DNA of 64,000 nucleotides, from contig OZ024741.1 in the NCBI GenBank assembly GCA_964016885.1, forward strand, positions 19,344,001 through 19,408,000, in the 5' to 3' direction. The position numbers were made by a program, and so were the translations under genes. Below, in pieces: positions 1 to 64,000 of this stretch (positions within the stretch are counted from its first letter, which is position 1; every line of letters starts with the position of its first letter). The notes below the pieces were generated by a model. The model was given only the letters and a program-made list of their open reading frames with translations. It searched no databases and was not told the DNA's origin. The stretch comes from Eledone cirrhosa. Taxonomy: Eukaryota.

Positions 1-112
1 AGAAGGGTGTAACGATAGAAGTTAAAGATCGCTCACAGTGATGTGTATATATATGTGTGCATACATATATATATATATACATAGATACATACATACATAT
101 ATACATACATGC

Positions 113-209
<97 letters not shown>

Positions 210-1026
210 AATATATATTCAAACACACACGCATACACGCGCGCAGACATACACACACGCATACACGCACGCAGACATACGCACACACATATATATATGT
301 ATACGGATACATGCATGTATAATTTTCTGCACATACAGACACAGTTCAACAGAGTATAGCCTTACATATATTGACTATAGAAATATTACTTACAACACAC
401 TTCTCTTAACATACAGATATACAGAAACAAGCGCTCGACTACATATATACTATGTGATACACATATACACACATATTGGGAAGATACACATATACACATA
501 CACATATAAGGTGAAGATACACATACACACACATATACACATACACACAAATATACACACATATATATATAGTGAAAATACACATATGCACATACACACA
601 CATATACACATACACACATATATACTGGGAAGATATATATACATATACACATACACATATATTGTGAAGATACACATATACACATACACACATATATATA
701 TTGGGAAGATACACATATACACATACACATATATATATACTGGAAAGATATATACACATACACATATATTATGAAGATACACATATACTCATATACGTAC
801 ATATATTGGGAGGATAGTCATATACTCTCTCTCTCTCTCTCACATATAGAGAGATATTTACATAAATACTCTAAATATATACACCCACCTATATTGATAG
901 TTACTTCTTTACAAATATACGTTCGTACATACATGAATATGCATCAACATACGCATATATATATATATATATACATAAACATACACACACAAACACATAC
1001 ACACACTCTCTTACACACACACACAC

Positions 1027-1120
<94 letters not shown>

Positions 1121-1660
1121 TTTTAAATATATATATATATACATCTATATATACACATACACACAACCACACACACAGAGACGCACACACACATATATAT
1201 ATACATATATATACTGCTACAAACATACGTAATTACAAACCTGCATACACATACATACATGCACAGGTGTATGTAGGTAACCTTAAACTTTGAAAGTGTA
1301 TTCTGATTAAAGTGAAGTACACAACTGTGCAATGGACAGCACATGTGATGCTAGAGGTACACTTAAGTATGACATATTGATCTGGGTTATATAAACCAGC
1401 TATTAATACATGGGAGACTGATATAATCCTGCTTCGTATACACACACAAACACACACTTACATACACACACACAGTGACATACATATGCACACAAAGACA
1501 CACACACACACACATACACACACACCTACATACACACACATATACATACACACATACACACACACCTACATACACACACAGTGACATACAAATACATACA
1601 AAGACATACATACATACCCACACAAACACCCACAGAGTGACATACATATATACATACAAA

Positions 1661-1714
<54 letters not shown>

Positions 1715-1943
1715 AGCAGGTAAATAAATCTGCATTTAAATACACATTTATATACGCAACCTAGCATATAACACAACACATGCCTACAGACACACATATA
1801 CACACAGGCAGACAGAACACACACACACACACTAACACACACACACATATATATATATGCTCTGTGGTGTATGTACATACACACACACACACACACATAT
1901 ATATATAATATAAGATCAAAAGATGGTTAAAAGAGTTGCATGT

Positions 1944-2012
1944 ATTTTATTATGCGCATTTCTAAAACAAATATCATCATGGGATGATATTTGCGTTCTC
2001 ATCAGATAAAAT
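1944..2012 (-). ncRNA. Type I hammerhead ribozyme (PLE 3' tail)
   Basis: Minus strand: attttat CTGATGA gaac-gcaaatatcatc ccat gatgatatttg-tttta GAAA tgcgca TA ataaaat. Stem I attttat/ataaaat, palindromic stem III, AUA site. Confidence 0.85.
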
Positions 2013-3003
2013 AGGGAGACATGATATGAAGCTTAAAAAACACTTTCGAGCAGTGAAGTGGTAAATCAACATATGAAGAATAAAGTAAGATGGATATATG
2101 AGATTGGGAAAAAAAAGGAGGGGGGGGGTAGGAAAAGGTAAGGAAGAGGAAGAAAATAAAATAAAGGATGACGGGGGACGAGTATAAATAGGAAGGATGA
2201 GAGAGGAGGAGAAATGAGTGATAGAGAGAGAGAAATAGCCTTTAAAACTGAGAAAACATTGTCTCACAGAGAGAAATTATAAAAACCGTTGAAAGATAAT
2301 AGATAATTTTAAAAGATTTTGAAATAAAAGTTAATGAGGTTTATGGATGGTGATGTTTATGATTAAAGAAAAAGGAATTAAGAATAGTATTTATTTAAGG
2401 TTTATATATTGAAGGGTTTAATAATATGTGCGGAAAAAAGAATTTATTGATATGTATTATTAAAATAAAAATATTAAGGATATAATGTGAATGAAGGAGA
2501 AATTAAATGAATTATGAACTTAGAGGAATTAGTTAGGGTTTAAGTTTGTTTTTATGTATTGTAATATGTAAAAGTAAATAATAGGTTTAATACGAGCGCG
2601 GGAGGAGAGAAGAAAGAAGAAAATTTAAGGAAGAAAAAAGTATATAACGTCAAAAAATATATATGTTTACAAAATTTACTAATGGTAATATTAGTATATA
2701 TTAAAAAAATATAGTTTGTATGGCCAAGAATATAAGGAAAAAGGAAAATGCTATAGTGAGTAATAATATGAATTAAGAAGTAATTGAGAAGTAAAAGTTA
2801 CAGATTAAAACTTAGAAATTAAAAAAGAAAAAAGGAAGAAAGGAAAATGGATAAAAAAGAAGAAAGATAGCGGACCGCTAACGACAGAATGAGTAAATTG
2901 TATAATATAATATACTGAAATAAGGTAGAAAGATGGGTATATTTGTAAAAGATATAAAAATGTTTGAGAAAAGAAGATTTTAAACTAATTAGGTATTGAG
3001 ATA

Positions 3004-4730
3004 TTAGCTGTATACTTTATGGAAAGGTCTATGGGATTTATGCAAGCAGAGCGAAAATAAATCCGTACGTCTATTTATTATAGAATTAAAATTAGAGATA
3101 ATGGTAAATTTCTCGGCTAGGCAGAGATTACATGTTCTGGATAGGGAAGAATTCTGGTAAGGAAAGGCGTTGCAAACCTTCCTCCAAGAGATGTTATAGT
3201 TAATATTTTTGTCTTTTAAGGACCATATGAGTTCCGAGAGTGCCGTGTTAGTTCTTTTAAGTTGGTATTTAAAAGACGAATTGTGATTATAAAATCTTGC
3301 TTTAAAGGAAGTGGAAGTGGAACCAAAATAGGAAAAAGAATTAGTACCAGTTATAACCTTACATTCAAACACTAAGTTTTTATCAAGACATTGGTTATAA
3401 GAGGACATTTAGTTCTAACAGGGCAATTACAATTACGATTAGAGAAATTACCAGAGTTATTAACAAGTGACCTAGTATTATTTGTAGAAGGAACTGGATT
3501 GGAAAAGTTATTTACGATAGGAACTATAGTTTCCTGATTTAGATTGGTGTTATGAACATTCGACGAAGTTACGTTTGACGTCGTATTTAAATTTACTGAA
3601 TCTAGCCTAGAGTTAACATTGACGTCGGGTTTACTATTGCTATTATTATGACACTCAGTGTTGGATGGATATAATTTATTATTTAATATTTTATTATTAT
3701 GTTTAGAGATAATGTTAGAGATGTTGGAAGTGGTGGAATAAGAGAATTTGATTGTATGTTTGTTAAAGATCTTACTATAGATATGCGAGAGAGGGAAGCA
3801 TTTATCTAAGGCCCTAAAAAATAGTTTAGGAATATTACTAGTAATAGATAGAGAAAAAGGAGCATTATACCAAATCATATTTTTGTATCTAGGTCTTTTA
3901 TTTAAGTTATTGGAATGTTCATAACTAACTATTTTACTATAAGTCCTTCGATGATTGGTTTCTTTACTGTATTTAATTTTATCAAGATAACCGGCTTTGG
4001 AAAGCGCATTATTATAATAATTGGCATTAGCGTCGAAGATAACTTTATTAGAGGATAGATTTGAGATTCTTTTTTCAACATTCCTGACTATAGCATTTTT
4101 AACGTTAGTGGGGTGGTTAGATTTAAAATTAACATAATTTAGATTCTCATTGTCTTTATGGTAAGGGTAATATAGGCCGGTGTCAAGATTAAGGGATATA
4201 TCCAGGAAGTTAGCTAGTTTGACGTTGTTATCAAATTCAATTTTAAGGTTATGGTGCTTAAATAGATCAAGTATATTATTCTTAATAATATTAAGGTTAA
4301 CTAAGTTACAGTTTAAAACAGTAAAAAGGGCATCGTCACGATAAATTCCACCGCGAAGTTGAGGAATTTTCCGATTTAAAGAATTCAAAATAAAGATACC
4401 AATCAAGTCCGTCAATTGCGCTGAATCCGACGAACCCATTGTGATATCAAAATTGTTGGAAGTATCAGCTCTAGTCCAATATTAGTTGTTGAATTCCAGG
4501 ATAGTTTTCCTTGCGGTGAGAATGATGTAAAGTTCATCTGTAGTAATGTCAGAATATTTAAATGCGAAAGATAGAGCGTTGTTGAGGAGTGAAGGCGAAA
4601 TAGAAGAATAGTAACTGGCAATGTCAAACTGAATACATTTTTGTTTGTTTTTATTATTCAGGTCATTGAACCAGTTAATTACATCAGATGTACCAATCCA
4701 TAAATTTAAGTTAGAAATAGAGCAATTAGA
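3004..4730 (-). pseudogene. Disrupted PLE reverse transcriptase-GIY-YIG endonuclease ORF
   Basis: Motifs QFDIASYYSSI, FDITMGSSDSAQLTDLIGIFIL, GIYRDD, NFLDISLNL, SNHP, IWYNAPFS, CNC..CP, VFECKV..SYFGST..FKARFYNH and CNLCLAEK. One in-frame TAA near 4480 and a frameshift near 3400. Confidence 0.9.
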
Positions 4731-4889
4731 ACGATGATATTTGTTTTCGAAATGCTCATAATAAAATACATGGAACTCTTTTAACCATCTTTTGATCTTA
4801 TATTATTTATACTCCAGTCCTATAAACTGTGGAGTGCTACTTATCGGATATTTGCATTGCTTTATTGTGCTACAATAAAACTCACCTCC

Positions 4890-4921
<32 letters not shown>

Positions 4922-4990
4922 CACACACATGAAATACATGTCACTCATGCCGGTAGCCTATCACACGGACATATAGGCACACACGCATAT

Positions 4991-5070
<80 letters not shown>

Positions 5071-5350
5071 CTCATACATTCTCACTCTCACACAAATTTA
5101 AACGTTACTCCATTTGTAATTTCACATCAGAATAAACTCGTGATCAAATTTCCTTCTTGCACATCTCTCTTCCCGGGGAAATTATCATTGTTAATATCCA
5201 TAGATGGAAAGAGATCTGACGGTGGGAAAATAGGTTAACACAGTTATTTGGGGTTAACATGAAATGGAGAACAATGATGCAAAGGATGGTGTTAGGGGAT
5301 AACAGTGTGTTAACATAGGTAGCAGATGGGGATAGGTTTATATAGTAGAC

Positions 5351-5537
5351 AATTGTTTCTACTTTTGGCACAAGGCCAGCAATTACCCAGTGCATTACTG
5401 GTACTTTATTTTATCGACCCCGTAAGGATGAAAGGCAAAGTTAACCTCGGCAGGATTTGAACTCAGAATGGCAAGGGCCGTAACTCTATGCGTCAAAGCA
5501 TGGCGTCCGACCCTCTACCGTTACTGCCAATTCACCA
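5351..5537 (-). mobile_element. tRNA-derived SINE (family 1)
   Basis: Minus strand has A-box-like TGGCAGTAACGG, B-box GAGTTCAAATCC, central gcctttcatccttacggggtcgataaa and a 3' end ...gtagaaacaatt. About 10 copies in the window. Confidence 0.85.
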
Positions 5538-5684
5538 GACAATAACAGCTAAGGTGGGTTGACACTAGCAATACGGGCGTGTTAGGGGAATAGAATATAG
5601 TAAGATGATATATTGAGGAGTGGGATAAGAGACAGTGTGTTTACATGAGAGGTAACATAGGGTATAATGGAGTATACTATAAGG

Positions 5685-5851
5685 CAGTGGCTCCCAAACT
5701 GGGTTCCATAAATAAGTGTCTGTGGATCTGTGAAATAAGGTAGAGGAGTATATTTATATTACGACCATATAACAGTATTAGACTTAGGGGTTCCCCCCAA
5801 TGTTTTTGCATCAAAAAGGGTTCCGCGTTTGAAAAAGATTGGGAAACCCTG
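5685..5851. mobile_element. hAT (Charlie-like) MITE
   Basis: Imperfect TIRs CAGTGGCTCCCAAACT / AGATTGGGAAACCCTG and a perfect 8-bp TSD CTATAAGG (5677-5684, 5852-5859). Confidence 0.85.
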
Positions 5852-6044
5852 CTATAAGGGATAATATAATCATAGAAGGAGGGATGGAGCAACAGATGTT
5901 TATAGAATGGGTAACATGAGATATAAGGTGTAATAGAATAGGAGGAAGACAGCTCACACCTATGCAGGTTTAACTGGCCTCCCCCAAGGTATATCTCGTT
6001 GGAGGTGTCTTGGGTAATTTAATGATAGGGACACCAGTCCTATC

Positions 6045-6192
6045 ATCTCATTTCTACAGCTGAGTAAACTGGAGCAACGGGAAATAAAGTGTCTTGCTCA
6101 AGGAAACAACACATCACCCAGTCCGAGAATTGAACTCACAACCTTTCGATTGCAAGCCCAATGCTTTAACCACTAAGCCATGCGCATTCACT
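6045..6192 (-). mobile_element. tRNA-derived SINE (family 2, CORE-like)
   Basis: Minus strand: tggcttagtggtt (A box), gagttcaattc (B box), ccttgagcaagacacttt core. Related to 33133-33250. Confidence 0.75.
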
Positions 6193-6478
6193 GTCATAGA
6201 ATAAAATATATGGAGAGTGGGATAAGTATTTAGAGTGGGAAACATGTACCATAAAGAAATATAGAATCACGTGGAGTGGGTTAACACATGTTTATAGGCT
6301 ACATGACATTAGCCACATGTAATAAAATATAATGTATAGAGGGTAGGATAATATATGTTTGCAGTGAGTAACATGAGCCCTAATAGAATATATAAAATCA
6401 TACAACGAGAGCTAGAGTGTAATACAGTGGGGCAAATACTGTTTACAAAGAGGATAACATGAACCACAAAGTGCACTG

Positions 6479-6559
<81 letters not shown>

Positions 6560-6563
6560 TGAG

Positions 6564-6606
6564 ATTCTACAGGACTAGAACTGTTTCATTCTTTAGAAAT
6601 CATCAG

Positions 6607-6610
<4 letters not shown>
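6564..6610 (-). ncRNA. Type I hammerhead ribozyme, isolated between (TA)n tracts
   Basis: attc CTGATGA tttc taaa gaat GAAA cag ttctagtc ctg TA gaat; GUA site. Confidence 0.8.
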
Positions 6611-6655
<45 letters not shown>

Positions 6656-6738
6656 AGTAAAATGACAGGAGACTGGACTGGTGAAATTCCTTCGAAGATT
6701 TATTACAAACACTATGTACATTTCAATGACAAGGATAT

Positions 6739-6832
<94 letters not shown>

Positions 6833-7119
6833 ATATATATATATATATACAGTATATATATATATGTATATATCTATATATACGGTAGGTTAGGATAACA
6901 AGGGTTTACAGAGTGGAAAACGTGAGTCATAGGGGAAAAAAGTAGCGTGTGTGTTAAAATGGGATAACAATCATTTGTAGAGTGGATAAAATGCATCATA
7001 GACAATAGTTGAAGATTAAATAAAACCGAAAGTGAAAGTAGGTGTGGAGTGTGTATATTAGAGGAGCAATCGGGTATAATAGGGGCCTGTGCAGCAGAGG
7101 TTTGGGGTAACAGTTGGAT

Positions 7120-10100
7120 ATAGAGGTTGGGAGATATGAGAGAATGTCACCTAATGTGACAGGTTAAATAATGATATCAGAGGGAGGTTGGGAGATATGA
7201 GAGAATGTCACCTAATGTGACAGGTTAAATAATGATATGAGAGGGAGGTTGGGAGATATGAGAGAATGTCACCTCGTGTGACATGTTAAATAGTGATATG
7301 AGAGGGCGGTTGGGAGATATGAGAGAATGTCACCTAATGTGACAGGTTAAATAGTGATATGAGAAGGAGGTTGGGAGATATGAGAGAATGTCACCTAATG
7401 TGACAAATTAAATAGTGATATGAGAGGGAGGTTGGGAGATATGAGAGAATGTCACCTAATGTGACAGATTAAATAGTGATATGAGAGGGAGGTTGGGAGA
7501 TATGAGAGAATGTCACCTAATGTGACAGATTAAATAGTGATATGAGAGGGAGGTTGGGAGATATGAGAGAATGTCACCTAATGTGACAGGTTAAATAGTG
7601 ATATGAGAAGGAGCTTGGGAGATATGAGAGAATGTCACCTAATGTGACAGATTAAATAGTGATATGAGAGGGAGGTTGGGAGATATGAGAGAATGTCACC
7701 TAATGTGACAGATTAAATAGTGATATGAGAAGGAGGTTGGGAGATATGAGAGAATGTCACCTAATGTGACAGATTAAATAGTGATATGAGAGGGAGGTTG
7801 GGAGATATGAGAGAATGTCACCTAATGTGACAGATTAAATAGTGATATGAGAGGGAGGTTGGGAGATATGAGAGAATGTCACCTAATGTGACAGATTAAA
7901 TAGTGATATGAGAGGGAGGTTGGGAGATATGAGAGAATGTCACCTAATGTGACAAGTTAAATAGTGATATGAGAAGGAGGTTGGGAGATATGAGAGAATG
8001 TCACCTAATGTGACAGATTAAATAGTGATATGAGAGGGAGGTTGGGAGATATGAGAGAATGTCACCTAATGTGACAGATTAAATAGTGATATAAGAAGGA
8101 GGTTGGGAGATATGAGAGAATGTCACCTAATGTGACAGATTAAATAGTGATATGAGAGGGAGGTTGGGAGATATCAGAGAATGTCACCTAATGTGACAGG
8201 TTAAATAGTGATATGAGAGGGAGGTTGGGAGATATGAGAGATTGTCACCTAATGTGACAGATTAAATAGTGATATGAGAGTGATATGTGAGAATGTCACC
8301 TAATTTGACAGGTTAAATAGTGATATGAGAAGGAGGTTGGGAGATATGAGAGAATGTCACCTAATGTGACAGATTAAATAGTGATATGAGAGGGAGGTTG
8401 GGAGATATGAGAGAATGTCACCTAATGTGACAGATTAAATAGTGATATGAGAGGGAGGTTGGGAGATATGAGAGATTGTCACCTAATGTGACAGATTAAA
8501 TAGTGATATGAGAGGGAGGTTGGGAGATATGAGAGAATGTCACCTAATGTGACAGGTTAAATAGTGATATGAGAAGGAGGTTGGGAGATATGAGAGAATG
8601 TCACCTAATGTGACAGGTTAAATAGTGATATGAGAGGGAGGTTGGGAGATATGAGAGAATGTCACCTAATGTGACAGATTAAATAGTGATATGAGAGGGA
8701 GGTTGGGAGATATGAGAGAATGTCACCTAATGTGACAGATTAAATAGTGATATGAGAGGGAGGTTGGGAGATATGAGAGAATGTCACCTAATGTGACAGG
8801 TTAAATAGTGACATGAGAGGGAGGTTGGGAGATATGAGAGAATGTCACCTAATGTGACAGATTAAATAGTGATATGAGAGGGAGGTTGGGAGATATGAGA
8901 GAATGTCACCTAATGTGACAGATTAAATAGTGATATGAGAGGGAGGTTGGGAGATATGAGAGAATGTCACCTAATGTGTCAGGTTAAATAGTGACATGAG
9001 AGGGAGGTTGGGAGATGTGAGAGAATGTCACCTAATGTGTCAGGTTAAATAATGATATGAGAGGGAAGTTGAGAGATATGAGAGAATGTCACCTAATGTT
9101 ACAGATTAAATAGTGATATGAGAGGGAGGTTGGGAGATATGAGAGAATGTCACCTGATGTGTCAGGTTAAATAGTGACATGAGAGGGAGGCTGGGAGATG
9201 TGAGAGAATGTCACCTAATGTGACAGGTTAAATAGTGATATGAGAGAGAGGTTGGGAGATATGAGAGAATGTCACCTAATGTGACAGATTAAATAGTGAT
9301 ATGAGAGGGAGGTTGGGAGATATGAGAGAATGTCACCTAATGTGACAGGTTAAATAGTGATATGAGAGGGAGGTTGGGAGATATGAGAGAATGTCACCTA
9401 ATGTGACAGATTAAATAGTGATATGAGAGGGAGGTTGGGAGATATGAGAGAATGTCACCTAACGTGACAGATTAAATAGTGATATGAGAGTGATATGAGA
9501 GAATGTCACCTAATGTGACAGGTTAAATAGTGATATGAGAAGGAGGTTGGGAGATATGAGAGAATGTCACCTAATGTGACAGATTAAATAGTGATATGAG
9601 AGGGAGGTTGGGAGATATGAGAGAATGTCACCTAATGTGACAGATTAAATAGTGATATGAGAGGGAGGTTGGGAGATATGAGAGATTGTCACCTAATGTG
9701 ACAGATTAAATAGTGATATGAGAGGGAGGTTGGGAGATATGAGAGAATGTCACCTAATGTGACAGGTTAAATAGTGATATGAGAGGGAGGTTGGGAGATA
9801 TGAGAGAATGTCACCTAATGTGACAGGTTAAATAGTGATATGAGAAGGAGGTTGGGAGATATGAGAGAATGTCACCTAATGTGACAGGTTAAATAGTGAT
9901 ATGAGAGGGAGGCTGGGAGATATGAGAGAATGTCACCTAATGTTACAGATTAAATAGTGATATGAGAGGGAGGTTGGGAGATATGAGAGAATGTCACCTA
10001 ATGTTACAGATTAAATAGTGATATGAGAGGGAGGTTGGGAGATATGAGAGAATGTCACCTAATGTGACAGGTTAAATAGTGATATGAGAGGGAGGTTGGG

Positions 10101-10520
10101 AGATATGAGAGAATGTCACCCAATGTGACAGGTTAAATAGTGATATGAGAGGGAGGCTGGGAGATGTGAGAGAATGTCACCTAATGTGTCAGGTTAAATA
10201 GTGATATGAGAGGGAGGTTGGGAGATATGAGGGAATGTCACCTAATGTGACAGGTTAAATAGTGATATGAGAGGTAGGTTGGGAGATATGAGAGAATGTC
10301 ACCTAATGTGACAGGTTAAATAGTGATATGAGAGGGAGGTTGGGAGATATGAGAGAATGTCACCTAATGTGACAGGTTAAATAGTGACATGAGAGGGAGG
10401 TTGGGAGATATGAGAGAATGTCACCCAATGTGTCAGGTTAAATAGTGATATGAGAGGGAGGTTGGGAGATATGAGAGAATGTCACCTAATGTGACAGGTT
10501 AAATAATGATATGAGAGGGA
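7120..10520. repeat. 61-bp minisatellite, about 56 copies
   Basis: Unit gagggaggttgggagatatgagagaatgtcacctaatgtgacag(a/g)ttaaatagtgatatga, highly homogeneous. Confidence 0.97.
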
Positions 10521-11667
10521 TAACAAAAGCAGTGAAGGTATCTAGATTTTGTGACATAGAAAAGACTAAAGAAACGTTATGAAAGATTGGAAGGACATTT
10601 TGAAAATAAATTGCCCCCAAACTATTTACATAGCAATGACTAAAATACTGGACTAATAGGGAATGAGTGTTGATAAAACATAGGCATACACGCATTCTGA
10701 CAAACACACACGCACACACTCACATACTCACACACACTCACATACTCACATACAGATATGCGCGCACTCACACACAGACACACACATTTACACGTACACA
10801 CATATACACACACTCACATGCTCACACACAGATATGCGCACACTCACACAGAAGCACACACACATATATATATATATATATATACATACATACATATATA
10901 TATGAAAGACGTATATCAATACATATATCAGCTGAATACAAAAAGGATATCAAGCCGATATTTTGTGATTTATTAACACACATATATACATAAAAGGAAA
11001 CACACATGCTGACACGCGTGCACATATATATACTTGCTCACATACTTACACATAAACATACACACATTTGTTCACACAGAAAAATCACACATATTTCACG
11101 CATATTTATACAGACAAGTACATACACACATGCGCACACGCATACATATATTTATATATACACATATATATTTAAACACACACACACACACACTCATATA
11201 TATATATATATATATATTTAATAGTTATAATTGTTCAGGTGAAGAGTGTGATCATGAAAAGCAAAAGCGATAAAGATAGAAAATTCTACAAACATTAACG
11301 TTATACACACACATATAGACATGCACATACACACACACATATATACACGCACATATACACACACATATACACACGCACGTATGAACACGCACACATTCAG
11401 GCAACTATATTGACACACAGACATATGTATATTGAAGCTCTCAATCACGTTTAGACAAACCAAAATGCCATATATAAGTACTTTGCTTGTTTGTTTGTGT
11501 GTGTATGTATGTGTGTGTGTGTGTATGTGTGTGTGTATGTGTATGTGTGTATGTGTGTATGCGTGTGTGCGTGTGTGTGTGAGAGTGTGTGTACGTGTGC
11601 ATATGTGTAATTAAGCAATACAACAAATGCAAACGGAGAGATTTACCAGAACAATATTCAGGAAAAA

Positions 11668-11748
<81 letters not shown>

Positions 11749-11809
11749 AAAAAATGGGGAGAAGATATTCATATATAGTAATAATAATAAATTTGATATT
11801 TATACTATA

Positions 11810-11930
<121 letters not shown>

Positions 11931-12597
11931 TGCAAATACGATTGTTTATCGAAAAAAATCCACAACTATTTTTATGGAAGAAGAGAAAAATTGCAGAAAT
12001 TGAAAAAAGAATATCAAAGATAGAGCTTGAACCCTTGTGAAAGGAAAAACAAATCGTTTCCCCAATATCGGAGGAATATTAAGAAACAACAGCAAAACAA
12101 AACAAATGAAAAACGTCATAAAAAAGGGATAAACATTATTTCTAATCCAGGAAAACGGTAACATCATCTCATTCAAAATGGTGGAAAATTCTCATTCAAA
12201 ATGGTGGAAAATAACTGTGTTTTCAAGGAGTGCAAAATTGAAATTATTTTCGTTAAAGAGGAATTAATAGTCCAATAAATAGACTCTTATATATTATTCG
12301 TATTTATTTTCAACGAGATCTCTCAATATATGAATGTAGGATCGAAATGGCGAAAATTTAAGAATGTATAGAGACGAAGGATAAGTAGTGTAAGTTCTTT
12401 AGTCCAGCACTTTAGCCGAGCATGCCAACATTAATATCTTAAAACAATATTTAAAACAACCAATCGAGAGAAAGAAGTGTAGAACAAACATCAATTATCG
12501 CGAAGGAAATAAAAATATAAATCAAGAAAAACAAAGATGTGTTTAATATAATATGTTATTAAACGAAACCACTTACATCCACATCAGATGGTTGTAT

Positions 12598-13305
<708 letters not shown>

Positions 13306-13747
13306 GTAATAATAATAAATGTGAAGACTAAAATAAGAAGAAGGTTCGATAAGGATAAAATGTATATAAATATATATATAAAAACCGTAGAGCAAATATT
13401 TATTAAAATAACAGATTAAAGTTTAAGCAAAGAATCGCTGCTTTCACCCTTAACAGGATCTTCTGAAACTAAAACAAAAACAATCTGTGGACGCAGAAGT
13501 AAATATTTCGAAAAACGTTGCAACCGAAGGAAAATAGGAAGACGATACAAGGATAATAAAGGAAGGATAAATGTGGAGCGATGAGAACAATTTCACGCAG
13601 AGATAAAACAAACAAATCACGTTTATGGTATAAATGGAGTCATTAGACCAATATTCTATTTAGGAAACCGAATGATTCTCAGGTCCGGAGTTTAGAATAA
13701 TGTAAATAAATTTGTTGAATGAAAATGACAGAGGTTATTAAAATCGT

Positions 13748-14354
13748 GGGCGCCAGCGATTCGGCGGAGGTTACAGGTCTTATCGGCCTATTCCTACTTT
13801 TTTCTATCAAGGAAGATTTCCCTAATGTAGGCGATGGCCTGTACCGCGATGACGGTCTTTCGACCATGATCAAGTGCGGTCCCCGCGCTTGCGACAGGTT
13901 TAGGAAAGAACTCACAGCTTTCTTTAAAGGTTTCAACCTCTCCATACAAATTGAGGCCAACCTTTCTGTTGTAAACTACAAATGTAAGGTCGACACACCC
14001 ACGTCTAGTAGGTCCTACATTGGGATAACCGCCAATAGAGTCAAGCAGCGTCTTTACATGCACACCCATTCTTTTCTTAACCCTTTAAGAAGGAACATGA
14101 CGTCACTTTCGGCTAATATCTGGAGTCTAAAAGACAACCACGCCCAATATAGGTTACACTGGGAGATCCTAGCTAAAACTAGATCGTATAACGGAAACAA
14201 AAGACCATGCGATCTTTGTGCCGCTGAAGCCCTGAAAATACTCTACGCCAATGATCTAATCTTAAACAAAAAATCTGAGGAAATTTCGGCTTGTAAACAC
14301 AAATTGCATAAAACTTTCCTGTATTACAGCCCCACATTATACCCTAACGGATAG
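13748..14354 (+). pseudogene. PLE RT core fragment fused in frame to GIY-YIG endonuclease
   Basis: GASDSAEVTGLIGLFLL..GLYRDDGL..VVNY joined directly to KCKV..SYIGIT..KQRLYMH..CDLCAAE..SACKHK. The thumb/linker present in the 3004-4730 relative is missing. Confidence 0.85.
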
Positions 14355-14517
14355 TACGGACAATACGCGGATAATATACGTCATGATGTGGTAGCTAAGT
14401 ATATTTTATGTTTATATCATTACTTATTTGTATAGGTAAGTATACCTTATCCGTATGTTCGTGCAGTTACGTGTATGTGTGTATATGTATATGTGTATAT
14501 ATCGGTTTGTGTATATA

Positions 14518-14588
<71 letters not shown>

Positions 14589-14593
<5 letters not shown>

Positions 14594-15360
14594 CAGTTGA
14601 AAAGGTAACACACCGGAGAGAGATATACAGTGCGCTATTAATAAAACAGGGAAAAAAACCCACCAGTGTATGGAATCTATAACCTATGAAAGGCAGACTA
14701 TAGACACGATAATTAAAAATATAAATTAAAGCGTAAATAAATACCTCTATAACTATATAACACACGTACAAATCCAAAGAGATGTTTCGCCAGTAATTTG
14801 TTGACAGAAATGGAATAACCTCGGTTCATCAGCGTGTGTAAGGCTATACATTTCAGACAACACTAAGAAAATTTTAAAAGTGACTGTCCAGCTACACGTT
14901 GGAGAGAGAAGTCACAGCGTGTTTAAGGGCAGTGAACCAGTGGCCTCTGAGGGATGAACTGCTAGAAAGGGCAGCCCAAAACCACTCAGAGAAGTGTGCT
15001 CAACCAAACAGAGAGATAGGAAAGACTGTTATAAGGAGCAAAATATCACGATAAATTAACCGAGCCATAGGCCCTCGCCATTCCCTGTAAATAATGTGCT
15101 CAAAGGAGAAGAAATCCTGAACTCTTTAAAATACAATATGTTGAAAAGGTAACACACCGGAGAGAGATATACAGTGCGCTATCAATAAAACAGGGAAAAA
15201 ACCACCAGTGTATGGAATCTATAACCTATGAAAGGCAGACTATAGACACGATAATTAAAAATATAAATTAAAGCGTAAATAAATACCTCTATAACTATAT
15301 AACGCACGTACTAATCCAAAGAGATGGCGAGGGCCTATGGCTCCGTTAATTTATCGTGAG
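14589..15360 (-). mobile_element. Non-autonomous HHR-bearing element (544-bp partial tandem) in (TA)n
   Basis: Direct repeat 14596-14785 / 15140-15326. 15324-15359 is an inverted copy of 15046-15081. No ORF. (TA)n on both sides. Confidence 0.8.
14760..14839 (-). ncRNA. Type I hammerhead ribozyme
   Basis: acacacg CTGATGA acc...tggc GAAA ca tctctttggatt tg TA cgtgtgt; 7-bp stem I, GUA site. Confidence 0.8.
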
Positions 15361-15394
<34 letters not shown>

Positions 15395-15533
15395 ATATAT
15401 TTATATGTGTGTGTGTGTGTAGGTAAGTGTATACTTGGGTATGTGTGTATGTGTATGCTTGTGTGTATATATGTGTATGCACGTATGTATATACGTGTAT
15501 TCGTGTACATATGTACTTGAATATGTAGTATGT

Positions 15534-15851
15534 TCAGCTAACCTCAGTCTCCTCTGTGTCACTTTTGAGCTGACTTTTGGGATGCTCCCATACAGCTCTG
15601 AGTTTTTTATCCTCAGTGTATACTGATTAATGTTCAGAGCCATCCAGTTGACATTGCACTCAGTGCTCCTTTGGGAGCCCCTACATGGACACACTAGAAG
15701 GGGAAAACCAAGGTTAACGTATGTTGATGCACTCAGGACAGACACTGGTCTGTTGGAGATGCAGGACATGGCAGCGATAATGAGGGACAGAGACCGCTGG
15801 AGAGAACTCGTCCATGGATCTCGGGAATTTTACCCGCCTTAGAATAGAATA
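15534..15851 (+). mobile_element. RTE-like LINE 3' fragment with 5' inversion
   Basis: Plus strand: LHSVLLWEPLHGHTRRGKPRLTYVDALRTDTG..MRDRDRWRELV. Minus strand (15531-15645): MALNI..NSELYGSIPKVSSKVTQRRLRLAEH. (TAGAA)n tail and 15-bp TSD gaatatgtagtatgt (15519-15533, 15852-15866). Confidence 0.85.
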
Positions 15852-16410
15852 GAATATGTAGTATGTATGAACATATGTGTATTTAGGCGTATACGCTCAT
15901 ATGTGCGTGGGTATATATGTATATATTTGCGTGGTATACGTACGTGTGCGCGTGTTTATGCGTATGTGTATGTATATGTATGTATGGCGTGCCTATTCGC
16001 GTATGCACGTGCATGTGCGTATATATGTGTGTGTATGTATTTATGTTTATCTATATGTACTGGCCTCAATTTTAACTATTATTACTTACTTTTACGATTT
16101 TAATAACCTCTGTCATTTTCGTTCAACAAATTTATTTACCTTATTCTTAAACTCCGGAGCTGAGAATCATTCGGTTTCCTAAATAGAATATTAGTCTAAT
16201 GACTCCATTTATACCATAAACGTGGTTTTGTTTTTTTGTCTTAGCATGAAATTGTTCTCAACGGTCCACATAACGACGTATTATCCTCACTTTTTTTCCG
16301 TTCATTGCCAGGGAACGTCTTCACGAACGAAAGTATCATCTTCCTGATCTCCTTCGGTTGCAACGTTTTTCGAAATATTTACTTCTGCGTTAACAGATTG
16401 ATTTTCTTTT

Positions 16411-16461
16411 AGTTTCAGAAGATCCCGTTAAGCGTGAAAGCAGCGATTCTTTGCTTAAACT
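16411..16461 (+). ncRNA. Hammerhead-like fold with variant core CAGAAGA (also 13420-13470 -, 38721-38771 -, 40014-40064 +, 48166-48216 -, 48234-48284 +)
   Basis: Family consensus agttt CAGAAGA tccc gttaa gggt GAAA gca gcgattctt tgc TT aaact. All three stems pair. Confidence 0.6.
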
Positions 16462-16472
16462 TTAATCTGTTA

Positions 16473-16504
<32 letters not shown>

Positions 16505-16515
16505 GTAATAACAAT

Positions 16516-16700
16516 AATTGTTTCAACTTTAGGCACAAGGCCAGCAATTACCCAGCGCATTACTGGTACTTTATTTTATCGACCCCGTAAGGATGAAAGG
16601 CAAAGTCAACCTCGGCGGGATTTGAACTCAGATCCTAAAGGGACGTAACTATGCTGGAAAGCATGGCGTCCGACCCTCTACCGATACTGCCAATCCGCGC
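16516..16700 (-). mobile_element. SINE family 1 copy
   Basis: Same sequence as 5351-5537, in an (AAT)-rich tract. Confidence 0.85.
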
Positions 16701-16851
16701 CTATAATAACAATAATAACAATAATAAATAATAAATATATGTATGTATATATATTTGTATATATATGTATGTATATATATATGTATGTATATATTCAGGT
16801 GTATATATATTTAAGTATATATATATGTATATATATATGCCTATATATATT

Positions 16852-16919
<68 letters not shown>

Positions 16920-16958
16920 AATATCTCTATATATATATCTATATATATATCTATATCT

Positions 16959-17064
<106 letters not shown>

Positions 17065-17476
17065 CGGTAAGAAATGAAAAGAACGGGGAGTAACAACACA
17101 CAGAAAAAATATCTCTATAAAAGATCAACACCAAACAATAAAAACAACAAAAACAACAACAAAAACAAGAACAACAACAGTAACAACAATAATGATAGTA
17201 ATACCCACCACCAAACAATAACAAAAAATAAACGAAGAAACAAACAGCATCAACATCAACTTATAACTGTATTAATAGATGTGAAAGAATTATTCTTCCC
17301 ACCATGCTTAAGGAAGTGTAACTCTGGTTGGGCGAAACAAAATAAAAAATATGCAAAATATAAAGATATAATATCTAAAAGCTTTCTATCATCATCATCA
17401 TCATTATTATAATAATGATAATTATTTTTATTATCATTGTTAGTATTATCATTGGAATTATTAATGTAATTATCAT

Positions 17477-17544
<68 letters not shown>

Positions 17545-18457
17545 TCATTATAACTATTATTATCATTGTATGGAAAGCCTGTGTATTTGTAAATTAGGTG
17601 TAGTTTGTTGTTTGCGGGGGACATACATATACAGGACGAGGGCTCGTGATATCATCAGATAGTGATATTATTAAGGACCACGATATCATCAGGGATCATG
17701 ACATCATCATGGTAGCAAGTTAGAGAAATATAAATGTATATTGATTCGGTTTAATGTTACATGTGAGGGTTAGAACTGAGGAAAAAGGGCATTCATTTAG
17801 GTCAGTGGACCAACGATATTGAGGTCTAGTCTTATTATTCTGTTACATGTATATACCAGTAACCAGTAGAGAAATCATAATATACTTAGTGTCTATTACT
17901 AGTTAATAGGCAGCTTGAAATAAGACCTCCATTTCACATCTGGCCGGAGTCTATTGCCATCTGGTGGGTGATGCTGGGTGGTGGGTACGGTATATTTTAC
18001 AATTGGCCTGGGCCCTTTGCCGGGCCCATTACCAGATTGGTGTCATGGGATATACAAATCTGGTCTGGGCCTTAACCAACATTACAGTGGTCTCTAGCTG
18101 TTGTAGAAAACTGTTTCTTTGATATATGTAAAGACCGTAACTTCATACATTTGAAATAGTCATTAGTGTCGAATCCTATTTAAGAATGGAAACAGTGAAT
18201 GCAGAGTAAGAAAGGTCTAATTTCACCTGAGAATGTATCCTGTACTATTGCTTCTTGAACTTACACAGGACGTCATAGTTATATTAATTCTTGTTGCCTA
18301 TATATTGTAATTAGCCCGGGTATTATTTATTTATCGATACAAGAATCATACTTGAAACATGATTGCTACACCAATACATACATACATACATACATACATA
18401 CATACATACATACATACATACATACATACATACATACATACATACAGACAGACAGAC

Positions 18458-18512
<55 letters not shown>

Positions 18513-19267
18513 CGTACATATACGTTATATGCGATATATGCCGCCAATAAAAACATATACTGAAGCAAAACAGTGTGGCACCAGCAGACAGTCAAATCTG
18601 TAGAAAATAAAAGACAACGGAAGCAACAATGGTAAGAAGGAATAATGGACATGACATCAGAAACTACAAAAAAAAAAAAAAAAAAAAATTAAATGAAAGA
18701 AAAATGACACTCTTTGGAGCTGACAGGAAAAAACTACAAAATAACATCAATGATGGGAGAACACTGACGCCGAATATTTCACCAGACATAAAATGGAATC
18801 TATTTTGTTACTGGGTTTATATTATCTATAATTTCAATACTTTCGTCGCTTAAATTAATAACTATACAGCGTCACTTATGTTGATAACTACACTACGTAC
18901 CACAGACACGAACTTCTGATTATGGAGGTTGTGGTGGATTATTGGGCGTAGAATAAATACTTCTTTGGCTGACAAGCTTCAAGAAGTTATTGGGAATTGT
19001 GGAATTGTCACTTATGTATTATGTAAAACTATAATTAGTGAGGATCGATACACACACACAACACACACATATACACACACAGACAACACACACACATATT
19101 CACACACACACGCATATATATATATGTATATATATTTTTATATGTATCTATCTTTATATATATATATTCATATATATATATAAATATATGAATACATATA
19201 TATATAATAGTACCTTACTTACTGTTTTTACCCTCGATTGAACCCGGGATAAATTTATATATATATA

Positions 19268-19325
<58 letters not shown>

Positions 19326-19387
19326 CATACACACACACAGATAGACACACATAGACACACACACACACACACACACACATACGCGCG

Positions 19388-19419
<32 letters not shown>

Positions 19420-19446
19420 ATAAAGATATAGGGAAACAAGTATTAT

Positions 19447-19496
<50 letters not shown>

Positions 19497-19498
<2 letters not shown>

Positions 19499-19610
19499 TT
19501 AACAGACCAGTTACAACCCTTATATAGCTGTCGAAACGGCCGGAGCACCCCGACGGCTGAGCTCCGGCCGTTTCGACAGCTATATAAGGGTTGTAACTGG
19601 TCTGTTAAGT
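19497..19610. repeat. Perfect fold-back (50-bp arms) containing an HHR 3' half
   Basis: acttaacagaccagttacaacccttatatagctgtcgaaacggccggagc, a 14-nt spacer, then the exact reverse complement. Related to 50154-50271. Confidence 0.9.
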
Positions 19611-19929
19611 GACTTGATCTAAACCCGTGAGTTGAATCTAAAGCGTGGAAGAGTAATTCTAGTGATTCAAAAATACGCAAAAACTGTTAACTTCACTTTG
19701 TAATTTTCAATTATTTACTTTTGGCGTCAACATATTCGTCACATTGCTTGCAACCTGGTCAATCACTAAGCTCCACTACAACCTTGCAGTCACATGATTC
19801 CTCTCTGTCACTTATTTCCTAGAGCATATAATTTATTTACGTCTACAAAACAAATGGCAATGCAGGAATAAGTCAGACACTTAACACCAACACACAAACA
19901 CGTACGCACACACACACTAAAACACACAA

Positions 19930-20053
<124 letters not shown>

Positions 20054-20297
20054 GCACTAAAATCACACAAACACACGCACAATCACTCACACACATTATA
20101 TTAAACTAAGAGTTACAGCACAAGACTTTCCAATTGTAACTCCCGTCACAAATTCTCTGAAGGTTGTTTTAACACCATTTCAATCATTTAAAATGTATTT
20201 ATATGCCACAATCAACATAACAAGGATTTACTTCTCACCGGCATCTTGAAGGCATGATTTCAGATGTTCTGGAATTATTTGTTGTACACAGAAAATA

Positions 20298-20568
20298 ATT
20301 GTTTCTACTTTTGGCACAAGGCCAGCAATTACCCAGTGCATTACTGGTACTTTATTTTATCGGCTCCGTAAGGATGAAAGGCAAAGTTATCCTCGGCGGG
20401 ATTTGAACTCAGACCATAAAGCACTGTAACTCTTTGCTGCAAAGCATGGCGTCCGACCCTATACCGATACTGCCCTTCCACTGCTCTTCCACTGCCCTTC
20501 CACCGCCAATCCACCGCCAATCCACCGCCCTTCCATTGCCCTTGCATGGCCAATCCACCGCCCACCGT
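20298..20568 (-). mobile_element. SINE family 1 copy with tandemly stuttered 5' end
   Basis: SINE body 20298-20475, followed by repeated ccac(t/c)gcc(ctt/aat) units. Confidence 0.8.
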
Positions 20569-20986
20569 ACACAGGAAATAATGTTGACACTATAAAGAAT
20601 TTGGCACCGCTTCTCTTCCAAAGATTGAACCGCAATTCCACCGTATAAAGAACGGCCAGTTGTTCCTATCTGATCACCAGTGCTACGTACGGTGCATTGG
20701 TCTCATGTCTAGAATACAGAATAGTCTTAAACGCCACCAGAAGGAAAATAAAAAGAAGACAGTCATTACAAATACTCCGCCAGAATATTTGGATGATCAA
20801 ACCATTAATTAAGAATTTTCTTAGAGCAGACAATCGTTCCAACACAATGCGAAATATATGTTTATCCCGGGTTCAATCATGGGTCACCACAGTAAGTAAG
20901 GTACTCAATACATAGCAGAGTATGAATATTTAATATAGAAATGGCTTCTACAGTTCTGGTCCTGTAGAAGCCAATTCTATATTAAA

Positions 20987-21053
<67 letters not shown>

Positions 21054-21135
21054 TCTACCAATTTGTGTTGAATATTATTTATAACTGACAACGCTTATTC
21101 TCTTACTCTTGTAAGAAATACCAGGAATAATACAC

Positions 21136-21198
<63 letters not shown>

Positions 21199-21527
21199 AG
21201 TATGTATGTATACGTACATACATATATGTATACAGACGTACAGTAGCATGTATATATATATATATATACATGTAAGTATGTATGTATACGTACACACATA
21301 TATGTATACAGACGTACAGTAGCTTGTATATATATATATATATACATGCTACTGTACGTCTGTATACATATATGTATGTACGTATACATACATACTTACA
21401 TTTAAGTAAGTGCCGTACTAAGAGTGAGAAATGAAATTTCGTTTCATTCTATTCCATTTATATATATATATATATATAGCAAAAGAATGAAGAATAAGAT
21501 GGTCGGCTGTACAATAGGGTTTATTTA

Positions 21528-21622
21528 CAGTATTAACAATTGTTTCTTTAGTCCGGTGTGTCTAAAAGTCGCTGATCGTTAGAAGCTACATCACTCGACC
21601 CGACCAAATCGTCAGAATACTG
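21528..21622 (-). ncRNA. Type I hammerhead ribozyme
   Basis: cagtatt CTGACGA tttggtc...gactaaa GAAA caattg TT aatactg; 7-bp stems I and II, palindromic stem III. Confidence 0.8.
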
Positions 21623-22015
21623 ATATGTACATAACACAGTGCGCTAGTATTTATAGATACATGGGAGAATAATACAAATGAAAACGACAACAATGATAAT
21701 AATAATAAGATTAATGATAATAATAATAGTAGTAGCTGTAGTAGTAATAGTTGCAATAATGAGTGGCTAGAGGCGTAAAATAGTAATGACTACTGGATTA
21801 CCTTAAACGATACCTTCTTATCCTATATATATGCGAGAAAAACCACAAACCCTGAATTCTACTTTTGAAAAGCATAAAAACTGTGAAACCGGTAAAGGAA
21901 CCAAATAAATATTCTTAAAATGACTCCAGTTGCATTTTCGATTTCACCTTTTTCCTTATACTTTCACTCGTGTAGGACATCTCGTTTTTTTTTTCATTTT
22001 GGAAAGAACCCTAAT

Positions 22016-22087
<72 letters not shown>

Positions 22088-22114
22088 GATAAACCGCTTG
22101 TTATCCTAATCCTA

Positions 22115-22181
<67 letters not shown>

Positions 22182-22215
22182 GATAAACCGCTTGTTATCC
22201 TAATCATATATACAT

Positions 22216-22272
<57 letters not shown>

Positions 22273-22753
22273 AAACCGTCTAATACAAAACTAAAGTTTT
22301 TATAGTAATATCTTTGCCATAGTAGTAAGTTCAACTAGATAACATGCTCTATTTTAACAAACACTTCATTCTAATGCTTCATGTTATTTTATAAATATCT
22401 AGGTTTCCAAAAAACCTGATTTCCTTCGACAAACCTTTTGCAAATCCTACATTTTCTGCACTTATTTAGGTAACGATGGGGCTAATGGTTATGAGAGGGA
22501 ATTATTTTGAATAATATGTTTTCAAAGATATTTAGATGAACACTAAATATCTGTTTATATTTTTCGATCTTTTTTATATTCAGATCATATTTTAATGACA
22601 TACAAAGCATCGAAATGAATTGAAATGATATAGAGTAGTATGTGAGTGTATAGTAGAGAGATATCTAGTTGTTAAGGTGTGTGAATACAGCAGAAGGATG
22701 AGAATCCATAAGGAAACCAAAGATATGTGTCAAGTAAACAAAGGTGAAATAAT

Positions 22754-23000
22754 AATTGTTTCTACTTTTGGCACAAGGCCAGCAATTACCCATGGTTTCT
22801 TATATAGGCACGAGGCCAGCAATTTTTGGGGAGGGGAAAGTCGATTAAATCGACCCCAGTGGATTACTGGTACTTTATTTTATCGACCCCGTAAGGATGA
22901 AAGGTAAATTTAACCAGGGCGGGATTTGAACTCAGACCATAAAGGGGCGTAACTCTTTGCTGGAAAGCATGGCATCCGTCCCTCTACTGCCAATCCACCG
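22754..23000 (-). mobile_element. SINE family 1 copy (composite 3' end)
   Basis: SINE body with two successive ggcac(a/g)aggccagcaatt 3' modules. Confidence 0.8.
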
Positions 23001-23295
23001 TAATAACAATAATAATGATAATAATAATAATAATAATAATGGTATTAAGGAGAACAGTTCTAAAGCAAATTCGTACTACTAAGTGAATGATGCAGATAGC
23101 TATACACATCTACATATGTTAATGTATAATGAATACATACATAATGCATACATAATACATATATATATATATATATATATATACATATTGTTGCAGTGCC
23201 TTCCTAATTAATGCATTGAGCCAACAGATAAACGACTAGAGAACAAGATGCGAAACTACATACAAACATCAATGGAAACCTCACTATACACACAC

Positions 23296-23410
<115 letters not shown>

Positions 23411-23723
23411 AACTCATAATAATACCCTGTAATAATTAAAAATACTGAGCATATATATATAAACACAGTGTTTATATATAGGAATAAACTCTGTTTATTC
23501 CTATATATAAGTATTTTTACTTTGAGCTTAATTATTACAGGGTATTATTTGAATTTTGGCTCCTGGATTTGTCGAGCTAACAAGTTGAGTGAATTTAGGC
23601 TTTTATTTCTAGCCATTTTACAATCCACCCACGCCAATTGAAACGACGAACACACGAGGTATTTCATTCCCTCGTGTTTATTTAGTTTACCTACTCTCAT
23701 AGGTGTTTGTCACATATAATCTC

Positions 23724-23812
23724 ATCTCCCGCTGAAGACTGCCTCCGGATTATCTGTTACAAACAGAACTTTTCAGGGCGAAACAGATTAATCTTTAATC
23801 TGTCCGGGAGAT
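23724..23812 (+). ncRNA. Type I hammerhead ribozyme within an ORF-less insertion (about 23410-23945) in (TA)n
   Basis: atctcccg CTGAAGA ctgcc...gggc GAAA cagattaa tct ttaatctg TC cgggagat; 8-bp stem I, 9-bp stem III, canonical GUC at 23802-23804. Confidence 0.9.
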
Positions 23813-24038
23813 AATAGTTATTGAAACGGTCAGTACATTTTAATTTATCTTGTATTTTCCGTTTGATTCAGAGTTTATATTCGTCAAACAACGTGGTCTT
23901 ACTACCCTAGTAATTCTAAACACACAATTTACCGTGTTTATATATAATATAATATATAAATATATATATATAATGGTAGAACACTGGAAGGTAATACCCG
24001 TAGTGGTAGAGCACTCAGTCCATGGGACGAGTTAGGTA

Positions 24039-24251
<213 letters not shown>

Positions 24252-24677
24252 TGAAAACAACGACAACTGGAAACAAAAAAATTTGTTCATGAAGAACGAA
24301 AGGTTTTTAAAATATCCAATTTTATAATCAGAATATTTTCTGAGGTAGACACAAGGCCAGCAATTTTGAGAAAATGTAAAAAAATTGAATCGCCACCAGT
24401 ACATGACTGGTACTTAATGTTATTGGCCTCGGTGGGATTTAAGCTCAAACATATCGGACAGGAGCAAATATTGCTAAGCTTTTGTCCAATGTTCTAACGA
24501 CTCGGCCAACCCAACATCATCGATACCCATAATTAATGATAATAATAATTTCTATGAATTCAGAAACGATAATAATGATAATGATGATAAAACTGATAAT
24601 GCTGACTGCGCTACTGACGATGAAAATAATAGTTTATATTGATAATAACAATAGAACAAGCAATAATCATAATAATA

Positions 24678-25061
24678 ATTGTTTCTACTTTAGGCACAAG
24701 GCCAGCAATTACCCAGTGCATTACTGGTACTTTATTTTATCGACCCCGTAAGGATGAAAGGCAAAGTTGACCTCGGCAAGATTTGAACTCAGATCGTAAA
24801 GGGCCGTAACTCTATTCTGAAAAGCATGGAGTCCGACCCTCTACCGATACTGCTAATCTATCGCCCTAATGATAATTGTTTCTACTTTTGGCACAAGGCC
24901 AGCAATTATCCCAGTGTATTACTGGTACTTTATTTTATCGACCCCCGTAAGGATGAAAGCCAAAGTTGACCTCAGCGGGATTTGAACTCAGACCGTAAAG
25001 GGCCGTAACCGTTTGCTGCAAAGCATGGCGTCCCACCCTCTACCGATACTGCCAATCCACC
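24678..25061 (-). mobile_element. Two tandem SINE family 1 copies (plus a diverged copy at about 24340-24510)
   Basis: Bodies at 24678-24866 and 24874-25061. Confidence 0.85.
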
Positions 25062-25349
25062 TTGCTCTGAATCCCTGGGTAAGTCCCCAACCCACAAAAT
25101 TAAAAATGTATAATAAAATTACCCCCCCCCCTCCTAAAAAAACAACAAAAGAAACAACAACAACAACCACAACACAAAGAATATGAGGATTTTTTTTAAA
25201 GAAACGACTAAAATTTCTAGGAATTAGAATCAAAATAAAAGTCATGCCTGAAGAAAACAGGAAGCACTGGCAGAAAAGTCGGTTTGGAAGCAAATGTAAA
25301 TAATATGTTGATAATAATAATAATAATAATAGTAGTAGTAGTAGTGGTC

Positions 25350-25388
<39 letters not shown>

Positions 25389-25613
25389 GTAATAATAATA
25401 GTAATAATAATAGTAATATGATAGTAATGATAACAATTATGGTAAAAAATGATGCCTTACCAACTTTCTTGTCGGTAGTACCTGTTGGGAGGTAAACAGT
25501 TTATTATTAACATGCATACGGGTGGTGAGCCACCACACGTACAAATATATATATATATGTATATATGTATATATGTATATATGTATATATATGTATATAT
25601 ATATGTATATATG

Positions 25614-25682
<69 letters not shown>

Positions 25683-25696
25683 TATATATATATACA

Positions 25697-25727
<31 letters not shown>

Positions 25728-25728
25728 C

Positions 25729-25800
<72 letters not shown>

Positions 25801-26344
25801 ATGCATATATATATATTTATATGTGTATTTATATGTATATATATATATATACACACACATATACATATACATACACATACATATGTACATATATACATAT
25901 ATATACTCATGCATATATATGGTGTTTATAAAACCTTGTGCACTTTAAACATAAATAACTTTGAATTTATACATGATAGAAACACACAGAGACCACTGCT
26001 GAGAGACACTTTATTTATACTAATTTTATGCAAAGCAATTGACTTTTCTAACATTCGACGACGTGAGTACACTGTTTAGTTATAGATCTTCTACATCATT
26101 TCCCAGTTGCTAATCATATATAGCAATCTATAATTAATTAGCAAGGTTTTTATGTAGCATCGTGCTTGAAAATATAGAAAGAAAGTCTTTATATGCAGCT
26201 TACTGTGTTTTCTCATCAGTTGCACAGCTAAAAGTTATTGACACATAAAATTTCACAAGTCTTTTATAAACAGCTTAATATATATGTATATATATATATA
26301 TATGGCGGTACCAGGGGGTCTGCCACCACACGTACGAATATTTA

Positions 26345-26443
<99 letters not shown>

Positions 26444-26448
26444 GTATG

Positions 26449-26500
<52 letters not shown>

Positions 26501-26596
26501 TACATATTTATATATATATATACATATATATACATATAAACACATATATATATATTTATATACACACATATATATATATATACATACATATATATA

Positions 26597-26700
<104 letters not shown>

Positions 26701-27166
26701 TGTATATATATTTACATATGTAATGGGCCACCAGATGGTAGCCATTAGCCCCAAAATTATAACCTCCGGTTACCGGAAGGTGGCGACATCTACATAAAAT
26801 GGAAAATAAAATATGGTGCCTTATAACTGGCTACTACTACTATTACTATCAATGAAAAATAACAGCTACACCATAAAGTCAAAACACACGCGTGGCCACT
26901 CTCCCACATATACGCATACACATATAAAGAGAAAAAATAGTATATTTTCGTAACCAATACCAAAAGATGTGTGTTATGTGTTAATAGCATTCTCCCGAAT
27001 ACCCAACAATTTGGTAAACAAGTGGCATGGTAAGTACTACAAGATGATAATATGCGCTGAAAGGTCACACCTAAAAATATCTTACAAGACTTGGAAAATA
27101 TACGAGATATAATAGGATGAGTTTGAAAAACAGACGTGTATTATATCTTGATAGCATGTACCAGAT

Positions 27167-27234
<68 letters not shown>

Positions 27235-27322
27235 AACAGAACTAGTCCTGTAAAAAGCATCGCATACCTTACTTTATTTGTGATTACTTTCCGTTTGTTA
27301 ACGGAACGTCATTCAGTTACAT

Positions 27323-27373
<51 letters not shown>

Positions 27374-27415
27374 ATATGGAGAGAGACAGAGAGCGTGAGT
27401 TTTATATATATACAT

Positions 27416-27468
<53 letters not shown>

Positions 27469-27519
27469 AGATAGAGAGAGATAAGCAGGTAGATAGATAG
27501 ACAGATATATAGATAGATA

Positions 27520-30370
27520 TGTTTCTTTATTAGCCACAGGGGCACAAAAGACGGGGACAAATACAAAGGGGGAAGTTTACATACAATAAAAACGTGTAAA
27601 ATGTTATCACAAATGTAATTTAAAAAGTTAGTCGATTTTCCCCAATAGGGGGAGACAGTTTATATGGGTAACACATAACCCCGAAAAAATGTGCAACCCT
27701 CGTCTCAAGGAGTACGAAGAGTTGGTACTGCTTTCCTCTCCTCCTCCTTTTCCTCAACCTACAGGCTGATATAGAGAGAAGGCCCATTCACTCGGGCCAT
27801 TCTCGCCACTTTCACCCACCTTTCATAAAACTTGCTGGGGTACAGCACCTCTCTCTCCATCCTGATTCTTCTTCCAAAGTGGTATTTGAAAAAAAGAATC
27901 AGTTGTTGGCAGGAGAGAAAGGTGTCTGACCTCAGCCCTTTCAACCTTGTCCACCATACAACCTCTTTCGCCATAGCTATAACACAAAAGAAAACCGCCT
28001 CTCCTTCATTTTTGAAGGAGGGTGGCGGTTTGATCATGACAATGGACTCGGTGGTCAACTGGATTGGTCTCACCCGCGACAATAGTCGTTCTACATAGCC
28101 CCACAGTGACGCCCGGGCAGTGTATGAATGCGTGCGCGACGGTTTCTTCGTCTCGCACGCACCTCGGACAGATCTTTTTTGCAGGGTCCCTGCCCGGGCG
28201 CCCATGTCTGTAGAGCTTGTCTCGAACTGGTAGAGCTCCTCGGTAGCACTGCCAGGCCAGGGACTTTTGGAAGTTGTCCATCGGTCCCGGGCGGAAGGTC
28301 CTACCGAACAGACTGGCCAGTTCATCTTCCTCTACGCCTAGAGTTTCACCGAACGCATCGTCGCACTTGCTGCGGATCAACCCTCTATAGAATGACGAAG
28401 TGGAGTCTCCACTGATCGCCGGGTCCGCCTGCCAGAGGGCTGTGAGCGCCTGAGCACATTCGATGTGCCAGTCGCCCATTTTCCTCGGTCTTTGCTTGAC
28501 CCAGGACTGCAGCTCGGTCAGCGAGACGAGTCGTGGGAAGGCTCGCCTCACAAACGGGGCCCACACCGGTTGTCCGGTGAGGAATACGTAGAGATGCCGC
28601 AGCCTGAGCGCGTGTTTGCGCATCGTCAACCACGGCATCCCCAGCCCTCCGTTAGAAGGGTGTTGGCAGCAGATGGATCTTCTCACCAAAGGAGCCAGCC
28701 TCTTCCAAAGGAATCGGAAGAGCGCGCGTTCCATTTTGGCGAGCGTTTTGGCTGGACACGGCACGACGGTCAAGCGGTAGTAGATGGCGGACGCTATAAA
28801 AGTGTTCGCCACCTCCGCTCGACCTTTCAAGGATAGTTTGCACTCGGCCCACTTCTGGGTGAGTGCAAACACCTTGGCCGTCACTTCGTTCCAGTTCTTC
28901 TCCACCTGGAGGTCCGGACCAAACCAGACCCCGAGCAGCTTTACCGGTCCTTCCGTCCAGCGTCCGACGACGCCATCGGAAGGCATCGGTTTGCCTCTCC
29001 ACGATCCGAGTTGCAAACCGATGGACTTGTCCTGCTTCAGCTTCGCTCCTGTGAAACTTTCGTATTCCTTCAGTAAGGTGGCGACTTCCTCGATTTGCGA
29101 GGCGCTCGACACCATTACTGCCACGTCGTCGGCGTAGGCCGACGCCGCTTTCCGCAGTCCCGGTTCCAGAGGGATGCCCTGCAATAGCTCCAACTTCCGC
29201 AGTAGTGGCTCGAGAGTCAGTACATACAGAAGGGAGGAGAGAGGGCATCCCTGTCGAATGGATCGCGTAATATGGAACGGCTCCGAGAGGTAGCCGTTCA
29301 CCTTGACCCTTGAGCAGATGTTGCTGTTGTGCATTGCAGCAATCCAGCCCCTGAACACGGGTCCGAAGCCTGCCGCCTCGAGCACCGCATCCAGGTAACG
29401 ATGGTCAACCCTATCGAAAGCCTTAGACTGATCCAAGTTGATCAGGGCCCCACCGAAGCTGGGTTTACACCCTACCCTCTCTATGATGTATCGCATGAGG
29501 TGGAGGTTGTCGCGTATGGACCTGGTCGGGATTGCGCATGCCCGCGCTTCTCCCACCAGGTTCTCGACGACAAGCGCCAGCCTCTTTGCCAACACCTTGG
29601 CCAAAATCTGTAACTCTGTGTTTAGCAGAGTTATGGGCCGGAAGTTGCCTATGTTATCCCCCTTATTCTCGTCCTTCCTGATTAGTGTGACCACGCCCCC
29701 GGTACAGAACTGGGAATTCTCCCCGTTCTGTTGCCAGTTGCAGTAGACCGCTTCCAGGAGACCGGAGAATAAGTCCGGCATTGCTACGTAAAATTCGTAG
29801 GGTAGACCGTCGAGACCTGGAGATTTGCGTTTGCCGCATTGGCTCAGCGCGTCCCCTATCTCAGTGGCTGAAATCGGCTTTTCGCAGAACTTCGCCTCGC
29901 TGTCCGAGAGTCGCGGTAGGCCGTCGAGGTATGGACCGATATCCATAGCCTCTCCCGGCACACCGTCCCCCCCCCGAACAGCTGAGCAAAGTGCCGCTGA
30001 AAAGCCGCACACATCTGCTTCGGCTCACGTATCACGCGTCCGTTTTGGTCCTTCAAAGACCGAATCGTGGACTTGTTGCCACTTTTTGCCTCCGTCACTC
30101 GGGCCCAGCTAACAGCTTTGGCTCCCTCGTTTCCCAGAGCACGTATTTTGTTTCAGACAACGCAGCCCTCGTGCTTTGCGTCGAAGAACTGGTCCAAGGC
30201 CGTTCTCGTTGCTAGCACGCTGGCTACGTTGCCACTTCTAATTGCCTCTTCTACTTTATCTACCAGTTCCTTCTCGGTTCTATTTCTATCTAACGCTAAT
30301 TCTTTACTAAAAACTATCGAGTCTAATCTAACTGCCCTCTCGAGAGAGTACCACCATCTGTTGTTGACAA
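27520..30370 (-). mobile_element. 5'-truncated Tx1/L1-clade LINE in (GATA)n
   Basis: GC-rich block ending in AATAAAgaaacatatctatctat on the minus strand. Both flanks contain atagatag(a/c)cagatatatagata. Confidence 0.9.
28006..30012 (-). CDS. Non-LTR reverse transcriptase (Tx1-like ORF2 C-terminal part; frameshifted near 28100 and 30010)
   Basis: KSPGLDGLPYEFY, NFRPITLLNTE, LDQSKAFDRVDH, RQGCPLS, AYADD, GGLGMP and zinc knuckle CPRC..EETVAHAFIHC. The C-terminus continues in the 27759-28325 frame. Confidence 0.92.
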   Translation of the reverse strand: MCGFSAALCSAVRGGDGVPGEAMDIGPYLDGLPRLSDSEAKFCEKPISATEIGDALSQCGKRKSPGLDGLPYEFYVAMPDLFSGLLEAVYCNWQQNGENSQFCTGGVVTLIRKDENKGDNIGNFRPITLLNTELQILAKVLAKRLALVVENLVGEARACAIPTRSIRDNLHLMRYIIERVGCKPSFGGALINLDQSKAFDRVDHRYLDAVLEAAGFGPVFRGWIAAMHNSNICSRVKVNGYLSEPFHITRSIRQGCPLSSLLYVLTLEPLLRKLELLQGIPLEPGLRKAASAYADDVAVMVSSASQIEEVATLLKEYESFTGAKLKQDKSIGLQLGSWRGKPMPSDGVVGRWTEGPVKLLGVWFGPDLQVEKNWNEVTAKVFALTQKWAECKLSLKGRAEVANTFIASAIYYRLTVVPCPAKTLAKMERALFRFLWKRLAPLVRRSICCQHPSNGGLGMPWLTMRKHALRLRHLYVFLTGQPVWAPFVRRAFPRLVSLTELQSWVKQRPRKMGDWHIECAQALTALWQADPAISGDSTSSFYRGLIRSKCDDAFGETLGVEEDELASLFGRTFRPGPMDNFQKSLAWQCYRGALPVRDKLYRHGRPGRDPAKKICPRCVRDEETVAHAFIHCPGVTVGLCRTTIVAGETNPVDHRVHCHDQTATLLQK

Positions 30371-31156
30371 TAGATAAATAGATAGCCAGATATATAGATA
30401 AATAAATAGATATGTATGTAGATATATATAGATGCAGATATACATATATATATATAAGTTTGTGTGTATTCGAGTGTTTGTCGGTGTAGGTGTATTAAAA
30501 CTCAAAACAAATTGTCTTGAGTCATATTTTTATTGCCAAAATATAGTTCATATAAAAATTAAATTTCCTCTTTAAAAAAACATAAATAATTCCAATTCCT
30601 TTGAATTCAGAATTAGTTCTTTGTAAAAGACAAAACATTAAAAATATTGAACATGAAATTCTTCAAAGAATGAATTAATTATATTTATGAAACAAAAGAA
30701 GGAAATTGATTTCTACACATTTAATCATTAACAAGTCAAAATTCTGAAATGGCATCGAAAATTCAATAATGGTATCAATTTTGTCATATTCCAATGTCAT
30801 TTTTATTAAAACGAAGATATTCAATAAATTATGGTGTTTCTATATTACTTCAGATACGCCAATGCATTACATCAATAAATTATAGTTTTGTTCATCATAA
30901 TTTATATAGATTTATTATTTGTAAGATGCAACAGAAGTGGCGACTCATTGCATTATGGCAACCACTAGAAAAAGTTACAAACACAAAGATGTTAGGGTAA
31001 AATAATTTATGATTCATGATCATTTGTTTTAATTGATTACAAATTAATTTATGTTATATATTTAATCGATATATCTGTCACCTCACCATCACTGTTTTGA
31101 GACGTCGGTAGTTTCGACGAAATTATGAGCAACCATTTACTTTTAACAACAAATAT

Positions 31157-31211
<55 letters not shown>

Positions 31212-32052
31212 ATATATATATTTAGTTCATATAGACGGAGAAATAATTCAACACCATCTATGGAAAAATATGTTCTGGGAAACGACACCTCATGCATTGA
31301 AGTAACGATACCAAAACTGCATTAAATCTGAAAGGAATACATATATTAATCATGTAGGAAATTAGGGGAAAATGAACTTGTTAAGGCTTTGTGGAAATAA
31401 GATATATTCAATTTCTCTAATTATTTGGAAGAGAACCGTACTAAACACACACTTGAAACCAGATGCAAGGAAAGGAAGCTCAATTGATATTGATAAACTC
31501 TTGCGTTTAACTAGTAATTTAAGGCTAAATATATATTTAACCGCTCAACGTTAAGTTACATTAGCCAAAACATGTTAATAAAGAATATGGCTATGTAAAA
31601 AATATATAACAAATCTTGTCTTTCTGTTTGGTGGTATAAAGTGACATATCAGCACAATATGACGACTAAGATTATGTATTGCATTTAACTGATGAGAAAT
31701 ACTTATGTAATAGATGTTCTGCTCTGGTCCGGAGTAGTAGTACCTGTTAGGGCCCGATTTATGGGTTAAATAATTACCTTATTCGAGTGGCGCCGGTAAG
31801 GTATTATCAGCCATTGAAAAGAAGAAAGAAGAAGAAAAAAAATATATATATATATATATATATTTTTTCTTTTCAATGGCTGACAATACCTTACTATATA
31901 TATATATATAGAGAGAGAGAGAGACAGAGAGAGCAAGAGAGAGAGGGAGGTAAGTGTGTATGTATGTATACGTGTATGCGTATACATATATATATAACAA
32001 ATGGTATATATATATGACTAGCTTTTGCCACATCTATTACATAAGTATTTCT

Positions 32053-32084
<32 letters not shown>

Positions 32085-32666
32085 TGTATGTATGTATGTA
32101 TGTATGTATGTATGTATGTATGTATGTATGTATGTGTGTGCGTGTGTGTGTGTGTATGTGTGTGTGTGTTTGAAAAGAAATGTGTGTATATTTAATTGGA
32201 AGTATGTTTCATATGTTATGTTTCTGTGCTGTATAGAAAAGACGATTTAAAAAAAGGAATTGTCGTTAAAAATCTATCTTAGATTTATTTGCTGACATTG
32301 TCATTATCCTGCCCTTGTTGTTATACTACTGGACACTAATCGTTCTTATAGTTATGCTTTGTTCCGGGATAATCTTCATTGTTGATTTTTAACGTCATTT
32401 CCAATAAACACTTAAACGTTATACAAACAAGGACACTATGATTGATCGTTTAAAATATACACACAACACACAAAGACCGAAGACAACGGACAGAAGACAG
32501 AAAAATAGAAGACTCCACAAAAAAATATATTAAAAATCAAAATAAAAACTGTTGTATATATAGGTTGGAAGTCAGTGATTTCCGATGATGAGTGTTCTAA
32601 TGGTTTAAACAACAAAGCAGCTTGCTCGGGAAGTTAACATGAAAATGGCCGAACATACCACGTAAT

Positions 32667-33040
32667 AATTGTTTCTACATTTGGCACAAGGCCAGCAATT
32701 ACCCAGTGTATTACTGGTACTTTATTTTATCGACCCCGTAAGGATGAAAGGCAAAGTTAACCTCGGCGGGATTTTGAAATCAGAATGGCAAGGGCCGTAA
32801 CTCTATGCTACAAAGCATGGCGTCCGACTCTCTACCGATACTGCCAATCCACCAGGTAATAATTATTTCTGATTTAGGTACCAGGCCAACAATTTTAAGG
32901 GAAGGGAAAGTCAATTAAATCGATCCCAGTGCATTACTGTTAGTTTATTTTATCGACCCCTGTAAGGATGAAAGACAAAGCTAACCATGGCGGGGTTTGA
33001 ACTCAGAACGCAAAGGGCCGTAACTCTATGCCACGAAGCA
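32667..33040 (-). mobile_element. Two tandem SINE family 1 copies
   Basis: 32667-32855 and a diverged copy at 32861-33040. Confidence 0.85.
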
Positions 33041-33132
33041 ATCCAATAAACACATTTGACGTCACTCACCGTGAGATTCAACGTCACTCAGTGTGTGGCA
33101 AGGCTGATCTCTTTTAATTACTGGTACGTGAA

Positions 33133-33250
33133 GGCGCGTGGCTGAGTGGTTAGAGAATTGGACTCTCAATCGTGAGGTTGTAAGTTCGATTCCCGGACCG
33201 AGCGAAGCGTTATGTCCTTGGCCAAGACACTTTACTTCACGTTGCTCCTT
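33133..33250 (+). mobile_element. SINE family 2 (CORE-like) 5' part
   Basis: tggctgagtggtt A box, gttcgattcc B box, ccttggccaagacacttt. Confidence 0.75.
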
Positions 33251-33489
33251 CTACCTGGAGTTGCGACCGATAGATAATACTAGCAATTGGAAAGACCAAT
33301 GGAAACATTGTTTCCTTGAGTCCGATTTGACGAAAGTCGATCGACTGTTGATACTTATTTAAGACAGTTGAGTTGGTGCAACGTCAAATAACGTATTTAG
33401 ATGGAGGACATATTGCACCACGCTGAAATTGAACTCATATCCTCACGATTGTGAACACATACATAGAAACATGTAATATCCGTTCTCAC

Positions 33490-33640
33490 ACAGTCGAGCT
33501 CCTCCATAAAATCGGAGCGTCAAACGCCTGTCTGAGGAAGGAGGTGGAGTGGCTGTTGCAACGGGTGTTGCTGGCCTTTCTCCGCGGAAATACCTTTGCA
33601 GTTTTGTCCACGGGGTGCAGCCGAAACACCACTCTGACAT
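33490..33640 (+). mobile_element. Probable CRE-clade non-LTR retrotransposon 3' remnant
   Basis: LLHKIG..EVEWLLQRVLLAFLRGNTFAVL resembles the L.QR.S.AI.RGN..VL end of CRE restriction-like endonucleases. The match is short. Confidence 0.55.
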
Positions 33641-33914
33641 GGGCACAGAGTCGTGTCACCTTTTCCCCATCTCCCTATCTTTCTTCCATTTCCTATTAGT
33701 CCTTGCTCTTTCTCTCCTTTATTTCACATTTCCTCTACTTCCCTATACAGCCAGACCTTGTTTTTTCATTACTTAATTGTTTTCATCTTTTTTTGATATT
33801 TCCATCATTGTATAACTTCTGTAAAATATAGTTGACACATGTTTATGTATAATAGATATCAAAATAAAATAAAGGTGAATATTTTACTCTTTTACAAATA
33901 TAATATAATATGTT

Positions 33915-33989
<75 letters not shown>

Positions 33990-34332
33990 CTCTAGCTGTC
34001 AGTAAGGCCTCAGACTTATGTTAAGTCGTTGGTTTAACTTCTCTCTCTCTCTCTCTCCCGATTACTTACATACATATGCTTCTCCTCGTATTGCCCCCTT
34101 TTATGCGTTTTTTTCTCTTTCCTCCTTTTTTCCTTCCCCCAAAACTATCAAAAGTTATTGACGCACTGGGGATGGACATATTGCCTTGAAAATGTCGGAG
34201 ACCTCCAGCAGACAACTGAATAGGGGACCTGTTCCTTGTTTGTGCTTCCCTTTTATTTTTAAATACACTTTATCAAGTAAACACACAGCCACTTGTTTCT
34301 TCTATTATATATATATATATTTAATATAGAAA

Positions 34333-34383
34333 AGCTTCTACAGAACTAGAACTGTTTCATTCGTGATAAATCATCAGGAAGCT
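34333..34383 (-). ncRNA. Type I hammerhead ribozyme (same family as 6564-6610)
   Basis: agcttc CTGATGA ttt atcac gaat GAAA cag ttctagtt ctg TA gaagct. Confidence 0.8.
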
Positions 34384-34585
34384 GATGTATATATCTATCT
34401 ATCTATATTTATATAAAACATATATAAAATATAAATGTTAACAATTTCTCTGTTAGCCAAGCTATTTACATATATGGGCCCGTAAATATGAATGCGTAAA
34501 TATTAAGGTACCAATAGCTATTCATATACACAATAACAATAACACGCATGCACACACTCAGATATGTCAACACAGGCACATACAA

Positions 34586-34665
<80 letters not shown>

Positions 34666-34943
34666 ACACAGACACAGACACAGACACAGACACAGACACA
34701 CACACTAATTATAGGAATATAAAACTACCCCAAATTATAGGAATAAACAGGAAACGCTGTAAATGAACGCTAAAAGCGTTTATCAAAAGTTGTGATTAAT
34801 ACTATTCTATTGATTGAGACCGACTGCCTAGTTACGGATGTTTACGGAAACTGACGGAAAAGAGAAGTCAAATGATTGATGACAGATGGGATTTAAATAT
34901 GAACGTATATGTATGTATGTATGTATGGATGGATGTATGTATG

Positions 34944-36036
34944 TAGGAGAAGGAAAACTCTGATATAACACCTGCAACTCTGATGGTATCCAATGATGTT
35001 GACTTGTTCTTCTTTTTGGTAAATATCATCTTGGTTAAGAGAGTGGGACTGGCTTTGTGCAGTGCCTTTGCTCACTATAAAAGCTTCACGGCACAGGCAT
35101 TGCTTTATATCTGGAGATCTCTCTGTACTTGTCGTCACATGGTACCATGGGCCCAGCACTATGTGTCAATAATTGTCACAAATGTAGTGTTTGTGCCAGA
35201 GTTTTCAAGTTGCTGGCTGGACTAAAAAGTCACACTCGTCACACTCGTTCAGCGCATCGGTAGGGGTTCTCCTACATGGATATAAAGTAGTGGCCGTACT
35301 CGAAAACGAGTTGGCGGCCACCATGTATGTATGTATGTAGGTAGGTATGTAAACATGTATGTATGTATGTATGTATGTATGTATGTATGTATGTATGTAT
35401 GTATGTATGTATGTATGTATGTATGTCAGGCCACCAGTTGGTGCTACTGGGAACATGTATCCCAGTACAACCTGTCCCATGGTCGCGTCGTTGGCGACTA
35501 AACTGGTAACCCCACCAAGGTTTCTTGGTGAGGAGGGTGACTTTGGACATCCTGCAGGACTAAAAACAAAACCTGTCAAAGGGCAAATGAGCTCTTAAGA
35601 GTCAATGGCCATCCAAAATCACGGGGAGAGATGACCCCTTAGCCTTTGTCAAGGCAGAATTCTAGGAGAAGGAAAACTCTGATATAACACCTGCAACCCT
35701 GATGGTATCCAATGATGTTGACTTGTTCTTCTTTTTGGTAAATATCATCTTGGTTAAGAGAGTGGGACTGGCTTTGTGCAGTGCCTTTGCTCACTATAAA
35801 AACTTCACGGCACAGGCATTGCTTTATATCTGGAGATCTCTCTGCACTTGTCGTCACATGGTACCATGGGCCCAGCACTATGTGTCAATAATTGTCACAA
35901 GTGTAGTGTTTGTACCAGAGTTTTCAAGTCGCTGGCTGTACTAAAAAGCCACACTCGTTCAGCGCATTGGTAGGGGTTCTCCTACATGGATATAAAGTAG
36001 TGGCCGTACTCGAAAACGAGTTGGCAGCCACCATGT
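34944..36036 (+). mobile_element. Tandem pair of a non-coding, probably RTE-related retroposon in (ATGT)n
   Basis: 34944-35325 is nearly identical to 35663-36036. The longer copy starts at about 35426. Both end in the hairpin gtggcc..ctcg aaaa cgag..gccac followed by (ATGT)n. aggagaaggaaaactctga resembles RTE 5' regions. Confidence 0.6.
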
Positions 36037-36183
36037 AAGCATGTATGTATGTAAACATGTATAAATGTATGTATGTAAGTATGTATATGTATGTATGTAT
36101 GTAGGTATGTAAACATGTATGTATGTATATATGAATATATGTATATGTGTATGTATATATGTATGCATGTGTATATGCATATA

Positions 36184-36231
<48 letters not shown>

Positions 36232-36338
36232 CCTCCCTATTATGCTCAATCATAGTTATTATGTAAAGTAACGAGGCTTGACAGAAGACAGATGTTAGAT
36301 GAACGTTGGAGATTTAAAAAATACGCACATATGTATAT

Positions 36339-36429
<91 letters not shown>

Positions 36430-37247
36430 TATACACACACAAACACACATAGATCCATGCATGTATATATATACATACATTTATACACACATACATATAT
36501 GTATGTATATATGTGTGTGTATGAGCGTGTATGTATATTGGCGTCTGTGTACCTTATACGAGTATAGTAGAAACTAAAACTAATATTTTCCAACAAAAGA
36601 AAACCTTGAAAGGCACAAATGACATTTCTGTGGAAAGGGATTCAAATTGAGAGAGATACAATAACATATATAATGAAGGCATGTTTGAATTAAGTTGGCT
36701 TCTTTCGTATGATACTTATCATATATTTCAATTATTTGATAAATGAATATATATATGGAATGTATTTCTAAACATACGTCTAAACATACATTGGACACAC
36801 TCATAGACAGCATAAAAAGAATAAAAAAGATGGAGAAAGATAAAAATATATTAATGTATGTATATGTACCATTTGTGTTGTTATTTCTGTTTACCTTTTA
36901 CATATATATATGTATACATATGTGTATATAAATAAATATATATATATGTATATATATATATGTCTATGTATATAAATAAATAAATAGATTTAAACATATA
37001 TATATATGTGTGTAAATATATATATTTCGTAAATTTAATTAGTGATAACGGTTTTCGTTTTGTTTATAGAGTTAATTATATTATTAACCAAACAAACATT
37101 GGACAGTTGCAATGAACACAAATGAGAGTTGTAATATATACAGATGGCTAATTGAACACACAAGTGCTGTCACACCCACCAATTCTTTTCCAGTTGCTTC
37201 ATCTACTCACTTTCGTATCTCTTTCTATCTCTATATTTCACATTCCA

Positions 37248-37283
37248 TCTTCTGATGAAGGACTTACGTCAGAAACGTTAAGA
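37248..37283 (+). ncRNA. Minimal type I hammerhead ribozyme
   Basis: tctt CTGATGA ag gac ttac gtc a GAAA cg TT aaga; palindromic AACGTT stem III as in dimer-requiring PLE HHRs. Confidence 0.7.
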
Positions 37284-37311
37284 CTGTTTTCTTATTATAT
37301 CAAGCGTTAAA

Positions 37312-37433
<122 letters not shown>

Positions 37434-37587
37434 TATTTATATATATATATCATCTCTGTACTGTATCATTTTGGCGTGTTGTTTATCCGGTTACTTTTCG
37501 CAGATATATATCTTGGGTTGTAACATAAATTCCCGCCGTTGTTATAAAACTTCTTAATAAAGAAAGTGCGTGAATTTATGTTGCAAC

Positions 37588-37636
<49 letters not shown>

Positions 37637-37796
37637 TTATTCAAACAAACATTGCAGCAATAAATTAACTGTAAATATTGATGAAAAAAATAAAAAATGT
37701 GGTTTGTAAGTTTAGTTGTCAGCGTTTAAAATTACATATGGAATCTGGCGTGAAGTAAAAACGCCTGTAGTGTTGAATTATGCAGAATTGTTTAGG

Positions 37797-37830
<34 letters not shown>

Positions 37831-37869
37831 GTAATCTGAGTTTTTCGAATATTAATAATAATATTCGAT

Positions 37870-38470
37870 TCGTTTGCAATTAGGCAAACAGCCTCATTTA
37901 AGCCATTTAAACATTAAAAACCCTAGCATAGTTTTCGAGGCTACGCTTTGTGATAAAGAAGTCCTTTCTTTGTTACACGATTGCGATGCCCATACCCTTT
38001 ATAAGTTCTGTAAAGATATAATAGAAACCTTTCATGAACTAAGACTGAAGACCATTGTAAATATTAAACTCTCTAATGCCAATTTCCTTGACGTAAACTT
38101 AGAATTGGTCACAGGCTCTTATAATGTTTATCATGAATCCAATGAAGAACTTAAAAAAATCTAGACTCTACTATTGGACGTAGTATTTCTAATCTGTCAT
38201 CATCTGAGGGGATACTTAATAAGGCAGCACCTGCAACAGGGCTCTACAAGAAAGAGTCTTCAAAGATAAAATTATGCACACACCTAGCACCCTGTACTTC
38301 ACATAACAGCACTCAAAATAGGAATAGAAACATTACCTGGTTCAACTCTCCCATTTCCCTAAACGTAAAATCTAACGTAGGTAAGGAGTTTTAAAGTCCA
38401 AAGTCTGATAGATAAGTATCCCCTTTCCAACACAATTATAGATAAGAATCAAGTAGGCATTCTGGTAAAA
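37870..38470 (+). pseudogene. Highly decayed PLE RT-thumb fragment
   Basis: ANFLDVNLELVTGSYNVYH and downstream RNRNITWFNSP match the 3372-4439 frame (NFLDISLNLDTGLYYPYH; IWYNAP). Confidence 0.7.
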
Positions 38471-38609
38471 TCAATATATATATATATGTATGTAAAAGGT
38501 AAACAGAAATAACAACACAATCGGTACAGTATATGGAAGGGATATATTAGGTTAAGGCTTGAAATAGAAGGTAGAAGGTCTTAATATATATATATATATA
38601 TATATATAT

Positions 38610-40085
38610 AGTAATAATAATAAATTTGAAGACTAAAATCCAAAGAGGGCTCGATAAGGATAAATATATATCAAATATATAAGAACCGTAGAGCAAATAT
38701 TTATTAAAATAACAGATTAAAGTTTAAGCAAAGAATCGGTGCTTTCACCCTTAACGGGATCTTCTGAAACTAACAAAGTCAATCTGTAAACGCAGGACTG
38801 CATATTTCAAAAAAACGTTGCAACCGGAGGAAGACAGGAAGACGATACTTTGGTTCGTGGTAACGTTCGCTGGCAAAGAACGGGAAAAAACGAATATAAT
38901 TGTTTCTACTTTTGGCACAAGGCCAGCAATTACCCAGTGTATTACTGGTACTTTATTTTATCGACCCCATAAGGATGAAAGGCAAAGTTAACCTCGGCGG
39001 GATTTGAACTCAGAATGGCAAGGGCCGTAACTCTATGCGTCAAAGCATGGCGTCCGACCCTCTACCGATACTGCCAATCCACTGGCCACTGGAAAAAACG
39101 AATATAATACGTCATTAATAGGAGCGGTGAAAAACAATTACGCGCAAAGACAGAACCACGTTTATGGTATAAAAGAGGTCATAGACTAATGTTCTCTTAG
39201 GTGGTGCATAGAGACGTTCTCTGGCAATGAACGAAAAAAAAAACGAAGCTAAGAACAATAGCACGCAAAGACAAAACCACGTAAATGGTATAGCAGAAGT
39301 CGTAGACTAAAATTCTAACTAGGAGACCGAATGAATCTCCGCTACAGAGTTAAGAACAAAGTAAATAAATACAATACAGAAGTAATAGAAATAAATAAAT
39401 ACATACACGCAAACAAATACGTACATACACAAGCATACGCAAAAACTACCATAGGTAAACAAAACCACGCACATATAAATATGTGTGTGTGTGTATGCGT
39501 GTATACAAATAAATAAATAATTATATAAACGTATATAAATAAATAAATACGTATATAACAAGCGCACACACATACCCACATGTAAATACACGAATGTTCG
39601 GAGACGTAAGTCAACCAAAACATGAAGTACGCATATACACACGCCCACCATACGTACGAACCTGCATACTCACACGGTTAGAATTTTAGTCTACGACTTC
39701 TGCTATACCATTTACTCGGTTTTGTCTTTGCGTGCTATTGTTCTTAGCTTCGTTTTTTTTCGTTCATTGCCAGAGAACGTCTCTATGCACCACCTAAGAG
39801 AACATTAGTCTACGACCTCTTTTATACCATAAACGTGGTTCTGTCTTTGCGCGTAATTGTTTTTCACCACTCCTATTAATGACGTATTATATTCGTTTTT
39901 TCCCGTTCTTTGCCAGCGAACGTTACCACGAACCAAAGTATCGTCTTCCTGTCTTCCTCCGGTTGCAACGTTTTTTGAAATATCCAGTCCTGCGTTTACA
40001 GATTGACTTTGTTAGTTTCAGAAGATCCGGTTAAGGGTGAAAGCAGCGATTCTTTGCTTAAACTTTAATCTGTTATTTTAATAAA
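38610..40085 (-). mobile_element. ORF-less PLE tail fold-back (family of 13306/16097)
   Basis: 38697-39320 and 39677-40085 are near-identical inverted arms once the SINE in the left arm is removed. (TA)n flanks. Confidence 0.85.
38901..39090 (-). mobile_element. SINE family 1 copy with 18-bp TSD
   Basis: TSD ggaaaaaacgaatataat at 38883-38900 and 39091-39108. The empty site is visible in the mate arm at about 39885-39903. Confidence 0.9.
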
Positions 40086-40100
40086 TATATATATATATAT

Positions 40101-41028
40101 AAAGAATTAATATCTAGTAACATATATATATACATACAGATGCATATCAATGCTAGCAAATATATAGGTTTTGTCTTAGTAACTTTGTGGTTCAATGCAT
40201 GGGGTTTCAGAACAATAATATGAGAGACGTAAAATAAGAAAATTATAAAATTAACTTACTTACTAAAATTTCACGATGGCTAGGAATTCAGTCCACGCTT
40301 TGCTCTTTTCTATCCACTGAATTATTTTTGAATAAGTTTCCAGAGTCCACGCTTTGCCTGGATACTTAGCTGAGAATAGTCTTCCCTGACGACGAAATGA
40401 TTCTCTATATTTTCTTCGGAAAGTATATTTATTCCATTTCAGAAACTAATTAGTTGGGAGTGAAATTTTAGTAAGTAAGTTAATTTTATAATTTTCTTAT
40501 TTTACGTTTCTCATATTATTGTTCTGCAACCCCATGCATTGAACCACAAAGTTACTAAGACAAAACCTATATATTTGCTGGCATTGATATGCATCTGTAT
40601 GTATATATATGTTACTAGATAATAATTCTTTATAATTATCTCCAAATTATTTGTCGAGCAATATTGGCCAAGACTGCTGCTATGGTAGCAAGCAGGCCGC
40701 TGTCTTATTAACAAACCACTTTCCACTGATTGACCTCGATGTCACGTGATTGATTCTTTTTGAATTTGCCACCGACGCAGAGGCAGTGATTTTCTCAATG
40801 GCTAGGAATTCAGTCCACGCTTTGCTATTTTCTATCCACTGAATTATTTTTGAATAAGTTTCCAGAGTCCACGCTTTGCCTGGATACTTAGCTGAGAATA
40901 GTCTTCCCTGACGACGAAATGATTCTCTATATTTTCTTCGGAAAGTATATTTATTCCATTTCAGAAACTAATTAGTTGGGAGTGAAATTTTAGTAAGTAA
41001 ATTAATTTTATAATTTTCTTATTTTACG

Positions 41029-41036
<8 letters not shown>
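40101..41036 (+). mobile_element. Non-autonomous HHR element: 522-bp partial tandem with inverted 5' segment
   Basis: 40276-40515 is repeated at 40798-41036. 40101-40274 is the reverse complement of 40460-40632. (TA)n flanks. Confidence 0.85.
40381..40460 (+). ncRNA. Type I hammerhead ribozyme (second identical copy 40903-40982)
   Basis: cttcc CTGACGA c gaaatg...catttc a GAAA ctaattag TT gggag; palindromic stem III. Confidence 0.75.
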
Positions 41037-41094
<58 letters not shown>

Positions 41095-41306
41095 CGTTTC
41101 TGAATTTGTTTAGCAAGATTCTTTATCTGAAATCGTGTGTTGAAACCGATATTGTTATACTTTGGGAGGGTCATGTTGCCAATAAGAAACACACGCACCA
41201 GTTGCTTTCACTTCAATTTATTATATATTTATAAATTTACAAATTTATAAATTTATAAATTTCTGGTTGGTTGGTTGGTTCCACAACCAGATAGTTGTTT
41301 ATATAT

Positions 41307-41351
41307 AGTCATAGTTCTTTCGTCACACACTCTGTGACCTCTTCAGTGACT
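41307..41351 (-). ncRNA. Minimal type I hammerhead ribozyme in PLE 3' tail
   Basis: agtca CTGAAGA g gtcac agagtgt gtgac GAAA g aa c TA tgact. Confidence 0.75.
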
Positions 41352-41551
41352 GGGGACTCCTTTCTTTGTTTCTGTGCCTCTCCTTTGTTCTGTCCTACGC
41401 CATTTTGTTTCTGTGTGTGTGTTGTGTGCTCAGTCTGCGCATGCGCCACATCCGGGTGTCTGTGTGTGTTTATGTTGATTTATCTATTTGTTTATTTACA
41501 TGTTACTGGTTGGTTGTTTGTTCTATGTGTGTGTGTGTTTTCATTTTGTCC

Positions 41552-42447
41552 TTAATTGTAAGTTGTGATGTTGCTGTTCCACTCATATTTTCTATTTAAT
41601 TTTGGTTGTAATTCTTTTATGTTTATTGCCTCTGTAATTTGTATAAACATTGCGTCTTTTCTGTGTGTAGATTCTATTTTTATTTCTATGTTCTCTAATT
41701 TACCCTTGTGTTCTATCTTAGCATGTTGGTAGAGTACAGATGATTCTTTATTATCTTGAAGGTCTCGCCAGTGTTCATTTATCCGTTCCCCTACACTACG
41801 AGCTGTCTCACCTATGTACACTATATTTTTGTCTCTACATTGTCCTTCGGTACATCTTATGCTATACACTACATTTCTAGTTTTACAGTTAATATGGGGG
41901 CTTATTTTACAGGTTATACATTTCTTATCTATACATGAGGGTCTTTGAAAAGGGTATGTCTTGCTAATAAGTGTTTTTACGGAGGTACTTGGTCTTTCTA
42001 CTATCTTAATATTGAGTTTATGTTTATTTAGGGCCCTTCTAAATTTGTAAGCTAGTTCACCTCTAGGGGTTGTATCGATGAACATTACACTCTGGTATTT
42101 ATTGCTATCATACCATGAGTTTATTCTATTAGCCTTGTTCCTAGTTCTTTCTATCCTATTCCAAAATTTGCTTCTATACAAGGGGCAGGTCCCATTTATG
42201 TCATTATTTACCATTTTTTCCCATTTGGTTCTGGCTCCTCTATACACTCTGATTCTATCTCTCTGATTGTAGCCAGAGAACTGCATACGGTGGATGAAGT
42301 GTTGTATGTGTCTCTCTAGTTCTTCGGGGTTGCACATGCGGGACACATTTCACATCACCCGTACCAAATCCGCAATCAGTATGTTGATTTTGGTATGTTC
42401 CGAAATGGCCGAGTTTCGGTGGATCAGATGTTTGGAAGTCATGGGTT
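41552..42447 (-). pseudogene. 5'-truncated PLE thumb + GIY-YIG endonuclease (Naiad-like)
   Basis: KPMTSKHLIHRNSA..LVRVM*NVSR..MQFSGY..PLYRSKFWNR..WY..TPRGEL..C..KKCITC..NCKTRNVVYSIRC..YIGETARSVGERINEH..EAINIKELQPKLNRKYEW. One TGA at 42350-42352. Confidence 0.88.
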
Positions 42448-45400
42448 TGGCTAGATTTTTCTTTTGCAATATATATACAGATGTGTTGGTATCTGTGTTT
42501 CATCACATACATATTAATTTATACACTGCTCAGGGGGTATTTTTCCTACTTCGAGCTGATTTCATTGTAAAAGAATTCATTACCTTAATAATTTTAACTG
42601 CACCTAGTTTGAGCTGCAAGCCGCCTCATATATACGACTGTTATTTCTAGCAGTACGGTTATGAGACTAGTTAGATACTGTAAAGCCATGTGCGTCACGC
42701 AGTCTTTTCAATTATTTAGAAGTGAAGCATATCAATTTGTCTCTGGAGGTTTACTGAGGAGAGCGGGACATGATATTCCTACACTTATTTAACTCGAAAC
42801 ATATTTGGATCTTAAAGTCTAAACTTATCTACGGAACAGGTTTGATTTTGAAATTTAAATGTGTCTAAACATCACGGCCTCTTGGCAATACAGTTCGTCT
42901 CCGTTGATTTATTATTTTAAATCGATATGGACAAACTGTAGTATAATAATTAATATACTTCAATCTGGCTAGATTTTTCTTTTGCAATATATATACAGAT
43001 GTGTTGGTATCTGTGTTTCATCACATACATATTAATTTATACACTGCTCAGGGGTTATTTTTCCTACTTCGAGCTGATTCCATTGTAAAAGAATTCATTA
43101 CCTTAATAATTTTAACTGCTCCTAGTTTGAGCTGCAAGCCGCCTCATATATACGACTGTTATTTCTAGCAGTACGGTTATGAGACTAGTTAGATACTGTA
43201 AAGCCATGTGCGTCACGCAGTCTTTTCAATTATTTAGAAGTGAAGCATATCAATTTGTCTCTGGAGGTTTACTGAGGAGAGCGGGACATGATATTCCTAC
43301 ACTTATTTAACTCGAAACATATTTGGATCTTAAAGTCTAAACTTATCTACGGAACAGGTTTGATTTTGAAATTTAAATGTGTCTAAACATCACGGCCTCT
43401 TGGCAATACAGTTCGTCTCCGTTGATTTATTATTTTAAATCGATATGGACAAACTGTAGTATAATAATTAGTATACTTCAATCTGGCTAGATTTTTCTTT
43501 TGCAATATATATACAGATGTGTTGGTATCTGTGTTTCATCACATACATATTAATTTATACACTGCTCAGGGGGTATTTTTCCTACTTCGAGCTGATTCCA
43601 TTGTAAAAGAATTCATTACCTTAATAATTTTAACTGCTCCTAGTTTGAGCTGCAAGCCGCCTCATATATACGACTGTTATTTCTAGCAGTACGGTTATGA
43701 GACTAGTTAGATACTGTAAAGCCATGTGCGTCACGCAGTCTTTTCAATTATTTAGATGTGAAGCATATCAATTTGTCTCTGGAGGTTTACTGAGGAGAGC
43801 GGGACATGATATTCCTACACTTATTTAACTCGAAACATATTTGGATCTTAAAGTCTAAACTTATCTACGGAACAGGTTTGATTTTGAAATTTAAATGTGT
43901 CTAAACATCACGGCCTCTTGGCAATACAGTTCGTCTCCGTTGATTTATTATTTTAAATCGATATGGACAAACTGTAGTATAATAATTAGTATACTTCAAT
44001 CTGGCTAGATTTTTCTTTTGCAATATATATACAGATGTGTTGGTATCTGTGTTTCATCACATACATATTAATTTATACACTGCTCAGGGGGTATTTTTCC
44101 TACTTCGAGCTGATTCCATTGTAAAAGAATTCATTACCTTAATAATTTTAACTGCTCCTAGTTTGAGCTGCAAGCCGCCTCATATATACGACTGTTATTT
44201 CTAGCAGTACGGTTATGAGACTAGTTAGATACTGTAAAGCCATGTGCGTCACGCAGTCTTTTCAATTATTTAGATGTGAAGCATATCAATTTGTCTCTGG
44301 AGGTTTACTGAGGAGAGCGGGACATGATATTCCTACACTTATTTAACTCGAAACATATTTGGATCTTAAAGTCTAAACTTATCTACGGAACAGGTTTGAT
44401 TTTGAAATTTAAATGTGTCTAAACATCACGGCCTCTTGGCAATACAGTTCGTCTCCGTTGATTTATTATTTTAAATCGATATGGACAAACTGTAGTATAA
44501 TAATTAGTATACTTCAATCTGGCTAGATTTTTCTTTTGCAATATATATACAGATGTGTTGGTATCTGTGTTTCATCACATACATATTAATTTATACACTG
44601 CTCAGGGGGTATTTTTCCTACTTCGAGCTGATTCCATTGTAAAAGAATTCATTACCTTAATAATTTTAACTGCTCCTAGTTTGAGCTGCAAGCCGCCTCA
44701 TATATACGACTGTTATTTCTAGCAGTACGGTTATGAGACTAGTTAGATACTGTAAAGCCATGTGCGTCACGCAGTCTTTTCAATTATTTAGATGTGAAGC
44801 ATATCAATTTGTCTCTGGAGGTTTACTGAGGAGAGCGGGACATGATATTCCTACACTTATTTAACTCGAAACATATTTGGATCTTAAAGTCTAAACTTAT
44901 CTACGGAACAGGTTTGATTTTGAAATTTAAATGTGTCTAAACATCACGGCCTCTTGGCAATACAGTTCGTCTCCGTTGATTTATTATTTTAAATCGATAT
45001 GGACAAACTGTAGTATAATAATTAGTATACTTCAATCTGGCTAGATTTTTCTTTTGCAATATATATACAGATGTGTTGGTATCTGTGTTTCATCACATAC
45101 ATATTAATTTATACACTGCTCAGGGGGTATTTTTCCTACTTCGAGCTGATTCCATTGTAAAAGAATTCATTACCTTAATAATTTTAACTGCTCCTAGTTT
45201 GAGCTGCAAGCCGCCTCATATATACGACTGTTATTTCTAGCAGTACGGTTATGAGACTAGTTAGATACTGTAAAGCCATGTGCGTCACGTAGTCTTTTCA
45301 ATTATTTAGATGTGAAGCATATCAATTTGTCTCTGGAGGTTTACTGAGGAGAGCGGGACATGATATTCCTACACTTATTTAACTCGAAACATATTTGGAT

Positions 45401-47185
45401 CTTAAAGTCTAAACTTATCTACGGAACAGGTTTGATTTTGAAATTTAAATGTGTCTAAACATCACGGCCTCTTGGCAATACAGTTCGTCTCCGTTGATTT
45501 ATTATTTTAAATCGATATGGACAAACTGTAGTATAATAATTAGTATACTTCAATCTGGCTAGATTTTTCTTTTGCAATATATATACAGATGTGTTGGTAT
45601 CTGTGTTTCATCACATACATATTAATTTATACACTGCTCAGGGGGTATTTTTCCTACTTCGAGCTGATTCCATTGTAAAAGAATTCATTACCTTAATAAT
45701 TTTAACTGCTCCTAGTTTGAGCTGCAAGCCGCCTCATATATGCAACTGTTATTTCTAGCAGTACGGTTATGAGACTAGTTAGATACTGTAAAGCCATGTG
45801 CGTCACGCAGTCTTTTAAATTATTTAGAAGTGAAGCATATCAATTTGTCTCTGGAGGTTTACTGAGGAGAGCGGGACATGATATTCCTACACTTATTTAA
45901 CTCGAAACATATTTGGATCTTAAAGTCTAAACTTATCTACGGAACAGGTTTGATTTTGAAATTTAAATGTGTCTAAACATCACGGCCTCTTGGCAATACA
46001 GTTCGTCTCCGTTGATTTATTATTTTAAATCGATATGGACAAACTGTAGTATAATAATTAGTATACTTCAATCTGGCTAGATTTTTCTTTTGCAATATAT
46101 ATACAGATGTGTTGGTATCTGTGTTTCATCACATACATATTAATTTATACACTGCTCAGGGGGTATTTTTCCTACTTCGAGCTGATTCCATTGTAAAAGA
46201 ATTCATTACCTTAATAATTTTAACTGCTCCTAGTTTGAGCTGCAAGCCGCCTCATATATGCAACTGTTATTTCTAGCAGTACGGTTATGAGACTAGTTAG
46301 ATACTGTAAAGCCATGTGCGTCACGCAGTCTTTTAAATTATTTAGAAGTGAAGCATATCAATTTGTCTCTGGAGGTTTACTGAGGAGAGCGGGACATGAT
46401 ATTCCTACACTTATTTAACTCGAAACATATTTGGATCTTAAAGTCTAAACTTATCTACGGAACAGGTTTGATTTTGAAATTTAAATGTGTCTAAACATCA
46501 CGGCCTCTTGGCAATACAGTTCGTCTCCGTTGATTTATTATTTTAAATCGATATGGACAAACTGTAGTATAATAATTAGTATACTTCAATTTGGCTAGAT
46601 TTTTCTTTTGCAATATATATACAGATGTGTTGGTATCTGTGTTTCATCACATACATATTAATTTATACACTGCTCAGGGGGTATATTTCCTACTTCGAGC
46701 TGATTCCATTGTAAAAGAATTCATTACCTTAATAATTTTAACTGCTCCTAGTTTGAGCTGCAAGCCGCCTCATATATGCGACTGTTATTTCTAGCAGTAC
46801 GGTTATGAGACTAGTTAGATACTGTAAAGCCATGTGCGTCACGCAGTCTTTTAAATTATTTAGAAGTGAAGCATATCAATTTGTCTCTGGAGGTTTACTG
46901 AGGAGAGCGGGACATGATATTCCTACACTTATTTAACTCGAAACATATTTGGATCTTAAAGTCTAAACTTATCTACGGAACAGGTTTGATTTTGAAATTT
47001 AAATGTGTCTAAACATCACGGCCTCTTGGCAATACAGTTCGTCTCCGTTGATTTATTATTTTAAATCGATATGGACAAACTGTAGTATAATAATTAGTAT
47101 ACTTCAATCTGGCTAGATTTTTCTTTTGCAATATATATACAGATGTGTTGGTATCTGTGTTTCATCACATACATATTAATTTATA
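42448..47185 (+). repeat. 518-bp tandem array (9.15 units), one hammerhead per unit; retrozyme-like
   Basis: Landmark ctggaggtttactgagg at 42743, 43261, 43779, 44297, 44815, 45333, 45851, 46369 and 46887 (exact 518 period). Only a few substitutions between units. Confidence 0.95.
42747..42826 (+). ncRNA. Type I hammerhead ribozyme, first of nine (every 518 bp)
   Basis: aggttta CTGAGGA gag...ctc GAAA c atatttggatcttaaa g TC taaactt; GUC at 42817-42819. Stem I extends as tctg/cgga past a bulge. Confidence 0.85.
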
Positions 47186-47461
47186 TATTTATATATATAT
47201 ATATATTCCAACGTAGAACACTTAACTCATGTGATGCTATTCATTTGCAGTGTCATTAATACATCTATCATAATAAAACTGTCGTTTTAACCGCAATGAT
47301 CTCTCATCTGCGATGTTTACACACATTTATTTGCTCTTTATTTCATCTGTTTTAGCAAGCAACTCTTATTTGTTGTCTTCAAAGTAAATTTGATGCTGTC
47401 GGGTACCATCAAACTGGAAAACCACCCAATAAACTGATATATTGCTCGGTTTCTACATGCA

Positions 47462-47549
<88 letters not shown>

Positions 47550-47818
47550 TATATATATAATATATATATATAATATATATATAATATTATAATAAATGGA
47601 AAATATCTTTACAAAACCATATATATATATATATACATATAAGGATATCAATATATGTACATATATTATAAAGATGTATATCTATGCGACAAATCTCCTC
47701 AATCTTAGTCATCTGTATAATATGCTTTAGTATATATTTTTTATATCAATAATTCTCTCTTTCGCTCTCCACAGGTACTCGCGCGCGCGCGCGCACACAC
47801 ACATCTACACATTCACTA

Positions 47819-47859
<41 letters not shown>

Positions 47860-48008
47860 GATTCCATAAATGTAAACTCCGTCACACCTAATCACCAAGA
47901 TTTCGCTGGGGATACCCTACTGACGTGAAGAGCTTTTGGTTTGCTTAAACCAGTTTATCACCGCAACGTTACAGCGTAACCTCCACGGATAAACACCCTT
48001 ATTATCTG

Positions 48009-48055
<47 letters not shown>

Positions 48056-48058
<3 letters not shown>

Positions 48059-48295
48059 CAGATAATAAATTTGAAGACTAAAATCTAAAGAGGGCTCGAT
48101 AAGGATAAATATATATCAAATATATAAGAACCGTAGAGCAAATATTTATTAAAATAACAGATTAAAGTTTAAGCAAAGAATCGCTGCTTTCACCCTTAAC
48201 GGGATCTTCTGAAACTAACAAAGTCAATCTGTCAGTTTCAGAAGATCCCGTTAAGGGTGAAAGCAGCGATTCTTTGCTTAAATTTTAATCTGTTA

Positions 48296-48303
<8 letters not shown>
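48056..48303. mobile_element. Short fold-back of the variant-HHR PLE tail
   Basis: 48148-48216 is inverted at 48234-48302. (TA)n flanks. Confidence 0.85.
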
Positions 48304-48333
<30 letters not shown>

Positions 48334-49801
48334 AAAGTATTGCACCAAGAAAAATAAAACGTCGGCGTGAAGAGATTATGAATTTATTTGCTTTAACATA
48401 TGTGTCTATTATAATTGTCTACATCTGCTGACTACAACATATATTGTTCAATCATATGCAATATTTAATTATTTATTACACTTTATATATATATTATAAA
48501 GTGAAATAACAGGAGGTCAAATATGTTGAATTTCCTTAATTTTTTATTACTGTAAACACTATGCACATTTCAGTGGCCAGGTTGCGTAAGAACCCGGTGA
48601 CATCTACAGGTGTAACTTGCGCAATAGATGTATACCAATGGAATGATGGTAAACTTTAAGGAAAGAAGCAAAGAAAAAAACAAAGAAGAAAAAAGTGTGT
48701 GTTTATGTTTTTGACCCAGAGACGAACGAAGCCACATGCCGTTACAATGCCTCGTTGTTTGAGACGGATCATTTGTGTATATATATCGGAATGATGTCGG
48801 GTGCTCTTGAGATAAAAATGTTACAGTTCTCTCGTCTGAGAAGCAGATCGATACTGAAGTCATGTCTATCACACCAATAAAGATCTTAAGTTAATAATTT
48901 GAAAATGATATGTAGCAATCGATATACAATATAAAACATTTTAAAATGAAACCTCGCTAAGTAATACTTCATATACATGCACTCTCTTTTAGCATAGAGT
49001 GTTCTCAACAACGAAATTACTGAGTAACCTATATATATATATATATATATGATTGTGTGAGAGTGTGTGTGTGTGTGTGAGTGTGTGTGTGTGTGTGTGA
49101 GCATGAGAGTGTGAGTGTTTGTGTGAGTGTAAATGTATCTGTGTCAGTGTGTTTGTGTGTGTGTGTGTGTAAGTCCGCGCGTGTGTGTATGTGTGTGTGA
49201 TTCTGTGTGTGTGTGTTTGTGGGTTTGTGTGTGTTTCTGTGTGTGAGTGCATGTCTGTGTGTGTGTAAATGCATATATCTATGAAGGGTTTGTTTGTTTT
49301 TTGATTGGTTTCCGTTCTTTTTCTGACACTATATCAAAGTAGAATGAGAAGTAATTGGCTGTGTTGAGAAAGGTGATAGAGATTGAAATACGTATCATAA
49401 AGAGAGATGGATTCTGTTGATGCTGGAAATTAGCTGAATGAAAGTTATAGAGTATTGAGCCAATAATAATTGAGAATGGCAATTTTGTAAGCAGACAGTA
49501 AAGTATAGGAGAGTAATGGAAAACAGAGTAAGACATTAAAAGATAGTGATTCAGAGAGCAGCGGAAAGAAGAAAGACATGTTTAAATTATTGACAGTGAA
49601 TTAGAGAGTTGAATGATGAAATAGTGGAGGAGATATAAAGAGAGATAGAAAGAGTGAGATAGCGGGAGAGAGTGGGAGAGTGGGGAAGAGAGAGTGGGAG
49701 AGTGGGAAAGAGAGAAAGTGTGATATCGAAGTGTAATTTTGAAGTTAGGCAAAGAACAGAAAATTTGGAGACAGATTTTGATGGAGGGAAAGCGGATCAG
49801 C

Positions 49802-49866
<65 letters not shown>

Positions 49867-50039
49867 ATATATATATTATAGATAACGAGGAATCAGTGAT
49901 GCATCAAAAGACAATTTATTAACATATTACATATGTTTCTCCGACGATCAGCTCAAGGCAGGCTCTGTTAGAGATAGAACCTGACTCTGCATTCAGAAGT
50001 TCCTGAAATATGTTTTGCGCTTTCAAAGCATTTCATCCG

Positions 50040-50078
<39 letters not shown>

Positions 50079-50153
50079 CGAAGGAAATGTGGTAAGGAAC
50101 CAGGTGGACCATAACGCACCAAAGTACTCAATACTTAGGGTCGTAGAGTGGGT

Positions 50154-50271
50154 AATAGGAACGAGTAGGACCCCGACGGCTGAGCTCAAGCCGTTTCGAC
50201 GGCTAATTCTGGACTAAAATTAGCCGTCGAAACGGCTTGAGCTCAGCCGTCGGGGTCCTACTCGTTCCTAT
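50154..50271. repeat. Fold-back containing HHR 3' half
   Basis: ataggaacgagtaggaccccgacggctgagctcaagccgtttcgacggctaatt / reverse complement; GAAA cggc ttgagctca gccg TC ggggt. Confidence 0.9.
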
Positions 50272-50309
50272 ATATAGAAAATATATATATATATATATAC
50301 GATATTAAA

Positions 50310-50677
50310 TACGATATTAAATAAATGGAAACTATATTTATAAAACCATATTTATTTCATTATATATATTTCAGGGATATCATATTAAAAATATGGTATG
50401 CCTTCATCAGACAAAATACAATATAAACAGTCTTATAAATAGATAGATTTGACATACCTTACAACTTCAACTTCCATTTAAAAAGTTGATTTGGAAGTTG
50501 AAGTTGTAAATGGAAGTTGAAGTTGTAAGGTATGTCAAATCTATCTATTTATAAGACTGTTTATATTGTATTTTGTCTGATGAAGGCATACCATATTTTT
50601 AATATGATATCCCTGAAATATATATAATGAAATAAATATGGTTTTATAAATATAGTTTCCATTTATTTAATATCGTA
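50310..50677. mobile_element. Perfect about 170-bp-arm palindrome with an HHR in each arm (50353-50418 -, 50569-50634 +)
   Basis: tattttgt CTGATGA agg..catatt ttt aatatg..cct GAAA tatata TA atgaaata. Confidence 0.85.
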
Positions 50678-50760
50678 AATATACTCCAAATGCTTGTTGA
50701 GTGCTTTTATATCAGTTATAAATATTTACTCGTTGTAACCCAACAATTTAAATAAAACTT

Positions 50761-50823
<63 letters not shown>

Positions 50824-50845
50824 ATATATATTATATATATATATA

Positions 50846-50936
<91 letters not shown>

Positions 50937-50937
50937 A

Positions 50938-50977
<40 letters not shown>

Positions 50978-51134
50978 TATATATATATACACTCATACAT
51001 GTGTGTGTGTATACATCAAATTTCTGTTTTTGTAACTCCTCTAGGATATTGACTCTCTGTTTTTTCTTAATCTCTGTATATATATATATATATATACACA
51101 CACAGATTAAGAAACAACAAAGAGTCAATATCCT

Positions 51135-51355
51135 CGGGTGTGTATGATTGTGTATAGAAGATTATATTAATAAGAGGAATTCCAACTTTGTCTGATTTAC
51201 TCGTTTTATTTACAATCCTTTAAAATGTTATAATGGTATTATAATGAAATAGTATGGTAGAATATTAAATGTTAAATGTTAATTGAACAAGTACTTTCAT
51301 GCTTTCGCAATCCTGAGGTTCATATTCTGTGGTGACAGTCAAGTTTGTAATTTTC

Positions 51356-51358
<3 letters not shown>
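51135..51358 (-). mobile_element. Diverged solo tail of the 52005-53570 PLE family
   Basis: Matches 52005-52228. HHR core mutated to CTCAGGA. Confidence 0.8.
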
Positions 51359-51421
<63 letters not shown>

Positions 51422-51471
51422 GCATATATATTTATAGATATACATACACACACACACACACAGACAGACAG

Positions 51472-51506
<35 letters not shown>

Positions 51507-51926
51507 AAGAGGTTGTGTGTGAGTGAGATAGTGAGAATCATAGAGGAGTGAGCGAAAGTAAAAGGAATATAAAATAACTGAAAGGAATAATGAAATCCCG
51601 CCAAAAATTTTGAACGTGTTTTGAATCAGAAAGATAAAGAAATACTGTGATGAGGCAGCAGTAAATCCTATAATTTATGACAGGTATTAAGCTAGTATAT
51701 ATATGTACGTTTATGTATATGTGTGTATGTGTGTGTGTGTGTGTGTGTGCGTATGTGTGCGTATGTGTGCCTGTGTGTGTGTGCGTATGTGTGCCTGTGT
51801 ATGTGTGTGTGTGTGCCTGTGTGTGTGTGTGTGCCTGTGTGTGTATCACCTCAATAAATTTTCAAGCTTACCACTGTGTCTCTGAGAAGATCTTTGATAT
51901 ATATATACGTATATATATATATGTGA

Positions 51927-51989
<63 letters not shown>

Positions 51990-52004
51990 TAGGTAAATAT
52001 ACAC

Positions 52005-53570
52005 GGGTGTGTATGATTGTGTATTGAAGATTATATTAATAAGAGGAATTCCAACTTTGTCTGATTTACTCGTTTTATTTACAATCCTTTAAAATATATA
52101 TAATGGTATTATAATGAAATAGTATGGTAGAATATTAAATTCTAAGTGTTAATTGAACAAGTACTTTCATGCTTTCGCAATCTTCAGGTTCATGATATGT
52201 GGTGACAGTCGAGTTTGCAATTTTCAACTGTAATGAGATGGGTAAATTTCCTACCTTTTATACATTTTATACAGAGAAAAGTGGCTCCAGAATGCAAAGC
52301 CCTGTAAACTGTATTTCGACCAATCAGTGTGTAGTTTCACTGAATTACTACAGCTGATTGGTTTAAGCGTCACGGCTGGTTGAGCATGCTAACGACCAAT
52401 AGTCATACCCAACGTATCAATTGTTTTGCTTTTTGAAATGATGAAAATAGCATTTTCTATTAATCATCACCATCAACATCACTTTTATTATTATTATTAT
52501 TGTTGTTGTTGTTGTTATTGTTGTTGTTAGTGGTCGTGGTCATAGTGGTAGTAGAAATAATACCCCTAGGCGTTATTATTGTTCATTTAGCTTGGGTTTG
52601 AATTTATCAATAAAATTCTTTTCTTTGATTTTTCTCTTGATTTCACTTGGGCTGTGTAATTTGTAGAATGGGAATATTATAAATATTCCCTAACCACATG
52701 TTGCCAGGTGGCCGCTTAGGGGTATCTGACGGACATTTGGGTCTCTGATTTGTTGACGGTGTACCCGTGCACGTTCCAATAGTGCATTTCCAGTTTGACC
52801 GACATATAGTTCTTCACAATTCGGGCATTTAATGCAGTAAATTAGATTTCTGCTTTTGCAGTTCATATTTGCATTTGGGAATATTTTTCCAGTTTTTGTT
52901 TTCATATATTGACCGGCGTGTATGGATTGACATGTGCCGCATCGATTATCATTGCATTTAGATACAGTGAATGATTGGTCTTTGTTGTTAAGGTCAAACT
53001 TTGCTTTTGTTAGCAATTGCTTCAAATTTTTTGGCTGTCTTTTACTAAGAGTCAAAGATCGATCTGTGATTAAGCCTTTTAATTCATTACTTTGAGCAAT
53101 GATCGGTAGGTTTGCTTTGGCAGTGTTGAATATATTTTGGTGACATGGGTTGTGTGTCATTATAAATGGTATGACCAGTTCTTGGTTTCTTCTTCCTTGG
53201 GTTGTTCTAAGTTGTTGTATAGGTATTTTTATAAAATTAAACCAATCAGCTGTAGTAATTCAGTGAAACTACACACTGATTGGTCGAAATACAGTTTACA
53301 GGGCTTTGCATTCTGGAGCCACTTTTCTCTGTATAAAATATATAAAAAGTAGGAAATTTACCCATCTCATTACAGTTGAAAATTGCAAACTCGACTGTCA
53401 CCACATATCATGAACCTGAAGATTGCGAAAGCATGAAAGTACTTGTTCAATTAACACTTAGAATTTAATATTCTATCATACTATTTCATTATAATACCAT
53501 TATATATATTTTAAAGGATTGTAAATAAAACGAGTAAATCAGACAAAGTTGGAATTCCTCTTATTAATAT
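52005..53570 (-). mobile_element. 5'-truncated Neptune-like PLE with inverted pseudo-LTRs, each carrying an HHR (52154-52192 -, 53411-53449 +)
   Basis: About 52033-52366 is inverted at about 53238-53570. HHR: tgaac CTGAAGA t tgc gaaa gca t GAAA gtac TT gttca. Confidence 0.9.
52577..53235 (-). pseudogene. PLE linker Zn-finger + GIY-YIG endonuclease fragment
   Basis: THNP..KRQPKNLKQLLTKA..KCNDNRCGTC..MNCKSRNLIYCIKCPNCEELYVGQTG..ERARVHRQQI..HLATCG*..FPFYK..KEKNFIDKFKPKLN. Premature TAG at 52690. Confidence 0.88.
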
Positions 53571-53640
53571 ATATATATATATATATATGATTGTAAGTGG
53601 ATGTGGCGGTGTGCTTGTATACATTTGTAATTTATACCTG

Positions 53641-53734
<94 letters not shown>

Positions 53735-53739
53735 CGTAT

Positions 53740-53848
<109 letters not shown>

Positions 53849-53958
53849 CGTATATATATATATATGTATATATGTATATATATATATATACATATACACG
53901 TATATATGTATGATTATATTTTTAAGTATATATATTATTATATACCTATATATTATGA

Positions 53959-53989
<31 letters not shown>

Positions 53990-54754
53990 CATATATATAC
54001 ATATATATGTATATATATATACATATATATACATATATATGGAATACTGTTAGCTTCTCGCTAAAACAATTTCTATACGTTTCATTTATTTATATATATG
54101 TATATATATATATGTGTGTGTGTGCGTGTGTGTGTGTATATACATATGCGCGTGTATGTATGTATGTGTGTATACATATGTGCGTGTATGTGTGTGTCCC
54201 TACACATTCACACACATACAATATATTGAATGGCAAACAAATCTCTGTCTCTCTCTAACATATGTTCACACCACAAAACTATTTCTATATTAATTTCTCT
54301 ATATCACACAGTCTGTGTCTATGTGTGTCTGTATGTGTGAAGTACTAGCTGCTGCTGCTGCTGCTTCTACTACTACTGCTGCTGCTCTGCTACTACTTCT
54401 GCTGCGGCTACTACTGCTGCTCCTGCTGCTGCTACTACTACTACTGCTGCTGTAGTTTAATGTATTATCGACTGGTAACTATTGATGCGGTATTCTTGGA
54501 ATAGAGAAACTTAACAGAATGTTATGATAGCTTTGAACTTTGACAGTGCTAGACTCCCCCCACCCACCCTTACTAAACCTACACACTAGCAACTTCAAGG
54601 TTCAATGGGCAGTCTTTTGATGTGCTAGAAGTAGCTACCAAATCTCCCTTAAATCACCCACTACCATCATTATAACAGATAGCATGATGTAGTCTGACCT
54701 AGACTACATCAGAATGAAGGCAGGAGGCTCATAATTGGAAAAAACTATTGACCA

Positions 54755-56968
54755 GTCAGTATACCTGAGCTGGGTAGTGGGGTGGTGTTGAGGGTTGGTA
54801 TACCTGAGCTGGGTAGTGGGGTGGTGTTGAGGGTTGGTATACCTGAGCTGGGTAGTGGGGTGGTGTTGAGCGTCAGTATACCTGAGCTGGGTAGTGGGGT
54901 GGTGTTGAGGGTTGGTATACCTGAGCTGGGTAGTGGGGTGGTGTTGAGGGTCAGTATACCTGAGATGGGTAGTGGGGTGGTGTTGAGGGTTGGTATACCT
55001 GAGCTGGGTAGTGGGGTGGTGTTGAGCGTCAGTATACCTGAGCTGGGTAGTGGGGTGGTGTTGAGGGTTGGTATACCTGAGCTGGGTAGTGGGGTGGTGT
55101 TGAGGTTTGGTATACCTGAGCTGGGTAGTGGGGTGGTGTTGAGGGTCAGTATACCTGAGCTGGGTAATGGGGTGGTGTTGAGCGTCAGTATACCTGAGCT
55201 GGGTAGTGGGGTGGTGTTGAGGGTTGGTATACCTGAGCTGGGTAGTGGGGTGGTGTTGAGGGTTGGTATACCTAGCTGGGTAGTGGGGTGGTGTTGAGGG
55301 TCAGTATACCTGAGCTGGGTAGTGGGGTGGTGTTGAGGGTTGGTATACCTGAGCTGGGTAGTGGGGTGGTGTTGAGGGTCAGTATACCTGAGCTGGGTAG
55401 TGGGGTGGTGTTGAGGGTTGGTATACCTGAGCTGGGTAGTGGGGTGGTGTTGAGGGTTGGTATACCTGAGCTGGGTAGTGGGGTGGTGTTGAGGGTCAGT
55501 ATACCTGAGCTGGGTAGTGGGGTGGTGTTGAGGGTCAGTATACCTGAGCTGGGTAGTGGGGTGGTGTTGAGGGTCAGTATACCTGAGCTGGGTAGTGGGG
55601 TGGTGTTGAGCGTCAGTATACCTGAGCTGGGTAGTGGGGTGGTGTTGAGGGTCAGTATACCTGAGCTGGGTAGTGGGCTGGTGTTGAGCGTCAGTATACC
55701 TGAGCTGGGTAGTGGGGTGGTGTTGAGGGTTGGTATACCTGAGCTGGGTAGTGGGGTGGTGTTGAGGGTTGGTATACCTGAGCTGGGTAGTGGGGTGGTG
55801 TTGAGGGTCAGTATACCTGAGCTGGGTAGTGGGGTGGTGTTGAGCGTCAGTATACCTGAGCTGGGTAGTGGGGTGGTGTTGAGGGTTGGTATACCTGAGC
55901 TGGGTAGTGGGGTGGTGTTGAGGGTTGGTATACCTGAGCTGGGTAGTGGGGTGGTGTTGAGGGTTGGTATACCTGAGCTGGGTAATGGGGTGGTGTTGAG
56001 GGTCAGTATACCTGAGCTGGGTAGTGGGGTGGTGTTGAGGGTTGGTATACCTGAGCTGGGTAGTGGGGTGGTGTTGAGGGTCAGTATACCTGAGCTGGGT
56101 AGTGGGGTGGTGTTGAGGGTTGGTATACCTGAGCTGGGTAGTGGGGTGGTGTTGAGGGTTGGTATACCTGAGCTGGGTAGTGGGGTGGTGTTGAGGGTCA
56201 GTATACCTGAGCTGGGTAGTGGGGTGGTGTTGAGGGTTGGTATACCTGAGCTGGGTAGTGGGGTGGTGTTGAGGGTTGGTATACCTGAGCTGGGTAGTGG
56301 GGTGGTGTTGAGGGTCAGTATACCTGAGCTGGGTAGTGGGGTGGTGTTGAGGGTCAGTATACCTGAGTTGGGTAGTGGGGTGGTGTTGAGGGTTGGTATA
56401 CCTGAGCTGGGTAGTGGGGTGGTGTTGAGGGTTGGTATACCTGAGCTGGGTAGTGGGGTGGTGTTGAGGGTCAGTATACCTGAGCTGGGTAGTGGGGTGG
56501 TGTTGAGGGTTGGTATACCTGAGCTGGGTAGTGGGGTGGTGTTGAGGGTCAGTATACCTGAGCTGGGTAGTGGGGTGGTGTTGAGGGTTGGTATACCTGA
56601 GCTGGGTAGTGGGGTGGTGTTGAGGGTCAGTATACCTGAGCTGGGCAGTGGTGTAGTGTTGAGGGTCAGTATACCTGAGCTGGGTAGTGGGGTGGTGTTG
56701 AGGGTTGGTATACCTGAGTTGGGTAGTGGGGTGGTGTTGAGGGTTGGTATACCTGAGCTGGGTAGTGGGGTGGTGTTGAGGGTCTGTATACCTGAGCTGG
56801 GTAGTGGGGTGGTGTTGAGGGTCAGTATACCTCAGCTGGGCAGTGGGGTGGTGTTGAGGGTTGGTATATCTGAGCTGGGTAGTGGGGTGGTGTTGAGGGT
56901 CAGTATACCTGAGCTGGGTAGTGGGGTGGTGTTGAGGGTCAGTATACCTGAGCTAGGCAGTGGGGTGA
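54755..56968. repeat. 39-bp G-rich minisatellite, about 57 copies
   Basis: Unit tatacctgagctgggtagtggggtggtgttgagggt(tgg/cag). Confidence 0.97.
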
Positions 56969-58129
56969 GCTCCTGCTGGACTACAAAATGACTGAAATAT
57001 GTTGTTTATCACCTCTTCCCCCCCCCCATGTGTCTCCCTTCGTGGCACTGGCTTCACCAAACTGGGTTGGGTGTGAAAGTGAGAGCTCAGTACTATAACC
57101 AATGTAATGCTTGGATTACACTATCCTAAAGTACATATACTTGTGGCTGGGCACCACTTGTGGAACCAAACACCTAATGGAACTCCGTTGAAATGAACTT
57201 ACACCATGAATTCCTTCAATGGAGCCAGCTCAACCCCTCCCCCACCAGGTGGAGCCAGCTCAACCCCTCACCACCAGGTGAACTCCACCACAAATACAAG
57301 TACAAGCAATAGTACATCACTGCAATACTGGTTCACAGCCAAGTGTTGTTTCATGTTGAGATGATAGTACACGAGTATTTATATCAGTAGTATTTGTACT
57401 ACAGATGACATTGTGTATAGTTTTAGTAATAACAACACTGGTGGGTATTAATACCTTGATAGTACTTTGGAAGGTAGTGGTGGTGGCGGTGAGGAGCTGC
57501 TGCTACTACTGCTGCTGATCTCATGTGACGTCTTACACAGAGATTTCACCTATTTTGATGTTGAACGCTCTACAAATTAGTCAATTAACCTCACCGATAA
57601 TGCGAACAACAATAATAATAATAGCAATAATAATGATGATGAAGATGATGATGATGATGATGATTATGAAGATTCCATTTTTATTTATTGTTACTACGGA
57701 GGTGGGGGAGAGAGTTTCTGGTGTTAGAGATGGAGACATTGGGAAAACTGCGAGGTATTTCTAAGAGAGTTATTAGACATATCAGGTGTTAACGTTGTTT
57801 GCATAATTGGTTATATGGGGAGGGGGGGGGGGTTACTGGGCAGAAAGGAGGAGGTCATCATCATCACCGTCATCATCATTATTGTTGTAGTTGTTGTTGT
57901 AGTAGTTGTTGTTGTTGTAGTTGTTGTAGTTGTTGTTGTTGCTGTAGTTGTTGTTGATTTTGTTGTATGCCTTCCCTGCATCACCAAGCGTAACACTGTT
58001 TATTTTGGGAACGTGAAATGTTGTTATTGTTGTTATCGTTGTTATTGTTGTTATTGCTGTTGTTGTTGTTATTGCTTTGGTTTCCTTTCTCTTTTCCTTT
58101 AAATTTGTATTGAGAGAACATTGTCTAAT

Positions 58130-61100
58130 AGATGTAGTTTCAATATGTTGTTAGATGTGTAGTTGTTAGATGTGTAGTTGTTAGATGTGTAGTTGTAAGA
58201 TGTGTAGTTTCAATATGTTGTTTATATGTGTAGTTGTAAGATGTGTAGTTACAACATGTTGTTTATATGTGTAGTTGTAAGATGTGTAGTTTCAATATGT
58301 TGCTTATATGTGTAGTTGTAAGATGTGTAGTTACAACATGTTGTTTATATGTGTAGTTGTAAGATGTGTAGTTTCAATATGTTGCTTATATGTGTAGTTG
58401 TAAGATGTGTAGTTTCAACATGTTGTTTATATGTGTAGTTGTAAGATGTGTAGTTGCAATATGTTGTTTATATGTGTAGTTCTAAGATGTGTAGTTTCAA
58501 TATGTTGTTTATATGTGTAGTTGTAAGATGTGTAGTTGCAATATGTTGTTTATATGTGTAGTTGTAAGATGTGTAGTTTCAATATGTTGTTTATATGTGT
58601 AGTTGTTAGATGTGTAGTTTCAATAGGTTGTTTATATGTGTAGTTGTTAGATGTGTAGTTTCAAGATGTTGTTTATATGTGTAGTATCAATATGTTGTTT
58701 ATATGTGTAGTTGTAAGATGTGTAGTTTCAATATGTTGTTTATATGTGTAGTTGTTAGATATGTAGTATCAATATGCTGTTAGATGTGTAGTTTCAATAT
58801 GTTGTTCATATGGGTAGTTGTTAGATGTGTAGTGTCAATATGCTGTTAGATGTGTAGTTTCAATATGTTGTTTATATGTGTAGTTGTAAGATGTGTAGTT
58901 GTTAGATATATAGTTTCTATACATTGTTTATATGTGTAGGTGTTAGATGTGTAGTTTCAACATGTTGTTTATATGTGTAGTTGTTAGATGTGTAGTTTCA
59001 ATATGTTGTTTATATGAGTAGTTGACAGATGTGTAGTTTCAATATGTTGTTTGTATGTGTAGTTGTCAGATGTGTAGTTTCAATATGTTGTTTATATGTG
59101 CAGTTGTATGATGTGTAGTTTCAATATGTTGTTTATATGTATAGTTGTAAGATGTGTAGTTTCAACATGTTGTTTATATGTGTAAGATCTGTTGTAAGAT
59201 GTGTAGTTTCAACATGTTGTTTATATGTGTAGTTGTAAGATGTGTAGTTTCAATATGTTGTTTATATGTGTAGTTGTTAGATGTGTAGTTTCAATATGTT
59301 GTTTATATGTGTAATTGTAAGATGTGTAGTTTCAATATGTTGTTTATATGTATAGTTGTATGATGTGTAGAATCAATATGTTGTTAGATGTGTAGTTTCA
59401 ATATGTTGTTTATATGTGTAGTTGTAAGATGTGTAGTTTCAATATGTTGTTTATATGTGTAGTTGTTAGATGTGTAGTTGTAAGATGTTGTTTATATGTG
59501 TAGTTGTTTGATGTGTAGTTTCAATACGTTGTTTATATGTGTAGTTGTTAGATGTGTAGTTTCAATATGTTGTTTATATGTGTAGTTGTATGATGTGTAG
59601 TATCAATATGTTGTTAGATGTGTAGTTTCAATATGTTGTTTATATGTGTAGTTGTAAGATGTGTAGTTTCAATATGTTGTTTATATGTGTAGTTGTAAGA
59701 TGTGTAGTTTCAATATGTTGTTTATATGTGTAGTTGTTAGACGTGTAGTTGTAAGATGTTGTTTATATGTGTAGTTGTTTGATGTGTAGTTTCAATATGT
59801 TGTTTATATGTGTAGTTGTATGATGTGTAATATCAATATGTTGTTTACATGTGTAGTTGTAAGATGTGTAGTTGTTAGATGTATAGTTTCTATATGTTGT
59901 TTATATGTGTAGTTGTTAGATGTGTAGTATCAATATGTTGTTTATACATGTAGTTGTTAGATGTGTAGTTTCAATATGTTGTTTATATGTGTAGTTGTAA
60001 GATGTGTAGTATCAATATGTTGTTTATATGTGTAGTTGTTAGATGTGTAGTTTCAATACGTTGTTTATATGTGTAGTTGTATGATGTGTAGTATCAATAT
60101 GTTGTTAGATGTGTAGTTTCAATATGTTGTTTATATGTGTAGTTGTATGATGTGTAGTATCAATATGTTGTTAGATGTGTAGTTTCAATATGTTGTTTAT
60201 ATGTGTAGTTGTTAGATGTGTAGTTGTAAGATGTTGTTTATATGTGTAGTTGTTTGATGTGTAGTTTCAATACGTTGTTTATATGTGTAGTTGTTAGATG
60301 TGTAGTTTCAATATGTTGTTTATATGTGTAGTTGTATGATGTGTAGTATCAATATGTTGTTAGATGTGTAGTTTCAATATGTTGTTTATATGTGTAGTTG
60401 TAAGATGTGTAGTTTCAATATGTTGTTTATATGTGTAGTTGTAAGATGTGTAGTTTCAATATGTTGTTTATATGTGTAGTTGTTAGACGTGTAGTTGTAA
60501 GATGTTGTTTATATGTGTAGTTGTTTGATGTGTAGTTTCAATATGTTGTTTATATGTGTAGTTGTATGATGTGTAATATCAATATGTTGTTTATATGTGT
60601 AGTTGTAAGATGTGTAGTTGTTAGATGTATAGTTTCTATATGTTGTTTATATGTGTAGTTGTTAGATGTGTAGTATCAATATGTTCTTTATACATGTAGT
60701 TGTTAGATGTGTAGTTTCAATATGTTGTTTATATGTGTAGTTGTAAGATGTGTAGTATCAATATGTTGTTTATATGTGTAGTTGTTAGATGTGTAGTTTC
60801 AATATGTTGTTTATATGTGTAGTTGTATGATGTGTAGTATCAATATGTTGTTAGATGTGTAGTTTCAATATGTTGTTTATATGTGTAGTTGTATGATGTG
60901 TAGTATCAATATGTTGTTAGATGTGTAGTTTCAATATGTTGTTTATATGTGTAGTTGTTAGATGTGTAGTTGTAAGATTTTGTTTATATGTGTAGTTGTT
61001 AGATGTGTAGTTTCAATATGTTGTTTATATGTGTAGTTGTTAGATGTATAGTTTCAATATGTTGTTTATATGTGTAGTTGTTAGATGTGTAGTTTCAATA

Positions 61101-64000
61101 TGTTGTTTATATGTGTAGTTGTTAGATGTGTACTTTCAATATGTTGTTTATATGTGTATTTGTAAGGTGTGTAGTATCAATATGTTGTTTATATGTGTAG
61201 TTTCAATATGTAGTTTATATGTGTAGTTGTTAGATGTGTAGTTTCAATATTTTGTTTATATGTGTAGTTGTTAGATGTGTAGTTACAATATGTAGTTTAT
61301 ATGTCTAGTTGTTAGATGTGTAGTTTCAATATGTTGTTTATATGTGTAGTTGTTAGATGTGTAGTTTCAATATGTTGTTTATATGTGTAGTTGTTAGATG
61401 TGTAGTATCAATATGTTGTTTATATGTGTAATTGTTAGATGTGTAGTTTCAATATGTTGTTTATATGTGTAGTTGTTAGATGTGTAGTTTCAATATGTAG
61501 TTTATATGTGTAGTTGTTAGATGTGTAGTTTCAATATGTTGTTTATATGTGTAGTTGTTAGATGTGTAGTTTCAATATGTTGTATATATGTGTAGTTTCA
61601 ATATATAGTTTATATGTGTAGTTGTAAGATGTGTAGTTTCAATATGTTGTTTATATGTGTAGTTGTTAGATGTGTAGTTTCAATATGTTGTTTATATGTG
61701 TAGTTGTTAGATGTGTAGTTTCAATATGTTGTTTATATGCGTAGTTGTTAGATGTGTAGTTTCAATAGGTTGTTTGTATGTGTAGTTGTCAGATGTGTAG
61801 TTTCAATAGGTTGTTTATATGTGTAGTTAGTTGTAAGATGTGTAGTTTCAATATGTTGTTTATATGTGTAGTTGTAAGATGTGTAGTTTCAATATGTAGT
61901 TTATATGTGTAGTTGTTAGATGTGTAGTTTCAATAGGTTGTTTGTATGTGTAGTTGTCAGATGTGTAGTTTCAATAGGTTGTTTATATGTATAGTTGTTA
62001 GATGTGTAGTTTCAAGATGTTGTTTATATGTGTAGTATCAATATGTTGTTTATATGTGTAGTTGTAAGATGTGTAGTTTCAATATGTTGTTTATATGTGT
62101 AGTTGTTAGATGTGTAGTATCAATATGCTGTTAGATGTGTAGTTTCAATATGTTGTTCATATGGGTAGTTGTTAGATGTGTAGTATCAATATGCTGTTAG
62201 ATGTGTAGTGTCAATATGTTGTTTATATGTGTAGTTGTAAGATGTGTAGTTTCAATATGTTGTTTATATGTGTAGTTGTAAGATGTGTAGTTGTTAGATA
62301 TATAGTTTCTATATGTTGTCTATATGTGTAGGTGTTAGATGTGTAGTTTCAACATGTTGTTTATATGTGTAGTTGTTAGATGTGTAGTTTCAATATGTTG
62401 TTTATATGTGTAGTTGATAGATGTGTAGTTTCAATATGTTGTTTGTATGTGTAGTTGTCAGATGTGTAGTTTCAATATGTTGTTTATATGTGCAGTTGTA
62501 TGATGTGTAGTTTCAATATGTTGTTTATATGTATAGTTGTAAGATGTGTAGTTTCAACATGTTGTTTATGTGTAAGATCTGTTGTAAGATGTGTAGTTTC
62601 AACATGTTGTTTATATGTGTAGTTGTTAGATGTGTAGTTTCAATATGTTGTTTATATATGTAGTTGTATGATGTGTAGTATCAATATGTTGTTAGATGTG
62701 TAGTTTCAATATGTTGTTTATATGTGTAGTTGTAAGATGTGTAGTTTCAATATGTTGTTTATATGTGTAGTTGTTAGACGTGTAGTTGTAAGATGTTGTT
62801 TATATGTGTAGTTGTTTGATGTGTAGTTTCAATATGTTGTTTATATGTGTAGTTGTTAGATGTGTAGTTTCAATATGTTGTTTATATGTGTAGTTGTATG
62901 ATGTGTAGTATCAATATGTTGTTAGATGTGTAGTTTCAATATGTTGTTTATATGTGTAGTTGTAAGATGTGTAGTTTCAATATGTTGTTTATATGTGTAG
63001 TTGTTAGACGTGTAGTTGTAAGATGTTGTTTATATGTGTAGTTGTTTGATGTGTAGTTTCAATATGTTGTTTATATGTGTAGTTGTTAGATGTGTAGTTT
63101 CAATATGTTGTTTATATGTGTAGTTGTATGATGTGTAGTATCAATATGTTGTTAGATGTGTAGTTTCAATATGTTGTTTATATGTGTAGTTGTTAGATTT
63201 GTAGTTGTAAGATGTTGTTTATATGTGTAGTTGTTAGATGTGTAGTTTCAATATGTTGTTTATATGTGTAGTTGTTAGATGTATAGTTTCAATATGTTGT
63301 TTATATGTGTAGTTGTTAGATGTGTAGTTTCAATATGTTGTTTATATGTGTAGTTGTTAGATGTGTAGTTTTTGAATATGTTGTTTATATGTGTATTTGT
63401 AAGGTGTGTAGTATCAATATGTTGTTTATATGTGTAGTTTCAATATGTTGTTTATATGTGTAGTTGTAAGATGTGTAGTTTCAATATGTTGTTTATATGT
63501 GTAGTTGTTAGACGTGTAGTTGTAAGATGTTGTTTATATGTGTAGTTGTTTGATGTGTAGTTTCAATATGTTGTTTATACGTGTAGTTGTTAGATGTGTA
63601 GTTTCAATATGTTGTTTATATGTGTAGTTGTAAGATGTGTAGTATCAATATGTTGTTTATATGTGTAGTTGTTAGATGTGTAGTTTCAATATGTTGTTTA
63701 TATGTGTAGTCGTATGATGTGTAGTATCAACATGTTGTTAGATGTGTAATTTCAATATGTTGTTTATATGTGTAGTTGTATGATGTGTAGTATCAATATG
63801 TTGTTAGATGTGTAGTTTCAATATGTTGTTTATATGTGTAGTTGTTAGATGTGTAGTTGTAAGATGTTGTTTATATGTGTAGTTGTTAGATGTGTAGTTT
63901 CAATATGTTGTTTATATGTGTACTTGTTAGATGTGTAGTTTCAATATGTTGTTTATATGTGTAGTTGTTAGATGTGTAGTTTCAATATGTTGTTTATATG
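58130..64000. repeat. About 41-bp (26+15) T/G-rich satellite running off the window end
   Basis: atgtgtagtttcaatatgttgtttat + atgtgtagttgt(t/a)ag subunits. Confidence 0.97.

Follow-up and report, generated by a model that had tools for sequence, protein, structure and literature searches.

A retrozyme-like hammerhead array fused head-to-head to a 5'-truncated PLE in Eledone cirrhosa, a candidate product of one integration with two RNA templates

We analysed a 64,000-nucleotide stretch of Eledone cirrhosa DNA (the window, G000:C2:19344001-19408000), in which a 5'-truncated PLE on the minus strand (41093-42451), here PLE1, meets an array of 518-bp hammerhead repeats on the plus strand (42448-47185), here family A, head-to-head and with no spacer. 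The features of the locus are the following.

41035..41092, no strand: (AT)n tract of 58 bp, the left half of the target site, which also flanks a neighbouring two-armed repeat
41093..42451, minus strand: PLE1, a 5'-truncated PLE with a C-terminal endonuclease, of Neptune/Nematis type, ending at its family's long ('tail') 3' end
41307..41351, minus strand: minimal type I hammerhead motif in the PLE1 3' UTR, found by pattern, with core CUGAAGA at 41346 and a predicted cut after 41312
41552..42451, minus strand: ORF remnant read from the frame, with the end of the RT region, a CX4CxxC linker and a GIY-YIG-type endonuclease
42448..42451, no strand: microhomology TGGC (4 nt), common to the PLE and the retrozyme unit at the 5'-5' join, on the basis of comparison with other copies
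42448..47185, plus strand: family A retrozyme-like array, 9 x 518 bp + 76 bp (9.1 copies), which stops at unit position 76, the short 3' end of the family
42747..42826, plus strand: hammerhead motif (type I) in the first unit, in which stem I has 7 bp, the core CUGAGGA lies at 42754 and GAAA at 42796, with a predicted GUC cut after 42819
47186..47206, no strand: short (AT)n tract, the right half of the target site, with single-copy DNA beyond

The PLE had initially been taken to begin at 41290; comparison with other copies shows that its 3' end lies 200 bp further left, at 41093. The window copy is 98.9% identical to the nearest copy examined, with six private changes in 1359 nt, and its frame contains a private premature stop (42350-42352). 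In the 827-aa PLE1 frame at locus L436, the RT motif YVDD lies at aa 452 and the endonuclease motif at aa 722, so that the endonuclease is C-terminal; the linker CIDKKCVTC at aa 701 is followed by VVYSIRCTEGQC...YIG and then by two His residues, recognised by eye. Naiads, as described in the available text of PMC8557442, are defined by an N-terminal GIY-YIG endonuclease, a DKG motif changed to DKA and the lack of a canonical hammerhead. The description of this element as Naiad-like in the initial annotation was therefore mistaken, since PLE1 carries its endonuclease C-terminally, has DKSG in place of the DKA of Naiads and bears a hammerhead in its 3' UTR. Judged by its sequence, the C-terminal GIY-YIG, the CX2-5CxxC linker and the CCHH-like residues of PLE1 fit Neptune or Nematis. 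Pfam returned only a weak RVT_1 match for PLE1, leaving the GIY-YIG endonuclease remnant unrecognised, and the PLE1 hammerhead had no Rfam match.

PLE1 is very abundant, with 10,300 exact matches to its short 3' end, and its copies have two alternative termini inside the ORF start, one short and one long, which are separated by 56 nt. It shows the features of EN+ PLEs, namely a pLTR ending inside the ORF start, an inverted 5' copy, a one-sided tail and a (TA)n target. An inverted copy of the element's own tail, which had been reported for other PLEs at the corresponding position, is typical of PLE1 (31 head-to-head blocks); this was checked in genome loci, the window's own inverted-repeat scan being swamped by (AT)n. 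The PLE1 ORF also has a long asparagine-rich N-terminal region (L437, L438, L440), which resembles the N-rich inserts reported for rotifer Penelopes. PLE-like fragments of other families occur in the window at 3004-4481, 13719-14354 and 52579-53259, the last with a weak GIY-YIG Pfam match.

The units of the array are 98.8-100% identical to unit 1, and the hammerhead motif recurs every 518 bp with a minimal stem III; no mismatched pair is needed to draw its core and stems I-III, and none of the 11 columns that vary among the nine units falls inside it. The motif was located by pattern and had no Rfam match. The predicted hammerhead fold differs from the minimum-energy fold of the unit (z=+1.24; imposed fold +2.6 kcal/mol), and cleavage may require a dimer or be weak. 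The hammerheads of the PLE and the array had been called unrelated, and indeed they have the catalytic core alone in common; a blastn comparison of the unit with PLE1 gave no match better than E=0.29 and no similarity beyond that core. All nine units carry alleles that are rare in family A, with later variants shared by neighbouring units, a pattern indicative of a single source with later tandem expansion or homogenisation. Nine copies alone are therefore no proof of rolling-circle copying.

Family A is dispersed and young, with 174 exact short ends genome-wide and neither an LTR nor an ORF in its dispersed copies, and the window unit is 98-99% identical to the nearest of these. A sister family, B (551 bp), is about 67-78% alike and has homologous ends. 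The short ends lie downstream of the predicted ribozyme cut in all three families (155 nt in PLE1, 222 nt in A, about 207-218 nt in B), so copying would cross the cut site, which would imply RNA that is uncut or re-ligated. Elsewhere in the window are a satellite (61 bp x 56 copies, 7123-10520) and a long minisatellite (~54700-57000) with open frames on both strands.

The PLE frame had been described as abutting the array at 42447/42448 on opposite strands. The adjacency and orientation stand, with the frame reading AKPMTSK from 42451, but the join is not blunt or exact: other PLE copies continue through 42451, so that TGGC is counted in both elements. (AT)n is found only at the two outer ends of the composite and is absent from the join. 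Both outer ends, 41093 for the PLE and 47185 for the array, are standard 3' ends of their families, and neither element is nested in the other. A 27-mer across the junction occurs a single time in the 3.0-Gb assembly (<=2 mismatches allowed), which contains no second haplotype of the locus. The junction was compared with three sets of contigs, all derived from a single sample, and with a reduced-representation run. The matches were mostly to other PLE copies, and PLE-like contigs diverged from the window behind 42451; no contig or read spanning the junction is among the matches listed, most matches being unlisted, and those listed neither support the junction nor speak against it. The fusion in the window is genuine and unique within the assembly.

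A TSD around the composite is unreadable, as the flanks on both sides are (AT)n. Nor do the flanks provide the two halves of a split older element, the left flank being another repeat and the right flank single-copy. This neighbouring two-armed repeat (40081-41034) also lies in (AT)n flanks, repeats with a period of 522 bp, has one arm inverted (40098-40274) and bears a core-like motif, CUGACGA...GAAA. It is unrelated to A, B and PLE1 and, from its sequence, is probably an additional retrozyme-like family.

To place the locus in context, we assembled a set of 234 complete insertions of family A from beyond the window, using top hits and exact end patterns and de-duplicating by flanks, with a few residual duplicates. 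Of these, 131 were self-inverted and 100 single-armed, and the other 3 were mixtures with PLE1. Wherever a self-inverted insertion had both ends canonical (112/112), a short end was paired with a long one, at unit positions 76 and about 145, while the 19 further ones each had one non-canonical end; for self-inverted insertions of the other families with both ends canonical, the pairing was found in 30/32 for family B and 27/27 for PLE1. Overlaps of 1-6 nt were present at 46/99 self-inverted family A junctions. Divergence between arms was lower within insertions than between them (A, 0.8% vs 2.6%; B, 1.7 vs 5.8; PLE, 2.6 vs 4.0), and no clear case was found of arms from different subfamilies in one insertion. 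Retrozymes integrate in the manner of PLE1, ordinarily with one template for both arms, and events with two RNAs must consequently be rare at most. A quarter of the single-armed A insertions (25/100) lacked (AT)n at the 5' end, some being joined to old or unique DNA. Two tandem (AT)n-targeting families (L115:454-1036; L012:2585-3272), G (about 583 bp) and H (about 490 bp), each have two fixed ends, one used per arm, and no standard hammerhead core was found in family G.

Five of the 234 A insertions (~2%, window excluded) are fused head-to-head, with a direct join, to other elements that target (AT)n.

L336, C4:78.04 Mb: A and PLE1, with a PLE1 short end and a long A end
L137, C4:39.20 Mb: A with a short piece of A in inverted orientation, family B and the tail of a PLE1, the parts about 98% identical to their nearest copies
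L302: A and a different young PLE (PLE3)
L240: A and tandem family G
L122: A and tandem family H

At L336 the join runs from PLE through 16 nt of A and 7 nt of PLE into A again, and the inserted A segment falls outside the locus's own second arm. Neighbours were screened in eight families only; the mixed blocks L336, L137, L091 and L350 were entered into the neighbour table by hand, alignment-artefact self-hits (L396 twice, L421, L126, L157) were removed, and the tandem joins L091, L350 and L326 were excluded from the hybrid count because insertion into the AT tail of an older element explains them. Head-to-head neighbours were direct in five cases and separated by (AT)n in one (L410), versus one direct and five separated among tandem neighbours, an excess of direct hybrids with a two-sided Fisher p=0.08 (0.04 after adding family B) and a binomial p=0.005 when the 25% frequency of 5' ends without (AT)n is taken as the expectation.

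PLE1 is the commonest partner of A, in three of the six hybrids with the window included. As to an enrichment of the 518-bp units next to PLE1, raised in the initial annotation, the excess for PLE1 taken singly is modest (2 observed vs about 0.3-0.5 expected, p=0.04-0.09), and other partners were also found. The last 55 A loci yielded no additional PLE1 fusion, and hybrids were not enriched in a search with a combined A + B + PLE query. Short and long ends are paired in three of the seven assignable hybrids (the window, L336 and L350/L440, as against L137, L302, L122 and L186), where the end classes of PLE2, PLE3 and H are inferred from few copies and L240 is unassignable. With the hybrids as a class at chance level, we dropped this pairing as single-event evidence for the window.

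Two further composites were observed. Together, L350 and L440 (G000:C2:285924200-285933000) form a three-part composite of a B array, an older PLE2 and a 3.6-kb PLE1; the PLE1 lies head-to-head, a short fold-back marks the join, and the outer termini are the short end of B and the long end of PLE1. At L179, a truncated LINE copy (L179:150-1004), related to a 672-aa LINE-type RT frame on the minus strand of the window (28006-30024), adjoins a family A 5' end head-to-head.

Taken together, we consider it probable, with real room for doubt, that a single Penelope-type integration into (AT)n gave rise to both the PLE fragment and the array as its two arms, a different RNA being copied on each side. 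A PLE GIY-YIG endonuclease would open the (AT)n tract, and reverse transcription would be primed on the left side at the long end of PLE1 RNA (41093) and on the right side at the short end of retrozyme RNA (47185). The truncated cDNAs would then be joined through the TGGC microhomology, and the array would afterwards probably be enlarged by local tandem duplication. Support for a single event comes from the placement of (AT)n at the outer ends only, the standard 3' ends, the direct 5'-5' join and the absence of nesting, as well as from the other direct hybrids and the family-wide two-armed signature. It comes also from the youth of both parts, seen in the few private changes of PLE1 and the close resemblance of the unit to its nearest copies.

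The use of a foreign hammerhead RNA as second template in one integration, as the initial annotation had it, is thus the best-supported reading, next to which independent insertions keep some weight. No TSD of the array's own, the sign of an independent insertion, was seen: at its 5' end the array lacks a separate target flank, although (AT)n hides any TSD. That the locus links a retrozyme to its mobilising enzyme holds as regards the physical fusion but not as regards a unique mobiliser, A being fused also to a second kind of PLE and to two tandem families without coding capacity. Given these varied partners, the fusion shows shared machinery and not one proven mobiliser. As to the wider proposition, that Penelope-type integration consists of two priming events able to use different RNAs, and that about 2% of retrozyme insertions are natural two-template hybrids, PLE-retrozyme or retrozyme-retrozyme, we regard the case as evenly poised.

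The most serious alternative, possible though in our judgement rather unlikely, is that two separate insertions in the same or a nearby (AT)n tract were joined by microhomology-mediated end joining or by a later deletion. The (AT)n hot spots are indeed shared, with 18 retrozyme-PLE1 neighbour pairs within 250 nt, yet only one of these 18 is 5'-to-5', compared with five direct 5'-to-5' hybrids, and outward-pointing PLE1 covers just 0.5-0.9% of flank bases. The single-armed A insertions without 5' (AT)n and the direct joins to clearly older elements (L186 and L350 with PLE2, L091, and L179 with the LINE) are in line with two insertions; at L186 and L350 a young B is joined to PLE2, whose copies are 88-91% alike, and these joins fit insertion plus target deletion. 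Cases in which a 5' end is joined directly to DNA that is old or unrelated indicate that a deletion route exists; set against this, both parts of the window composite are young. The hybrids as a class break the short-plus-long rule, which also suits two insertions, and short templated inserts like that at L336 are possible in end joining; polymerase-theta repair can leave such inserts.

An assembly chimera of two repeats would agree with the lack of a spanning contig or read among the matches listed, but it is very improbable in view of the unique junction, the clean microhomology, the canonical ends, the coherent flanks on both sides with the right one single-copy, and the comparable hybrids at other loci. 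That PLE1 ordinarily carries the unit as its pLTR or 5' part, a possibility named at the outset and suggested by the resemblance of Xenopus retrozymes to PLE pLTRs (bioRxiv 10.64898/2026.07.22.740005), or that the composite is itself mobile, is scarcely tenable, and the first of these is refuted for PLE1, as the unit lacks sequence similarity to PLE1 and is present within 1.5 kb at 0/29 other long PLE1 loci and in 0/5 long PLE1 regions, and the junction is single-copy.

PLEs have been proposed as the mobilisers of metazoan retrozymes (Cervera and de la Pena 2020, PMC7229834), and retrozymes have been proposed to be non-autonomous PLE derivatives that hijack PLE enzymes (Li, Clavereau, Pollet 2026, bioRxiv 10.64898/2026.07.22.740005). 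In the available text of these sources, mobilisation of animal retrozymes by PLEs is argued from co-occurrence, shared hammerheads and pLTR homology, while the mechanism of PLE transposition is described as still to be worked out (PMC8557442). PLE-retrozyme hybrids were not found in the open-access literature searched. If our reading of one integration with two templates is correct, such hybrids would be fossils of two RNAs at one break and would provide direct physical evidence that retrozymes are mobilised in trans by a helper with which they have no sequence in common; a genome-wide hybrid census would then map PLE enzymes to the ribozyme RNAs they handle. The hybrids constrain the mechanism, one template usually feeding both arms, with exceptions, and through locus counts and allele typing the question of mobilisation becomes testable.

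Among known systems, LINE-1 chimeras such as U6/L1 and Alu/L1 (bioRxiv 10.1101/2025.02.02.635956) similarly contain two RNAs in one insertion, and L1 twin priming yields a head-to-head inversion with microhomology; LINE-1 belongs to another enzyme class, however, and at the Eledone locus each arm begins at the 3' site where its own family normally primes, with the TSD unreadable in (AT)n. With metazoan non-LTR retrozymes (PMC7229834), family A shares a non-coding, low-GC tandem repeat, a type I hammerhead motif per unit and many dispersed copies. Its 518-bp unit, known from sequence alone, is longer than the 150-450 bp described, and the available sections of that work describe neither physical PLE-retrozyme hybrids nor fixed short and long ends, both of which are found here. 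Retrozymes also co-occur with EN+ PLEs in the study of Li et al. 2026 (bioRxiv 10.64898/2026.07.22.740005); there, the evidence consists of co-distribution and pLTR homology, whereas here it is the anatomy of insertions, with no homology between unit and PLE in a comparison that covers PLE1. Insertions of EN+ PLEs themselves (Craig et al. 2021, PMC8557442; Arkhipova lab 2013, PMC3846280) share the inverted 5'-truncated copy, the one-sided extension, the pLTR overlapping the ORF start, the (TA)n targeting and the microhomology joins. Tails are longer in our families, at 56 nt in PLE1 and about 69 nt in family A, compared with 30-40 in EN+ PLEs, and where the inverted arm of an EN+ PLE is its own tail, that of the window is a foreign hammerhead repeat.

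Follow-up and report, generated by a model that had tools for sequence, protein, structure and literature searches.

The window, a stretch of 64,000 nucleotides of Eledone cirrhosa DNA (contig OZ024741.1), contains two oppositely oriented elements that meet head to head between two (TA)n tracts: a 5'-truncated Penelope-like element (PLE) on the left and a tandem array of a 518-nt hammerhead-bearing repeat, family A, on the right. The features, in window positions, are:

41035..41092, no strand: (TA)n tract (AT x 29) flanking the PLE arm on its outer side, the left part of the likely target
41093..42447, minus strand: young, 5'-truncated copy of a Neptune-type PLE, 97-99% identical to its best siblings and with an identical 3' end
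41307..41351, minus strand: minimal PLE-type hammerhead in the pseudo-LTR, read from the sequence and a predicted fold
41552..42349, minus strand: C-terminal remnant of the PLE ORF (RT thumb, C-x4-C-x2-C linker, GIY-YIG with CCHH-type residues)
42448..42451, no strand: head-to-head junction, 4 nt common to the PLE (judging by how its siblings continue) and the start of unit 1
42448..47185, plus strand: retrozyme arm of family A, nine complete 518-nt units plus 76 nt (4738 nt)
42459..42575, plus strand: 12-bp helix around the short start site, unit positions 12-23 with 117-128, in each unit
42747..42826, plus strand: type I hammerhead motif of unit 1, recurring each 518 nt, the last copy with a predicted cut after 46963
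47110..47185, plus strand: terminal partial unit, stopping at unit position 76, the upstream ('short') 3' end of the family
47186..47207, no strand: (TA)n tract flanking the retrozyme arm on its outer side

The array is 99.62% identical to itself at an offset of 518 nt, against 24-31% at other periods (510-525), and TRF finds 9.1 copies between 42448 and 47185, bearing out the 9.15 head-to-tail units counted in an earlier note on this DNA. Single units depart from the array majority line at 1-4 sites; units 3-5 are identical to one another, so the exact unit count might be mis-assembled. Short contigs of one sample (three sequencing runs) cover both PLE and retrozyme, but as none of them runs across the whole locus they do not bear on the junction or the unit count. 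The longest stop-to-stop frame within the unit is 72 aa, in keeping with the earlier note's statement that no meaningful ORF is present. That note had also thought the unit unusually long, which it is not: 518 nt falls inside the range of 51-972 bp given in bioRxiv 10.64898/2026.07.22.740005.

All nine units carry the landmarks of the type I hammerhead that had been claimed for them (CUGAGGA at 42754+518k, GAAA at 42796+518k, and GUC), with a predicted cut after 42819+518k, and a pattern that includes the stems (stem I 7 bp, stem II 3 bp) matched nine of nine. The same pattern occurred in 0 of 2000 dinucleotide shuffles of the unit, with both strands checked. Rfam at gathering threshold returned one tRNA-like match and no hammerhead in the whole 64-kb window, and the proposed Infernal scan of two units against Rfam gave no match at E values up to 10. 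Computed folding makes the hammerhead energetically marginal: an 88-nt piece reaches -1.0 kcal/mol with the core enforced versus -10.0 kcal/mol when folded freely, and the best fold of the 518-nt monomer, itself stabler than shuffles (z -3.4), does not form the hammerhead; a fold below -5 kcal/mol is required in bioRxiv 10.64898/2026.07.22.740005. The stem III loop, described earlier as quasi-palindromic, is indeed predicted to pair with its like, in a loop-loop duplex computed at -6.0 kcal/mol. Across family A and its sister families B and C the stems show decay and no co-variation, the changes on both sides of a stem being confined to one family B stem II column and two badly aligned PLE rows.

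The PLE copy that directly abuts unit 1 was absent from the earlier reading of the locus. We assign this left arm to the Neptune type from its sequence, on the linker, the CCHH motif, and the RT with a C-terminal GIY-YIG; the translation contains the CX2-5CxxC linker and the CCHH motif as defined in PMC8557442, whereas the Hydra PLEs described there lack CCHH. Its 3' end is the downstream ('long', tailed) end of the PLE family, the upstream ('short') end mapping to 41149. The arm has five private sites in 1355 nt (0.37%, a lower bound), and a stop codon that precedes the ORF remnant is absent from 19 of 19 siblings. Siblings L071 and L072 have frames of 927 and 1035 aa uninterrupted by stops. 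Pieces of L071 matched RVT_1 (E 7e-4, below the Pfam cut-off) and GIY-YIG (E 6e-5, above it); the whole 1035-aa frame had no match in Pfam, and a PDB sequence search was also empty. The protein has 129 homologues, the best being an Octopus vulgaris protein (68%). The putative PLE hammerhead has a 5-bp stem I, an extra base after the core and a one-pair stem III, with a predicted cut between 41312 and 41311, and the full-length sibling L071 starts within 1 nt of the matching site.

Family A is dispersed. A genome search gave 1048 initial candidates, of which 40 were scored (97-98% identity, many contigs), so that the array is not the single-locus satellite against which the earlier note had wished it checked; exact matches across the whole genome numbered 265 with a 32-nt probe from the hammerhead and 767 with a 27-nt probe close to the 3' end. 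We characterized family A at 117 distinct loci besides the array locus, all ending as retrotransposed copies do and none laid out like an LTR element. The copies sit in (TA)n, are 5'-truncated and carry an optional tail. A variable start phase had been anticipated; the 5' ends do vary, while the 3' ends are fixed at unit position 76 ('short') or about 145 ('long'), ~69 nt apart. In an unbiased set of 82 arms the median length was 285 nt and the maximum 1973 nt, and 5' stops were most frequent around unit positions 1-25 and 495-518 (28 arms); the 5' stop of the array's own arm falls there. Rare changes showed no strand bias that could mark scars of RNA editing (46 A>G against 48 T>C, p 0.35), and the 35 changes common to all copies of a locus (11 A>G, 8 T>C) were too few to interpret.

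The 117 loci hold 68 head-to-head pairs and 57 unpaired arms, 53 of the latter with a canonical 3' end. Both arms were canonical in 53 of the pairs, and 52 of these were short+long, one was short+short and none was long+long (p 6e-15 against an expectation of 0.5). Paired arms agreed on subfamily alleles in 374 of 379 informative calls over 61 pairs, against 61% (maximum 73%) in 1000 re-pairings. Neither arm is contained in its partner in 12 of the 52 short+long pairs, so in these the second arm cannot have been made by folding back on the first; the other 40 could have arisen by fold-back copying. The PLE family is laid out alike: its targets are TA, its two 3' ends lie 56 nt from each other, and its hammerhead is upstream. 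Of the 11 loci where both PLE arms end canonically, 10 were long+short (from 20 distinct loci, the main arm chosen for its long end and the near-duplicate L046 included in the ten).

Two PLE hallmarks are described in PMC8557442, a 5' copy in inverted orientation and a tail confined to one end, and canonical PLEs as portrayed in PMC8557442 and PMC3846280 share with family A these features as well as 5' truncation, partial tandems, microsatellite targets and a terminal-repeat hammerhead. They differ in encoding an ORF, which the 518-nt repeat lacks, and in a tail described as 30-40 nt, shorter than the end spacing of family A (~69 nt), the PLE (56 nt), and families B and C (about 80-90 nt). The TA target, fixed 3' ends and inverted 5' partners amount to a PLE footprint, as the earlier suggestion of copying by a PLE reverse transcriptase would predict. 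Taken jointly, these data make it very probable that the array is a member of a young, dispersed, protein-free, retrozyme-like hammerhead family that depends on a PLE.

Self-cleavage appears to contribute little to this mobility. Family A arms reach the cut site 61 times, stopping there twice and reading through 59 times, and 5' ends do not pile up at the cut (2 of 82 arms within positions 368-380). In family C the CUGA core and the closing pairs are missing from 28 of 28 aligned copies, yet its arms extend to 1433 nt (2.6 units), with short+long pairs at 10 of 23 loci. Mobility can probably do without hammerhead cleavage. The helix between unit positions 12-23 and 117-128 is retained in families B and C, shows stronger conservation than the ribozyme, and is a candidate RT-recruiting structure.

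A rolling reverse-transcription origin had been proposed for the nine units; instead they carry nested, locus-private changes. Two changes (101A and 301G) are present in all nine units and in 0 of 39 other loci, and two more (7G and 141A) in all nine and in one other locus each; a 20-nt pattern that includes 301G has nine genomic matches, all of them in the array. Derived changes are nested within blocks of neighbouring units: 262C in units 1-6, 274T in units 3-6, 187G in units 7-9 and 189A in units 7-8. The two other long arrays (~7 and 23.7 units, the latter short+short and outside the pair count) also have unit changes shared in blocks. Because the nested private changes lie in neighbouring blocks, we consider it highly likely that the nine units arose mostly by local duplication after insertion. 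An exponential fit to arm lengths gives ~3e-6 for an arm of 4738 nt, although the 4.4-kb PLE arm at L071 indicates that the PLE enzyme can copy far beyond what this fit implies. Root-to-tip change among the units is ~1%, compared with 0.37% (a lower bound) of private change in the PLE arm, so some fixed unit changes may derive from the template RNA.

Were the array instead the product of a single pass, in which a self-cleaved 518-nt monomer circularised and a PLE reverse transcriptase went round it about nine times, its units should be identical apart from scattered private errors, and not differ by nested blocks. The hammerhead in all units, the stable monomer fold, the read-through of the cut site, the agreement of tandem copies inside an arm on subfamily alleles (630 of 638 calls), fixed private changes that may in certain cases stem from one template, and the RNA circles demonstrated for retrozymes of coral, mussel and axolotl (PMC7229834) would all suit such a pass. 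Typical arms are nevertheless below 2 kb, family C makes multi-unit arms despite its broken core, and eight of nine frog dimers stayed uncleaved in vitro according to bioRxiv 10.64898/2026.07.22.740005; we regard a one-pass origin as distinctly improbable. What is disfavoured is such an origin of the nine units, not a circular template for the family, and subsequent gene conversion could blur an array made in one pass. Far less weight still can be given to an ordinary satellite or assembly artefact with a chance hammerhead: the doubt that units 3-5 cast on the exact unit number, the lack of an Rfam match and the satellite-like local expansion speak for it, and against it stand hundreds of dispersed copies bearing retrotransposition ends, a motif found in none of the shuffles, and the ordered differences among units.

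The junction itself has no TA spacer. Its 4-nt overlap resembles the 0-7 nt overlaps at most homotypic junctions, and its arms, a long PLE end and a short retrozyme end, conform to the short+long rule. Other direct joins exist: family A or C sequence meets the pLTR of the Neptune-type PLE at L062 and L054, a Naiad-type element meets family A arms at L057 and L133, and a third PLE family meets a family C arm at L257. The remaining mixed head-to-head loci break the rule (L054 short+short, L057 apparently long+long, L133 complex), so the agreement at the array locus may be fortuitous. The TA tracts are crowded with both PLEs and retrozymes, and TA is missing on the 5' side of 15 of the 53 unpaired canonical family A arms, so a later deletion could mimic such a junction. 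It is a sizeable, if lesser, possibility that the two elements inserted separately, back to back in one TA tract, and lost the spacer either to a target deletion accompanying the second insertion or to a subsequent microhomology-mediated deletion, which would leave the junction uninformative about the enzyme that moves the retrozyme. Independent neighbours separated by TA are common (L010, L011, L063, L119, L131), direct joins extend to unrelated PLE clades, the rule is violated at the other mixed loci, and Penelope copies with microhomology-mediated deletions are described (PMC3846280). Separate insertion accounts less well for the long+short layout, a junction of homotypic appearance, canonical outer ends in TA, the youth of both parts, and an array arm that stops in the commonest 5' stop region. 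The driver might also be another element, the unit being the pseudo-LTR of an undiscovered autonomous PLE or the Naiad-type family being the true mover. To this point 24 of 57 frog retrozyme families that match known elements, mostly PLE termini (bioRxiv 10.64898/2026.07.22.740005), the Naiad-type joins, the preference of Naiads for (TA)n as well (PMC8557442), and L257, where the endonuclease end of another PLE lies upstream of the family C arm in the same sense. On the other side, in searches that scored 40 candidates and had the Neptune-type, not the Naiad, protein as query, the sequence beyond the 5' ends of those 15 unpaired family A arms without TA gave no Neptune-type protein match, matches in 7 of 55 family B and C loci lay at least about 375 nt from the arms, and comparison of the unit with the 3' regions of another Neptune-like family (six copies) showed no resemblance. 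Nor is the unit significantly similar to the pLTR of the neighbouring PLE (73 of 300 shuffles score equal for family A, 32 of 300 for B), so its descent from that pLTR is not demonstrated. We consider a different driver unlikely, and a single co-insertion of the array with its adjoining PLE slightly favoured.

The full explanation that we find reasonably probable is a PLE-copied retrozyme, co-inserted with a fused PLE and locally expanded. The PLE endonuclease would cut both strands of a TA tract, and reverse transcription would begin inside the RNA at two sites ~69 nt apart, one for each DNA end; such two-ended priming is, on the pairing data, likely. Both cDNAs would halt at variable points and be joined 5' to 5' through a few bases of microhomology, the two arms usually having been copied from the same RNA or the same source. 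At the array locus one arm would have read PLE RNA from the long site and the other retrozyme RNA from the short site, giving an original retrozyme arm of 594 nt or more (a full unit and 76 nt), from which most of the nine units would have arisen through unequal exchange. The template would be RNA uncut at the hammerhead. A circle would explain the strict pairing and the shared alleles no less well than a linear RNA; we lean towards an uncut linear multimer, with a religated circle somewhat less probable.

Metazoan non-LTR retrozymes (PMC7229834; bioRxiv 10.64898/2026.07.22.740005) are, like family A, described as non-coding, AT-rich tandems with one type I hammerhead per unit, dispersed as monomers to long arrays and co-occurring with PLEs. 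Circles have been shown for some of them, whereas for family A cleavage and circles are predictions from sequence. Copying of animal retrozymes from RNA circles by PLEs is presented in both sources as proposed, not demonstrated, and local amplification after insertion has also been proposed (bioRxiv 10.64898/2026.07.22.740005). That study (Li, Clavereau and Pollet 2026), which in its account sampled no mollusc, reports matches to known elements, mostly PLE termini, in 24 of 57 frog families, in contrast to none of significance for family A against two Neptune-like families. Neither source is known to us to describe paired fixed start sites, a PLE head-to-head fusion or active sisters whose hammerheads have decayed, and a literature search confined largely to papers outside subscription found nothing on cephalopod retrozymes, strict end pairing or PLE-retrozyme fusions. 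How PLE inverted ends form is called an open question (PMC8557442, PMC3846280); PMC3846280 attributes head-to-head copies to self-priming, which the 12 non-fold-back pairs of family A do not fit. The purified Poseidon PAc enzyme of Anolis nicks and extends both strands from two internal RNA starts, with hammerhead cleavage not required in vitro (PMC11167929). Like family A, it has two start sites downstream of the hammerhead and an AT-rich target; it differs in that its start sites are reported without a strand difference and pairing is not addressed in that account (PMC11167929), whereas the two ends of family A differ in 52 of 53 pairs, and in that the RNA of family A is a non-coding passenger. 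The MRC1-type elements of Chlamys are likewise non-autonomous PLE partners with multicopy head-to-tail insertions, but their 3' ends resemble those of the autonomous partner (PMC8557442), and the family A unit is unlike the PLEs compared.

The array is a fresh member of an already known class of retrozymes, to which the PLE-retrozyme junction is a useful addition. The family offers genomic tests that can be counted, namely one start site per end, arms from a single source, no stop at the ribozyme cut and active sisters with decayed ribozymes, and it indicates that long hammerhead arrays are not necessarily rolling-circle products. As a candidate enzyme can be named and has intact-looking copies in the genome, the reaction could be reconstituted in vitro along the lines of the anole work. 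It is possible, at a little short of an even chance, that the locus is the fossil of one Penelope complex copying two RNAs, which would identify the enzyme that moves the retrozyme, explain PLE inverted ends by two independent primings, and make the retrozyme a helix-recruited passenger whose hammerhead is a dispensable relic.

The array at 42448-47185 (plus strand) consists of nine head-to-tail 518-nt units, here termed family A, plus 76 nt. Every unit carries CUGAGGA, GAAA and GUC, with a stem I of 7 bp, a stem II of 3 bp around a long loop and a stem III that again proved weak. A pattern of motif plus stems predicts a hammerhead cut after 42819+518k in all nine units. Based on an identity of 99.62% at period 518 and on the occurrence of this pattern in 0 of 2000 shuffles, the nine-unit array with one type I hammerhead motif per unit, as described in the earlier note, is real. 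The Rfam/Infernal check proposed there was run on the array and did not recognize the hammerhead. The hammerhead fold is marginal (-1.0 kcal/mol versus -10.0 for the free fold), and the 518-nt monomer is well structured (z -3.4) with the ribozyme hidden in the predicted fold, unlike most metazoan retrozyme circles in the accessible part of PMC7229834. By sequence criteria, family A classifies as a metazoan non-LTR retrozyme (accessible parts of PMC7229834 and bioRxiv 10.64898/2026.07.22.740005), the class suspected previously. The same preprint, as far as accessible, reports units of 51-972 bp and arrays of up to 300 units, so neither nine copies nor 518 nt, initially thought long for a retrozyme, is unusual.

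Two short family A patterns gave 265 and 767 exact matches in the 3.0-Gb genome, indicating hundreds of copies. We sampled 117 distinct loci besides the window in three overlapping sets: 38 best-scoring matches, 54 matching the hammerhead pattern and 51 matching the 3'-end pattern among the first contigs listed, the last set being unbiased as to the cut site. The dispersal of copies anticipated from the window was borne out; the variable phase held for the 5' ends, which vary across the 117 loci, and failed for the 3' ends: these are fixed, either at unit position 76 (the short end) or at about 140-149 (the long end), and (TA)n follows them. Head-to-head pairs of arms, each reading outward from the junction, number 68 among these loci. 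Short was paired with long in 52 of the 53 pairs whose two arms both end canonically (p 6e-15), the remaining 15 of 68 having one non-canonical end. Subfamily alleles agree between paired arms at 374 of 379 calls, versus 61% on re-pairing. Neither arm is contained in the other in 12 of the 52 pairs, and these pairs are therefore not fold-back copies.

Penelope-like elements (PLEs) are recognized by an inverted 5' copy and by a tail confined to one end, according to the accessible text of PMC8557442 and PMC3846280. In PMC11167929, as far as accessible, both strands are cut by a purified PLE protein, which extends them from two internal RNA sites. We infer for family A pairs a two-cDNA, two-site origin, in which one cDNA per DNA end would be started, at the short and the long site, and the two would be joined to each other by microhomology. 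Judged from sequence, family A behaves as a non-autonomous PLE partner.

A PLE arm (41093-42447, minus strand) is joined head-to-head to the first unit of the array. It is truncated at its 5' end and belongs to a young family, whose siblings (best 40 of 1537 candidates) are 97-99% identical and have long open frames with reverse transcriptase (RT) and C-terminal GIY-YIG domains, a C-x4-C-x2-C linker and CCHH-type residues; by motif, the family appears to be of Neptune type, and its best protein match is 68% to Octopus vulgaris. This family also targets TA, and its two 3' ends lie 56 nt from each other, with a minimal hammerhead upstream of both; long was paired with short in 10 of 11 informative loci (20 examined). 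One full-length 4.4-kb copy (L071; G000:C5, 29398800-29407000) has its 5' end within a base of its own predicted cut site, a single hint that the PLE's own ribozyme cuts, and this one case suggests a linear, partly cut RNA as template. Its junction shows a short stutter of first bases.

The window holds these further elements:
6119-6182, minus strand: tRNA-like match that barely exceeds the Rfam cut-off, probably the head of a SINE
7123-10520: strongly skewed satellite, 61 nt x 56
about 27950-30050: GC-rich stretch (56-58%) that reads like a LINE fragment, minus strand
37862-38394: RT remnant, more decayed, which we take to be Naiad-like by its motifs
38584-40085 and 48056-48300: Naiad-type PLE 3' pieces that include inverted parts and end in TA at either of two alternative 3' positions; siblings (best 40 of 2563 candidates) have long frames upstream
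40040-41030: large inverted repeat adjoining the left TA tract, with two near-identical frames (60 and 95 aa) in opposite sense
50361-50626: another hammerhead-bearing repeat, paired head-to-head between TA tracts, with an 8-bp stem I on each strand
52741-52992, minus strand: another GIY-YIG PLE remnant, 30% identical to the protein of the left arm
about 54900-57000: strongly skewed satellite, G-rich repeat of about 41 nt
58147-64000 (window end): strongly skewed satellite, 41/123-nt array

The simplest reading of the PLE arm and the array, towards which we lean, is one integration event that would have copied two RNAs. Crowding of a PLE and a retrozyme in TA tracts, followed by deletion, gives the same picture. 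Against one event also stand the lack of resemblance between the unit and the pseudo-LTR (pLTR) of the left-arm PLE, the joins of other family arms to Naiad-type sequence and to further PLEs, and the other mixed PLE/retrozyme loci, which break the short-plus-long rule. The window itself has the layout of the pairs: the PLE arm ends at its long site, the retrozyme arm ends at its short site, both in TA, and the junction has 4 shared bases and no spacer. Elsewhere, a single arm (L054:2041-3219) strings together a PLE pLTR, family C (a sister of family A) and family A in the same sense, as two template jumps would produce. Tandem joins of this kind, linking family A or its other sister, B, to PLE pLTR sequence, are present at L062 and L110, and at L257:1994-2760 a short palindrome connects a family C arm with the 3' end of a third PLE family that has the same sense.

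If the template were linear monomers cut by the hammerhead, arms would end at unit position 373. In 61 encounters with this site they end there twice; the template is therefore an uncut multimer or a closed circle. Among 39 units of family A, 12 have GUU instead of GUC. In family B (about 551 nt, 72% identical) the core survives in 32 of 34 aligned copies, with GUU and a mismatched stem I. CUGA and the closing pairs are missing from all 28 copies of the young family C (551 nt, about 70% identical), whose arms nevertheless reach up to 2.6 units and whose two sites are paired in 10 of 23 loci. No convincing co-variation was found in the hammerhead stems across the three families. Hammerhead cleavage is probably dispensable for the family, as it is in vitro for an anole PLE element in the accessible part of PMC11167929. 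By contrast, 12 sequences of families A, B and C preserve a 12-bp helix that encloses the short start site, a statistically weak count of only three lineages; 8 of the 12 pairs of this helix are unchanged throughout, and both sides changed in two columns, one of them broken in family C. This helix may recruit the RT.

The second base pair of stem II, at unit position 315 (window 42762+518k), is hypervariable among family A loci: in 6 of 35 cases the copies of one locus differ from each other, versus a mean of 1.25% (p about 0.002 after correction). G, T and C are all seen, with three states in a 23.7-unit array and A in all nine window units; RT misreading of a modified base could account for this.

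The changes 101A and 301G are in all nine units and absent from 39 other loci, where 7G and 141A, likewise in all nine, are nearly absent; all 9 genome matches to the 301G pattern lie inside the array. Derived changes are nested in adjoining blocks (units 1-6, 3-6, 7-9 and 7-8), which indicates local duplication or conversion rather than a single pass over a circle. The nine units would thus be the trace of such local growth, and the rolling reverse-transcription origin first proposed is probably wrong. The median arm in the unbiased set is 285 nt long, and the longest is 1973 nt. Two other long arrays have changes common to blocks of units, L061 (about 7 units) and G000:C2 407.49-407.51 Mb. 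The latter (L172-L173; G000:C2:407494600-407507000) comprises 23.7 units of a 522-nt variant of family A, with block duplications about 11 units apart and both arms ending at the short site. Arrays can grow by unequal exchange. The accessible part of bioRxiv 10.64898/2026.07.22.740005 includes this route. Units have changed by about 1%, versus at least 0.37% in the PLE arm; the template may therefore have brought in some of the fixed changes.

Strict pairing, PLE-retrozyme fusion and cephalopod retrozymes were not found in the literature searched, though supplements or subscription papers may contain them. What this analysis adds is the junction between a PLE and a retrozyme, the pairing of two start sites and the sister families with decayed ribozymes, all of which make the proposed copying route testable.
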